A stretch of DNA of 64,000 bases, taken from contig CM059432.1 in the NCBI GenBank assembly GCA_030390025.1, forward strand, positions 78,928,001-78,992,000. The letters are read 5' to 3'. A program made the translations under genes and the position numbers. Below are positions 1 through 64,000 of this stretch, piece after piece. The notes beneath the pieces are model-generated. The model did no database searches. It was not told where the DNA came from and saw only the letters and a list, made by a program, of their open reading frames with translations. Every line of letters starts with the position of its first letter. Positions within the stretch are counted from its first letter, which is position 1. This stretch comes from Squalus acanthias (Eukaryota).

Positions 1-115
1 ATGTGGTTATACAAATGAGGTATTCTTGAGCAGTTGGACTCTGTTCAACTGAAGTGGAGTTTTGAATCAATTGCCAGTATAATCTCCGGAGCCATGTCCA
101 AATTATTTCGAACCA

Positions 116-745
116 GGGGGCGATTTTAATCCTACCCACCCGGCAGGAACCAGGCAGATGGGCAGTTAAAATGCTCCACACTACTTACCTGTTGGAAAGC
201 CGCTTGATCACGCTGACCATGATTTTACTCAGCCTTCTGGACAGGTAGTTAAGCCGCCCACCCAAAATCGGCATGGTCCTTATCTTGATTCTTTTTTCCC
301 CCCTTATCCTGCCCTTCTGGGAACATTCTAATATGTAGATTAGAGTCCAATGACATAATCTGGCCCTGACTATGATTTTAACTCAGGTCTGAGCAGGGAA
401 GTCACCATGGCCTTCCCTCCAGGCTGGAATGAGTCGAGACCTGATGAGAAGATGAAGAGGTCTAAACAGGTAGGCTTTTTACTTTCCTTTGTGGTGCCAG
501 AAGGAGCAGGAGTGTTCCTCCAGGCCCCACAAGAAAAGTCACAGCCTCTTCTGCCTTTCCTACCGCGAAACCCTCCTGGATCCCCCTTCCCCACACCTAA
601 TTTCTGGAGGCCAGACCGGCGGAATGTTAATGAGGCCCGGGAGTTAAAATACCCCGGGCCTGTTTTCTGCTGCAATCGATGAATTTCTAACTCACCCCAC
701 CGCCCACCCACTCAAAACCCGCCTGGAGTTAAAATTGGGGCTTAG
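116..745. mobile_element. Degenerate non-autonomous DNA transposon (Harbinger-type MITE-like)
   Basis: GC-rich island bounded by weak inverted ends (GGGGCGATTTTAA near 117; TTAAAATTGGGGC near 729-741) with repeated (G)TTAAAAT motifs; no clear target site duplication (TSD). Confidence 0.35.
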
Positions 746-914
746 TTATTTATTCTGCTTACTTTCTGTTGCCATGTAACTTGTTCTACTTCACTATACA
801 ATTTTAGCTGTGCCCTGGAATTTCTATTACCAAATTTTGCTTTTTCGCTTAATCTTCCCAAGCCCACAAAACTCATAACTTTCATTACTGTAGACCCAGT
901 TGACCACCATTGTA

Positions 915-1597
915 GAATTTTTTTTTTAATTCATTCACATGATGTGGGCGTCGCTGGCAAGGCCAGCATTTATTGCCCATCCCTAATTGCCCTTGAGAAG
1001 GTGGTGGTGAGCTGCCTTCTTGAACCGCTGCAGTCCGTGTGGTGAAGGTACTCCCACAGTGCTGTTAGGGAGGGAGTTCCAGGATTTTGACCCAGCGACG
1101 ATGAAGGAATGGTGATATAGTCAGGAGGTGTGTGACTTGGAGGGGAACTTGGAGGTGGTGGAGTTCCCAAGCACTTGCTGCCCTTCTAGGTGGTAGAGGT
1201 TACGGGTTTGGGAGGTGCTGTCGAAGAAGCCTTGGTGAGATGCTGCAGTGCATCCTGTAGATGGTACACACTGCAGCCATGGTACGCCAGTGGTGGAGGG
1301 AGTGAATGTTTAAGGTGGTGGATGGGGTGCCAATCAAGCGGGCTGCTTTGTCCTGCATGGTGTCGAGCTTCTTGAGTCTTGTTGGAGCGGTACTCATCCA
1401 GGCAAGTGGAGAGTATTCCATCACACTCCTGATGTGTACCTTGTAGATGGTGGAAAGGCTTTGGGGAGTCAGAAGGAGGTGAGACACTCGCCACAGAATA
1501 CTCAGCCTCTGACCTGCTCTTGTATGGCTGGTCCAGTTAAGTTTCTGGTCAATGGTGACCCCCAGGATGTTGATGTTGGGGAATTTGGCGATGGTAG
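915..1597 (-). mobile_element. CR1-clade (Zenon-like) LINE, 3' fragment
   Basis: Minus-strand ORF ...VMEYSPLAWMSTAPTRLKKLDTMQDKAARLIG... (RT C-terminus); 3' tail ...GCCAGCGACGCCCACATC...TGAATGAATT-A(n) shared with copies at 20403 and 58810-60943. Confidence 0.85.
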
Positions 1598-1867
1598 TTT
1601 GGTTGAATTAAAGCATAAATTGTCATCTTAGCAGTATACTGATTATTATATAGTTCTGCTCACAGTTTAACCTTTAAATTGATGGCCATAGCACTTGCTG
1701 CAGTAACTTGGAGAGGCTCTTTTCATGCAGCAATAAAAAAGTTATCAGTACTGTGGCAGATGTTACTGAACTAGAAATTTCTCTGTACATAGTTTTTTGG
1801 GTAGGGGTTGAAGAGAAATTTGGTAACGGTAGCTGAATGTCATTATTTCTGTCCCTTTGAAAAGTTT

Positions 1868-2052
1868 GAGGGTGATCTTGACTTTGTGCAATAGTGTAAA
1901 ACGGGTAGAGCAAATCAGCAGCCCATTTTACATCTCTTCCGATATTTATTTCCATTGACTTCAATGGAAAAAGAAATTGAGTGAGATGTAAAACGGGCTG
2001 CCGATTCGCTATCACCTATTTTACACTATCGCACAAGGTCGAAATCACTCCC
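1868..2052. mobile_element. Fold-back (fully palindromic) MITE
   Basis: Arms are reverse complements over ~90 bp (GAGGGTGATCTTGACTTTGTGCAATAGTGTAAAA / TTTTACACTATCGCACAAGGTCGAAATCACTCCC), centred on CCATTGACTTCAATGG at ~1952-1967. Confidence 0.8.
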
Positions 2053-2984
2053 AGTGTGTCTTAAAGGGTATGCAGTGAGTTAGAATACTGCACTTTCATC
2101 TCTGGAACATGGTAATAAATGTATTTCAAACAGATTAGACAAAAATAACATCTCTCTGATGTCTGTTGGGCCCCTAAGTCAGGGATGTCCGACCTGTTGG
2201 AGCCGGTACCAAATACTCGTGTCAAAACCAGTGAATGAGCTTTATGATTACGCAGAAGAGCAAGCCCCATTACACCAAAATGTGGAATGACACACACACA
2301 GAAATCAAGAAACAAAAATCCACATCCCCAACACTGAAAAGCACGGGCCCTATACCACAGAAATTCCAAACCCACAAACACAAAATAATTGAAGTCAACC
2401 CCCTTCCCACTGTCCTCACCCCCATCCTTCTGTGCCGCCACCACCATCCTTCCACCTCCTTCTTCTGCCTCAAAGTTTAAAAACTGGAATGATTCAAAGA
2501 TTTACATTTCCAGACAGGAAGACTAATTGGTCTAAATCAAGGACCAACCTTTTTTTGACCTCCAGGCTCAGGAAATTTAAAGGGCTGTGGCTGAGCTGTT
2601 CATCCAGCCTGAACTTTTTCTCATATTAAACACAAAAAGCCAATTTCAAATACAGTTAGTTGCAGCTTCCAATGAAACCGACCATAGTTGAAACCAGCTG
2701 TGTGTATAAGAAGTGTGGGCTAGATGAAAGGTGCTCACTGGCTGGATCTGGCCCACGAGCTGCCTGTTGGACACTGCCACACTGTGAATTTCATCTAATT
2801 GAATCTCAACCCAATTGAAAATGAACAGGAGTCTGCAGTACAGAATAGGCCCTGATGTTTGTCAATAGGCTCAAAACTGAAATAATAACAAACTAGGTTC
2901 TTTAATTTGCCTCTGAGACAAATGTTGCCATTATTACAGCACAAATATTTGTTAAAACATTCCTTCATATGTGACTTCTTCCAG

Positions 2985-3147
2985 GTGGTGGCAGCATGCG
3001 ATTACCATCCCCATTGGTCAGATGAGCTGGTACTTTGCCAAGGTGATGTTATCCAAGTGCTGTACAAAGATGATGAGGTGTGGTGGTTTGGCCGCTTGCA
3101 GAATGGGCAACAGGGATACTTCCCATCCACCTATGTCAGTAAACACA
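2985..3147 (+). CDS. vxn: vexin SH3-domain exon (internal; phase 0 start, phase 1 end)
   Basis: Acceptor cttcttccag|GTG and donor CACA|gtaagt; 163 nt encoding VVAACDYHPHWSDELVLCQGDVIQVLYKDDEVWWFGRLQNGQQGYFPSTYVSKH, a canonical SH3 (DY..., DEL, WW, GYFP..YV). Assigned to vxn because it is on the same strand upstream of the vxn terminal exon. Confidence 0.8.
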
Positions 3148-3548
3148 GTAAGTGCTGGGATTCAGATCACATTTTCCCAAATGTGAGCCAAACAGCCTAT
3201 GAAATGAGGAAGTCTTCAGATCCATTATATGTCATAGTTTATCATGTCAACCTTTGAGTGTCAAAAACATCATTCTTCTTTAAGGGAGTGTTTGCTAAAT
3301 CTAATTCTGTTTTGTCAGCAAATATATGACTTGATAACATGAGTCGTTTTGTTGTAAGCTGCACCATTCACTAGAACCTACACTCACAAACTGTCTCTTT
3401 CTGGGAACAGTTGGGCATTTGTTAGTGGACTAAGCAAGAGGCCTCTGCTATTGTGCCACATTGGGCACAGATGGGTATTGAAATACCTGTGGCTGTGAAT
3501 GATAATCTGATTGACTAGAGAAGAGATAATTTTCTTCCATGAAGCCAG

Positions 3549-3830
3549 CTCTCCCAATGGCTCAGTTGGTAAAGTTAGGTCAGAATGTCCCTGAACTAAA
3601 AACAGAAAATGCTGGAAATACTCAGCAGGTCAGGCAGTATCTGTGGAGAGAGAAACAGAGTTAATGTTTCAGGTCGATGACCTTTCGCCAGAATGTCCCT
3701 TGTTTGATTCTCAACCTGTGCTGAGTTAGTTGATCTCAGCCAGGATGGCAGTAAGGTATTAGATCTGGCTTCAGCATTCCTGGGCTAAGGAGGATGAAAA
3801 GTAATCAGCCAGGGTTCCTGGGCGATGAAT
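3549..3830 (+). mobile_element. LF-SINE-like tRNA-derived SINE, interrupted by a Penelope-like fragment
   Basis: A-box TGGCTCAGTTGG; body CTGTGCTGAGTTAGTTGATCTCAGCCAGG...CCTGGGCTAAGGAGG...AATCAGCCAGGGTTCCT resembles the LF-SINE core as recalled. Confidence 0.6.
3593..3692 (-). mobile_element. Penelope-like element terminal fragment with a degenerate hammerhead core
   Basis: Flanked by the 12-bp direct repeat CAGAATGTCCCT (3581-3592, 3689-3700); minus strand reads CTGGCGA-AGGTC-ATC-GACCT-GAAAC. Confidence 0.65.
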
Positions 3831-4453
3831 TACCCTTGGCAAAGCAGGAAATTGTAAACCTGGCCGGTTTAAATTAAAAAAAAATCTTTAACCAACACAG
3901 CTGGCTCACTGATCCTGTGATAAAATGCTGCAGTAAAATCCCACTCACCCACCCCGATTAAAGTGGGCATTCCAGTTACACCAAAAATGGCACAGTGCCT
4001 GCCTGCAATAAGCTAATGTTCTGACCCTGGGATTTAGGATAGGGTTGGGGCACATCCATGTAGTGGCTGGAAGTTCTGTCCTACCCTAGATCTATCCCAA
4101 AAAGCCTCCTCAGGAATTTGTTGGCTAATCTCTTCCCTCTCCTCCCCATCCCTCCCTCAGATAGTTTCTCCTCCTCCGATGATCCAGGCAAGAATACCAA
4201 AACACATCCCTCAGGGTGAAGCCTAGGTGCATTCGGACCGTTATCTAATTTACTATTTTTGCTTAAGTCCAGTATTTTACATTGCAACTTTTACAAACGC
4301 TCCCAACAATTACAATTTTGAAGAACCCTCGTCCCATGCACTTCTTTATTCTGAAATTCTGGAAAGAATTGAATGAACAAATTGAGGATTCTGAACTATA
4401 ACCATATAATTCTCTTAAATATGGGAACAAATTTTCCTTTGTTTTGTTCATAG

Positions 4454-4590
4454 GGGAAACTAATGAGAAAATTAAATATGTGAACGATGGAAAAAGCGCT
4501 GCCAAGGTAACAGACAACAATCAACCCATGGGGTTACCCTTATTTGAGCCAGGCAGATATAACAAAGTAAAGAGATCATCAATGTTTGAG
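4454..4590 (+). CDS. vxn: Probable vexin internal exon (alternative donor possible at 4506)
   Basis: Pyrimidine tract ttttcctttgttttgttcatag|; phase-1 start joins the SH3 exon in frame (RETNEKIKYVNDGKSAAK|VTDNNQPMGLPLFEPGRYNKVKRSSMFE); donors AAG|gtaaca (4506) and GAG|gtatgt (4590), both phase 0. Confidence 0.5.
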
Positions 4591-5226
4591 GTATGTCACA
4601 TGTTCTGAATCCTACTGGATAAGCAAGGTGTGTAAATGTTTACTGCTAGCTATCATAGTATCAAAAAAGATAATAAGACCAAAAATGAAATGGAAAACCA
4701 GTGCAAAACTGAGCAAATTTGTAATGGGCTCCTCAGCTTCATTTGAAAGTATTTAAATATCAATGGTTTACACACACACAATTCTTTGCCATTGTTCCTG
4801 ACCCAGGTCCTGCTATGCGCTGCTAAAATGGAGTGAAACCAAGTTTGTAACATTATATGGAGGAAGGAAGGAGAGGTGACACTGATGTCTCTTTGATCCT
4901 GTGCGTTCTGGTTATAGTCACTTAACAATTCCATGCAGTCAGTGGAACACACACTTAAGGAAAAAAATGTATGGACTCGATTTTATCCAAATTACAAATG
5001 CATCCAGAATTTTTCACATCAGACATTAAGCTGCTTTTTTGTTAGATGTTTCTAGCAAAGGATTATTTTCTAGACATTTACATGTAAACTTTGGGACTGG
5101 GCAAATGGAAAACAATGTGTTTTTTCCAATCCTGTACATTCCTATTTACTTTCCAGTGCAAAATGTACACTGGACAAACATTTACAATTTTTTCCCACTT
5201 TTTCTTTTTTTCTGCCCATTTTCCTT

Positions 5227-6668
5227 GGAGTGCCTGAGAGAGGTTGCAGAGCAGATTTACTAGAATGGCACCAGGGATGAGGGACTTCAGTTATGTGGCA
5301 AGTCTAGAGAAACTGGAATTGTTCTCCTTAGAGCAGAGAAGATTATGGGGAGATTTAATAGAGATGTTCAAAATTATGAGGAGTTTTAATAGAGTAAATA
5401 AGGAGAAATTGTTTCCATGGGTGGGTCGGTAACCAGGGACACAGATTTAAGATAATTAGCAAAAGAACCAAAGGAAAGATGAGATTTTATTTTTACGCAG
5501 CGAGTTGTTATGATCTCGACCCCTCCACGGTGTCTAAATTGTCAGACTGCTTGTCCGACATACAGTTCTGGATGAGCAAAAATGTTCTCCCATTAAATAT
5601 TGGGAAGACCAAAGCCATTGTTTTCGGTCCCCGCCGCAAACTCCGTTCCCTAGCCACTGACTCCATCCCTCTCCCTAACATCTGTCTGAGGCTGAACCAC
5701 ACTGTTCACAACCTTGGTACCATATTTGACCCTGAAATGAGCTTCCGACCACATATCCGCAGCATAACAAAGACCGCCTACTTCCACCTCCGTAACATCG
5801 CCCGTCTCCACCCTTGCCTCAGCACATCCGCTGCTGAAACACTCATCCATGCCTTTGTTACCTCTAGACTTGACTATTCCAATGCATTCCTGGCTGGCCT
5901 CCCACAATCCACCCTACGCAAACTTGAGGTCATCCAAAACTCAGCTGCCCGTGTCCTAATCCGCACCAGGTCCCGTTTGCCCATCACCCCTGTGCTCGCT
6001 GACCTACATTGGCTCCCGGTTAAGCAGCGCCTCGATTTCAAAATTCTCATCCTTGTTTTCAAATCCCTCCATGGCCTCGCCCCTTCCTATCTCCGTAATT
6101 TCCTTCAGCCCCACAAACCCCCTGAGATATCTGCGCTCCTCTAATTCTGCCCTCTTGAGCATCCCTGATTATAATCGCTCAACCTTTGGAGGTCGTGCCT
6201 TCTGTTGCCTAGGCCCTAAGCTCTGGAATTCCCTGCCTAAACCTTTGCGCCTCTCTACCTCTCTTTCCTCCTTTAAGACGCTCCTTAAAACCTACCTCTT
6301 TGACCAAGCTTTTGGTCACCTGCCCTAATTTATCCTTATGTGGATCGGTGTCAAATTGTTTGTCTTAAAATACTCCTGTGCAGCACCGTGGGACATTTTA
6401 CTATGTTAAAGGTGCTATATAAATACAAGTTGTTGTTGTTGTTGTTGATGATCTGGAATGCACATCCTAAAAAGGATTACTACATTAAAGGCGCTATATA
6501 AATGTAAGTTGTTGTTGTTGGAAGCAAACTTTCAAAAGGGAATTGGATATATACTTGAAAAGGAAAAATTTACAGGGGAGTTGGACTAATTGGTTAGTTC
6601 ATTCAAAGAGCCAGCACAGGCACAATGGGCCAAATGGCCTCCTTCTGTGCTGTAAGATTCTATGATTT
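5227..6668 (+). mobile_element. CR1 (HER1-like) LINE 3' end, split by L2 insertions
   Basis: ORF ...LEKLELFSLEQRRLWGDLIEMFKIM...; tail GGCCTCCTTCTGTGCTGTAAGATTCTATGATT; interrupted at 5517-6447 and again by a tiny L2 tail at ~6477-6519. Confidence 0.85.
5517..6447 (+). mobile_element. L2 LINE, 5'-truncated
   Basis: RT C-terminal ORF (...HAFVTSRLDYSN...HWLPVKQR...), tail GGTGCTATATAAATACAA(GTT)n, 7-bp TSD ATGATCT (5510-5516, 6448-6454). Confidence 0.9.
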
Positions 6669-6689
6669 TTCTGAAGGCGATGGCTCATA

Positions 6690-6875
6690 CTGCAGTATGA
6701 TTCTATGGGCACAGACAGCCTTTCGGTGCCTCACTGAAATCCCCATTCTTCATGTGAGATCCATGTCAGTGTGAGTGAACAGACTATTCTACCAGTAGTC
6801 ACTGGCATCTACACATGCACACTTTCTAGTACTAGACAGAATACAGGTTGGCAATCTGGTGCAGGAATCCTCTTA
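6690..6875 (-). mobile_element. LF-SINE-like fragment
   Basis: CCATTCTTCATGTGAG...CAGTGTGAGTG...CTATT...ACACATGCACACTTTC...GCAGGAATCC aligns by eye with the copies at 13150 and 52290. Confidence 0.45.
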
Positions 6876-7427
6876 TCTTTGATGGCTCCACACTTAGTCC
6901 TTCTTCATATATCTACATTCTTGGGCTCACTAGCTTGTATATTCCAATGTGTTCCACTCAATTTTGGGGCAGCAATCAGGCACAAGAAGCGACAATTAGG
7001 AAGGGGATCCATTATACCAGATCCCCACTCACTTTAGTGCTGCCTGAATTTCCATCATTTCCAGCGGATGACAGAAGCCCCACCCACTTTTGGGTAAATG
7101 AAGCAGTAAGGATGTGGGGACATTATAAGCCCTTTTCCACTCATTTCCACCTAATTTCTGCTTTATCTTAATCATGCCACTATAAAATTGGCATCTAGAG
7201 TTGCTAGATGCTACCTTGATGGGTTTAAAGGACAAGCCTATTCAGTTACTGATGTTAAAAACTTACTATTGCATTATTTTTGTTAGGATATTTTGGTTAT
7301 TTTGCTGTTGCGCCTACTTTGCCAGCTTCTTTTCTGCTATTTGATGAGGTGTGGCTATTTGCCCCCATTTCAGATAGAACCTAATGGTTCCCCTTTGGGA
7401 ATGTCTCTCTACTTTGCTTCTTGAAAG

Positions 7428-7542
7428 AAGAGGAGGAGCAACAGAGGCTGCCCACCGATACGTCACACCAGAGTATCCGGGCTTCATTTGACGAGGGGCC
7501 GTGTCTACGGAGGCTTTGCTTTATGGAGTCACGCCACATGCT
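7428..7542 (+). CDS. vxn: Candidate vexin internal exon (reading frame unresolved)
   Basis: Pyrimidine tract tctctctactttgcttcttgaaag| and donor CT|gtaagc; two frames are open (KRRSNRGCPP...RVYGGFALWSHATC or EEEQQRLPTD...RRLCFMESRHM); CpG-rich unique sequence. Confidence 0.4.
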
Positions 7543-7759
7543 GTAAGCGCCCCTGCAGCTCACCTTCCACTGTATGCACTACTCTGCAGTGGTTTGTAAA
7601 GGTCACCATGGGCATTTCTAAAGGGGTCCAGCACATGTTCCCCCAGAAAATGTTGAATATATTGACATTAAAAATTGTGTATTCTGGTTCGTTTTAGAAC
7701 ACTTTTCGCTTCACATTTGATAGCCTTTTAATTTAAAAAGTTAAAAGAAAAAATAAATG

Positions 7760-7942
7760 GGATAAATTTTCCAGTTGCATGCTCCCAACCCGGAGTCTTG
7801 TCTGCCGAGACAGAATAGAGGGAAATCACATGAGCAGCCTAAGCTTTTCCGTCCATTAATTTTACTGAAGATAAATCGTGGGCTTTGTGTGAGCGATTTC
7901 CCAACATGAGGTCCCAGGAGCGCATAATGGGAAAATTTATCC
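7760..7942. mobile_element. Fold-back MITE
   Basis: Perfect 13-bp terminal inverted repeat (TIR) GGATAAATTTTCC (7760-7772) / GGAAAATTTATCC (7930-7942) with degenerate internal symmetry. Confidence 0.7.
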
Positions 7943-8289
7943 TGTTAAATTTATCCATATTTAACAGATCGACCATCTAATCTCTTCTGTAAATTTGCCT
8001 GAACAGTCACTCTCCGCTCCCCCACCCCTTTCACAGGAGCACTCTCCTTCCCTCACTCAGTGCTGGCCCCAGCACCAGCTTTTACCTGACTGTCGTTTCA
8101 CCTCAAGAGTGACTGTGTGCCCCGCAGTGTGAGTAGAAATTCAATACGTTTGTTTACAACTCCTTTTGCTTGCTTCCAGCTGCTACTTCACTTGCAGCAA
8201 AGAAAGTGGTCAGGATGGAAATTCCTAGATTTGGAGGAGGAAGAATAGTTCTTGAGGAGACAAAAAAGGGTAGATGTAAAGGTACACAT

Positions 8290-8710
8290 CAGGCATCATA
8301 TATGTGCCCATCTTTACCTCGGAGGGGCTTGCATTTACCAATCTAAACAGTCCTTTCTAAGCAAGTCAAAGGAGATTTCACAAGGGAGATGTCACAGAGC
8401 TATCCCATCTCCTACAGCCTAACCTGCAGACAATTTCTAACACATGGATAGCTCTTTTCAAGGGTGTGAAGGTGACCACTGCATTATACTTCATCCTTCC
8501 AAGCCACAATCAGTGACATTTGTCCAAATCAGTTATCCTGCTGTCTACAGACCCATCAAGCCAGTGACTGAGGTCTTATTTGCAAAGGGTAACATATTCA
8601 TCACTCTGCCCATGAAACGGAGGCATCAGCTCAACAGGTCACAGAACTTTTCCTGAATGGCAGGCTTTCCAAGAGTGCAGAGCATCAGAGATGGACCCAT
8701 GTGACCATCT
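8290..8710 (+). pseudogene. Highly degraded PIF/Harbinger transposase fragment
   Basis: Frameshifted pieces DVTELSHLLQPNLQ, VKVTTAL, SFQATISDIC, ISYPAVYRPIKPVTEVLFAKGNIFITLPM and MAGFPRVQSIRDG match, in order, the transposase at 40534-41706 (VTELCHLLQPELQ, VKVTVAL, SFKASTGNIA, ISQFAVHCCIREVTYALY...YISFPM, IAGFPMVQGAIDC). Confidence 0.75.
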
Positions 8711-9315
8711 GGCCACCAAGTTCCTGTTCCTCCTCTGTACGGCCACTTGTTCCTCCTTACCTGTGCATTCTGCCTCAACTGGTGCTACCTCCTCAAGCTC
8801 ACTGTGTTGCTGCTTACAAACTTCAGTTAGAGGAATGCAGTGTGCAGCCTTGCTGTGCCACTGGTTGGTCTGACAGGCTGCTCTCGAGGACTACAATAAC
8901 AGATAGGGAACAAATATTAGAAGGCTGACTCCCCAGTGTACCTTCAAGTAGAGCTTGCATTGAAAATAATGTGAGTGAAAAGGGGCACAAGACATAAGAA
9001 CAGGATGGTAATAGGCATGAGCTTGAGGGAGGCCTGCTGTATTAACTTTTCTTAGTCCCTCCATGCTCTAATTTGCCAGGATAAGCAAGGTGGTCTCCTT
9101 CAAGGGATTCAAGACCCTGTAATCTGTCAGCCTTCCTTCAGTTGATACCTGTTCCCTTGAATTTTATGTCATCTTGTTGTACAAGCAGAGAAGTAACTTT
9201 GAGATATAAGCTAAAGGAACACATGCACAGTGACTGAAATGTGCCCAACCTGCAGGCTAACCTGTGTGTCAGTAGGTGATCATGCATCGTTCAGCTAGGT
9301 TGTGTCACAAGGCAG

Positions 9316-9948
9316 AAGGTTTTAACTTTCGGGCGGCTGACCAATGGAGTGCACCAACCGCTCGCTCATTCCTGCCAGTGGGAGGCCCGAGCCATTTGGA
9401 GGGCCAGGTCTCAGCTCCATGCCACTGGAGAGTAGCACACCCTGAACGGACATTCTGCTGCAACTCGCTGGCTCAAGGAACGCAATATTAGGCGGCTCAG
9501 ACACAGAGTCAGCCCACAGAGGTCCTAGGAAGCGAGCCAGAACCAGCAGCAACTTGCAATATTTTTGTCGAGCACTCCTGCTCGACAAAAATATAATTTG
9601 CAAAAAGTTTTGGGGCCGTTTTTGGAGAGGCCAGCAGCGATCATTTAAGGACCATAGGTTAGACCACTTAACGCCAGGTCACAAGGTTGCACCATGCGTG
9701 TCATACACTCCACCCTATTTGTCCCCATAAATTACAATTGGGGTCCTAACTACATTATAGGACCTCAATTTGCATAGCAAAGAGGCCTACCACCTGAAAC
9801 AGGCAGACGCTCTGGCTGCCGAAGAGAAGACCCCTTTGAAAATAGTGGTTGCTGGGGCATCGCCATTAACGGGCCAGGAAGTCGACCGACCCATTTTGTG
9901 GCTGTTACCACCCCGTTAATGCCAAGTTTGGATAGTTAAAATCAGCCC
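9316..9948. mobile_element. Degenerate Harbinger-type terminal segment/MITE
   Basis: GC-rich island ending GTTAAAATCAGCCCC, similar to other Harbinger-like ends in the window; may be the end of the element containing the 8290-8710 relic. Confidence 0.35.
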
Positions 9949-10541
9949 CATGGTGTAAGGATGTAATTGTGTATTAAATCTTGAATGTGTACCCTGCTGA
10001 GGTATTGGTTTGCATGAGATACAATAAAAGAACAGTAAGGTTGAGTGAGGGCTTGCCGTGGTGAGCAGTAAATGTGGAACAAGTTTACAGGTAACATTCT
10101 GTTGCACATTCTTATGCCTTTGAGCTGGTAAATGGCACCATTCAGCGGTCTTACCTTGTCACATTTCTTGAGGTGCACTGTCTTCTAATGCCTCTAATGT
10201 ATGAAATCCCTCTTTTGCTTTTGAAGTAGCTAATATGTTTGAAAGAAGATAATTATGATTAGTCATTTTTAGCTCTTTATGAGTTGGTGTCCCATATTTG
10301 TTAATGGCAATTCATTCACATCTGTTTTGCTCCAAGAAGTATTTGAATATATAACTTTGTTACAAATGGATGCTTTATCAAAGCAATATCCAACAAAAAT
10401 AAAACCCAGAAGAGTTAGCAGGATAGGTGTCAAATTACAATCTTTGGAGGGGATTCTTGTTGGGAAAATCTAATCCAAAAATTGAAAACATCCCCCATTA
10501 ACAGAATTAACGATTTGTGTTTCACTCCTAAAAACCCGAGA

Positions 10542-10764
10542 AGGGTAGAATTATGCAAATCCTGCTCCCAACACAAGCTTCTTTCAAAGGGAACGTGGAT
10601 GGGTGAATCAAGCACGGAGTTCAGCTCACTCCTGACACTCCTGAACTTCCGATGATCAAGTTTAAACAGCAGATTGGGCGCCCTGACTCCTCATGCAATT
10701 CTCCGATCCACGTTCCTGTCCAGCGACGTTTTGACTCAGGAATAGGACTTGCAACATTTAACCT
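10542..10764. mobile_element. Fold-back MITE
   Basis: Inverted ends AGGGTAGAATTATGCAAATCCTGCTCC / GGAATAGGACTTGCAACATTTAACCT, plus the inner inverted pair GGAACGTGGAT (10590-10600) / ATCCACGTTCC (10706-10716), both centred on 10653. Confidence 0.7.
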
Positions 10765-11331
10765 CATAATTTGTTAGAACTATTTTAAAAGAAAATCCCA
10801 GAAACCAAATCTAAATCTATTTTAAATCAGCGAAAGGCACTTCCGAAACAAAAAGATTGTCAGTAAATGCAGTATTGGCACTTGGCAACAGAGGTCACTA
10901 TGTGTTCTATTTATTATTGCTGGCTATTCCAACCACTAGGAGCTCAGTACAGACTGGATTAGAAGTCATACCATGTAATGGAAATAAAAACCGAAATGAA
11001 AAATATGCTGAATGCTGCAGTCAAAGGAAACCCTTAAAGTACTTGAAACATCAAATGAATTATTTTCGAAGTGTGACTTCCAAAGTAAAATATTTCCTGT
11101 ACATTTTTGTTCCTTTGAAGATGCATTTACAAAGCAGGTGTATCCTGTAACTGAGACAGTAAAGCATTGCCAATGTAAGCTTGCAATCAGATAAGATACA
11201 ATTTATGGGTACAAAAGAAGTATTTAAAAAGGAAGAGTATCTTATGAAAACCTTAGCTTTCATAGAAATTGGAGAATGAAATGCACCAGAAATGTTCTTT
11301 TAAGATTTCTGACACAGCTTGTTTTTCTAAG

Positions 11332-11420
11332 AAATCCCAGGCGTTGCCGGTTATGCAAGCTTCACTCAGACCAGGTGTGATCCCTGAGCCAACTACAGAT
11401 GTCAGCAGTTTTGCAGAAGG
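11332..11420 (+). CDS. vxn: vexin penultimate exon
   Basis: Acceptor gtttttctaag| and donor GG|gtaagt; KSQALPVMQASLRPGVIPEPTTDVSSFAE(G) resembles VXN KSLIPPVPRISVK...EKG as recalled; the phase-2 end joins the terminal exon in frame. Confidence 0.65.
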
Positions 11421-11964
11421 GTAAGTGCTTCTCCCGCAACCCGCTGAAGCCCAGTCTTCTTTTGAACACAGCTGTCACTAATCTGAGGAAAGCCTGTTGC
11501 CCGGCGACGGCCTTCTGTCAGACACTCGGCGGGACATCAGCGGAACGGCAGGTGGCACAAGTCAGAGGTCAGCTGTTTATTACATGGCAGTGTCAACTGC
11601 AATTATCCTTTTTGTACAACGAACCCTCATTTAACACAGTCTGCCTACAATTTCTTTCCAAAACACATGTCTGCTCCTTTGTGTTTAGACGTAGGGCCTA
11701 AGTACTAGGTTTTATTGAACAGTCAAATGTTTGTGTTGAAAATAGGACAATCCTGTGAAGCTACATTTTTAAAATAAGGTTAATTATTTAACCCTTCAAG
11801 TACTGAATTTCTTTTCAAAGCAAAGCGACCTATGCAGCTTTCCAAATATGTTGTTAATGAGAATATTTGGGTAAACCCTCCTTTATATTTATCCCCTTCT
11901 TTCTTTGCCTTTCTGCAGCTGAGAGGGTGGGTGCAAACCCTGTTCCTAGACTGAGAGAGATTCT

Positions 11965-12267
11965 CTTCTCTTCTTAGGCAGTCCCTCGGAACCGAGGATG
12001 ACTTGCTTCCACATTAAAAATGAGTTCTCAGGTGACTGATGAGTCCAATGTGGGACCTACAGTCTCTGTCACAGGTGGGGCAGATGGTGATTGAAGGAGC
12101 AGGTGGGTGGGGTGCTTGGGTTGACGTGTGCTGTTTGCGCTTGGCTTCCGCTTGCTCCCGGCGAAGAGACGCGAGGTGTTCGGCGCCTTCCCGGATGCTT
12201 CTCCTCCACTTTGTGCGGTCTTGGGCCAAGGATTCCCAGGTGTCAGTGGGGATGTTGCACTTTTTCA
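11965..12267 (-). mobile_element. RTE-clade LINE 3' fragment
   Basis: ORF ...WESLAQDRTKWR...CPTCDRDCRSHIGLISHLRTH* (RTE C-terminal zinc finger), GAAGA-type tail, 11-bp TSD AGAGAGATTCT (11954-11964, 12268-12278). Confidence 0.9.
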
Positions 12268-13149
12268 AGAGAGATTCTGTCGGTTCAATATCACTCCCAT
12301 GATTAGCCAGTAGGAGGCATGTTTTAAAAAGAGGGGAACGGTCAGTGTCAGTATCCTGCCCCCTTCTAAGTGAGAGGGAGTGCTTTATCACACAGTACTC
12401 CATATAGCAACCTGGCTAAGAAATTATGAAACTGAGTGTTATGGTTTAAATGGTTGTTTAGCTAAATTATGGGAATAATTTGATGTATTTGTGCTCCCAA
12501 CAGGTAAAGCTCTGTACTGGGAACATAAATTCATATAATTACGTTCTATACATATAATGCCATGGGAGCACTGAAATATATTTAAGCACTGCATGTGGCC
12601 TCCTTTAGAGGCAAGTTTTACGCTAGTCCTGTGAATGAAACATTTTGGAAGTCAAAACAAACTGCTGTTTGTACACTTTGTGGTGAAAGTCTACTTTCTA
12701 CAATAATTATAAAAATACTACTCTAAGGCAGGTAGGATTATGGGACAAGTGGTGCTGGGACAACAGTCAAATCGTCATTTGCTTGAGCCACAAAATCTTA
12801 AAACTCATTTCATTTCAGAAATTCCTGAATGTACAAGCAAGAACATTTGTACAGTAGAGTCACAATCATTAGTACGTAAATATTTGGGATAACTCAAATT
12901 TTAACAGATGAATCAAAAAATCAGAGGTAATCTTTTATTGAAAATATGAGGTATTATTTGATTGCAAATCAGTCATGTAGCTGGTGAATTATCTTGTAAT
13001 CTCCACTTTTAAAAATATTTTTTGTAACTAAGATTTTGAGATTTATTGAAGTTTTGCCATATATTAATGCATCTGTCAACACAGATTTGTGCATCATTTG
13101 AACAACTTCAGAACATTAATTCAGTCCTTAAATAGGATCATTTTCCATG

Positions 13150-13500
13150 CCAATTTTCTCCCTGCCCTCCAGTCCTGAAGATATTGACTTCTAGCTGTTC
13201 ACCCTCCACTATCTCATCCAAGTAGCAATTATTCATGAGTGAATCTTGACAGTGAAGCAAGTTATTCAGATGCAAGGGCATCAAAGCCAAGACCAATACT
13301 ACCCTTACTCAGTATCTATACTGATGTACATCCAGCAGGGGCTGCTGGATAGCAATTAGGAGCAGGAATCTTGGTTGATTTTTCCACTCCCTAACCCAGG
13401 GGCACTGAGGCCATTTTTTGTGCCTCTATTGCCATTTTAGCTGAGAATAAATAACTTAGGTCAGGCCAGGCATCACTTAAACCTGTATGGCTCAGTTTAA
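13150..13500 (-). mobile_element. LF-SINE-like SINE
   Basis: CCAGCAGGGGCTGCTGGATAGCAATTAGGAGCAGGAATCTTGGTTGATTTTTCC...CCCAGGGGCACTGAGGCC is the reverse complement of the LF-SINE-like core also seen at 3720-3830. Confidence 0.65.
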
Positions 13501-13518
13501 ATGTATATGATGGCACTA

Positions 13519-15540
13519 GATGGTGAATCCCAGGATATTGACACACTAACAATGAGGGAATGCCAGTATATGTCCAAGTCAGGATGGTTTGTGACTTGGA
13601 AGGGAATGGTCTTTCTATGGTATTGCTGCTATTCTCCTTCTTGGTGGTAGAGCTTGCAGGACAGGTATGTGTGTTGAAGTAACCTTGATGAGTTGCTGCA
13701 GTGCATCCTGTGATGGTGATGGATGAGATGGATATTGAGTCCAGTGGCAGGGCACCAATCAAACAAATTACTTTATCCTGGATGGTGTGGAGCTTCTTGA
13801 GTGTTGTTGCAGCTACACCCATCTAGGTGAGTGGTGAGGATTCCATCACATTCCTGACTTGAACTTCAAGATGGTGGAAAGGCTTTGAGGGGTTATGAGA
13901 TGTTGCAGAGTACCCAGCCTCTGCCCTGTTCTTGTAGTCACAGTGTTGACATGGCTGGTCCAGTTCAGCTTCTGGTCATTCATGATCCCCAAGATGTTGA
14001 TGGTAGGGGACTCAGCAATGGTGGTGCCATTGATGGTCAGAGGTAGATGGCTGGGCTTTCTCTTGCTCAAGATGGTCTCTGTCAACCACAACCATCTTCT
14101 CTTGTGTCACGTTAGTCTCCAGCCACTGGAGAGTTTTCCCCATGACTCTCATTGACATTAGTTTTCACTCTCATCAAAGTCACAAATGATATCATTTGTG
14201 TCTGTGACAAAGGTAAACTATCCTTCCTCGTCCTTCTTGACTTGTCTGCAGCCTTTGACACGGTTGACCACTCCATCCTTCTCCAACGCCTCTCCACCGT
14301 CATCCAGCTGGGTGGGACTGCACTCGCCTGGTTCCATTCTTATCTATCTAATCGTAGCCAGAGAATCACCTGCAATGGCTTCTCTTCCCGCTCCCGCATC
14401 GTTACCTCTGGTGTCCTCCAAGGATCTATCCTTGGCCCCCTCCTATTTCTCATCTACATGCTACCCCTTGGCAACATCATCCGAAAACACAGCGTCAGTT
14501 TCCACATGTACGCTGACAACACCCAGATCTACCTCACTACCACTTTTCTCAACCCCTCCATGGTCTCTAAATTGTCAGACTGCTTGTCCGACATCCAGTT
14601 CTGGATGAGCAGAAATTTTCTCCAATTAAATATTGGGAAGACCGAAGCCATTGTTTTCGGTCCCCGCCACAAACTCCGTTCCCTAGCCACTGACTCCATT
14701 CCTCTCCCTAACATCTGTCTGAGGCTGAACCAGACCGTTCGCAACCTTGGTGCCATATTTGACCCTGAAATGAGCTTTCGACCACATATCCACGGCATAA
14801 CTAAGACCGTCTATTTCCACCTCCGTAACATCGCCCGTCTCCGCCCCTGCCTCAGCTCACCCGCTGCTGAAACCCTCATCCATGCCTTTGTTACCTCTAG
14901 ACTTGACTATTCCAACACACTCTTGGCTGGCCTCCTACATTCTACCCTACGTAAACTTGAGGTCATCCAAAACTCAGCTGCCTGTGTCCTAACCCGCACC
15001 AAGTCCCATTCACCCATCACCCCTGTGCTTGCTGACCTACATTGGCTCCCGGGTAAGCAACACCTCGATTTTAAAATTTTCATCCTTGTTTTCAATACCC
15101 TCCATGGCCTCACCCCTCCCTATCTCTGTAATCTCCTTCAGCCCCACAACTCCCCGAGATATCTGCACTCCTCTAATTCTGCCCTCTTGATCATCCCTGA
15201 TTATAATCACTCAACCATTGGTGGCCATGCCTTCTGTTGCCTAGGCCCTAAGCTCTGGAATTCCCTGCCTAAACCTCTCTGCCTCTCTACCTCTTTCCTC
15301 CTTAAAGACCTACCTCTTTGACCAAGCTTTTGGTCACCTGCCCTAATTTCTCCTTATGTGGCTCGGTGTCAAAATTTTTGTCTTATAATACTCCTGTGAA
15401 GCATCTTGGAACGTTTTACTACATTAAAGGCGCTATATAAATACAAGTTGTTGTTGTTTCCTACGGCTCTTTGGTACCATACTCAGTCAAATTCCGCTTT
15501 AATGTCAAGGGCAGCTACTCTCATCTCAATTCAATTCTTG
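13519..15540 (-). mobile_element. Old Zenon-like CR1-clade LINE, split by an L2 at 14167-15457
   Basis: Diverged homology to 20520-21600 at 13519-14166, resuming at ~15460-15540 after the L2 tail. Confidence 0.7.
14167..15457 (+). mobile_element. L2 LINE, 5'-truncated, long RT ORF
   Basis: 389-aa ORF with LLDLSAAFDTVDH, GVLQGSILGPLLF and YADN(D)TQ motifs; (GTT)n tail. Confidence 0.92.
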
Positions 15541-15668
15541 CATCTATATCTGTTACTCACTAACTAAATTAGGTGAATAAGGAGTTTTTTCAAATGGGAT
15601 TTGAAGGTTAAGTGAATAAAGCACAAGAGAATTGCAAAGCCCATGTTTGACAAATAATTTTTTTTCAG

Positions 15669-15855
15669 GAAACAGAGGATGAGTGAGAAAAACATCAGAA
15701 AGTATCCAGAACCTGCTCTTGAATCAGATGTCAGTGTACCACTGACAGGGAACATATCACACACAACTCCCAGCATTCTGAGAAGAATCATCATGAAAAA
15801 CAGGAAGAAGGCACCGTGTTCTGGGACAACAAACAATGCCTTTGAGCCAGATTGA
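15669..15855 (+). CDS. vxn: vexin terminal coding exon
   Basis: Acceptor ttttttttcag|; KQRMSEKNIRKYPEPALESDVSVPLTGNISHTTPSILRRIIMKNRKKAPCSGTTNNAFEPD* matches the VXN/C8orf46 C-terminus as recalled (...EYPALPQGAEASLPLTG...PGILRKMWTRHKKKSEYVGATNSAFEAD*); convergent neighbour is mybl1, as in human 8q13. Confidence 0.88.
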
Positions 15856-16091
15856 GGAACCTGCTTTAGCTTTGTGCAGGAACAATGAGAAGAATGTCAT
15901 GTCATTTTATTTTGAGTAAAGATTTGAGTTGGGCTGTTTAACTGTCTGGGGTAAGCTGTACCATCCCAAGGAGTCAATCACTCAGCAAGTTTTGTGAGTT
16001 ACTAAAAATATGTTTTAAGTTTTTAAGCTTGTTGTCAAAGTCATCAGTGCTAGAATTTGGACTGTGATGTTGGGGCCATTTTGATATGTAG

Positions 16092-16144
16092 AATAAATGT
16101 GCTTCACATTATTAAGCATAAAAGTTGCTGTTTTTTGGAATAAA
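16092..16144 (+). promoter_or_regulatory. Candidate vxn polyadenylation signals
   Basis: AATAAA at 16092-16097 and 16139-16144, ~240-290 nt after the stop codon. Confidence 0.5.
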
Positions 16145-16621
16145 AATGAAAAATGCTGGAAAATGTATGAAGAATGGAAATGAGTCAAGAGAAAAGATGG
16201 ATTAACATTTAAGATGTAGACTCTTTGTCAGTACAGATTTTCTACACCTGCAACTTTAACTTCTGCTAGAAATTTCACCGCCTAAGGGGGCAGAATTCCA
16301 CCAGAATTGTGGTGCAGGGGTCGTAATTTGCAACAAAACCCTATTTGTCGCTCTTAAACACCGCAGGAAATCCCAAATGGTAGGAGCAGGTGCTTTTTCT
16401 TCCCATCCCAAGCACATTATGGCAGCACTTTGGGGGTGTTTCTGGGGGTGTTCTCAGACTACCCTGGGAATTATGGCAGACATGCCCCTGATAAACCCAG
16501 TGAACTTATATCAGCTGAGAGTGAATTGGGAGGTTTTGCTACATTAAAGACGCTATATAAATGCAAGTTGCTGTTAGAAGTCTTGAAGATCTACTAAATG
16601 TTTTCAGATGTATTTCTTTTT

Positions 16622-17276
16622 AAGGGGTGTACATACACAAGTCTTTGAAGGTGGCAGGACAAGTTGAGAAGGCTGTTAAAAAGGAATATGGGATCCTTAG
16701 CTTTATAAGTAGAGTCATAGAGTAAAAAATCAAGGAAGTTATGCAAAACCTTTATAAAACACTGATTAGACATCACACTTTAGGAAGGATGTAGAGGAGA
16801 TTTATTAGAATGGTACCAGGGATGAAAGACCAATTACCCAGACAGACTAGAAAAACTGGGGTTATTCTCCTTAGAGCAGAGAAGGTTAAGGGGAGATTTG
16901 ACAGAGGTGTTCAAAATCATGAAGGGTTTTGACAGAGTAAATAAGGAGAAACTGTTTCCAGTGGCAGAAGGGTCAGCAACCAGAGGACACAGTTTTAGGA
17001 TAATTGGCAAAAGAACCAGAGGCGACATCAGGAAACATTTTTTAATGCAGTGAGTTATTATGATCTGGAATGCACTGCCTGAAAGGGTGATGGAAGTCGA
17101 TTCAACAGTAACTTTCAAAAGGGAATTGGATAAGTAATTGGAGGGGAAAAGTCTGCAGAGCTATGAGGAAAGAGCAGGGGAGTGGGACTAATTGTATGGC
17201 TCTTTCAAAGAGCCAGCACAGGCTCGATGGGCCGAATGGCCTCCTTCTGTGCTGTATCATTCTTTGATTCTATGAG
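16622..17276 (+). mobile_element. CR1 (HER1-like) LINE 3' fragment
   Basis: Homologous to 5227-6668 and 50700-51381; ends GGCCTCCTTCTGTGCTGTATCATTCTTTGATTCTATGA. Confidence 0.85.
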
Positions 17277-17281
17277 TCTAT

Positions 17282-18362
17282 GGCCTAGAAATTCGAGTAG
17301 GCTGGAAACCTGCCGGTAATAGCGCCAGCTAAGGCTAACGGACGCTGCAGAAAGAGCTCTGACGCACCGGTATTTTGGTGCTGCCTGCTAATTTACATCA
17401 GCAGAGCGGAGAATCTGTGGTACAACGCTCTCTTTCCGGCGCTAAGCACAGCAGGAGGCTGAAGGTCGTGTCTGTTACCACTTAGATTTAAGGAGAAAAA
17501 GGAACAAACGAGTCAACCTGTAGGCCATGTACGGAACAGTTGCCGTATTTATTACGGCAATTTACCTGCCATCCACTCACCAATCCGTCAATGTTACAGT
17601 ATTGCACTCAGCTCTTGTGGAGAAAGCTCTTGTTGTTTAAAGCGCATCAAAGTGACACAAGCAAAGCTCTGGAACCTACCTATGGAAGTGTGTTATCTTT
17701 TAAATCAGCTCAGGCTCTGGCTCGCAAAATTTCGACAGAGCAAAAAATGGTTCAGCAACTAGAGAGTCTATCGACTGCGCCAGGAAAGTCTGTGGTTTGA
17801 TTGATCTTCATCGAATGTGATGAATTATTCAGTGGCGATGATAATTTATAATGACCTGTCGCCATTGGCTGTTCACTTCATATAATGATGACCGTTTTGG
17901 TTTCAGTCACAAACTGTTATGGATAAGTCTACTCTCGTCTCCCCACCTGCAATCATCTGTGTACCATTATACACAGAGGTGCTTCTACTAGTCTTCATCC
18001 TCAGAACTAGATCCTTTCCATCAAATTAAACACCCACACCCACGTGTACCTGAGAGCAGGTATAGCATGTGTATGATGCTCAAGCGCTGTCAGCGGCTGT
18101 ACGCACAGGCGTGCTTTGGAGAGGGCAGTAAGAGGAGTGGCGAGCTCCAAAATGGATGAGCGTGTGTCAATTCGGCGTTGTACACTGATTGACGTCACGC
18201 TCCTGCTAATTTTAAAACTTTCCACAAGCACAGGCAATGGCAGCGCTACTAACCTGCTGAAAATGGTGGCCCACCAGAAGTGGGCAGAAGTGAGACAGCC
18301 GCCATTTTTTTTACTGAAACTGGCCTTAACGGCCAGCGCAAAACACCTCCAACTTCTAGGCC
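17282..18362. mobile_element. Non-autonomous Harbinger-type element, 1081 bp
   Basis: TIR GGCCTAGAAATT / AACTTCTAGGCC (11/12 match); 3-bp TSD TAT on both sides; CpG-rich subterminal regions. Confidence 0.75.
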
Positions 18363-19237
18363 TATAAGTTTATATATCGTATAGTAGTACATGTGTTACT
18401 AGTACAAAGCAAATCTCAAGCTCCTCATTATATCTGCAAGAGTTAGAGTCAAACTGAAGCTGTAACCAAAGTGACCTAAATGGAAGCATTTTGGGTTAAC
18501 TTGCATCCCCTGAACTTTGCTCATTAATATTATCTTAGGTTTGAGTTGGTCTATCCCACAAATTATCCTGTCGCAGCATGTGTACTCGCATTGTCATAGC
18601 AGGTAAGCAGCTGGATGCACCAACAAAGATACCTGTTTCACTTCTTCCTTCATACTTTTACAGTTTTAGCCCTTAATGCGTCACAGACAAGTTCATTTGT
18701 CTGTTTGCAATCAAGCTCAGGGGCAGAGGAGGTCCAAATATATTAAAAATTGCAATTAGAATGTTGTGCCCATTCTTGTGTGCACTACTTTAGAAATGAT
18801 GTCAAGGCCAAGGAGAGGGGACAGAAGATATTCACTAAAATTTTCCAGAGAAAAGAAGCTTTAGTTATGACATAGCAGAGAAAAGGGGGCTCTTTTCATG
18901 AGAACAAGAGGTTAAGACAAGGGGGGCTAAATATGATAGCCCCCTGAAAATGGGTGCAGCGATTAACTCGCACCCATTGCTTCTGATGCAGGCAGCATGT
19001 AAACTTCATGCTGCCTGCTAATTGAAATGATTGCAGCATTGAGGAAGTGCTAAACACGCTGATGAGTGGCTGAGTGCCTCAGCAGCGGGCCCAAGTTCGT
19101 GCGAAGATAGCACCGCTTAAAGCTAGCCTGCTCTACTTAAAGACAGCCTTCACCTCTTAAATGGGAGGTGAATTCTGGCTGAAGCAAGTGCTGGAAGTGG
19201 CTGTGGAATAGAGTCTGACCTGCAAGAAGAGTGACTA

Positions 19238-22200
19238 TTGGCGCAAAAGGAGAGAGAGCATGCTCCAAGGTTTTCAGATGCTGCATTGGAGGCCTTGATG
19301 GAGGAGGTGGACAGGAAGAGAGAGGTCCTCTATCCTCAGGGGACCAGGAGGCCCTCCAGACAAACTCTCAGAAGGCAGTTAGAGCTGGTAGACATGGCGG
19401 TTAATGCCAAAAGTCAAGCCCCAAGGACCTGGATGCAGGGCCGCAAAATGTTCAATGACCTCACACAAGTGGTCAAGGTCAGTGAATTCATCTTCAAATG
19501 CCATATCCCACCAACTGCACCACTAGCCTTACACACTGCTCAATGCACCATACCCCCATCACTCACCTACCAACAATCTCTATCAAACAAGACTCATACC
19601 TCACATTCATATCTCCACCTCACCCTCACACACTTACCACTGCTGCAAGCCTCACACCCATATCTCACAGCTTGCACACATGGTCAGCTATTCAACCATG
19701 ACAGGCACATCATCCAAACACATTGCACCACACTCACTGACACATTTCCCTCTCTCTTGCAGGACAAGTTGGCACATAACCGACAGCAGCACAATCTAAC
19801 TAGTGGGGGACAGGCATGGCCGCATGACCTAACCCCAATGGAGGACACTGTGATCACCATCATTGGAGCAGCCATCGCTGAGCCCGTGGCCAGTGGCGGG
19901 GCTGAACAATCAAAGATGACATACGTAATCATCCTTCTCATATCCCACTTCCCCCTTAACCCACAATCTCTTCTGATTTACAAGCTGCAGAGCGTGTAAG
20001 CATGCACCTCTTGCTTTACCCACCTCCCCTCACCACAGCCCTACCCTGTGCCTTTCTTCTTTCAAATACCCAAAAACTGCAACCTGGCCAGGCAGCGGTG
20101 GAGGAGCAAGAACTGGAAGAAGAGGAAGAAGGCAGTGATGCTGAAGACACAGCACTGTCACTCAATTTCACACTCACAGCCACCAGCTCAGATACTGACA
20201 GTTCGAGTACTTTAGGGGATAGCTTAGACACGGGATCTGCACATGGTAAGACACCGGGCACGAGTGGCCTGCAGCCAGGGCAGGGGGCATGGGTAGCGCA
20301 GGTGCCAGCTCCCCGGAGGGCGAAGTTGCACATGAGTTCTGCTGCACAGGACTCAGATGAGCACTTCGATGGGGCAAGCTACAGAAGAAGGCTGATGGAT
20401 ATTTTTTTTTTAAATTTGTTCATGGGATGTGGCGTCGCTAGCAAGCCCAGCATTTATTGCCCATCCCTAGTTGCCCTTGAGAAGGTGGTGGTGAGCCGCC
20501 TTCTTGAATCGCTGCAGTCCGTGTGGTGAAGGTATTCCCACAGTGCTGTTAGGGAGGGAGTTCCAGGATTTTGACCCAGCGACGATGAAGGAATGGCGAT
20601 ATACTTCCAAGTCAGGATGGTGTGTGACTTGGAGGGGAACTTGGAGGTGATGGTGTTCCCATGCGCCTGCTGCCCTTGTCCTTCTAGGTGGTAGAGGTCG
20701 CAGGTTTGGGAGGTGCTGCCAAAGAAGCCTTGGCGAGTTGCTGCAGTGCATCTTGTAGATGGTACACACTGCAGCCACGGAACGCCGGTGGTGGAGTGAG
20801 TGAATGTTTAAGGTGGTGGATGAGGTGCCAATCAAAAGGCTGATTTGTCTTGGATGGTGTCGAGCTTCTTGATTGTTGGAGCTGCATTCATCCAGGCAAG
20901 TGGAGAGTATTCCATCACACTACTTACTTGTGCCTTGAGGATGGTGGAAAGGCTTTGGGGAGTCAGGAGGTGAGACACTCGCCGCAGAATACCCAGCCTC
21001 TGGCCTGCTCTTGTTGACACAGTATTTATGTGGCTGGTCCAGTTAAGTTTCTGGTCAATGGTGACCCCCCAGGATGTTGATGGTGGGGGATTCGGCGATG
21101 GTAATGCCATTGAATGTCAAGGGGCGGTGGTTAGACTCTCGCTTGTTGGAGATAGTCATTGCCTGGCACTTGTGTGGCGCGAATGTTACCTGCCACTTAT
21201 CAGCCCAAGCCTGAACATCGTCCAGGTCTTGCTGTATGCGGGCATGGACTGCTTCATTATCTGAGGAGTTGCGAATGGCACTGGATACTGAGTAGTCATC
21301 AGCGATCATTCCCACTTCTGACCTTATGTTGGAGGGTAGATCATTGATGAAGCAGCTGAAGATGGTTGGGCCTAGGACACTGCCCTGAGGAACTCCTGCA
21401 GTGATGTCCTGGGGCTGTGATGATTGACCTGCAACTACCACAACCATCTTCCTTTGTTCTAGGTATGACTCCAGCCAGTGGAGAGTATTTCCCCCGATTC
21501 CCATTGACTTCAGTTTCACTCGGGCTCCTTAATGCCACACTCGGTCAAATGCTGCCTTGATGTCAAGGGCAGGCACTCTCACCTCACCTCTGGAATTCAG
21601 CTCCTTTGTCCATGTTTGGACCAAGGCTGTAATGAGGTCTGGAGCTGAGTGGTCCTGGCAGAACCCAGACTGGTGAGTAAGTGCTGCTTGATAGCACTGT
21701 CGACAACACCTTCCATCACTTTGCTGATGATTGAGAGTAGACTGATGGGGTGGTAATTGGCCGGATTGGATTTGTCCTGCTTTTTGTGGACAGGACATAC
21801 CTGGGCAGTTTTCCACATTGTCGGATAGATGCCAGTGTTGTAGCTGTACTGGAACAGCTTGGCTAGAGGCGCGGCTAGTTCTGGAGCACAAGTCTTCAGC
21901 ACGATAGCCGGGATGTTGTCATGGTCCATAGCCTTTGCTGTATCCAGTGCGCTCAGCCGTTTCTTGATATCACGTGGAGTGAATCGAATTGGCTGAAGAC
22001 TGGCTTCTGTGATGGTGGGGACTGCAGGAGGAGGTCAATATGGATCATCCACTCGGCACTTCTGGCTGAAGATGGTTGCAAACGTTTTAGCTTTGTCTTT
22101 TGCACTCACATGCTGGGCTCCACCATCATTGAGGATGGGGATATTCATGGAGCCTGTTTAATGGTTCCACCACCATTCACGACTGGATGTGGCAGGACTG

Positions 22201-22900
22201 CAGAGTTTTGATCTGATCCGTTGATTGTGGGATTGCTTAGCCCTGTCTATAACATACTGCTTCCACTTTTTAGCATGCATGTAGTCCTGTGTTGCAGCTT
22301 TCCCAGGTTGGCATCGCATTTTTAGGTACGCCTGGTGCTGCTCCTGGCATGCTCTTCTACACTCCTTATTGAACCAGGGTTGGTCCCCTGGCTTGATGGT
22401 AATGGTAGAGTAATGGATATTGTGGTGGTATGCACAATGAAATGCTTGGTGTATTGGCAGACCTGCCAGAAAGCCTGCGTGCAATGTCAAGGAGTATGGA
22501 GAAGTTTGGCACCAACTTGGCACAGTTTTTTGCGCAGAGCTTGGAGCCCATCTTTTCCAGCATGGAAGTGGTGACCAACTTCATTAGTGCACTTGTTGAC
22601 CCAACCATGATGCAGTGTCTGATGGCCGATGTCTCAGCTTCCATTGCAACACAAGCAGAAGCCACCCAATGTCTGAGTGCTGCAGTGGAAGCTAAGACTT
22701 CCGTCATGAAAGCTCAGCTTGCTGCCACACAAGCTCAGACCGCTGCCATCATGGCTGCGGTTACCAGTGTTAAAAGGGGCTTGCAGGGTGTCACAGCAGT
22801 CCAGCAATCTGTCCTCCAACAGATTACTAGGATTGCTGAATCGCCGCCCTGGGGGAGTGGCAGTGGCTCCATGGAGCACGAGCCTGCTGTTCTCTCAGGA
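19238..22900 (+). pseudogene. Harbinger Myb/SANT-like DNA-binding protein pseudogene (exons 19238-19477, 19763-~19920, 20066-20400 + ~22425-22900)
   Basis: RFSDAALEALMEEVDRKREVLYP...RTWMQGRKMFNDLTQVVK|gtcagt; ttgcag|DKLAHNRQQ...; start codon is TTG, the second donor and acceptor are mutated (atacgt, ttcaa), and exon 3 is split by a LINE inside RRRLM/GMHNEMLG. Confidence 0.8.
20403..22420 (-). mobile_element. CR1-clade (Zenon-like) LINE, ~2 kb, 5'-truncated
   Basis: RT motifs [27 protein letters not shown]; tail matches the copies at 915 and 60860-60943. Confidence 0.9.
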
Positions 22901-23409
22901 TGGCAGCAAACTGGGAGATGTTGCAAATATTTTTGTTCAGATGTATTTAGGTTTCAGCGCTATCTAAAAGATTCAATGCATATGTGCTGGAAGCTCTTTA
23001 TGTGCAACACAGTGCTATTCAAAAGATTGAAACAAAATGAACAGCTGCTAGCCCTAATAGACTTGTTCTTTACTAACACAATAAATGTTGCTAGAGAAAC
23101 TGGATAACTTCATTAAATAATTACTTGAGAAGTTCCACTACTCAATGTCAATTTTTCTTCTTCCCTACATTTTACCATACCTGGACATCAAGATATTATA
23201 GTCAACTGAAATTATTGGGTTGCAAACAAACAGCTCAAATAGTAGACACACCAGCCTGCAACAGTTTTTAATTTACCACACTTTGGAGGAGTGACTCAGC
23301 GCATTTCTGTACCTGCCCACATCTTACATGATAATACATTAGAAGACAAGCTGATATGCTGGAAAAAGTGAATTAAAAGGAGTTTAAAAAAAAGATTATA
23401 ATGCCAAGA

Positions 23410-24985
23410 TGAACAACAACAACTTGAATTTATGTATCACCTTTAACATTGAAAATGTCCCATGGCGGTTTACAGAAGAGGAGAGAAATGAATACCGAGC
23501 CTTTGAAGGAGAGTTAGGAGAGGTAACCAAAGAATTGGTCAAAGACTTGAATAGAGCTGAAAATTGGGCGGGGTGTAAATCAGCCATCCAACCCAAATGC
23601 ATGCCAGGCACATTATATTTAGAGGCAGAGAGGGAGATGGCAAGGTGGAGTGGTTTAGGGATGGAATTCCAGAGTGTAAGGTGGAGACAGCTCAAGGTTC
23701 TGCCACCAATGAGGGAGCAGGTTGGGTGGTGGGAGGGTGCACAGGAGGCCAGAGTCAATGGACTCTGAGAGCACAGGAGGGGTTATAAGGCTGGAGAAGG
23801 TTGCAGTGGTAGTGATGGGGCAAGGCCATGGAACATAGGAACAGGAGTAAGCCATTTAGCCCCTCGAGCCTGTTCCGCCATTCAATGAGATCATGGCTGA
23901 GCTCCAACCTAACACCATATACCCGCCTATGGCCCATATCCCTTAATACCTTTGGTTAACAAAAATCTATCAATCTCAGATTTTAAATTAACCATTGATC
24001 TCGCATCAATTGCCGTTTGCGGAAGAGAATTCCAAACTTCTACCACCTTTTGTGTGTAGAAGTGTTTCCTAATTTCACTCCTGAAAGGTCTGGCTCTAAA
24101 TTTTAGACTATGCCCCCTAGTCCTAGACTCCCCAACCAGCGGAAATAGTTTCTCTCTATCTATGCTATCTGTTCCCTTTAATATCTTGAAAACTTCGATC
24201 AAATCACCCCTTAACCTTCTAAATTCTAGGGAATACAACCCTAATTTGTGTAATCTCTCCTCATAATTTAACCCTGGAGTCCAGGTATCATTCTGGTAAA
24301 CCTACGCTGCACTCCCTCCAAGGCCAATATATCCTTCCTAAGGTGTGTTGCCCAGAACCGCTCACAGTACTCCAGGTGTGGTCTAATGAAGGCTTTGTAT
24401 AGCTACAGCATACCTTCTACCCCCTTGTATTCTAGTCCTCTAGATATAAAGGCCAGCATTCCATTAGCCTTTTTGATTATTTTCTGTACCTGTTAATGAC
24501 ATTTTAATGATCTATGTACCTGGACTCCCAAGTCTCTTTGGACTTCCAATGTTTTTAGCTTTTCATCATTTAGAAAGTACCCTGCTCTATCCTTTTTAGG
24601 TCCAAAGTGGATGATCTCACATTTGCCTACTTTGAAATCCATTTGCCACAGTATTGCCCATTCACTTAATCTATCAATATCCCTTTGTAATTTTATGCTT
24701 TCATCTACACTGCTTACAATGCGCCTATCTTTGTGTCATTGGCAAATTTGGATATGTGGCTTTCTATCCCATCATCTAAGTCATTAATAAATACTGAAAG
24801 GATTTGAAGAGCACAAGGAGGCCAGGAAACCAGTGAAAGTCAGCAAGGATGGGGGTAATCGATGAGTGGGACAAGGGACAGGATGCAGCTGGTGGGATTT
24901 TGTACAAGTTGGAGTTTGTGGAGATTGGAAGGCCAATGAGAAATTGAGTCTAAAGGTGACAAAGGCATGGATGAGAACTCCAGGA
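23410..24985 (-). mobile_element. Old L2 LINE 3' region, split by a CR1 at 23831-24795
   Basis: (CAA)n tail at 23411-23423; IGGRTLSC...LWNSIPKPL remnant; sequence resumes after 24797. Confidence 0.65.
23831..24795 (-). mobile_element. CR1 LINE 3' fragment
   Basis: ORF YSLEFRRLRGDLIEVFKILKG...FYTQKVVEVWNSLP; tail CCTGTTCCTATGTTCC on the minus strand. Confidence 0.88.
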
Positions 24986-26714
24986 AGGTGCCTTCCAATC
25001 TATTCTAGATTGGCTCCGTTTTATTCTACACATCTCAACATGAATTTAAACTGTAACCTTCCTCCTTCACCTATAGGCCTGTAACCCTCGCCCCTTGTTG
25101 ATGTATACAAATATTTAGTAAAACAGAAGATTTCAGAAACCTCTAGCCAGAAATTACAATGCGCAATAATTCTAGCTCTTCAACTAAGTAGACAATTTAG
25201 TCTTCCTTCTTCAAACTCTAATCTCCCTTGTTTGTTTGTACATTGCAAAATGATTGTACAAGCCCTTTCACAACAACCTTGAATTATACTGCTTGTTAAC
25301 TGAGGTAAGTACCTTATTCTTTGTTCAAAGTACAGTACTATGACAATATTACAAGCAGTAGTTTACTGTGCTGCATTTATTATTAAACTGAATGGCATAA
25401 AAGGCTGGGAAGGGTTTCAGCAAAAATTAAACAAACCCCTATTAGCAAATGCACTTCCTTTTGTGGAACTGAACTGTTCAAACCAACTAGGTTCCAAGTA
25501 TGACCACCAGTCAGTGCTGAGTAAATAGATTTTAGTCGGGGTGATGATAGGTATTAAGCTTTCAGGTTTTACTAAGATATTTCACTCATACTCAGTGCCA
25601 AAGATCACTCATATAAGAAAGCCCTTGTTCTCTATGAACTGGAGTGTGACTTTATACGCACAATATCTGGTAATGTAATGTCGCGCAGCAGTCGAATTGA
25701 AACCCTGCTTATGTAATTAGTTCCCTAGAATTGACACAAACCTTGTCATGTTCTTCCATCCTTTAGATAGCAGAAGAAAAAACACTCTACGAGAGCGTAT
25801 GACTTAAGCTATAAACTTTGATTCCAATTTATTAAAAGTAAAATGTAGGCTGTAGGAGAAAATCAATACAGCAGATTTCACTTGATTACAGAAATTTTAC
25901 CTTATGTTATAAAGATAAGTAAAGTTGTGATGCTTCACTAACTCTCCAAATGATGACAAATCTGAACCAGTGTCGGCAATGCATATACGTGGGGTTTCAT
26001 ATCACCGTCACAGAGCCTTTAAGTGTTTGCCTCTATCTTGATGAATTAAGGGTAACTGGAGAATCGCCAGAAAGCAGTCAAATTTATCCCTGTGCCTGTG
26101 CAAGGTGCTGTCAATCAACCCCTACCCTCAGATACACCCTATGAGAACAGCCCCGCCGGCAGCAACAGGTTATTTGAAATCAGTGTAGTACTTCAGGAAT
26201 ACCAATCAACAATCAAAAGATACAATGGCTGGCTTTTGTGCAGAACAAGGTTAGTCTGATAGCCTGGCATTGGAAATGACGATATGCAAGTGAAGCATTC
26301 AGACCTGTTGCATCCTGCTTTGGGCCTGAAGTGATTAAGTAAATAATCAGAACAGTTTAAGGTGATTGCTTACAGTTACCCGCTCGAACAAAAAAACAAA
26401 CCAACCTCCTGCAGCATTCCCAGCCACACATCAGTAACGTGGATTCTCTCTCAAACTTGCAGTAAGCAAAATTACATTGAATAACTGCATCTCATATAAA
26501 TAAATAATAAAAATATAGGCCGGGAATTTCCTCGGAGCTGCTCCCGTTCCACCGCCGTAACTTCGCTGAAAGTGCAGCGGAAACCCTGCTTACTCATGTG
26601 TGCAAAATGGCAACTGTATTCAGCTACATAATAACAGTTACTGCACAGTATTTCATTGAAGTGTTTTGGGATGTTTTTGAGATGTGATAAGGTGCTGTAT
26701 AAATGTAAGTTGGA

Positions 26715-27610
26715 TAATGGCAGGTTGGGTGAGGCCATGTAGTGATTCAAAAGCAGGGACGAGACTCTTCGGCCTGGCTTCTCCTTCACGATACAATCCG
26801 AAATCAGGTGGGATAGTGGTAGGGAATGATGGATCTCCGCCAGAAGCTGAACAAGGTGGCTTCATTCTTGCCTATGATGAGCTGAAGAAAATACTGGGTT
26901 ATTCGAGATTTGCTATCAGACAGCACAGCAATAGTTGTGGAATCAAGGGTGGAACCAGAAAGATAGTGTTGGGTAACATCAGCATACACGTGTAGGCTAA
27001 CTACCTGTTTGCAGAAGATACGACAGAGGTTCCCAGCAACAGTATGTAGATAATGAATAGGACAGGGTCAAGGATGGAATCTTGAATCATATTACAAGTG
27101 TTTATGCTAGCACAGAAGGAGCAGCCATTAGAGGTGCAGGTGGGAATAGAACCATGCAGGAGCAGTGCCACACAGCTGGATCACAGAGGAGAGGTGGAGC
27201 AGGAGGATGGAACAATTGACTGCATCAAAGGTCATGAAGAGGAATAGAGTATCACGGTTGCAGTTACACATGATGTTGTTGTGGTCTCGGTGCTGTGAGT
27301 GGGACAGAAACTACATTAGAGGGATTTGAATAGAGAGTGATTGGACAGATGGTTGTAAAGTTGGGTGGCAATTATATATTCATAGAACTTAGAGAGGATG
27401 GAGAAGACAGAGGTGGATCAGTAGTGCAAGAGGACAAAGTTTTGAAATTAAACTTTTTAAGGAGGAATGTGACTAAGGAGGGAAACCTACCCGAAGAAAC
27501 GGAGAAATAGATGATCTTAGCAAGCATTGGGCTGCGTAGGAGCAGTTGAGTGCGAGGGCCTAGTTCAGGAGGAGGACCAGGTTACAGTTGGTGGATCTCA
27601 TGGAGAAAAT
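26715..27610 (-). mobile_element. Old, degraded L2-type LINE
   Basis: Minus strand retains FDAVN..LLLHL and YAD(V)TQ remnants (ORF 26804-26989: MYADVTQHYLS). Confidence 0.55.
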
Positions 27611-27891
27611 TAGGACTGAGGGGATAGGGTAGAATCTACAGAGTGCTGTGAGGTCAGGGTTGAGGCTGATAGGAATTGCAGCATGGAAGGCCTGAATGCA
27701 AATTGTTGAATTTTTATTTGCTTAAAAGGCTCAGATATGATAAGAATGTTTATAAGAGTGAGCTCATTGCAAGTATTTTATAGCGAGGAGCACAATGCAG
27801 TATCAGACTGTACACTAACACCCTGTCCTGCCATTTGCATTCTGCAAGTAACCTTTGATATAAACGTGCAGAGGTTTTTCCTTCTACAGTA

Positions 27892-28223
27892 CAGGAAACT
27901 TTCGTTTATCCGGCACCGACGGGACCGGCGTGGTGCCGGTTGATCGAAAGTGCCGGATTAGAGAGAGGTATACTTACCAAGGTACGAGAGCCCCGTACAC
28001 GGCCACAGGCTGAACAATTGGGACCCGGAGAGGGAAGGTAAACGAGACTCCGGCTTTTTCCTCCGTGGCGGCGACAGGTCGGAGTCGGAAGAACGTTGAC
28101 CCCCCTTTCGTGGGGGCGAAAGGTCAGAATCGGGGTCTTGTCTGTATAATAAAACTTACCTGATTTTTGCCGGTTAAGCGAGAATTCCGGATATTAGGGT
28201 GCCGGATAAACGAAAGTTTCCTG
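27892..28223. mobile_element. Tc1/mariner-pogo (Tigger-like) MITE, 332 bp
   Basis: Perfect 26-bp TIR CAGGAAACTTTCGTTTATCCGGCACC (27892-27917 / 28198-28223), TA TSD, internal GCCGG(A/T)T repeats. Confidence 0.92.
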
Positions 28224-31043
28224 TATTCTGCCATTCTGATCTCTAAAATGTGCCTGTTGTAGTTTTTTAAAAAAGGAACATAATATGCAAATTAAAATAA
28301 CGAACCTAGTGTAGAAACACATCTAAATATTTATGTCATACCAATTTGGATTTTAATTTCTTTGTAAATGCAAATAGTTTATTTATTGACAAAGCGCTCC
28401 AGTTGCATCGAATCAGGTTTCAATTTGTTTGCGAGATTAGCCATTGTTCACCAGAATGACGCTGAATGATCAAACTCCACTGAAACCTTTTTGAACGTGC
28501 ACACAGATATATTCCACTTCAGTGGTGAGATCACTGCAAACTCAACCTGACTTTCAGACACTCATATTTACATAGCAACAGACCACAAATGACAATTTAG
28601 GATGAGATCACCCTAACCAATGCCTAAGCTCTGAATCAAAAACATTTCCAAAAGATGAATCCTATTTTCTCTTTTCTCTTTGCAGTTACCAGGAGCCTAG
28701 TGCAGCTGAAATAAATGAAGCGCCTAATGCTGAGGAGGGTCCAGTTTGTTCGTTTAAAGAATTAATCAGGAGCCCTTGCTTTACCGCCAAATAATAGACA
28801 GCAGCAGACTTTTGCAAGTGTCTGCCAGATGATCCCCTTGTCACCTTGGTAATTGACTCCCATCTGGTGTCTGATGTACACAAAGGCTAGTACTGTGACA
28901 GCAGCAGGAGGGCATTCGAGCAAGCCCCGTTTATAGAACTGCCCCACCACATGCCGCTCTAGCAGTGCCTTGGTCTTTTCGAGCTGATTTCATTAACTTG
29001 TAAACATTCAGCTTCTGATTCCTTCAGAACTTATGCTCCTGGCCTACTGACATTAGTCCTTTTATTCATACAATAGGATAAACTTTGCATTCAAGACAGC
29101 TCTGCCATAAAATGTATATGATTTCACCTGCACAGCAGTTTCTCTGTGAACTGGTGAACAATAAAAGCCCATTGTTTAACTCACTTGTTGCCAGTGAATT
29201 TGGTCATTTCCTGGCCTGGAGCAAGTTGTCTGGTTCATTAATATCACAGAGAAGATGCATTTTTCTGAAGTGACCTAACTTCCTCACAAGCTCTCTATTT
29301 TCATTGCTCACCATCTCTAAATGGCATACGCCTTTTGCAGTTTATAAATTTTGTTGCCAGAACAGTTTTCTATTCACAGCTACAACCTTTCTCCACCAAC
29401 ATTGTTTGTTACGAAGTGGTGCTGATTTATGCTGGTATGGCCTAGCTCCAGAAAGTGAGCTGATTTTTTAGATGCCTATTAGAAGTGCCTGTCAGGGTTA
29501 TTAATTTAATAATTCTATGGATTTTCTGCTGTTTGTATTAACTCATGCTGTGCTCTCCAATCAGGTTTCCGCCCTTACCACAGTACCAAGATGGCTCTAA
29601 TCAAAGTCACAAATTACATCCTTTGTGACTGTGACAAAGGTAAACTATCCCTCCTTGTCCTTCATAGAATCATAGAACCATAGAAAAATTATGACACAGA
29701 AGGAGGCCATTCTGCTCACCGTGTCCGTGCCGGTCGGAAAAGAGCTATCCAGCCTAACCCCACCTTCCAGCACTAGATCCGTAGCCCTGTAGGTTACGGC
29801 ACTTCAAGTGTACAACCAAGTACTTTTTAAATGTGATGAGGGTTTCTGCCTCTACCATCCTTTCGGACAGTGAGTTCCAGACCCCCACCACCCTCTGTTT
29901 TCCCTCATCTCCCCTCTAATCCTTCTACCAACCACATTAAATCTATGCCCCCAGGTTCTTGACCCCGCTGCTAAGGGAAATAGGTCCTTCCTATCCACAC
30001 TATCTAGGCCCCTCATAATTTTATACAGCTCAATTAACTCTCCCCTCAGCCTCCTGTGTTCCAAGGAAAACAACCCCAGCCTATCCAATCTTTCCTCATA
30101 GCTAAAGTTTTCCAGTCCTGGCAACATCCTCGTAAATCTCCTCTGCACCCTCTCCAGTGCAATCACATTCTTCCTGTAATGTGGTGACCAGAACTGCACG
30201 CAGTTCTCAAGCTGTGGCCTAACCAGTGTTGTATACAGTTCTAGCATAACTTCCCTGCTCTTATATTCTATGCCTCGGTTAATAAAGGAAAGCATTCCAT
30301 ATGCCTTTTTAACTACTTTATTGACCTGTCCTGCTACCTTTAAGGATCTGTGGACATACACTCCAAGGTCCCTCTGTTCCTCCACACCTCTCAGTATCCT
30401 CCCATTAATTGTGTATTCCCTTGCCTTGTTGCCCCTCCCCAAATGCATTACCTCACACTTTTCCGGATTGAATTCCATTTGCCACTTTTCTGCCTAACTG
30501 ACCAGTTCATCGATATCTTCCTGCAGTCTAAAGCTTTCCTCCTCACTGTCAACCACATGGCCAATTTTTGTATCATCTGCAAATTTCTTTATCATGCCCC
30601 CTACATTTAAGTCTAACTCATTAATATATACCACAAAAAGTAAGGGACCGAGCACTGAGCCCTGTGGAACCCCACTGGAAACAGCCTTCCAGTCGCAAAA
30701 ACTCCCTTCAACCATTACTCTTTGCTTCCTGCCACTGAGCCAATTTTGGATCCACTTTGCTATTCTCCCTTGGATCCCGTGGGCTTTTACTTTTTTGGTC
30801 AGCCTGCCATGTGGGACCTTGTCAAAAGCCTTGCTAAAATCCATGTAGACTACATCAAATGCACTGCCCTCATCGACCCTCCTTGTTACCTCCTCAAAGA
30901 ATTCAATTAAATTAGTCAGACACGACCTTCCCTTAACAAAACAATGCTGACTGTCCTTGATTAATCTGTGTCTTTCTAAATGAAGGTTTATACTGTCCCT
31001 CAGAATTGATTCCAGTAATTTGCCCACCACCGAGGTTAAACTA

Positions 31044-31408
31044 AAATAGAAACATAGAAACATAGAAGATAGGAGCAGGAGTAGGCCATTCGGCCCCTCG
31101 AGCCTGCTCCGCCATTCGATGAGATCATGGCTGATCATCCAAACTCAGTACCCTGTACCTGCCTTCTCCCCATATCCCTTGATACCTTTATCTTTAAGAA
31201 ATATATCTAACTCATTCTTGAATATATTTAATGACTTGGCCTCAACTACCTTCTGTGGTAGAGAATTCCACAGGTTCACCACTCTCTGGGTGAAGAAATT
31301 CTTCCTCATTTCTGTCCTAAATGGCTTTCCCCTTATCCTTAGATTATGACCCCTGGTTCTGGACTCTCCGACCATCGGGAACATTCTTCCTGCATCTAGT
31401 TTGTCCAG
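31044..31408 (-). mobile_element. CR1 3' fragment of a different subfamily nested in CR1
   Basis: Has its own tail (TTTCTATG)n and ORF end FFTQRVVNLWNSLPQK; host CR1 ORF2 resumes on both sides. Confidence 0.85.
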
Positions 31409-32099
31409 ACCTGTAAATTGCTCGGTTTATCTCTTCCTCCCTTTTTAAACAATGGTACAATGTTAGCAGTCCTCCAGTCCTCTGGCACCACTCCTGTAGC
31501 CAGAGAGGATTGGAAAATGATGGTCAGAGCCTCCGCTATTTCCTCCCTTGCTTCTTTTAATAGCCTCGGATATATTTCATCCGGCTCTGGTGATTTATCT
31601 ACTTTCAAGGATGCTAAACCCCTTAATACTTCCTCTCTTACAATGTTTATCCCGTCCAATATTTCACTATCTTCCTCCTTAACTTCAACGTCGGCATCGT
31701 CCCCCTCTTTTGTGAATACAGCTGCAAAGTATTCATTAAATACCTTCCCCACATCCTCCGCCCCCACACATAGATCACCATTCTGGTCCCTGATAGGCCC
31801 GACTCTTTCTTTAGTTATCCTCTTGCTCTTTATGTAATTATAAAAGATCTTTGGGTTTTCTTTGATTCTACTTGCCAGTATTTTTTCATGCCCTCTTTTT
31901 GCTTTCCTAATTTCCTTCTTAATTTCACCGCAACACTTTCTATACTCTTCTAGGCTTTCTGCAGTATTGAGCTCACGATATCTGATATAGGCTTCCCTTT
32001 TTTGTCTTATCTTACCCTATATGCACCTTGTCATCCAGGGGCTCTAAATTTGGCAGTTCTACCCTTTTTCTTTGTGGGAACATGTTTACCCTGAACTCC

Positions 32100-32345
32100 A
32101 TATATCAAAGAGTCGTGAATCTTTGGAATTCTCTTCCCCAGAGAGCTGTGGAGGCTGGGTCATTGAATATATTTAAGGTGAAGATAGACAGATTTTTGAA
32201 CGATAAGGGAGTCAAGGGTTATGGGGAGCGGGCAGGGAAGTGGAGTTGAGGCCAAGATCAGATCAGCCATGATCTTATTGAATGGCGGAGCAGGCTCGAG
32301 GGGCCAAATGACCTACTCCTGCTCCTATGTTTTATGTTCTTATGT
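32100..32345 (+). mobile_element. CR1 3' fragment nested antisense in CR1
   Basis: QRVVNLWNSLPQRAVEAGSLNIFK; tail CCTATGTTTTATGTTCTTATGT. Confidence 0.85.
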
Positions 32346-35164
32346 ATGTTCCCTCTTGAATGCCTCCCACTGCTCTGACGCTGATTTACCTTCAAGTAAC
32401 TGTTTCCAGTCCACTTTTGCTAAATCACTTCTCAACCTAGTAAAATTGGTCTTCCCCCAATTTAGAACCCTTACTCCTGTTTTTTCTTTGTCCTTTTCCA
32501 TAAAACTAACTGAATTATGACCACTACCACAAAAATGCTCTCCCACTGATACCCCTTCCACCTGCCCAGCTTCATTCCCTAAAACTAAATCCAGAACTGC
32601 CCCCCCTCTTGTTAGGCTTGCTATGTATTGGCTGAAAAAGTTCTCCAGAATGCAATTTAGGAATTCTGTGCCCTCTATACCTTTTACACCAGTAGTATCC
32701 CAGTTAATATTGGGGTAATTGAAATCCCCCACTATTACTGCCCTATTGTTTTAGCACTTGTCAGAAATTTGCCTACAAATTTGCTCTTCGATCTCCCTCG
32801 GACTGTTTGGGGGTCTATAGTACACTCCCAGCAGTGTGATTACCCCTTTTTTGTTCTTTAGTTCAACCCATACGGCCTCATTTGATGATCCTTCGAACAT
32901 ATCATCCCTCCTCACAGCTGTAATTGTCTCTTTAATCAATACTGCGACCCCCCCTCCTTTTTTAACCCCCTCTCTATCTCGCCTGAAAACCCTGTAACCA
33001 GGAATGTTGAGCTGCCATTCCTGCCCTTCTTTCAGCCATGTCTCAGTAATAGCTATAATATCATACTCCCACGTGTCTATCTGTGCCCTTAGCTCATCTC
33101 CCTTATTTCCTCAACTCCTTGCATTGAAGTATATACCATTTAGCATTGCCAAACTGCCTTGTTGTCTATTTTCTAGCCCTCATTTCCTCTGCCTTCCAAA
33201 CTCGCTTACTAATTTTCTGCCCTCCATTTCCAGCTTTGCTTCTCTCCCTTCTGAAAATACCCTCAGGTACACATCCCCCAGCCAAGCTAGTTTAAACCCT
33301 CCCCAACAGCACTAGCAAACTCCCCACGAGGATATTGGTCCAGGCTCTGCAACCCGTCCAGCTTGTACAGGTTCCACCTCCCCCAGAAATGGTCCCAATG
33401 CCTCAGGAATCTAAAGCCTCCCTCCTGCACCATCTCTCCAGCCACGCATTCATCTGCTCTACCCTCCTATTTCTATACTCACTAGCATGTGGCACTGGGA
33501 GTAATCCTTCTTGACTTGTCTGCAGCCTTTGACACAGTTGACCACTCCATCTTACTCCAACACCTCTCCACCATCGTCCAGCTGGGTGGGACTGCACTCA
33601 CCTGGTTCCATTCTTATCTATCTAATCGTAGCCAGAAAATCACCTGCAATGGCTTCTCTCCCCGCTCCTGCATCGTTACCTCTGGTGTCGCCAAGGATCT
33701 ATCCTTGGCCCCCTCCTATTCCTCATCTACATGTTGCCCCTTGGCGACATCATCTGAAAACACAGCGTCAGTTTCCACATGTACGCTGACAACACCCAGC
33801 TCTACCTCACCACCACTTCTCTCAACCCCTCCACGGTCTCTAAATTGTCAGACTGCTTGACGGACATCCAGTTCTGGGTGAGCAGAAATTTTCTCCAATT
33901 AAATATTGGGAAAACCGAAGCCATTGTTTTCGGTCCACGCCACAAACTCCGTTTTCTAGCCACTGACTCCATCCCTCTCCCTAACATCTGTCTGAGGCTG
34001 AACCAGACCATTCGCAACCTTGGTGTCATATTTGACCCTGAAGTGAACTTCCGACCACTTATCCGCAGCATAACTATGACCGCCTATTTCCACCTCCGTA
34101 ACATCGCCCGTCTCCACCTCTGCCTCAGCTCACCCGCTGCTGAAACCCTCATCCATGCCTTTGTTACCTCTAGACTTGACTATTCCAACGCACTCCTGGC
34201 TGGCCTCCCACATTCTACCCTACGTAAACTTGAGGTCATCCAAATCTCGGCTGCCTGTGTCCTAACTCGCACCAAGTCCCGTTTGCCCATCATCCCTGTG
34301 CTCGCTGACCTACACTGACTCCCAGTTAAGCAACACCTCGATTTCAAAATTCTCATCCTTGTTTTCAAATCCCTCCATGGCCTCGCCCCTCCCTATCTCT
34401 GTAATCTCCTTCAGCCCCACAACCCCCCAAGATATCTGCGCTCCTCTAATTCTGCCCTCTTGAGCATCCCTGATTATAATCGCTCAACCATTGGTGGTCG
34501 TGCCTTCTGTTGCCTAGGCCCTAAGCTCTGGAATTCCCTGCCTAAACCTTTCCGCCTCGCTACCTCTCTTTCCTCCTTTAAGACGCTCCTTAAAACCTAC
34601 CTCTTTGACCAAACTTTTGGTCACCTTCCCTAATTTCTCCTTATGTGGCTCGGTGTCAAATTTTTTGTCTTATAATACTCCTGTGAAGCGCCTTGGGACT
34701 ACGTTATAGGTGTGATATACATACAAGTTGTTGTTATTGTTATGTACATACCTACATACTCATTTTCCTGGCTGTTCAGTTCAAACTGATTAATTAATAT
34801 AAGATTGCAAAAGTCTACCCTTTTCTCCTGTGCTTGAAATCTCTAGTCACGATGAATTATCCTAAAACTTTCAATATACCTTTAGAATCTACCTGTTGAC
34901 GTGAAATTCTGCATATATTGTGCACATTGGATTTCCCCATTCACAGATAGATCTAACTTAGCCACCCTGTACATATAAATGCCAAACACATCAGATTTGT
35001 ATATTAAATGACAAGTCATACCTTGAATCATTTTATTTACCTCATATGTACAAACCCTTGACATGAAACTACTACCAAAAAGAATCCCAAATATTGCATA
35101 TATTACAGCAGGCCATAAAATTGGACATGTTAATCAGCCCTCATGAAAAAAAGTTATGCAAAAA

Positions 35165-37022
35165 GGTAAAAAAGAAAGATCTTGCTTTTATATAGTGCCT
35201 TTCATGACCTCTGTATGTCCTAAACCCTTTATTGCCAATGAATTACTTTTGAAGCAAAGTCACTGTTTCATGTAGTGAAACGTAGCAGTCAATTTGCACA
35301 CAGCAAGGTACCACAAACAGCAATAAGATAAATGACCAGATTATCTGTTTTAGTGGTAATAGTTGAGGGATGACTATTGGCCAGGGTGTAATGGAATAAG
35401 CCATATTCCAAGAAATACATCATCCTATGAACAGATTTTGATAACATTAATACATGACATACTGGGTTTAAAAGTCTGGAAAGCCTTGGCGACACAGGCT
35501 GCAAACACAATACAGGCTTCTGAGATAAGATGGTTTGTTAACACAAAGCTGTGAAAACAAGCTTTAAAATGGGAATTGGTTTGTAAATACAGAGACAAAG
35601 CCCCTATCGAAGCAAACTATTGGTGCTTCCAGAATGTCTAGAGTTTGGAACAAAACAATAGCAATGCCCAAGTAAAGTGTCAAAATCTAACATGTCGAAC
35701 AGGTGCACAGAACATTAAAAAAACCAAGTGCCTTTGAAAAAATGACATCAAGTAAAAGAAATACCTGCCGTAAAATAGTTTTATGTTAAACTTAGAAACA
35801 GGAAACACGATTAAATATGCAACCAATTGAAATAGCTAAGAAATGCAAAAAACACCCTGGTTGAAGTGTTTTTGATTTACAAGTTGTAAAAGGTACAAAT
35901 AGGAAGGCTTTGAAAATATAATGGCCCAGAAATTCGGGTCGGAGGCTTCCCGCAGGCGCAAGCCCCCGACCTGCACTTACATAGCGCGCCTGCCGTTGTG
36001 CTGTGGGCCCGCGTGGGATTCCGATCCTGGGCCTCCTCCAGCTGCCGGTGTGCAGTGCTCGCGTAACCCAGCGGCGAAGCTAGTTCGCAGCGTCCCCTGG
36101 GATCACGTGGGCCATGGGGAGCCAATCGGAGCAGGGAATCTCCATTCATAGATTTGACAAAAATAGAGCTTTTCAGATAGAGAGTCAGAAGTCGCTGGAA
36201 GGGCAAGCGTTTCTCAACTTCACAGGCACGCTCTGTAAGTTTTCAACTCTGAGTCTCGGGTAATCAAGGTATTTAATTTTGGTGGATATTCTGGATTAAG
36301 AAATAAGTAGAAGTGTGGAAATGTAACGAAGTTAAGATTTGAGAATAAGGATCTCTGATAAGAAATGTAAGCTATTTGTATTTTGAACGGTTAAAGTCGC
36401 GATTGACTTATCAGCTGTTAACTGAATGTCGGCTCTTAAATAAATCTATATATTTTTAGAATTGTCTCAAGTAGTATTTCTGTATCAACCTTACGAACTC
36501 AATTTCTGTACACTCTTCAGAGAGGAGTTGCAGAATTCTGGGGGGTTTTCCGGACCCTCATAATATCCGGAAGGTTACAGTCTAGTGAAACTTATTAAAA
36601 GTGCTATCCGGAGGACGGTAACATCTTCAGGCCGTTTCTTTCCTTTAGGGAGAGTAGTCTGACCTTTAGACCCAATTAAGCGTCTCTAGGATTCAGCTAC
36701 CGCTAACTTTAGTTGAAGGTGAACGTCTGGGGAATACGCCTGATCTGGGGTAGTCCGAAAGGGCTAGGACTTGTAATTATCCCTTCAAGGACACCAGGAG
36801 AACTCCATTTGAATAGTGTCATGGGATCTTTTACATCCACCTGAGAGGGCAGATGGTTTAACGCCTCATCTAAAAGACGGCACCTCTGACAGTGTAGCAT
36901 TCCCTCAGTCCTGCACTGAAATGTCAGACAAGAGTATGTGCTAAAGTCTCTGGAGTGGGGTTTGAAACCACAACCTTCTGACTCAGAGGCAGGAATTCTA
37001 CCACTGAGCTTAGGCTGACACC
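35165..37022 (-). mobile_element. DeuSINE (SacSINE1/AmnSINE1-like) split by an LTR-like insert (halves 35165-35386 and 36788-37022)
   Basis: Minus-strand tRNA head (AGCTCAGTGG...GGTTTCAAACC), Deu-like core GGTGCCGTCTTTTAGATGAGGCGTTAAACC...GTAAAAGATCCCATG, L2-like tail AAGGCACTATATAAAAGCAAG. Confidence 0.8.
35387..36787 (+). mobile_element. Putative long solo LTR (1401 bp, including a nested MITE fragment at ~35923-36150)
   Basis: Starts TGTAA, ends TTCA; near-TSD AGGG/AGGA; precisely splits a SINE; TATATAA at ~35916 and AATAAA at 36439-36444. Confidence 0.6.
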
Positions 37023-38324
37023 ACTAAAAGTCATCATCTAATTTAATTTTTTTGCAAGGTACCTCTTTATCTTTCTCACCTCTTCCTCTCTGCTTATTTC
37101 CTCATGACATGCATTAACTCTCAGTAAGATGATATTCAACTACTTATGTCATATAATCCTTATCTAATCAGTTTCCATCAATTATCTTTTATTTTCACTC
37201 AGTTATTCAAAAAAAAACCTGCGTTTAAATTGCTACCTTTCTATTTTGTATTCCTAATAGCTCCAGAGTTGAAAAGCTCCATTGGCAGAAGTCTGGGAAC
37301 AGGTTGCCTGTTCACTTTCTATGTTGCAGGAATGATACCAAACACAGATAAGTAAAAGAAAAATGAGGAAATAAGCAGAAAGATAATAATACATTATACT
37401 TGCAATCAATATCATCCATCTAGGCTTTTCTTAGAGGTGAATCAACACAGAATTTTATGTTTTTTGTAACACTAACCATGCTTCAACAAGATGAAGTGTC
37501 CCATCAATTTGTACAAAAAACTGTTGCTTAAATAACTGTGGTTTTCTGAATTAAAGCTAAAAGGAAGCTATGTCCAATTCACAGCATGGCGCTGGGCACA
37601 AGGACAAACTGCAGCTGAATCTGCCCATTAATGTAACAGACTGGCTGAACAATAGGTCACAAATGCATTACTTTATGGTACGCTTGCTGCCTTTAACACT
37701 TGTAAATGACCTATTGTGATCTTCTTATTCAAAAAAGCCACAATTCAAGTACTGAAGCTGGACCCAACTACCATGGTAACATTTGACCTCTTTCTTTGAT
37801 GCATTAATTTATGAATTTGTGGCATTTAAACATGTGATCAAGATAAAGCTGCTGACATAGAACGTTCCATAATTTTGTGAGATCCTCTTCAATGTCTTGT
37901 TTCACCAGTGAATCCAATTACCCAAACAGGGTTTGTTGTTCATCTATATAACATTTTAACTAACTTACAGGGAAAAATTCAGTATCGACCATTTTGGGGC
38001 GCTAATATCAGTCGGGCGCAAAATTTAGCGCCCAGCGCAAATTATCGCCGGCGACCGGGAAATTCGTCTCCAGCGCCCCTGGAGGTGATTGGAGCGTTAA
38101 ATCAAGCGCTACACACTTCTCTTAGGGCGCTATCGTCGGGGAACAGGACGCTACCTCAGAGCGCTACTCAAACTCAGGTGCTGTCAATTACCTAGTACTC
38201 AGACAGACTGGCGCCTTCCAGTTCTTAAAAGGGAAGGGTCCATCATGCTGCACAGCCTCACCCTGATCATTGCTGTGTTTGACCTGGGCCTGCAAGGAGG
38301 TGCAAATCTTCAACAATGATTATC

Positions 38325-40207
38325 ATGGCTGATCATAGGCCCAGGGAGATAGCTCGCCGGTTCAGCGACCAGGTATTGGAGGCCTGGTTGGCACTCTGGA
38401 ACGCCAACGGGCAGTGCTGTTTCCAGACACTGGCAGGAGGCCATTGCCCCGGGAGTTCACAAGGGTGTGGAGGGAGGTTGCCCATTACGTATCGTCCAGA
38501 AGTGTGGTCAAAAGGACTCATACGCAGTGCCGCAAGAAGTTCAATGACCTCACTCGGGTTGTCAGGGTGAGTAGATGCTTGAAATACCTCTAAATCCCAC
38601 CATCTCAACCTCACTCTGTGCACAGACGGTATAAAGTGCCAAATCCCCAACACTCACCCAACAACTATGCCCATCTACTAAAAGTCACATCCACATCTCA
38701 CACCTTACAGACATTAATAGCTATTCAACTATGGTAGGCACATCTGCCAAACACATGGCTGCACACTCACTCACACGCTGTCCTTTTTCTTGCAGGCCAA
38801 GCTTGCTCATAACCGGAGGGAGCAGCAATGCATGGGAGGACAGGCGGAGCTGCACCCCCTCACACAGCTGGAGGAGCGAGTTCACAGACTAATCGTGAGC
38901 CATGTCGTGGGCACTGTGGCAGTTGGAGAGGTCGACCCCCTTGGGGACAGCAACGGTATGTTCATCATCTCTCTCTCCTCTCTCATACCACTTCCCCCTC
39001 ACAACACCAGCCTTTCCCACTTTCCATCTAACTATACTGTCTCCATTCCTTGCTCCCTTCCTGACCCCCTGACCTCATGTTAAAGCCACTCTTGTACCTT
39101 CCTGCTTTCAGATAGTGAGCCACCATCTGACCAGCCTGTTCCTCAGCCTCCCAGTGGCAGCAACATGGGAGAGGAGGAGGAACACGAAGCCGGCGCCTCA
39201 CCGCCTGCGTCTCCCGAGATTGAGACATCCGATACTGGGGCCACACGGTCACTGGAGGGGAGCAGAGGAAATGGCTCTGATGCGGGTGAAGCTCCGGGAC
39301 CCAGTGGGCTGCAGCAACGCCATGGGGGAAGGGAAGCTCGGGGGCCATCTCCCCGGAGGGTGAGTGTGCGCACGAGTTCTGCTGTACAGGACTCGGATGA
39401 GGACCTCAATACCTCGGCGATGAATACTCAGGCGATAAGCATGCATACTGAGCTCCTGGGTGCAATGGCAAGGGTGCCCAAGAGCATGGATGCACTGGCT
39501 AGGAGTGTGGAGGAGTTCGCCGCCAGCACAGCATCTGTGCACAAACCCTCGAACCCATCCATGCTTCGTTGCAGAGGATGGTTGACTTGCAGAGAGACCG
39601 TGGGGACCCAGACCACATCCGCCGTGTAATGGGTGAGGTGGCAGCATCTATTGCAGCACAGGCCGAGGCAACGCAATGGCTTAGTGCTGGAATCGAGTCA
39701 TTGGTTGGTGCCATCCAATGTCAGAATGCTCTGATGCAGTCTCAGATTGATGCCACGCAAGCGCTGACTGCTGCCATCCTCGCTGGGTCGCCCACTGTCC
39801 CCCGGGGCTCTCACGGTGCCGCAGCAGGCCAGCAATCTGTGCTCGAGCAGATTGCTCTGGATGCTGAGGTTCTGCCCCGGGGGAGTGGCAGTGTGTCGGT
39901 CGAGCAGGAAGGTGCTGTCCTCTCTCAGGATGACAACATTCCTGCTGCCACCACTGCCACTCCGCCATTGCACTTGCCACAGCCTGTAACCCAGCCAGCC
40001 CAGACTGCTGCCACCCATGCAGAGTTGGTGCAGTCTGCAGCCGGGCCCTCCAGGCCCAGAGCTGGTCGAGGGTGTCCTGCAAGGCCATCTGCAGTCTCTG
40101 GCTCCCAGACTCAGCAGCCTTCCGCCAGCCTTGCTGCAGCCACTGGGGCCACATTACGGAGGAGCAGTAGGGTTGGAAGGGGGGAAGTGCGAAGGGGAGG
40201 GAGATAA
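38325..40207 (+). pseudogene. Harbinger Myb/SANT-like DNA-binding partner gene, 3 exons (38325-38566, 38796-38955, 39112-40207), two frameshifts
   Basis: MADHRPREIARRFSDQVLEA/LVGTLERQRAVLFP...VWREVA...RTHTQCRKKFNDLTRVVR|gtgagt; ttgcag|AKLAHNRREQ...|gtatgt; tttcag|DSEPP...; intron phases 0 and 1 are consistent; frameshifts near 38384 and ~39530. Confidence 0.87.
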
Positions 40208-40533
40208 TTGAAGAAGGCCGAATAATTAAATTTTTTCTAACATATGGGGGGAGTGTTTGTAACAAAGTTGGATGTGTATGTAAATATATTGTTCAGTCTG
40301 TTAAGACTTATTTCGATGTGGTAAGAACCAGTTTTGTTTGTTAATGAATTGTTGTGTTCGTTTGTTATTAGTTGTGCTTAATAAGACACAGTTGTTCAGA
40401 AGAATAACATTTTTTATTGAAACGTTACAAATTTCCTCATGTTACTCATTGGAACTTTGCCCGGTAAGAGGGGCTGCGGGATGGCTGTAATGATGTGCTT
40501 GTTGATCCCAAAAGCCATCTTCTCTCTCATTCA

Positions 40534-41706
40534 TCAGAAGCGCTGTCTTATGAGGCGTTCACAAACGGCCCTTGCAGAAGCAACATTGAGCGCCTCCCTC
40601 CCACGTTGTTGCTGCTCATCCTCCTCTTCATCCTCCTCCACCTCCTCCTCTCTCTCTTCCTCCACCTGAGGTGGTCCACCAATCCCTGGTCGCAATGGCT
40701 GGGTTCTCAGAATTGCGAGGTTGTGAAGCATGCAGCACACAACAATGAAAACCGATACTCGATCGGGGGAGTACTGCTGGGCTCCTCCAGAGTGGTCAAG
40801 ACACCGGAACCATTGCTTCAGCACACTGATCGTCTGCTCAATCAGGTTCCTGGTGGCGCTATGGCTGTCATTGTAGGCGAGCTCAGCAGGAGTGTTGGGG
40901 TTACAGAGCGGTGTCATCGGCCAGGTGGCAAGTGGATAACCCTTGTCTCTGAGGCCCCAGCCACCAGGTTGATGCAGTGGTTGGAACAGGTCTGGGACAC
41001 CAGTCTGGCACAGGATGAATGCATCGTGGCTGCTGCCAGGATAGCGGGCATTGACGGCGAAGATGTGATGTCTGTGGTCGCAAACCAACTGGACGTTCAG
41101 AGAGTGAAAGCCTTTGCGGTTGTGGAAAACCTCTGCATTGTGATGAGGTGCCCGCAATGCCACCTCGGTGCAGTCAATGGCACCCTGAACCATGGGGAAG
41201 CCCGCTATCCTAGCGAAGCCACATGCGCGTTCACGCTGTTTTACTCGGGTCATGGGGAATGAGATGTACTCTCTTCTCCTTCTGTACAGAGCATATGTGA
41301 CCTCTCGGATGCAACAATGGACAGCGAACTGGGAGATGTTGGCAATATTCCCTGTTGAAGCCTTGAAGGAGCCGCTGGCATAGAAATTGAGAGCCACTGT
41401 CACCTTCACTGCCACCAACAGAGACATCCTGGTCCTGAGCTGAGGCTGGAGCTCTGGCTGCAGGAGGTGGCAGAGCTCTGTGACCACCTCCTTGCTGAAG
41501 CGGAGCTTTCAAAAACACTGCTTCTCGGACAGATGAATGTATGAGAATTGCTCCCGGAATATCCTTGGAGGGTAAGGTCTCCTGTGCAGAGCCCTGTTGG
41601 CCCTCCTCCCTCTGGCCACGTTTTCCACTCTCTCTCTCTCTCTCAGCCTCCGCTGTCTCTGACGGTGAAGCTGGAGGACGAGGCCCCATGCTAGTACAGC
41701 CCCCAT
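40534..41706 (-). pseudogene. PIF/Harbinger DDE transposase (HARBI1-family nuclease), 390 codons with a single in-frame TGA at 41509-41511
   Basis: GAIDCT, NRKGFHSLNVQLVCD, YPGSSHDAFI, RDKGYP, YNDSHSATRNLIEQTI..LK..FRCL and CCMLHN motifs; ORFs 41509-41706 and 40534-41487 are in the same frame, joined by *KLRFSKE. Confidence 0.92.
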
Positions 41707-42530
41707 TAAATCTTCTAAATGTGGTAGTAATAAAGCTTACAGAAATGAGAACCTGAAAAGTCTTGCTGACGAACAAAACTCCTTCAAGGAGGACAGCATT
41801 AAATGTCTCCAGACACCTCTCTCCCTCTCTCAACCTACGTATGCAAAATTGATTGCTGACAGGAAAAAGCAGGAAGGGCACGCCTTTGAATAGCGCTCCC
41901 CCAGCTCCCAGCCGACTGCAAACCGTCCCCCTCTACCGTCGTTCCCAGCGGCAGGCGCTGAGGCAGGGGACGACAATCAATTTCCGGTCCAGGGCACTAC
42001 CGGGGTGATGCGAGCTTGGATGACGTCATCGTGGCGGTAGTGTTTAGTGCCACCGCAAACCGCCAGGTCAATTTCGCAGGTGGCGCTAAAATCACCGGGC
42101 TTGGGCGGTAAGTTGTTAGCGCCCCATTAGCGTCCCCCCGGAGGCACTAACCAACCGAATTTTTCCCCCTTAATCTTTCCTTGACATTTGTTTGGAAGTT
42201 AATGGCCTATTTTATTTCATGTGTCTTGGGGGTGGGGGGATTCTTAGATAGTCTGAACCTTTGACAATATGGAGTATTTGTATTTTTTAAATCATAAATA
42301 CAGAATTTTGAGAACTTTGTGTGGACAAAGTAAAAATAAATATTTTATAAAACTATATTGTATGCCATTAGAACTGGTCTAAAATATTGAAACTGCGTCA
42401 ACTTAATGGAATGTGTTATTCACTATTTTACAACGGGTCAATGATCTATTAAACTTCAATTCTTTAAGCTTAATTTATACTATTAATGGAAAATGATTAC
42501 AACCAGTTTGATATTTTAGTTCGATACATT

Positions 42531-43272
42531 GGCCCTGAATTTGCGGTCAGTATGATGGTGTACGCCTTTGAAACTGACCACAACGTTGGGATTTGACGCA
42601 TGCACAAGTGCATGCAGAAATCCCAAAGTTGCAGTCTGTCAATGACAGCTCCGAAACTGGCTGTGCTGTCCACCCCTCCCCCACACCCCATCCCACACCC
42701 ACAGAGCCGGAAATCAGTAAAATCTCGTAAATCATTGAAACTGACGAAAGCTTCGGCTCTTCCACAGTAAGTACGCTGTTAAACTCCTGACTGAAAGTTA
42801 GACCCAAAAGGATTAGGTGTAACTGGGGTTTTAACAGCGTTTTGACTGCTAAACAAATGTTAAGGGCCTGGAAAACTAATTTTAATTTTGTGCAGTGTGA
42901 AATTTGTTCATTTTAATAAAAAATAAAATTTTTAAGAAACTTTTTTAAGTTTGTGCATCTTTATTTTAGCTGTGCCTTTGCCCCATGTGAGAACCCCAAT
43001 CTTTCTTCTGCTCTAACTATTTTAAAAAGTTTGAATTACTCACTTCCTTGTTCGCTGTCTGTGAGACTTCTGCCGTTTGATTGGCTGCTTAGACAGCCTG
43101 TTGACATCACAGCAGTTCACACAAGGGAATCCCCATTAAGTTTTGTTGAATTGAATGCAAGGTCGGAAAACCCGAAGTTCTCGACACAGGGATTGCGAGA
43201 TCCCTGTACGGAGCGTACTTCAGGGCCAGCAGCTAACGCCTTCGCTTTGCTGCTGACTGCAAATTTAAGGTC
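42531..43272. mobile_element. Non-autonomous Harbinger-type element, 742 bp
   Basis: TIR GGCCCTGAATTTGCGGTCAG vs GACCTTAAATTTGCAGTCAG (16/20 match); 3-bp TSD ATT. Confidence 0.78.
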
Positions 43273-44559
43273 ATTGTGTTTTACAATGGTTCATGTCTTA
43301 TGAGGTTTATTACCTTGATGGGGGATTATTAATTTATGGGGGAAAGTGGTTTGTTACTTCTTTCAGTTATAGAATGCTTTAGTTACGTTTTAAAGAATTT
43401 GTAGATTTTTTCTCCATAATAAAGGTTTGCAAAATCAAATTTCATATCTGTGATGTGTATTTCATTAAAAACTTTCCCCTGAAGCTTGTCCCGGTGGGTA
43501 AACCCAAGCTAGTACCTGCTGCACCAGTAGGGGCACTGTAATAGGAGTTTTCAATGTCAAGCCTGTCACACCTTGCCTAACACAGATTCGCCCATGCAAG
43601 GTTAAAGAAAAGGTAAATGACAGTGGAGCAAAGGGGAAAGGAGAATAGAGGGGTTGCGTGGGTAGATCAAAAGGGGGATAGAGTTAGTGGCAGTAAGAAG
43701 CAGAATTGGTAGGGGGAAGGTGAAGTAGTATGGGATACGATGGGAAGCACATGTAATTGGGGGAGGGGATGGGAAGAGAGCCACTGAGGGCTACATTTTC
43801 CCCACAATTCCTACCCCAATTACAGCTTGCCACTGTTGGTGGCTCCTTTCTCTGCCATACCATGCTATAACACACCATCTGCCACCTGAAAAGAAAGTAG
43901 AAAAAGATAGAGAGGTTGTAAATCTGGGCAGCGGATTACATTCCAGCATAAGCGCTGCGATGTGCCAGTTCAGGATCTCTGGCACGGACCCTGTCGAAAT
44001 TAATGCAAGGTCCTCTAATTAACATCTCAATGTTAATGACTGGATCCCCAAGTGGTTCCCACATGCCCTGTTTGGCTGGCTGGTATGTCTGGTCTTGTCA
44101 CTGATGAACATCAGGAGGATTGGAGATGCAGAAATTCCCGATGTAGGGAATTCTGCCACTGCGCTCAGTGTCTCCTGCATCGATGATCTTGTTTGGGTCG
44201 TGCAAAGGTTCCACCCCCCAACAGGTCGCCCAGGAAACTCCAATCTAAGGTGAAGACCCTGCGTAATTTGCAGCCTTTTTAACGCAATTCCACCAGAATT
44301 ACAGCCGGAATGCACTGGAAGGGTTGTGGATTTTTCCCAGACAGAAAGAAGCAAAGAGAAGAGTTAAGGGGAGCGAAGCAGAAGAGAAAGAGAGCAACAG
44401 AAGCAGAAGTCGAGAGACAAAGAGAAACAGTAACAAAAAGACATCAGAGACAGGGAAGAGAGTGACCATATGGTTTAACTTACTGTGTGCAACAGCACAG
44501 GAGATTAACGAGTTTATTTTATGAAGCCACTGTACATTTTGATTGCATGGTGCTTACTG

Positions 44560-45290
44560 GAGAGATGCATCAGTAAATCCAGGGGTCTCGCCATGACAAT
44601 GCTTGCAGCTGGAGCAATGCAAGTGAGAGAAAATGAGGCAATTTGTTTGGTTGTGGGTTCTGGGCATTAGTTAGGCTTAGGGATGGGAGGAGGAGGTCCT
44701 ACATATTAGTGATCATGTTGGTTGGGGTTGAAGCTCCTCATAGCCTGTTCTGGGAGGAATTTTGTGTTGATTGAATCTCTAAGAATGATCCCCAGACGTT
44801 TTAGTATTTCCTGAGTTCCAGGTGAAAGTTGAACATCACCTGTTCTGATTGGTATATGTCCTACATGTGTTTCAGCCATATGTTTGTTGTGGGGAGGGCT
44901 ACACTTTGTCAGTAGTGTGGTGGGGGAGGAATGTATCTTACTGCAATTAGTAGTGACAGCTTTGCTTGTCTGCTTGTTGTGGGAGGCCCTTTCTCTACAG
45001 TGGGCAGACCCAGCAAGGATTGAATTGGTCCTCGGGAATTGTAAAGCTAGTCATGTTCCTGGGCTTGTGACTGGAATGTGTGTAGGATTCCCTTCTGGCC
45101 ACAGCCTCGCCGCCAGTCCTCGGGTATGGAAATTTGTGGAGTTTATGCGGGTTGCAGCACATGTGATGCATGATCTTAAGTTGGCCTTCGTGCATTTTGC
45201 AGTAGGTGATGATGTAAAGGATCTGACTCCATACACCTTGCCACTTCTTCTCCCTTAACGGTTTCGCTCCCAAACTAACTTCAGGCTTTC
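44560..45290 (-). mobile_element. Degraded L1/Tx1-type LINE ORF2 C-terminus
   Basis: W(Q)GVWSQIL...QLKIMHHMCCNPHKLHKF followed, frameshifted, by WRRGCGQKG..THI, resembling the L1-type C-terminal cysteine-rich region. Confidence 0.5.
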
Positions 45291-46189
45291 AGTCTTGTCC
45301 TTGGTCACGGAGGTGAGCGTGGTACATACTGTGGGATGTGTTCACATGAGGCTGCTTGGGGAATGTAAGAAAAGCTGTTTAAGGGGTGTCTTACTGCCAG
45401 CATTCTAAACTACGTTCTCCTTCTGTTACTCTAGGTGCCCAAAAGGAGAAGGCAGCAGAGCCCAATGACCAGCTCAGCCAAGCAGCTTACAACACCCTGC
45501 ATCACACATTCCTACAATGGCAAGGACCAGCCCTAACATATGCACTGTGGGAACCGGGTGCAGGCCAGTTAGTGAGTTGCAGAAGGGAGCACTTAGTGAA
45601 GCACAGAGCACAAATGGGGAAGAGCAAGTGCAGGTGGAATTCTAAAAAAACAGGCATTTCGACCTCAGAGGGCCTGCCTACAAATGCAGTTTAGTAGCTC
45701 AGGTCAGTAGTTCAAGCAGTCATTTTAGAGTGTGACAAACAGCCTGTACAGTTTGGGGGCATCTATGGAAAAGCCCACAACCTTCACTGCTGCATGTCTG
45801 TCTGACCAAGTTGCAGACCATCATGGAGCATGGCCACTCTCGCGCCCTCTCGAACAGGGAGCTACCCCCTCCCCCACCCTCGGCCAAGGTAATAAGCTGT
45901 CAATAATTTATTTTTATGAATTATTCTAAATTGTATGTGTAGGCTAAGTAAGAGAATGTAGACTTCACTTAGGCAGTTAAGTTTTGCCAATGAATATCAA
46001 TTATATGAATATTACAATAACAGCAGTGAAACAATACTAACTTTGTACAGTATGAATGTTTCCTTGACTGGAATGTTTGAAATGGAATAATGTGGGCTTT
46101 TACTCAAGTTGTTCTTTGGTGATTCTGATGTTCACTGAACTTGACATATATTTACTGAGAAACAAAAACCGCTGTTACCATCCCTCCAA

Positions 46190-46700
46190 AAATACCACCC
46201 TCAACCCTCTGTCCTTGCAAACTACCACCCCATCTCTGATCTCTCTTTCCTCTACAAAGTCCTTGACTGTATCTTCACCTCCCAGATCTGTATCAACCTC
46301 CCCTGCTATTCCCTGTTTGAATATGTCCAATCAGGTTTTCACGTCTCCCCACTGCATCAAAATGGATCTAACCAAAGTCACAAACAATATTCTCTGTGAC
46401 TGTGATGATGATGTATTATCCCACCTCGTCCTTCTTGACCTCTCTGCAGCCTTCAATATGGTCAACCACAACATTCTCCTCCAACGCCTCTCCTCTATTG
46501 TCCAGCTCAGTGGGACTGCTCTTTATTTCACTCTTACCTATCAGATCCTAGCCATAACATCTCCAGCAATGGCTTCTCTTACCAGCCCTACACTGTCGGC
46601 TCCAGAGACTCCCCAGGGATCCATTCTTGGCCCCCTCCTATTCCTCATTTACACACTGTCCCTAGGCAATCTCATCCACAGACACGGGGTCAGTTTCCAC
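46190..46700 (+). mobile_element. Older L2 LINE RT fragment
   Basis: KVTNNILCDCD...VLLDLSAAFNMVNH...PQGSILGPLLFLIY. Confidence 0.85.
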
Positions 46701-47899
46701 GTGCAAACATTTCAATCGATCAATAACCCATGTCCTGAAAATATTCTGAACTGCCTTGGAATGAATCATCAATTCGTCAGGACGTACTACGGACCAACTA
46801 AATGTGGCAGCAGTTGTATTGTCCACCACAGCCAGATGTGCTGCCAAGGGTGTTACTCTGTGGCACGTTGATATGCGAAGTAAACTCATCTGCTATCTGC
46901 TGACCTTACGACCATTCATCCTGTATGTGGGCCCAATACAAGTCACACAAAGTGTTCTGGTCTTTGTGAACAAAATTAAGTTACAGATAATTCTACACAT
47001 CAGCCTCTATAGGGTTTAGTTACTCACTGGATAAACTCACTGAGCCACTGGGGGAAAATTGGAGTCTTTTATTTCTTTATGGCCCTGTAATTGCTCGGCC
47101 CATCTGGTAAGCTCCCACTAGCCAGAGTCCGGTGGAATGACTGCAAACTTCACCAGAACTGGATATGCTGGGTTCCAGACTTGTTTGGGATTGAAGCCTC
47201 TGCCTGCCCCATACAAGGCCACTGATGTGGAGGGGGCTGGATTGAAGGCAGTGACTCCCTAAGCTGGGAGTTCTTAAATCTTTGGCCTTACAGGAACCTG
47301 GTGTAAGTCTGGAGACCAGGATACTGAGTGAGTGGAGGCACAGCCTCCTGATAGGCAGAAATGGGCCCTACCAGAGGGTCCAGGCCACAATCCTGATTAA
47401 AGAGGAGTTAAGGACACAATTCGGAGCGGCCCCTTGGCACAGGGGCTGCTGGGGGCATAGGCTAATTGGGGGCCAAAACATCCACCCCTGTCCTGGTCAC
47501 CAGTGTTGCATTTTGCAGCCTCTTGGGGCTGGCAGGGGCCAGCGATGCACCCCTAGTGGCATAGGCACTCCCATGAAAGGCGCTATATAAATGCAAGTTC
47601 TTTCTATGTTCGGTGTAACAGTGCTGTGTAAACAACTCTGATTCGACTCAGAAGCTGACAATGGAGGCCTAATTTTGTTGGAGCAAAATTATTTTATTTT
47701 CATGTTTGTATGTGTAACTCACTTGTGCAAATCCATCTGACAGCAAAGAACCAAAACCAATCGCTGTCCTGTGTCTGATTCTCTACTCTAATTATACAAG
47801 TACAATATCTCAAGGACTACTAGGGATGGGCAATATAAGCTGGCCTTGCCAGCGACACCCACATCCCGAAAATGAATAAATAATAAACAATGTATATCT

Positions 47900-48300
47900 C
47901 TGATTTTTTTCTCTCTCCCTCTGTGTATCTGTGGTTCTGTCTATCAGTGTCTGAATATTCTTCTACCTCTCTTTGCCTCTTTCTAACCCTCTCCATGCAT
48001 CTTGCTTCTCTTTCCCCCAATGTGCCCCGGCATTTTCCTTGTCCCTTCTCCTTACACACGTGAACTCTCTGTGTGCCTGAGTTTCTCTCTCTGTTTGAAC
48101 ATCTCTAACTCTCCATGTGTCTTAACTTCTTGCTATACGTGCCTGAAATTTTATCTCTATCTTTCCTTGTCTCAACTTCTCTCTCCAACTGAATTTCTCT
48201 CTCGTGTCTGATCTTGTCTCTGTACTCTTTTTCTGTAGACGTGAACTCTGTGCGTCTCAATTCTCTCCCTTCACCTCCCATGTGAAATTGTCTGTACATT
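47900..48300. repeat. Degenerate (CT)-rich low-complexity tract
   Basis: Pyrimidine-biased TCTC runs. Confidence 0.6.
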
Positions 48301-48714
48301 AGCAATGGTAGAGGTTCATGAACAGGGGTGTGATAAAGTACAGGTGGTTTTTGCCCCTATCCATGTAGAAGTAGATTCAGGTGAATGGAGCAACAAAGGG
48401 GTAATGGTGGCAGCAGCAGAAGTTCAGAAGTATTGGGCCAAAAATCATTCACTCTTACAATCATCCAGATTAACAAACAGAATAACGTGCAGAATGAGAA
48501 AAGGGACTTCAGCTCATCAGCCCACTCATTCCAACAATCATACACAATCCATCTAAATTTGGACTTTGTGCGTCGAAATTACTCCGAAATGATATATAGA
48601 ACTAATGGGCTAGTGCGATCATCTGAGATTATATACTATTTTAACACCTTTACTTTAAATGGGATAATAATAAGTAACCTACAGAGGAATTCATGCTGAT
48701 GCATTCTTCACAAA

Positions 48715-51381
48715 TAAGGATATGGAAGGAAGAAAGACAGGGATGGAGAAGTGGCAGTATCAAGGATATTAGTTCTTCAGAGGGACGATATACTTGAGGG
48801 TTCAAAGACTGAATCTACTTGGTTAGAGTTAAGGAACAGAAAAGGAACTGTTATATTACCAGGTGTTTACTATAGACCCCCAAATAGTGAGAAGGAGATA
48901 GAGGAGCAAATCTGTAGGCAAATTTCAGAGAAATGTAAAAATAATAGAGCAGTAAGCATAGGGGACTTCAATTACCCTAATATAAACTGGGGGAAAAAAC
49001 AGAGTAAAGGGACAAGGAGGGTAAAGAATTCCTAAAATGTGTACAGGAAAACTTCCTTAATCAGTATGTTTCTCGCTCAACGAGGAATGAAGCAGTGCTG
49101 GATCTAGTTCTGGGGAATGAAGTAGGGCAAGTGGAGCATGTTTTAATGGGAGAACATCTGGGTAATAGTGATCATAATATAATTAGGTTTAAAGTAGTTA
49201 TGGAAAGGGATAAAGAGAAATCAACGGTGAAAATACCCAACTGGAAGAGAGCCAATTTCAGTGATTTGAGAAGGGATCGAGCACAGGTGGACTGGAAACA
49301 AAGATTGGCCAGGAAAACAGTAAATGAGCAATGGCAGGCCTTCAAGACAGAGATAGTTCAGGTACAAACCAAGCAGATTCCCATAAGGAGGAAAGATGGT
49401 GCATCCAAAGCTAGAGCTCCCTGGATGACAAAGGAAATAGAGGTTAAAATAAAACAGAAAAAGATTTAAAACAAATGTCAGGTACAAAATACAATCGAAA
49501 ACCAGGCAGAATATAAAGAGTGCAGGGAGAAATTGGGGAAAAAATGGATATAAGGGCAAAGAGGGAGGATGAGAAAAGATTAGTGGGTAACATAAAAGGG
49601 AACCCAAAAATCTTTTATAAACCTATAAAAAGTAAAAGGATAGTTAAAGGAATGGCGGGGCCGATTAGGGATAAAAAAGGAAATCTTCTTGTGGAGGCAG
49701 AGGACATGACTGAAGTCATGAATGAGTAACTTTGCATCCGTCTTCAGAAGAGGATGAAGTTAATACTGCAGTAGAGGTGGGGGAGTAGAGATATTGGATA
49801 GGATAAAAATAGATAGAAAGGAGGTGCTAAATAGGTTGGAATCACTCAAAGTTAACAAGTCACCCAGTCCAGATAAGATGCATCCTAGGTTGCTAAGGGA
49901 AATAGTAATAATAAGGTGGAGATAGCAGAAGCTCTGACCACAATGTTTCAATCCTCCTTGGATATGGGAGTGGTGTCAGAGGACTGCAAATGTTACACCC
50001 TTGTTCAAAAAGGGAGAGGGATAAACCTAGTAACTACAGGCCAATCAGTCTAACATCAGAGGTGGGAAATCTACCAGAGACCATCGTCATTGACAAAATT
50101 AATTCTCACTTGGAGAAGCATGGTTTAATGAAGGACAGCCAGCATGGATTTGTTAAAAGCAAATCGTGTCTGACTAACCCGATTGAGTTATTTGATGAAG
50201 TAACAGAGGGTTGGTGAAGGTAATGCAGATGATGTATATATGGACTTTCAAAAGGCATTTGATAAAGTATCACATAACAGACTTATTCGTAAAAAAGCAC
50301 ATGATATTAAAGAGACGGTGGTGGCTTGGGTATGTAATTGGCTAAGGGATAGGTGTCAGAGAGTAATGGTGAATGGATGTTTTTCTGACTGGAGAGAAGT
50401 ATGCAGTGGGGTCCCCCAGGGATCGGTATTAGGACCACTGCTTTTCATGTTATATATAAATGACTTGGACTTGGGTATAGGGACTACAATTTCAAAGTTT
50501 GCAGATGATACAAAACTTGGCAATGTAATAAATAGTGAGCAGGATAGTAGCAGACTTCAGGAGAACATAGACCAGTGAAATGGGAAATCACATGGCAGAT
50601 GCAATTTAATGCACACAAGTGTGAAGTGATGCACTTTGGAAGGAACAACATGGAGAGGCAGAATAATCTAAATTGTATTATTTTGACAGGAGTGCAAGAG
50701 CAGAGGGACCTGGGAGTAGATATTCACAAATCTCTGAAGGTGGCAGTGCAAGTTGATAAGGCAGTTAAAGCATATGGGATACTTGGCTTTGTAAATAGGG
50801 GCATTGAATACAAAAACCAAGGAAGTTATGCTAAACATTTACAAATCTCTGGTAAGGCCTCAGCTGGAGTATTGTATACTAGGCACTACACTTTAAGAAG
50901 GATACCAAGGCCCAGGAGAGGGTATAAAGGAGGTTTACCAGGATGATACCAGGGATGAGGGACTTCAGTTATGTGGAGAGATTGGAGAAGCTGGGATTGT
51001 TCTCCTTCGAGCAGAGAAGTTAAGGGGAGGTATTCAAAATTGAGGGGTTTTGATTAGAGCAAGTAGGGAGAAACTGTTTCCTCTGGCAAGTGGTCAGTAA
51101 CCAGAGGTTATAGATTTAAAATAAAAGAACTAGAGGGGAAATGAGAATTTTTTCACACAGGATGTTAAGATCTGGAATGCACTGCCAGAAAGGGTGGTAG
51201 GATCAGATTCCATAGGAACTTTCAAAAGGCAATTGGACATGTACTAGAAGAGGACTAATTTGCAGGGTTATGGGGGGAAAAAGCTGGGGTGTGGGACAAA
51301 ATTGGGCCGCTCTTTCAAAGAGCCGGCGCAGGCACGACGGGCTCAATGGCCTCCTCTGCGCTGTAAGATTCTATGATTCTA
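48715..51381 (+). mobile_element. CR1 (HER1-like) LINE, ~2.7 kb, broken ORF2
   Basis: [42 protein letters not shown]; tail GATTCTATGATTCTA. Confidence 0.92.
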
Positions 51382-51999
51382 CTCCAACTCTCGTTTTCCA
51401 AGAGAAAGTTCTCCTCCAAAATTAGGTAAGCCCTGAAATGTCTAAAGCACCATCTGATGCGCAAGATCAAAATTTCTTAAACACCATTGGATCTTCTGTG
51501 GCATTGCTCATAACAAATTGTCAGATAGTGTGTTATTTTTGTGTTGCTGGGTATGTCACTGTCTCTTCATGCTGTTGCCTTACCCCCAAGTGTTTGTGTC
51601 TCTGTTGTCTGCAGTAAATCACCATTGTTGGGTATGATGTCCTAGGATGCTGTCCCATCCTGTCGGTTATTGTTTGCTACTTATGCAGTTTGTTCCTTTG
51701 GGTGATCTACCATTGGTGCTCCTCCAACCTTATCTTCACCCTTTCACCTTTTGCTCTCCTCTTCCCCTTCACAGCCTCACACATTACCCTACCATCACCA
51801 TTCCTGCCTTTTGGCTCATTCTAAATGTCACCCATCCCCCTTTGGTCTTCTCCGTTGAGCCCCTTGAATTTGTATTATACAATTTGTGCCTGAATGGCTT
51901 CTTTAAAATGAGTTCTATTATCTTGGCACAGACAAGCAACTGTACAAAATTGTAATAAGATAAATAACTGGTTAAGCTGCTTTGATGGCGGTGGTTATG

Positions 52000-52211
52000 G
52001 ACCCTGTTCTTCGAATAGTGTCGTCTGAGCAGGCAGACGCAGTCTCAGTTTAATGTCTCATGCAAAAGACAGCACCCCCGTCAATGCAGCGCTTCTCTTG
52101 TGCTACAGTTAAGTGTCAGTCTGGATAATGTGCTCAAGTTCATTGCAGGGCTTGACCCATGAACTTCTGGCTCAGAAGCAGGGTGCTGTTAATCAAGCCA
52201 AGCAGATACAC
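52000..52211 (-). mobile_element. DeuSINE-like fragment
   Basis: Homologous to 36800-37022. Confidence 0.65.
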
Positions 52212-52289
52212 AGTAAATATTTCTGCATGTCTGACAAAATATTCAAAGTTAAACATTTAAATGATTATTCTTTAAACTTTATTCAGTCC

Positions 52290-52625
52290 TGATTTTCCAC
52301 CCTCATCTAAAGAGCAACTCTCACTGGGGTATGGTTCTAGTGTAACTCTTCCAAGCAGTCATTTTTCATCTTGAAGTCAAAGCAGCAAGTGTCAACGGGC
52401 TATTTGACGGTAGTGGGCATCAAAACTGAGACCAATCACACATGCCCCCAAGGCTCATACATGCACACGTTCCAGCACGGGTCATTAGAGCTTAATCAAG
52501 AGCAGACCGGTTGATTTCCTCCCTAGCCTGGGGACACCAAAACCAGTTGTGTCCTCACTACTACATGCCGGGATCAAGAAATTCAGCAGACCTGGAAATG
52601 AACCTGGAACCTTCTGGTCTGTAAA
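52290..52625 (-). mobile_element. LF-SINE-like SINE
   Basis: Colinear with 13150-13500 (CTGGGGTATGGTTC...TATTTGAC...GGGCATC...TTGATTTCCTCCCTAGCCTGGGGACAC...GAACCTGGAACC). Confidence 0.6.
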
Positions 52626-53077
52626 GTTAATTTCAGACTTAAAAAGTGATGTTGGGTGATGCAGGTTTTCAAATTCTTTAATAAAATAAAATTACTGACC
52701 TGGTTCTCTCCTCCCCAAATGAAGCTATTCAGTTTGTCTCAGTCTTACAATTTATTTTCTACATCTTTTTGGTTTACCACACCACACTTAAGACTATTTA
52801 CAAGGTTATCACACTGCCCATTGCCAGGCTGCCACTTGACTTGGTTGTGAGGAAGTACTTAAGTCCAGTGTGATGAAATTGCCCTTTTATGGAAAAAAGA
52901 CTCATCTCCTGTTGGATCATTTCAGTAGATATAGAACTCATGGTGTGCGACTAGGAGAAGCCGGTATCCTGTGAGTAGTGAATCAGTATCAATATGCTGG
53001 GTCTGTGGGCTCACTCACCCACTAAATTACTAATTAATCTTTTTTGTTCTGATTTCAGCTATTTCTTTTTCATTTTG

Positions 53078-56000
53078 TTTTATTTTTGAGATAACCAGGA
53101 TTTAAAATAAAAACTTAAAAAAGTTACACAACTACATGATAGCACACAGCAATTTATTTTGACACAACATACATATGCTCTACATAGGCAGTTGGTGTAC
53201 CTTTTTTGATCATGGCAAAGAAAGGACATGCACCAGGATACTAAAACACATGTGTGACAGATCACTGCAGAAAAGCTTAACCCATATGGCAGTATAATGG
53301 CATAACTAAACAACCTTTCAGTGTTTATGCAGCATCCGTGAATAATGCAAGACTGATATAATCAAAAATGGTGTTATGTAAATCCGTAGAGACTACGTAA
53401 TCAGAGCAACTGCAGGATTTATATAACTGCTACATGTATTTGACATTCAAAACTTCAACCCTGCAGAAACAAAACCACCTAAAAAAACACACCAAAAATA
53501 AAAAAAACACAACCTTCAAAAAGTGTCCAATTAAAATGTGCTTAGCCAACACAGCATGCAAGATAGAACCTTCACACATAAAACAGCTGTTAAATGTTAC
53601 AGAATCACTGTTTCCATCATACAAACTATGTACATTCTATACACAGTGCATCAGATGCTCCCTTTTCCATCTCTCAGTAGCAGCAAGCATATCCTGCTAT
53701 TGTGCATAGCAGTACAACTCAGGAGAGGAAAGAGTGTCTAAATATTTTATAGCTATTTAATAACTATGTACTATTTTGTTTTGTTTTTTTTACATGTCAG
53801 TGCTACATCTCCATGCACACATTTGTACTCTGCAGATCCAAAGAACAAATTAAAACCTTTCTACAAAAAAAGAGAAAAAAAAGCATACACACATTTCTTT
53901 AAAATAAAAGTGCAAATATCTAAGTTCAGGCAACTTGAAGCCAATGTTTTACCTGTATATGGAACCAAAGGTTCATTTTAAATTTGGGAGATAATTCTTT
54001 ACCATTTTGAAACTCACACAATTTGTTCCTCTCTTCGGAGATACTTTAAAATTAACATAGACTGCTTGGTTTTAAGCATAATTCTTTAAAAAAAAGTAAA
54101 CGAACTGAATTGAAAAAAATACTTCAATACTGAGTTCAAAGGGTATTTTTTTCCCTCCAATATGTTGCAATATGGCGATACCATAAATTGAGTTGAGGAA
54201 ACCTCAGTGTTATTGAAGATGGCATGTCATTTTAGTTGCTTGAACCACAATAAGGCAAGGCAATATGAACATATGCACTAACAATTTAACCTGACAGATA
54301 AAAAATGTCCATTTAATTAAGTTTGCACAACCAAAGTATGCAGAAGATAACCAAAATCAAATTAATTTGATATTGAATTTAAAAGATTGTCTACTGTCAG
54401 CTGAAGTTATAGCACAATATATATAATTTTATTACTGCTCGAAAGTTGTTGCAAAAGTTCCCTCTCATCACTATTTATAAATATATAATGTAATGATGAT
54501 ATCATTATGCCATGAAAGTGATACCAATTGGGTGTGATGCCATGAAAACAAAAAAAACAATGACAACATCTTCTGGGCTTTTACCCCCTTCCCAAAACTG
54601 CAACACTTTTCACAAAAGTAGATTGCAATTGGTGGAGTTAATGCTTCTTGTATTAAATAGAACATCTTTGTTTACAGTACACTTGTGGAAGTATATATTT
54701 TATGAAAAACTGGATAATTATGAATTGTGATCTTAAGGTGCAACTGACTAATAATGGACTTGCATGCAATATCTTGCTAAAAAAAAAGAATGGCAAACCA
54801 GAGCATTGACAACAATATTTCATGTCCTTTGGTTGTTTAGTCAATTTTCAATTTAACAAGGCAGTACATGTACACATCCATTATTGGTTAAACATTTAAG
54901 TGCGGTGTATAATGATATTGCGATTGTGACTAGATTTGGAAGTGGAATGGTATTAACTCATCTATATTTACAGAGACAGGATATGCTACTGTAAAATGCT
55001 TAGGATACAAGTTTGTGTGCAGTTCTCATTGTTTCTTCATCCACCTTCTCTCCTAGAGGGTATGGTGAGAAGGAGGGAAGCAATACAAGAGCAGTTCCAA
55101 GCAGGATGGTTCATCAGCAGTTACTTTGTGCAAAGGGAGATTAGGAAAGTTTTCTCCCTTCTGCTCATAACTTGGATCCAAGTAATCTATGGAATATGGA
55201 GACAACTGAAAGTGAACACAAACTCCTGTCCCCAATCAACCAGTACACTTTAATGGTTATACCTTAAGATATTTACATTTTTGTTAAGTATCTAAATATG
55301 AAGAAAATTCATCTGTTAAAACAGATGTGCATATTTTGGAATGCGTGACCAACAGTAATCATTTCTCAACAGGAATTAACAGTGGCTCCTAGGTGCTCGA
55401 TCCACGCACATAAATACTATTAAGCATTAGAGCTGAAAATAATTTAAAGAAAACGTACCCTTTCCTCCCAATTTACAACTTTTCCCTGCTTCTACATACA
55501 ATACATTCAAAACACTATCTCACGTTTCAGAGACTTGTGTTAAATACTGGTATTTCACCATTGTGAAATAAAAAAATTCTTCATCCTGTCTACTTACATT
55601 ATAAAAACACTTGGTTTTATGCTTCACTTACATTTATTTGATCATATATTAACATATGTTCAAAATAAAGCATACCATACCATACCATACAACAGGAAAT
55701 TATCTTGGTTTTGTCATTGCCAAATATCTGATATTAGCTGGTTTAATTTTTCATGCTTGATTATAAGCAACAAATCCTAATTGGTCACAATGTTTGGTTA
55801 ACAATTTGGATCAGTTGCAAAAATATAACTACATGACAATTACCCATTATATGGCATTATATCCATCAATAGCATTTAGTCTGTTCTTTTTACAGCATAT
55901 CAAAGACAAAAGAGTGCAACTTAGACAGTACTTTTCTCCACCTTTCCATCCATTGTGTTTCATATAGCTTTAAATATAAGCTACTATATTAGCACATATT

Positions 56001-56198
56001 ACATTTAGCAAAAGCAGCTTCATTTTAGTTTTGGTTAGGTTTTTTTTTTACTTGCCAGACTTTTAAACAGACTCAAACCTCTTCATAGAAATCACACCAA
56101 GGTGGGTTACGAGCTAAGTTTATGATAAAAGACACCAGCTCAAAATGATCTGAATCAATTTTAGTGTATATTGATAGTGCTCCTTAGTCAGTGGCCAG
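53078..56198 (-). other. mybl1: mybl1 3'UTR (inferred), with candidate poly(A) signals
   Basis: ~3.1 kb of AT-rich, transposon-free sequence directly after the stop codon; TTTATT (AATAAA on -) at 53153-53158 and 53078-53083. Confidence 0.65.
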
Positions 56199-56324
56199 TT
56201 ACAGGATCAGAGTCCTGCTTGTGTTGCTGCCATTATACGCATTCAGGTACCTCCGAGCCTGTTCAGTCATTATTAGCTGATCCTCCGTCTTCCCACAAGC
56301 TACTGCTTCCCATTCACTGCTCAT
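56199..56324 (-). CDS. mybl1: Myb-related protein A, terminal coding exon
   Basis: acacag|MSSEWEAVACGKTEDQLIMTEQARRYLNAYNGSNTSRTLIL*; GKTEDQLIMTEQARRYL matches the A-Myb C-terminus as recalled. Confidence 0.93.
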   Translation of the reverse strand: MSSEWEAVACGKTEDQLIMTEQARRYLNAYNGSNTSRTLIL

Positions 56325-56986
56325 CTGTGTATCATACAAAATAAAATGCATCATAAATAGGAAAAAAGTAGCCTCAAAATTTCTATAAAGTGATACCCGA
56401 GCCTTGTGGTAACTTAAGAAGCAACCAGAGTCGTTATCTATTAATTTGCTGAGTCATTTTTCCAATAATTTAGGTTTTTGAAAAATATTTAACAAAAGAA
56501 AATTGCATCAGGACAAATTCTTGAATCATTTCCTAACAGAAATGTACATTTGTGCTGTATTTGTAGGTAATCTTGCAGTGTTTAAATACATTAAGGAATA
56601 TCTTAATGTTGTTTGGCCAATGAAATACAGCAAGGTTAGATTACCCGACTTGTAAAGTCATCTTTATTCTTGACCAGAACAATCAATCATTTTTTTGTAT
56701 AAATAGTTTAGTAAAGTTACATTTGTTATCTATGGTGCATCCCCTCAAGTCAGATGACTGCAAATTCAAGCATACATCCGGCCTGGTTGTTTCACTGCCA
56801 GATTTGGCTCAACCACATCAAGTGTTACCACTTCTTGCTCCTTTCAGTCAAAAGTGCTTGGTGCTCCAGGATCATCAAAGAAGGCAAGAACAATCCAAAG
56901 ATCTTTTTTTGCATCACTAACTGCTCCCTCAAACCCTTTTTTCCATGCCCCCACCCATCACCTCTAACACCAAAGGAGATAAAAGG

Positions 56987-57275
56987 TAGAAAACTTGCCT
57001 TTATATAGCTCATCACATTCTTAGAAATGCTGGCCAGGCCCCCAGGAGAACTCCCTGCTCGGCTTCAAATAGTACCATGGAATCTTTTACATCAACTTGA
57101 ACAGGTAGACACGGCCTCGGTTTAACATATCCTCCAAAAGACAGCACCTCCAACAACACACTACACCATTAAGTACAGTCAGCCTAGATTATGAGCTCAA
57201 GTCCTGGAGTGGGGCTTGAACCCACATCCTTCTAACTCAGAAGCAAGAGTATTACCAACTGAATCAAACTGACAC
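56987..57275 (-). mobile_element. DeuSINE-like SINE (internally deleted) inside old L2 remnants
   Basis: tRNA head, Deu core and AGCTATATAAAGGCAAG tail; homologous to 36788-37022. Confidence 0.7.
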
Positions 57276-57842
57276 CAAGTGCAGTTTCCGCTGGCGCTCA
57301 CCGTTCTAGGCTTCAAACCCCATCATTCTGCAATTTCTCTGCCATCTCCCATCATGCTCTCTCCACATTCAACTCATGAATTCCAACTCCTGCTGTCTTG
57401 ATCCCCACCACACTCAACCCCTGGCCATTCAAGTTGCTCTCTTGGCCATCATGCTAGCTGACACTGTCCATGGTTCCCTTTCCTCTAGCACTGTCCCTCC
57501 CCCTTTCATAATTGCTGCTGTTACCACCTCCTCCTCAACCCATCTGTTCTCTCCAGGTACTGCCCCATCTCTAACTTCTTTCCTCCAAGATTCTTGCCTC
57601 TGTAACCGCCTCACAGCTTTCTCAAAACTCTCTATTCGAATCCCTCCAGAACCTTCAACCCTCATAGCACTGGCCAAAGTCACAGATTACATCCTTAAGT
57701 GATAGAGGTACATTATCTAGTTACAAATCTGCCATCGATACCTTCTCGGGTTCAGTGGAGCCAGTTGCTCCCATTAGCGGATCGGATCCTATATGCCTTG
57801 TATTTCAAAGTTGACTCACACTGTCCAATATCTACTTATATG

Positions 57843-58305
57843 GGCACGGTAGTGTACTGATTATGTTAATGAGCTTTTAATCCCAAGGCCTGGACTAATA
57901 CTTCAGAGACCATAAATCCAAAACCTCACCATGAATGTTTGAAAATTTGAATTCAGTTAAAAAAAATCTGGGGGATAAAAGCTGGTATCAGTAAAAAAAA
58001 GTGACCATGCTGTCGGATTGCCGTGGAAACCTAACTGGTTCACTATGTCCTTTAAGGAAGGAAACCTGCTGTCCTAAGTGTGACTCCAGTTCCACACCAA
58101 CATAGTTGGTTCTTAACTGCCCTCTGAAGTGGCCTAGCAAGCCACTCAGTTGTATCAAACTGCTACAAAAAACTACCACATGGACTGCAACGCTTCAAGA
58201 AGATGGTCAACGACCACCCTCTCAGGGCAACTAGGCAATGGGTAATAAATGCTGGCCTCGCCAATGACACCCACATTCAGAGAATGAATAATTTTTAAAA
58301 AAAAG
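57843..58305 (+). mobile_element. tRNA-derived SINE with a Zenon-like LINE 3' tail
   Basis: Degenerate tRNA-like head; the last ~120 bp (CCACATGGACTGCA...AATAAATGCTGGCCTCGCCAATGACACCCACAT) match the LINE 3' end at 60822-60935. Confidence 0.7.
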
Positions 58306-58809
58306 CATAACCCAGGGGATGCAACAATGAATCCGCTTTAACCTACGTAATGTATACCGTACATTCACAGGTGCCCCCAAGTGTGCTTTACCAGCTTGGT
58401 CTATTGAAAGATTGATGAACAATCTGGCAGATCATGGTCAACGACAAATCAAGCGACTGAACAAGAGTAGCAATTCAGACTTTTTTTTTTTAAACTTCTC
58501 CTACAGCACTTCCCGTAACAAAAACAAAATAACCAACTATGCTATCCCAGATAGTGGATAAAATATTCCCTTTTATGGTTTTATTTCCTTCTTTTATTAT
58601 TAACTTCTATCTGCTATATTTTAATTCCCAGCTCAAGCCAACATTTGCCTTCTCGCAGCTTTGTTTGGGCCAGACTAACCCTGAACATGGCTTCTCTGAA
58701 TCTTACCAGACTACCCTGACAACCATCCCTGTTGAACTCAAATGAATCTAGGCCTCAACCAGAATAGGAGTGAATATTCACTGAAATGTCCAAAGTAACT
58801 TTCATTATC

Positions 58810-60943
58810 TAGATAGATTCAGAACAGATCTTAGCAGCTCAAAACTGGGCATCCATGAGGCGCTGTGGGCCATCAGCAGCAGCAGAATTGTATTCCACCA
58901 CAATCTGTAACCTCATGGCCCGGCATATCCCTCACTCTACCATTACCATCAAGCCAGGGGACCAACCCTGGTTCAATAAGGAGTGTAGAAGAGCATGCCA
59001 GGAGCAGCACCAGGCGTACCTAAGAATAAGGTGCCAACTTGAGAAAGCTGCAACACAGGACCACATGCATGCTAAACAGCGGAAGCAGCATGCTATAGAC
59101 AGGGCTAAGCGATCCCACAATCAACAGATAAGGTCAAAGCTCTGCAGTCCTACCACATCCAGTCGTGAATGGTGGTGGACCATTAAACAACTAACGGGAG
59201 GAGGAGGCTTCATGAATATCTCCATCCTCAATGATGGTGGAGCCCAGCACGTGAGTGCAAAAGATAAGGCTGAAGCATTTGCAACCATCTTCAGCCAGAA
59301 GTGCTGAGTGGATGATCCATATCTGCCTCCTTCTGAGGTCCCCACCATCACAGATGCCAATCTTCAGCCAATTTGATTCACTCCACGTGATATCAAGAAA
59401 TGGCTGAGCGCACTGGATACAGCAAAGGCTATGGACCCCGACAACATCCCGGCTATCGTGCTGAAGACTTGTGCTCCAGAGCTAGCCGGACCTCTAGCCA
59501 AGCTGTTCGAGTACAGCTACAACACTAGCATCTATCCAACAATGTGGAAAACTGCCCAGGTATGTCCTGTCCACAAAAAGCAGGACAAATCCAATCCAGC
59601 CAATTACCGCCCCATCAGTCTACTCTCAATCATCAAAGTGATGGAAGGTGTCGTCGACAGTGCTATCAAGCGGCACTTACTCACCAATAACCTGCTCACT
59701 GATGCCCAGTTTGGGTTCTGCCAGGACCACTCGGCTCCAGACCTCATTACAGCCTTGGTCCAAACATGGACGAAAGAGCTGAATTCCAGAGGTGAGGTGA
59801 GAGTGACTGCCCTTGACATCAAGGCAGCATTTGAATGAGTGTGGCATCAAGGAACTCTAGTAAAACTGAAGTCAATGGGAATCGGGGGGGGGGGGAAAAC
59901 TCTCCACTGGCTGGAGTCATACCTAGCACAAAGGAAGATGGTTGTGGTGGTTGGAGGTCAATCATCTCAACCCCAGGACATCGCTGCAGGAGTTCTTCAG
60001 TTGCTTCATCAATGATCTTCCCTCCAACATGAGGTGAGAAATGGGGATGTTCACTGATGATTGCACAGTGTTCAGCGCCATTCACAACTCCTCAGATAAT
60101 GAAGCAGTCTATGCCGCATGCAACAAGACCTGGACGACATTCAGGCTTGGGCTGATAAGTGGCAGGTAACATTCGTGCCACACAATGACTATCTCCAACA
60201 AGCGAGAGTCTAACCACCGCCCCTTGACATTCAACGGCATTACCATCACAGAATCCCCCACCATTCACATCCTGGGGGGTCACCATTGACCAGAAACTTA
60301 ACTGGACCAACCACATAAATACTGTGGCAACAAGAGCAGGTCAGAGGTTAGGTATTCTGCGGCGAGTGTCTCACGTCCTGACTCCCCAAAGCCTTTCCAC
60401 CATCTACAAGGCACAAGTAAGGAGTGTGATGGAATACTCTCCACCTGCCTGGATGAGTGCAGCTCCAACAACACTCAAGAAGCTCGACACCATCCAGGAC
60501 AAAGCAGCCCGCTTGATTGGCACCCCATCGTCCACCTTAATCATTCACTCCCTCCACCACCGGCGTACCGTGGCTGCAGTGTATACCATCTACAAGATGC
60601 ACTGCAGCAACTCGCCAAGGCTTCTTCGGCAGCACCTCCCAAACTCATGACCTCTACCACCTAGAAGGACAAGGGCAGCAGAAGCATGGGAACACCACCA
60701 CCTCCAAGTTCCCCTGCAAGTCACACACCATCCTGACTTGGAAGTATATCGCCATTCCTTCATTGTCGCTGGGTCAAACTCCTGGAACTCCCTACCTAAC
60801 ATCACTGTGGAAGTACCTTCACCACACGGACTGCAGCAGTTCAAGAAGGCGGCTCACCACCACCTGCTCAAGGGCAACTAGAGATGGGCAATAAATGCTG
60901 GCCTTGCCAGCGACGCCCACATCCCATGAATGAATTTTTAAAA
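58810..60943 (+). mobile_element. CR1-clade (Zenon-like) LINE, ~2.1 kb
   Basis: NYRPISLLS, ALDIKAAF, YKAQVRSVMEYS motifs; same family as 20403-22420. Confidence 0.9.
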
Positions 60944-61027
60944 ATCCAATCTTTGACCAAGGTTTTGGTTAATCCTCCGAATATCTCCTTTTTTAAACTT
61001 AGCATCCATTTTTTTCCCCATTACACC

Positions 61028-61770
61028 TGTGCGAAAGACTGATATTTAGAGGTCCTTAGTAGATGAGAACCATATAAATTATATGTATAAATTTAAGTGC
61101 AGCCCATTGACCAACTAATCTTACCCATAACTACTCCTGGGTATGAAAATACTAAGGCTTGTTCAAAATGTAACCGCAAAGACAGTCAGAAACAGTCTTG
61201 ACTAGTTCTGATAACGGACAGTCACGCAGCTTACATGGGCTCCTTGATGCAGAAGGTACGAGGTCAGGCCTTGTACTGGTTGTACCAGGGAAGATAGGGA
61301 TAAGAGAGATGAGGCAAATTCCAATGGGGTGAAGTACATATAAATGAGATAACGATGAACATGATGAAGTCGTAGTAAAAATACTGGACCAGGCGGGGCC
61401 AAGATGCTAACCTTAATCTGAGTGACGGTGGTATTTTGACCATTAGAACCAATTAAAGGTGGTGATTTTGTTAAAGACCATATATGGACACTGGTCAAAC
61501 AAACGTTTGATAAAAGGGATAAAACCCCGATACTTGAAGAACAACTGCGAAGACCCAAGAGCGAAGGAACAGACTGAAGACGACATCACCTGTGTCCGAG
61601 AGGCTCCAGGGACCAAGGGCTGCGAGCTACTCATTAAACTATCGCCTGTTGTTAAGTATATTACTTTGTACTATGCTTAATAAATTCTTGATCTATTGCC
61701 CAAGTGCTATTGGTTGCTACCTATTTTGGTGTCTCATCCAAGAACTCTGAGAAATCATAAAGTTCTTACA
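61028..61770 (+). mobile_element. Solo LTR, 743 bp
   Basis: TG...CA ends (TGTGCG / CTTACA), perfect 4-bp TSD CACC (61024-61027, 61771-61774), TATA-like GATAAAA at ~61518, AATAAA at 61679-61684; splits an L2 3' tail (60950-61835). Confidence 0.82.
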
Positions 61771-62518
61771 CACCTCTGTGAAGTGCCTTCTGACTTGTTT
61801 TATGTTAAAGACACGATACAAATGTAAGTTGTTGCTTTTTGGAAGATACAATCTTCAGTCAGTAGCTGAGGTGTCTTCCAGTACCATAACTGGAATAAAC
61901 ATTATAACCAATGCATAAAGCAGTTATTAACATGTAACTTAACATTATGCCAAGCTCCAGAGTTGGAAAGCCATTCTTTAGGATTGAATTCACTGCAAGA
62001 AAAAGCTTTATTGGGCATTGGATAACTTGCCCAAAGTTACTTCCAAGAAACCAGAACCCATCTTCTCCAGTTCCTCTCGATGTCCCCACTGATGGATTGA
62101 GAGAATCTGAGACAATACTGACTGGTTCTGCTTTACAGTCATGTTATGTGCAAGTTGGCTAAAAGTAGCCAGAATTGAAGATATGTAGGATATATGGGAG
62201 GCATAGGATCAAATTGTAGTTTCTCTAGAAAGGTTGCAACCAAAAACACTACTTCCAATTTTTGTCCCTCTTTCAAGTGAGCAGCCAAGGAAATATGAAA
62301 TTACAAGACGCAATCATGAACCAAATTCTCAAGTGAGTGAGTGACATGGCTGAAGCAGCGATCCTTGCCTAAAGTTGAAATTTCCTAAATCAAGAGTATA
62401 ATTAGAGATTCTCCCAGTTGTCTTGTTTGGTTATTTATGTGAAATATGGATGATGTTAAATGTAGAAATATTTTTATGTAATGCATGCACACCTCAGAAG
62501 ACCAATGCCACAGCTTAC

Positions 62519-62668
62519 CTGTATTGGAGTTTCAAATCGTACAGTTTTTGAAGTATTTTGCGGCTTTATCTCAGACAAGATAACATTTCTGCTCCATGTA
62601 TTTGTGGTGATGTCCGATTTTTCAGGTAATAAGGTCCTCAGTAATGAGCTGGTCAACAGGCTTTCAGA
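62519..62668 (-). CDS. mybl1: Myb-related protein A, penultimate coding exon
   Basis: gtgttacag|SESLLTSSLLRTLLPEKSDITTNTWSRNVILSEIKPQNTSKTVRFETPIQ|gtaagc; 150 nt, phase 0-0, in frame with the terminal exon. Confidence 0.85.
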
Positions 62669-63000
62669 CTGTAACACAGAGGCAACTTATTTCCCCCATT
62701 TATGTTTGTTTCTCCAATTGCCACATTATTTCCTAATGAAAAGGGCATGTAAGCAAGCAACCTCTAAGTTCACCCAATGACTCAAGGCGACTGCCAGTGG
62801 ACATACAAGCCTAATATAGGTTGACTCACCTGTAATTTTTCTGCTCCCTGTGGAAAGCAAGTAGCCTCAAAAATGCATCTTTTGACTAGAACAATATTTA
62901 CTCTGATAAATTTATGTTTTGCCACTTTTTCCCCATCCTCTCCTGAAGGTGCTGACTCTTGTTAGGTGTAGTTGCACAGGTGCCAAAAGGAGGGGGAAAA

Positions 63001-63057
63001 GAGAGAGAGACACACACACAGAGAGGGAGAGGGAAAAAAGAGGGCGAAAGAGAGAGG

Positions 63058-63117
<60 letters not shown>

Positions 63118-63260
63118 AAGAGAGAGAAAGAAAAAGAGAGGGAGAGAGAGAGAGAGGGGGAGAGAGAGAGAGAGAGGGGAGAGAGACAGACAGAGAGCGA
63201 GAGAGGGAGGGAGAGAGACAGATAGAGGGGTAGAGAGAGAAAGAAAGAGACAGAGACAGG
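63001..63260. repeat. (GA)n microsatellite with degenerate flanks
   Basis: Pure (AG)n at ~63061-63113 within a longer purine tract. Confidence 0.95.
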
Positions 63261-63529
63261 GAAATACACACACATATACCTTCCAGCAAGAGTCAATGAT
63301 AGCAATCAGGGAAAGCAATCATATCTGATTTTCTCCCTCCCTATCTATAGAAGTAAGAGCTAGGCTGCATGACTGCTCTGTAGATGGATATTGAACTTCT
63401 TTCAAAGAAGAATAAAACCATATCTATGGTGTACAAATGACAATTCTTCCCAATGAATGCATACTATCGTCATCTCGCTGTTTTCTTTTCCTTCTGTATT
63501 ATAAATCTTGCAAATAAATTTGACTGTTA

Positions 63530-64000
63530 GTTTTAGCCAAATCTATCTTTCCCGCAACTCCATGTTTGAATTTCTCCAATCGGGTATTCGCCCTTGCCAC
63601 AGCATTGAAACAGGCCTACTCAAAGTCGCAAATTATATCCTTTGTGACTATGGTGCATTATCCCTCTTCATCCTCCTCAACCTCTCTTGGTTTTCAAAAC
63701 AATCAATCACACCATCCTCCGCCAATACTTCTCTTCTGTTGTCCAGCTCAGTGGGATTGCCCTCACGGATCCACTCTTATCTATCCAAACCTATCTAGAA
63801 CATCTACAGCACCTTCCAGAACGCGCACTATTACTTCTGGAGACGCCAGGATCTATCATTGGCCCCCTCCTACCATATGTACACTGATCATACTCAGCTC
63901 TACGTCTCCATCTCTCATGACCCTTTCACCGCCTCTGTGCCGTCAGACTGCTTGTTTGACTTCCAGTCCTTGACAAGCTGCAATTTCATCCAATAAAGCA
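63530..64000 (+). mobile_element. Old L2 LINE RT fragment (runs off the window)
   Basis: QSGIRPCHSIETGLLKVANYILCD...PGSIIGPLL. Confidence 0.8.

What the first reader, a model, noticed from the sequence alone, without database searches (positions are those of the whole stretch)
2985..15855. Shark vexin carries an AHI1-type SH3 domain: vxn may be a cryptic ohnologue of AHI1 (jouberin)
Seen: a clean 163-nt SH3 exon on the same strand as, and upstream of, a VXN-type terminal exon, convergent with mybl1. Recalled knowledge: the canonical human VXN protein has no SH3. This SH3 (VVAACDY...SDEL...GDVIQVLYKDDEVWWFG...GQQGYFP) closely resembles the AHI1 SH3 (VVALYDY...SDEL...GDIIRVFFKDNEDWWYG...GQEGYFP). 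AHI1 lies tail-to-tail with MYB just as VXN does with MYBL1. Inference: vxn and AHI1 descend from one gene beside the ancestral Myb, and vxn kept the SH3 in sharks but lost it from the main human isoform. That would give a poorly understood neurogenesis gene a ciliary-protein ancestry.
Basis: partly seen in the sequence, partly recalled or inferred. Interest (0 to 1): 0.75.

Follow-up and report, generated by a model that had tools for sequence, protein, structure and literature searches.

The report
Vexin: truncated duplicate of AHI1's tail
This shark gene is vexin, a little-understood neurogenesis gene, and its exons show that vexin is a cut-down ancient copy of the back end of the ciliary Joubert-syndrome gene AHI1, whose SH3 domain is still intact in fishes but has decayed in land vertebrates.

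Summary
Exons 2985-3147, 4454-4590, 11332-11420 and 15669-15855 form one open frame of shark vexin, convergent with a Myb-type last exon (56324-56199). The SH3's best solved-structure hit is human AHI1. A teleost AHI1 locus has the same last four exons: same intron phases (0,1,0,2), an identical 163-nt SH3 exon and an 89-nt third exon. Vexin and fish/shark AHI1 also end in the same N-x-A-F-E-x-D motif (26 of 28 vexins, 101 of 121 AHI1, 0 of 108 other SH3 proteins). So vexin is the 3' end of AHI1 with a new N-terminus and no WD40 part, sitting beside A-Myb as AHI1 sits beside c-Myb. Two corrections: the intact SH3 is general to jawed fishes, not shark-specific; and tetrapods did not drop the exon, it decayed in place (Pfam's 'Vexin domain' is that remnant). 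Not shown: splicing in this species, the date of the duplication (SH3 tree inconclusive), human sequences, any ligand. No paper stating the paralogy turned up in my searches, but the main vexin paper could not be read. The scan's earlier notes held nothing on vexin or AHI1.

The parts
2985..3147 (+). vxn exon A: AHI1-type SH3 domain, 163 nt, phase 0-1
   Evidence: same length, phase and register as the AHI1 SH3 exon in L001 and L002
4454..4590 (+). vxn exon B: linker, 137 nt, phase 1-0 (AHI1 counterpart in L002 is 86 nt, phase 1-0; no significant sequence likeness)
   Evidence: matches sawshark vexin-like P0219
11332..11420 (+). vxn exon C: linker, 89 nt, phase 0-2 (AHI1 counterpart in L002 is also 89 nt, phase 0-2; no significant sequence likeness)
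15669..15855 (+). vxn terminal coding exon D: short helix + basic cluster + C-terminal N-x-A-F-E-x-D motif shared with fish/shark AHI1; stop 15853-15855
56199..56324 (-). terminal coding exon of a Myb-family gene (mybl1 by synteny), convergent with vxn
   Evidence: PMC5635590 passage on elephant-shark A-Myb flanked by C8orf46

Best explanation
Vexin is a 5'-truncated paralogue of AHI1 (jouberin), left by the duplication of the Myb-AHI1 block early in vertebrates (most likely a whole-genome duplication). The copy beside A-Myb lost the coiled-coil, C2-like and WD40 exons, gained a new conserved N-terminus of about 40 residues, and kept the last four AHI1 exons: SH3, two linkers, and the terminal exon with a basic stretch and an N-x-A-F-E-x-D end. 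SHOWN: the shared exon layout, SH3 kinship, shared end motif, the decay series. INFERRED, how it works: in sharks and other fishes vexin is a small adaptor with one folded domain, an SH3 with a remodelled pocket, between two short conserved docking peptides. In tetrapods the SH3 decayed in place while both ends stayed conserved, so vexin's neurogenic activity most likely rests on the ends: the basic helix for membrane/nuclear targeting and the N-x-x-F end as a ligand for a PTB-type domain (NUMB is my candidate, about 0.3).
For: (1) SH3 kinship: best of 322 PDB sequence hits is human jouberin 4esr, 56.7 bits, next single-stretch hit GRB2 48.4; exon A is 30-35/54 identical to 13 vertebrate AHI1 SH3s, 30/54 to an invertebrate-type AHI1, 21-27/54 to the 25 other SH3s kept; a vexin profile scores the 16 AHI1 rows printed at 73.5-93.8 bits in one stretch and the best non-vexin, non-AHI1 protein among the 150 listed at 52.5; for zebra-shark AHI1 that one stretch runs from the SH3 to the last residue. 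(2) Gene structure: teleost AHI1 locus L002 has exons of 163 (0-1), 86 (1-0), 89 (0-2) and 175 nt (2-stop) against 163, 137, 89 and 187 nt with the same phases here; L001 (second vertebrate AHI1) also has 163 nt, 0-1. (3) End motif N-x-[AGT]-[FY]-x-x-[DEG]: 26 of 28 vexins with a C-terminus, 101 of 121 AHI1 (120 teleost, 1 shark), 0 of 108 other SH3 proteins; terminal exons align better than 4987 of 5000 shuffles. (4) Tree: vexin + AHI1 apart from other SH3s at 93/82 and 92/86. (5) Synteny: convergent Myb last exon here; A-Myb is flanked by C8orf46 and SGK3, c-Myb by AHI1, and the Myb paralogues are ascribed to the 2R duplications (PMC5635590, passages and section 16). (6) Decay: Pfam SH3 above cut-off in the 5 fish vexins with that region that were scanned, in none of 6 tetrapod-type ones; the second Trp of the WW pair is kept in 27 of 30 fish rows and 0 of 6 tetrapod rows, yet all six align to exon A better than 2000 of 2000 shuffles; the mammal-type P0192 aligns in register and Pfam 'Vexin' PF15505 starts exactly there (residue 42). 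(7) AlphaFold: sturgeon vexin folds only residues about 39-93 confidently, as an SH3 (pLDDT about 95). (8) NUMB PTB binds N-x-x-F/Y motifs, one of them a G-x-x-N-x-A-F peptide of ALK (PMC6927325, passages).
Against: Exons B and C show no sequence likeness to their AHI1 counterparts (4003 and 2452 of 5000 shuffles score as high), and exon D none once its last 12 residues are removed (2927 of 5000): beyond the SH3 the case rests on intron phases, one equal exon length and an 11-residue motif whose pattern I wrote after seeing the data. The 54-column tree does not date the split: vexin + vertebrate AHI1 gets only 90/79 and 88/69, and holding all AHI1 together without vexin is not rejected (p-AU 0.41). 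No lamprey, hagfish or amphioxus sequence and only one invertebrate-type AHI1 were available; that one lacks the end motif. The AHI1 sample is nearly all teleost (120 of 320 hits listed). The vexin N-terminus has no match in AHI1 (best 0.8 bits). Splicing in this species was not seen directly. Human VXN and full-length tetrapod AHI1 were not examined. Nothing about ligands was tested; N-x-x-F is a short, common motif.
Confidence: 0.85

Rival explanations
1. Vexin is a partial duplicate of AHI1's 3' end, but from a local or segmental event: a tandem partial copy next to the ancestral Myb, followed by reciprocal loss after the genome duplications, or a later move beside A-Myb. Same ancestry, not an ohnologue.
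For: The SH3 tree cannot exclude a split before vertebrate and invertebrate AHI1 diverged (p-AU 0.41). No cyclostome or invertebrate chordate data were seen. The branching order of the Myb paralogues is itself unsettled (PMC5635590 section 16).
Against: One copy beside each of two Myb paralogues, on the side away from SGK, is most simply one block duplicated once. The end motif is in vexin and vertebrate AHI1 but not in the one invertebrate-type AHI1, which leans to a split inside chordates. All vexin-like rows I could name are from jawed vertebrates.
Confidence: 0.11
2. Only the SH3 exon was borrowed from AHI1 (exon shuffling or conversion) into an otherwise unrelated gene; the tail motif is convergent.
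For: Exons B and C, and exon D without its last 12 residues, show no significant likeness to AHI1; the N-terminus is unrelated; short linear motifs arise easily.
Against: A phase 0-1 exon is not symmetric, so it does not shuffle alone in frame; the next two intron phases, the 89-nt length, the basic stretch and the motif at the very end of the last exon all agree with AHI1, and the gene sits at the paralogous place.
Confidence: 0.03
3. The SH3 exon belongs to another gene or is a dead relic, and is not spliced into vexin in this shark.
For: No joint from 3147 to 4454 was displayed in the contigs laid, and the sawshark model P0219 starts inside exon B.
Against: Intact splice sites and one open frame over four exons; elephant-shark vexin-like XP_007894942.2 carries SH3 and tail in one protein, 60% identical over the whole spliced frame; so do sturgeon, paddlefish and gar vexins; the SH3 is 89% identical to the elephant-shark one.
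Confidence: 0.02

Closest known systems
Vexin (VXN / C8orf46 / sbt1), Pfam PF15505
   Same: This is its orthologue: 87% identity of exon A to elephant-shark C8orf46, 88.5% over exons B-D to sawshark vexin-like, same tail, same place beside a Myb gene.
   Different: Carries an intact SH3 where tetrapod vexins have a decayed one; PF15505, built on the decayed form, hits exon A only weakly (E 0.029, below cut-off).
AHI1 / jouberin (coiled coil, WD40 x7, C-terminal SH3; ciliary transition zone; Joubert syndrome)
   Same: SH3 sequence and fold (4esr ranks first, Z 12.4, rmsd 1.3 over 64 residues, but tied within 1 Z with other SH3s), last four exons and their phases, C-terminal motif of fish and shark AHI1.
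   Different: No WD40 or coiled-coil part (elephant-shark model has 46 residues before the SH3); new N-terminus; SH3 pocket changed (AHI1's Tyr at exon position 5 and Arg at 11 are replaced; Trp at 11 in 27 of 30 fish vexins).
Divergent, truncated ohnologues such as ROBO4 (PMC6389290, search listing only)
   Same: A vertebrate duplicate that shed domains and took a new role (title and start of abstract seen; the domain loss is recalled).
   Different: Here most of the parent protein is gone and the one domain kept later decayed, so mammalian sequences give no visible link.

Membership tests
Vexin (VXN/C8orf46 orthologues) | Closest relatives are proteins named vexin/C8orf46 across the coding exons | tested here: met
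Vexin (VXN/C8orf46 orthologues) | Position beside A-Myb | tested here: met
   Myb-type last exon 56324-56199; which Myb it is comes from PMC5635590
Vexin (VXN/C8orf46 orthologues) | Conserved N-terminal exons | not testable with these tools
   Not found in 1-2984; presumably upstream of the window; no genome held
AHI1/jouberin | AHI1-type SH3 in a 163-nt phase 0-1 exon | tested here: met
AHI1/jouberin | Downstream exon phases 1-0, 0-2, 2-stop and the C-terminal motif | tested here: met
   One AHI1 locus (L002) for the phases; 101 of 121 AHI1 proteins for the motif
AHI1/jouberin | Coiled coil and seven WD40 repeats before the SH3 | tested here: not met
   No hit of four AHI1 N-terminal parts in the window; full-length fish vexin models have 36-46 residues before the SH3. 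DNA upstream of the window was not seen.
AHI1/jouberin | Localisation at the ciliary base and role in cilia | not testable with these tools
   Needs cell experiments
Ohnologue pair (whole-genome duplication) | Copies lie in paralogous blocks beside other duplicated genes | tested here: met
   Window shows vxn-Myb; published synteny gives AHI1-cMyb, C8orf46-AMyb and SGK1/SGK3 links. Tail-to-tail orientation of AHI1 and MYB is recalled, not tested.
Ohnologue pair (whole-genome duplication) | Split older than the shark-bony fish split | tested here: met
   Both genes in cartilaginous and bony fishes; vexin SH3s form one side of a 100/100 branch
Ohnologue pair (whole-genome duplication) | Split younger than the vertebrate-invertebrate split | tested here: inconclusive
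   Support 90/79 and 88/69; alternative not rejected, p-AU 0.41; one outgroup only
Canonical PxxP-binding SH3 | Full aromatic pocket (ALYDY tyrosines, WW, Pro, final Tyr) and acidic RT loop | tested here: inconclusive
   Shark exon keeps the second Tyr, the acidic pair, WW, Pro and final Tyr but has Cys for the first Tyr; residue roles are from general SH3 knowledge; binding untested

The most novel reading that the evidence does not exclude
AHI1 and vexin split the ancestral protein's jobs: tetrapod vexin kept the ancestral C-terminal N-x-A-F-E-x-D docking motif and let the SH3 decay, while mammalian AHI1 kept WD40 and SH3 (and, from recall only, lost the motif). The motif would be a NUMB-type PTB ligand, giving vexin a direct handle on Notch-related neurogenesis and giving fish AHI1 a link that human AHI1 lacks; vexin would be a hidden relative of a Joubert gene acting in the same tissues (retina, brain).
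Probability: 0.25. Interest if true: 0.8.

Novelty: new variant of a known kind. Interest (0 to 1): 0.6.

Why it matters
Vexin is needed for neurogenesis in frog (Moore et al. 2018, known to me only through PMC7722677 and PMC11240604) and marks granulovacuolar bodies in Alzheimer neurons (PMC7882576), yet has no recognised domain or family. Tying it to AHI1 gives it an ancestry, explains Pfam's 'Vexin domain' as a decayed SH3 exon, and points to two short conserved ends as the working parts, which is directly testable. It also bears on AHI1: the part vexin kept is the part reported dispensable in people with SH3-removing truncations (PMC5270624 citing Elsayed et al. 2015). It is a clear case of an ancient duplicate that mammal-centred searches cannot see.

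Tried and rejected
RNA evidence: no RNA holder listed on record for 15600-16200 (19 runs, 13 guessed RNA). Contigs of 4 of those runs were laid on 1-17500: repeats swamped the joint table and no exon-exon joint was displayed; one contig in each of the 4 runs starts at 15668, at the exon D acceptor, a hint only. No genome is held for the window, so upstream exons could not be sought. Search for vexin exons 1-2 or WD40 exons inside the window: nothing. Profile comparison of post-SH3 tails: AHI1-tail profile (built from 99 tails pre-selected for the motif) scores 24 vexin tails at -1.3 to 13.9 bits against a best of 10.6 in 2400 shuffles and 6.9 in 108 other C-termini; weak and driven by the motif. 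AlphaFold of turtle vexin on a 16-row tetrapod alignment gave no confident fold (pLDDT 46); fits decay but a shallow alignment can do the same, so not counted. The Atlas gave a 136-member chordate SH3 cluster for sturgeon vexin and only Vexin-domain clusters at 0.9 or more for turtle vexin, and no AHI1 cluster was shown. Human AHI1 exon limits from variant names in papers: not found. L005 is not a convincing relative and was dropped. Tree rows left out: tetrapod vexins (decayed), all but 10 teleost AHI1 proteins, near-duplicate other SH3s; trees used LG+G4 without mixture.
Full report
What is in the window. Exon A, 2985-3147, is 163 nt between a canonical acceptor and GTAAGT and encodes an SH3 domain (Pfam SH3_1 E 5e-15). 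Using fish vexins as queries I found two further exons, B 4454-4590 and C 11332-11420, before the terminal exon D 15669-15855. All have AG/GT ends, the phases are 0-1, 1-0, 0-2, 2-stop, and together they give 576 nt with one terminal stop. The spliced frame is 88.5% identical to sawshark vexin-like over B-D and 60% identical over its whole length to elephant-shark vexin-like XP_007894942.2, which has the SH3 and the tail in one protein. The first two vexin exons are not in the window. On the minus strand, 56324-56199 is the last coding exon of a Myb gene, so the two genes converge over about 40 kb of mostly repeat DNA. Splicing in this species was not seen directly; it is inferred from splice sites, frame and other species' models.

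The SH3 is of AHI1 type. Human jouberin (4esr) is the best of 322 PDB sequence matches. Exon A is 30-35 of 54 identical to 13 vertebrate AHI1 SH3s, 30 of 54 to an invertebrate-type AHI1 and 21-27 of 54 to 25 other SH3s. A profile of seven fish vexins, run over 1.84 billion representatives, lists 150 proteins; rescored by single stretch, vexins come first, then AHI1 (73.5-93.8 bits for the 16 rows printed), then everything else at 52.5 or less. Trees of the 54 columns put vexin and AHI1 together against other SH3s at 93/82 and 92/86. An AlphaFold model of sturgeon vexin has one confident domain, the SH3, whose top structural match is 4esr, though tied within one Z unit with other SH3s.

The kinship runs to the stop codon. 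A metagenome scan returned 5 loci from 388 candidate stretches. L002 holds the 3' end of a teleost AHI1 gene: exons of 163, 86, 89 and 175 nt in phases 0-1, 1-0, 0-2, 2-stop, against 163, 137, 89 and 187 nt in the same phases here. L001, another vertebrate AHI1, also has a 163-nt 0-1 SH3 exon in the same register. Fish and shark AHI1 end like vexin: the pattern N-x-[AGT]-[FY]-x-x-[DEG] ends 26 of 28 vexins that have a C-terminus and lies in the last 25 residues of 101 of 121 AHI1 proteins (many misses are short isoforms) and of 0 of 108 other SH3 proteins; I wrote the pattern after seeing the tails. Against this: exons B and C, and D without its last 12 residues, are no more alike than shuffles, and the vexin N-terminus has no counterpart in AHI1. 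The invertebrate-type AHI1 (L003/L004) has no introns around the SH3 in the stretch held and lacks the end motif.

What happened to the SH3. It is intact in elephant shark, sturgeon, paddlefish, gar, coelacanth (partial model) and many teleosts. In newt, caecilian, gecko, turtle, bird and an unnamed mammal-type vexin (P0192) the same stretch is present and still aligns to exon A (0 of 2000 shuffles as good in each of 6), but none reaches a Pfam SH3 cut-off and the core Trp is gone in 6 of 6. Human VXN itself was not among my sequences.

Origin. [quoted passage not shown] One AHI1-derived gene beside each of two Myb paralogues is most simply one duplicated block. The split predates sharks versus bony fishes, since both have both genes. 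The upper bound is open: vexin plus vertebrate AHI1 gets 90/79 and 88/69, and the alternative is not rejected (p-AU 0.41); no cyclostome or amphioxus sequence was available.

How it most likely works (inference). Fish vexin looks like a small adaptor: a conserved N-terminal peptide, an SH3 whose pocket differs from AHI1's (Tyr at exon position 5 in 103 of 121 AHI1 but not among the five commonest residues of 30 fish vexins; Trp at position 11 in 27 of 30 vexins where AHI1 has Arg in 120 of 121), a disordered linker, a short helix with a basic cluster and the end motif. Since tetrapods keep both ends and not the SH3, the conserved function should sit in the ends. The NUMB PTB domain binds N-x-x-F/Y motifs, including an ALK peptide of similar make (PMC6927325, passages), which makes a PTB-type partner my lead, at about 0.3. 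Nothing on binding or cilia was tested.

What is known and what is new. The gene is known, and databases show the fish SH3; automatic pipelines have even named two short fish vexin-type proteins 'jouberin' or 'jouberin-like', and others after unrelated SH3 proteins. Searches for vexin+SH3, AHI1/MYBL1/paralog, C8orf46/vxn/SH3/Xenopus/sbt1, vexin/vxn/neurogenesis/C8orf46, AHI1 with VXN terms (none of 30 rows listed of 132 holds both), any vexin term (40 of 349 listed) and AHI1/ohnolog/Myb/WGD showed no paper stating the paralogy. I saw passages of PMC7722677, PMC11240604, PMC7882576, PMC3454386, PMC5270624 and PMC3048164, the rest as listings. The main vexin paper (Moore et al. 2018) is not held and, with its supplements, may mention the SH3 or AHI1; subscription journals and curated family databases were not searched. 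PMC5270624 cites people homozygous for SH3-removing AHI1 truncations without Joubert signs, the part that vexin retained. Earlier scan notes held nothing on vexin or AHI1.

Verdict. Real, well-supported and apparently undescribed link between two known genes: descent from AHI1's 3' end about 0.95, by block or genome duplication about 0.85, mechanism speculative. Interest 0.6.

Noticed in passing
window 40537-41508 (-), 38339-38590 (+), 19235-19996 (+): A DDE_Tnp_4 transposase-like frame (E 1e-32) and two Myb/SANT-like DNA-binding frames: pieces of Harbinger-type DNA transposons (family name from recall) between vxn and the Myb gene.
   Followed up: partly
window 14146-15318 (+), 30497-31144 (-), 46068-46868 (+): Reverse-transcriptase fragments of LINE-like repeats; a similar piece at 5398-6141 had no Pfam hit.
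   Followed up: partly
window 62569-62519 (-): A 51-nt open stretch with splice-like ends, upstream of the Myb last exon; candidate penultimate mybl1 exon, unverified.
   Followed up: no
AHI1 proteins P0013-P0130: 98 of 121 AHI1 SH3 domains (nearly all teleost) have Leu in place of the pocket Pro of the GYFP motif, while 28 of 30 fish vexins keep Pro: teleost AHI1 SH3 may itself have an altered ligand site.
   Followed up: no
P0107, P0109-P0112, P0114, P0116, P0118, P0123, P0126: Short teleost AHI1 isoform models stop right at the boundary matching vexin's exon B/C junction and so lack the end motif.
   Followed up: partly
P0141, P0205, P0176, P0259 versus P0008, P0137, P0139: Teleosts seem to hold at least two divergent vexin types (some named si:dkey-97a13.12 or jouberin-like), possibly from the teleost genome duplication.
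   Followed up: no
P0010, P0291: Sturgeon and bird gene models fuse ADHFE1 with vexin exons, agreeing with ADHFE1 lying just upstream of vxn on the same strand; likely annotation artefacts.
   Followed up: partly
L003, L004: Invertebrate-type AHI1 with WD40 repeats and SH3 and almost no introns in the stretch held; shares the SH3 and the following conserved linker with vertebrate AHI1 but not the end motif.
   Followed up: partly

Follow-up and report, generated by a model that had tools for sequence, protein, structure and literature searches.

A PIF/Harbinger transposon with a broken transposase gene and a broken Myb/SANT gene in a shark genome

Structure of the element and its genes

The window, that is, the whole stretch of 64,000 nucleotides of DNA that was analyzed, contains an element in which a transposase gene and a Myb/SANT gene face each other between short inverted ends. 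The features of this locus are as follows:

37968-42169: whole element, 4202 bp, with TTA on either side, 16-bp inverted ends and two convergent genes
37965..37967, no strand: left target-site duplication (TSD), TTA
37968..37983, plus strand: left terminal inverted repeat (TIR); its outermost two bases are CA, those of the right end GG
37984..38267, no strand: left sub-terminal region, CpG-rich; seven GGGCGCTA-like sites counted over 37968-38267
38325..38566, plus strand: Myb/SANT exon 1 (Myb-like domain), ATG at 38325, frameshift near 38385
38567..38795, plus strand: intron 1, GTGAGT..TTGCAG, 229 nt, phase 0
38796..38955, plus strand: exon 2, aligning to a paralog in the window and to the database model P0017
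38956..39111, plus strand: intron 2, GTATGT..TTTCAG, 156 nt, phase 1, placed solely from the splice consensus and the continuous frame
39112..40207, plus strand: exon 3, frameshift near 39540, TAA at 40205-40207
40534..41706, minus strand: intronless DDE transposase pseudogene, 390 codons plus stop, with an internal TGA
41870..42153, no strand: right sub-terminal region; six GGGCGCTA-like sites counted over 41870-42169
42154..42169, minus strand: right TIR, 16 bp
42170..42172, no strand: right TSD, TTA

The left-end sequence is TTA followed by CAGGGAAAAATTCAGT, the element starting at 37968; reading inward from 42169 gives GGGGGAAAAATTCGGT for the right end, beyond which TTA follows on the plus strand. 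The TIR is short, its arms being identical at 13 of 16 bases with both outermost bases mismatched, and a repeat search found the inner 14 nt to be 93% alike. In 300-bp windows around the ends, one inverted pair matching at 13/16 or better is bordered by the same 3 bp on both sides, a result obtained in none of 40 shuffles; an inverted pair regardless of flanks appeared in 11 of 40. The TIR pattern with two mismatches allowed has three matches in the window, but 16 of 100 shuffles reach that number, and this search by itself is no proof. The ends defined by the TIRs coincide with a step in contig depth and with the junction contigs described below. When the duplication is read as TTA, the outer flanks agree with the target flanks of Harbinger3_DR at 8 of 12 positions, which places the site in the top 0.7% of window 15-mers, whereas reading it as CAG lowers the score to 4 of 12, and this register was rejected. 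An empty site confirming the TTA duplication was absent from the 15 of 1137 joints listed.

The left terminus of the element is mutated and has lost its terminal GG; each of the two non-autonomous elements in the window begins with G, and GG stands at three of their four ends. The target duplications of these two elements are TAT and ATT. Assignment of a neighboring MITE to the ANT "Pangu-type" was considered and set aside on the ground that its flanks score 9/12 against the Harbinger3_DR target.

The GGGCGCTA motif occurs at 13 sites in the 600 bp at the ends versus one in the 3602 bp of the interior, and none of 200 shuffles reached 13 sites; these are candidate binding sites for the Myb protein. 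The observed/expected CpG ratio is 1.17 over 37968-38200 and 0.94 over 41880-42169. In run X1, A>G and T>C differences are found at 198 places versus 97 for G>A and C>T, an excess that is expected if this copy of the element has lost CpGs.

The TGA at codon 66 (41509-41511) is the only stop within the 390 codons of the transposase, which matches PF13359 (E 1.2e-32). Four acidic residues, D178 (GAIDCTE), D228 (SHD), D254 (LRDKGY) and E290 (IEQ), are retained next to altered neighbors (H181E and G253R); all four are kept in 34 of the 92 homologs spanning these positions. An AlphaFold model of the portion downstream of the stop has a pLDDT of 77.5. Foldseek returned no match at E <= 0.001; integrases and DDE transposases head its weak rows (Tn5, E 0.064), which do not count as evidence here. 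A PDB sequence search gave a single chance match.

The three-exon Myb/SANT model encodes about 499 aa, and both of its domain matches, PF13873 (E 6.7e-6) and PF13837 (E 4.1e-6), pass the curated cut-off. Its frame breaks near 38385 and 39540 were located by alignment to the window paralog (40% over 410 aa, E 3e-78), the one in exon 1 being backed also by P0017, which aligns with exons 1-2 at 46% over 111 aa. Intron 1 has its junction at a protein position shared with the paralog and with P0017. Homology to the paralog ends at residue 406, and the last ~90 residues of the model are without support. Protein searches among longer proteins found 0 of 12 candidates for exon 1 and 0 of 7999 for the C-terminal part, which is weak evidence in both cases. 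In run X17, presumed to be RNA, the element is covered by diverged contigs only, and none of the 15 of 1137 joints listed spans an intron.

A preliminary description of this DNA had proposed TIRs with a TTA duplication, a 390-codon transposase interrupted by one TGA with acidic residues kept amid altered neighbors, and a convergent, spliced Myb/SANT gene with canonical splice sites and two frameshifts. All of these hold, the last through the GT..AG introns and the paralog alignment.

Copies, age and decay

Summed contig depth in run X1 is 6,597-450,447 across the 18 bins fully inside the element and 10.4-10.5 in the unique left flank; the step recurs in runs X8 and X11 and amounts to several hundred-fold or more in all three non-RNA runs, although summed depth is no copy number. 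The element is multi-copy and not domesticated, as the preliminary description held in treating it as mobile rather than as a single-copy domesticated locus.

Four contigs cross from unique flank into an element end, two from organism A by 31 and 28 letters, one from organism C by 29 and one from organism D by 30; only one of the four attains the 31 letters of the bridging rule. These contigs place the same insertion in organisms C and D. The flanks differ from those of organism C at 27/1034 letters (2.6%) and from those of organism D at 22/385 (5.7%), and we infer that the insertion is old because it is shared at these distances. On the assumption that half of the flank differences fell on this lineage, 55 (36-79) substitutions are expected in 4202 bp from organism C and 120 (76-179) from organism D; the transposase gene probably carries 15-35 substitutions since insertion.

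The transposase is altered at 8 of 139 conserved columns, three of these changes being opposed also by at least 98% of depth. Among the 40 of 1118 substitution rows listed are 11 transposase sites at which 71-99.6% of depth has another letter, nine of them changing the amino acid; contigs at 80% likeness take in sister subfamilies, so that some of these letters may distinguish subfamilies instead of marking lesions. By the conserved-column measure, the copy nevertheless ranks as the second least decayed among 112 aligned sequences. The claim that the element is a few mutations from intact is thus correct for the reading frames, which carry three lesions, but not for the element as a whole, given the conserved-column changes, the left terminus and the old, shared insertion. 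Missense changes at conserved columns and a damaged left terminus did not figure in the preliminary description.

That description's emphasis on a nearly intact element points toward a young copy of a recently or still active family, three frame lesions short of working. Retention of all four acidic residues, seen in a minority of homologs, the single stop in 390 codons and a sub-terminal CpG ratio near 1 would suit such a copy, as would the 4,939 of 87,276 X1 contigs (5.7%) that are at least 99% alike, among which younger related sequence may exist; contigs less than 95% alike number 66,831 of 87,276, two flanking repeats included. We consider a young copy improbable, since its junctions are common to organisms 2.6% and 5.7% away, eight conserved columns are altered, three of them against nearly all of the depth, and the left terminus is damaged.

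It is still harder to believe that the element is intact and that faulty assembly produced the frame breaks. Long reads are known to carry single-base indel errors, and no listed contig of the exact copy spans the breaks, but the indels are accompanied by a stop codon and by numerous missense changes. Moreover, contigs from the flanks in organism A depart from the window at no more than 2/1018 and 4/416 letters, which indicates that the assembly is accurate nearby.

Relatives of the transposase

The preliminary assignment to a shark two-component Harbinger is borne out by the protein matches, 115 of the best 120 listed carrying shark or ray names. The best match, P0002 of Pristiophorus japonicus, is named "putative nuclease HARBI1" and is 68% identical over 90% of the length; K replaces the catalytic E in this protein, whereas the element's transposase keeps E290. 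None of the best 120 matches is close enough to be a protein of the same family. In a quick tree of 50 of 121 proteins, with SH-aLRT support only and true HARBI1 left out, the window transposase lies among multi-copy shark sequences within a group of sawshark paralogs, where the branching order is weak. True HARBI1 was not identified among the sequences collected. In a metagenome scan, the 80 of 340 confirmed loci listed are all at most 49% identical, and the element's family is absent from them.

Three cross-species groups of relatives look domesticated. Scyliorhinus torazame has a set of near-identical, catalytically complete transposases, including XP_072360437.1, a candidate young catshark family.

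Domesticated-looking relatives in the same clade, and a locus common to three organisms, could suggest a HARBI1/NAIF1-like gene pair domesticated at one syntenic locus. We regard this as extremely improbable, since both genes are broken, TIRs and TSD persist, the element is high-copy over its whole length, and its transposase falls outside all three cross-species groups in the tree, with 55-62% core identity to their named members.

Proposed history and comparison with known systems

The element is very probably an old, full-length copy, now inert, of a PIF/Harbinger transposon that was once autonomous and belonged to a high-copy family in the genome of a shark or ray. Most likely, its spliced Myb/SANT protein recognized the GGGCGCTA repeats beside both ends and would have brought in the DDE transposase, which would have cleaved the G-rich termini and inserted the element at a 3-bp site in a loosely palindromic, Harbinger3_DR-like context, duplicating TTA. 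Insertion would predate the split of the host from organisms C and D, and neutral decay since then would account for one stop, two frameshifts and the altered left terminus. It is rather unlikely that intact, mobile two-gene copies of the family persist elsewhere in the genome. If true, the family would be part of a Harbinger radiation of sharks and rays, so far undescribed, whose targets are picked from the flanking sequence and not the central triplet, whose sub-terminal code is GGGCGCTA, which counts a young, naturally intact catshark family among its members and from which at least three host genes arose; it would offer a natural, unreconstructed vertebrate Harbinger system alongside its own domesticated descendants.

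The PIF/Harbinger group belongs to the PHIS superfamily (Han et al. 2015, PMC4482050), and the portions of that source available to us describe the same TWA duplication, short TIRs, and DDE transposase with a Myb/SANT second gene. The element has a PF13359 transposase with its acidic residues, a Myb/SANT gene, TIRs, a TWA duplication and dispersed copies; it differs in that both genes are broken. Its TIR is 16 bp, compared with 25-50 bp in fish elements (PMC9179366). NuwaI targets CWG and NuwaII targets TNA between C and G; the shark site, TTA between C and A, is not CWG and fits NuwaII on the left side only.

Zebrafish Harbinger3_DR was reconstructed and found active (Sinzelle et al. 2008, as cited in parts of PMC3016246, PMC9710019 and PMC9392472). 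Both Harbinger proteins are required, the Myb protein binding sub-terminal motifs and carrying the transposase into the nucleus (PMC9710019, in part). As excerpted in these sources, Harbinger3_DR is likewise a two-protein system, with a 9-bp Myb sub-terminal motif (an 8-9 bp candidate here) and a target consensus that the shark flanks match at 8/12; as described there, its central triplet is CWG and not TTA, and its activity has been shown, unlike that of the shark element. Resurrecting the element, as the preliminary description proposed, would be a repeat because a vertebrate Harbinger has already been reconstructed (PMC3016246, in part). HARBI1 and NAIF1 derive from the same two gene types and, according to the excerpts of PMC9392472, are conserved host genes of jawed vertebrates, whereas the shark element is repeated and broken and keeps its TIRs and TSD; the single copy, intact frames and lack of TIRs and TSD of a domesticated gene are not found in it.

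Harbingers are on record for the whale shark and the grey reef shark. In the element's host group they are the commonest DNA transposons (PMC12498223). A description of this family was not found in the literature searched, which lay outside subscription papers and Repbase Reports, nor by term search in the supplements of PMC4482050 (three files) and PMC12498223 (one file). Harbingers were not found in elephant shark, and other cartilaginous fish were proposed for examination (PMC9179366), a question that the shark element helps to answer. Alone, it adds little, being another decayed Harbinger copy, and its relatives, namely the three domesticated-looking groups and the Scyliorhinus torazame set, matter more; it is, though, a clean specimen for family annotation, since it shows the ends, the structure of both genes, the target context and a candidate Myb-binding motif. 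Set beside these systems, the element plainly exemplifies a known kind and has decayed further than is apparent at first sight.

Termini, target sites and neighboring elements

The window is dense in repeats and carries numerous reverse-transcriptase frames, which we read from their translations as LINE-like. The main element has a GC content of 0.54, compared with 0.35 in its left flank, and is accompanied by other Harbinger sequences. Harbinger3_DR, the two-protein system of zebrafish, serves as the reference for target flanks, with its target sequence taken from PMC3016246.

Harbinger and non-autonomous sequences in the window
37968-42169: main PIF/Harbinger element
41706..40534, minus strand: its transposase gene
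42531-43272: high-copy non-autonomous element, 742 bp, ATT duplication outside inverted ends of about 20 bp, 9/12 flank match to the Harbinger3_DR target
17282-18362: non-autonomous element, 1081 bp, GGCCTAGAA ends matching at 12/14, TAT duplication
18920-22905, plus strand: locus of a diverged Myb gene (19235-22905)
8301-8492, plus strand: decayed Harbinger transposase fragment, 42% identity with the main element across 64 aa

The left boundary of the main element is TTA|CAGGGAAAAATTCAGT, and the right boundary, read inward, is GGGGGAAAAATTCGGT with TTA on its outer side. The terminal arms are identical at 13/16 bases, and an equally good inverted pair with identical 3-bp flanks arose in 0/40 shuffles, which bears out the inverted repeats and TTA duplication of the preliminary description. 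In the TTA register, the outer flanks agree with the Harbinger3_DR target at 8/12 positions (top 0.7% of window 15-mers); a CAG duplication gives an equal number of mismatches but flanks of only 4/12, and was rejected. The left terminus has most likely lost two terminal G's, because both non-autonomous elements start with G when read in this register. Target choice by flanks is suggested, from three sites in the window, because the duplications differ (TTA, TAT and ATT) while Harbinger3_DR-like flanks (8/12, 7/12 and 9/12, respectively) are common to the three elements with defined ends.

An unbiased count, allowing at most one mismatch, places 13 copies of the motif GGGCGCTA in the outermost 300 bp at the two ends, seven on the left and six on the right, against a single copy in the 3602 bp between them; as many as 13 were seen in 0/200 shuffles. 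According to PMC9710019, PMC9179366 and PMC9392472, both Harbinger proteins are required; in Harbinger3_DR, a sub-terminal motif of 9 bp is bound by the Myb protein, which also takes the transposase to the nucleus. The GGGCGCTA repeats are candidate Myb-protein sites. The sub-terminal CpG observed/expected ratio is 1.17 at 37968-38200 and 0.94 at 41880-42169 versus 0.42-0.46 in both genes, despite the age of the copy.

The two genes of the element

The transposase frame is intronless, comprises 390 codons with one TGA at codon 66, and matches PF13359 (E 1.2e-32). The acidic residues D178, D228, D254 and E290 are retained, as had been claimed along with the single stop. Arginine is the commonest residue at the codon-66 position among the homolog motifs listed, and the TGA plausibly derives from CGA.

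The Myb/SANT gene lies on the plus strand in three exons, matches PF13873 and PF13837, and ends 326 bp from the minus-strand transposase stop; the genes are therefore convergent. Every observed component of the spliced gene described earlier was found, including its two frameshifts, both located by alignment to the paralog at 19235-22905. This diverged gene is 40% identical over 410 aa to that of the main element, and the position of intron 1 in the protein is common to both and to P0017, a sawshark gene model. P0017 carries Myb exons 1-2 and transposase in a single frame, which could reflect either an error of gene prediction or a genuine fusion. A LINE-like insert of about 2 kb, at about 20400-22424, splits the diverged gene and is flanked on both sides by ATGGATAT. 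Near 18921 there is a G-rich sequence resembling an element end; a transposase and a right end were looked for at this locus (18920-22905) and neither was found.

Contig depth, age and decay

Contigs of 4/20 listed sequencing runs were compared with 36700-43500. In the non-RNA run X1, summed contig depth, which is not equal to copy number, rises from about 10 in the unique left flank to 6,597-450,447 in 18 bins within the element, and the step recurs in the non-RNA runs X8 and X11. Depth raised at least several hundred-fold along the whole element is incompatible with a single-copy gene, the domesticated alternative to a mobile element.

The preliminary description placed the copy a few mutations from intact. 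It is indeed three lesions from open frames, and at conserved columns (those where 70% or more of 111 homologs agree) it ranks second among 112 sequences for least decay; moreover, 4,939/87,276 X1 contigs are at least 99% alike. That it is a few mutations from functional is, however, not supported. Four contigs cross from unique flank into the element ends, from organism A at both ends (31 and 28 letters inside), C at the left (29) and D at the right (30). A 31-mer assembly entering a repeat yields about 30 letters; only the first contig satisfies a 31-letter bridging rule. Relative to the window, flank divergence is 0.2-1.0% in A, 2.6% in C and 5.7% in D. Assuming equal neutral rates and half of the flank difference on the window's lineage, 55 (36-79) substitutions are expected in the element since the C split and 120 (76-179) since the D split, of which 15 or 34, respectively, fall in the transposase gene. 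This estimate agrees with the transposase, which departs from the majority at 8/139 conserved columns, including H181, L251 and G253, which neighbor two of the catalytic aspartates. At 9/11 transposase sites where most depth shows another letter the difference is residue-changing, in a comparison covering 40/1118 substitution rows and to which sister subfamilies add other letters.

Contigs of A and C also run into the 42531-43272 element; its absence in D is weakly hinted, because the D contig no longer fits from 42527.

Relatives in sharks and rays

Of 219 protein relatives, 120 are listed; 115 of these carry shark or ray names, and the best identity is 68%. In a quick tree of 50/121 proteins, true HARBI1 left out, the main-element protein falls among sawshark paralogs without resolved branching, outside three cross-species groups. 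The relatives are better leads than the main element itself. Six Scyliorhinus torazame proteins (P0056, P0129-P0133; 481-484 aa; numerous accessions, spread over two or more contigs) share 98-100% core identity and retain all four acidic residues; they are a candidate young, naturally intact family, or a tandem duplication.

In the cross-species groups, catalytic residues are lost, yet the proteins remain alike between genera. P0025, P0027 and P0126-P0128 (378-381 aa; Pristis, Scyliorhinus, Carcharodon, Chiloscyllium and Hemiscyllium; sharks and a sawfish) have 89-98% core identity, and 5/5 lack the SHD aspartate. P0006, P0010, P0012, P0013, P0016, P0019 and P0078 form a clade (SH-aLRT 100) from six named species (Heptranchias, Carcharodon, Narcine, Chiloscyllium, Mobula and Scyliorhinus) with 75-91% identity and 2-4 acidic residues lost, within which rays and most sharks branch apart. 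P0005, P0123 and P0124, from two Mobula species and Hypanus, have 99-100% core identity with K replacing the catalytic E, a candidate stingray-lineage domestication. Judged by their sequences, all three groups look like undescribed domesticated genes, as candidates only.

No description of the main element's family was found in the literature outside Dfam, Repbase and subscription papers; PMC4350176 and PMC8437027 gave background only. Harbingers are reported from the whale shark (PMC8455134) and as the commonest DNA transposons of the grey reef shark (PMC12498223); PMC9179366 reports none from the elephant shark and calls for further species to be studied. The main element is a further member of a Harbinger kind already known in sharks.
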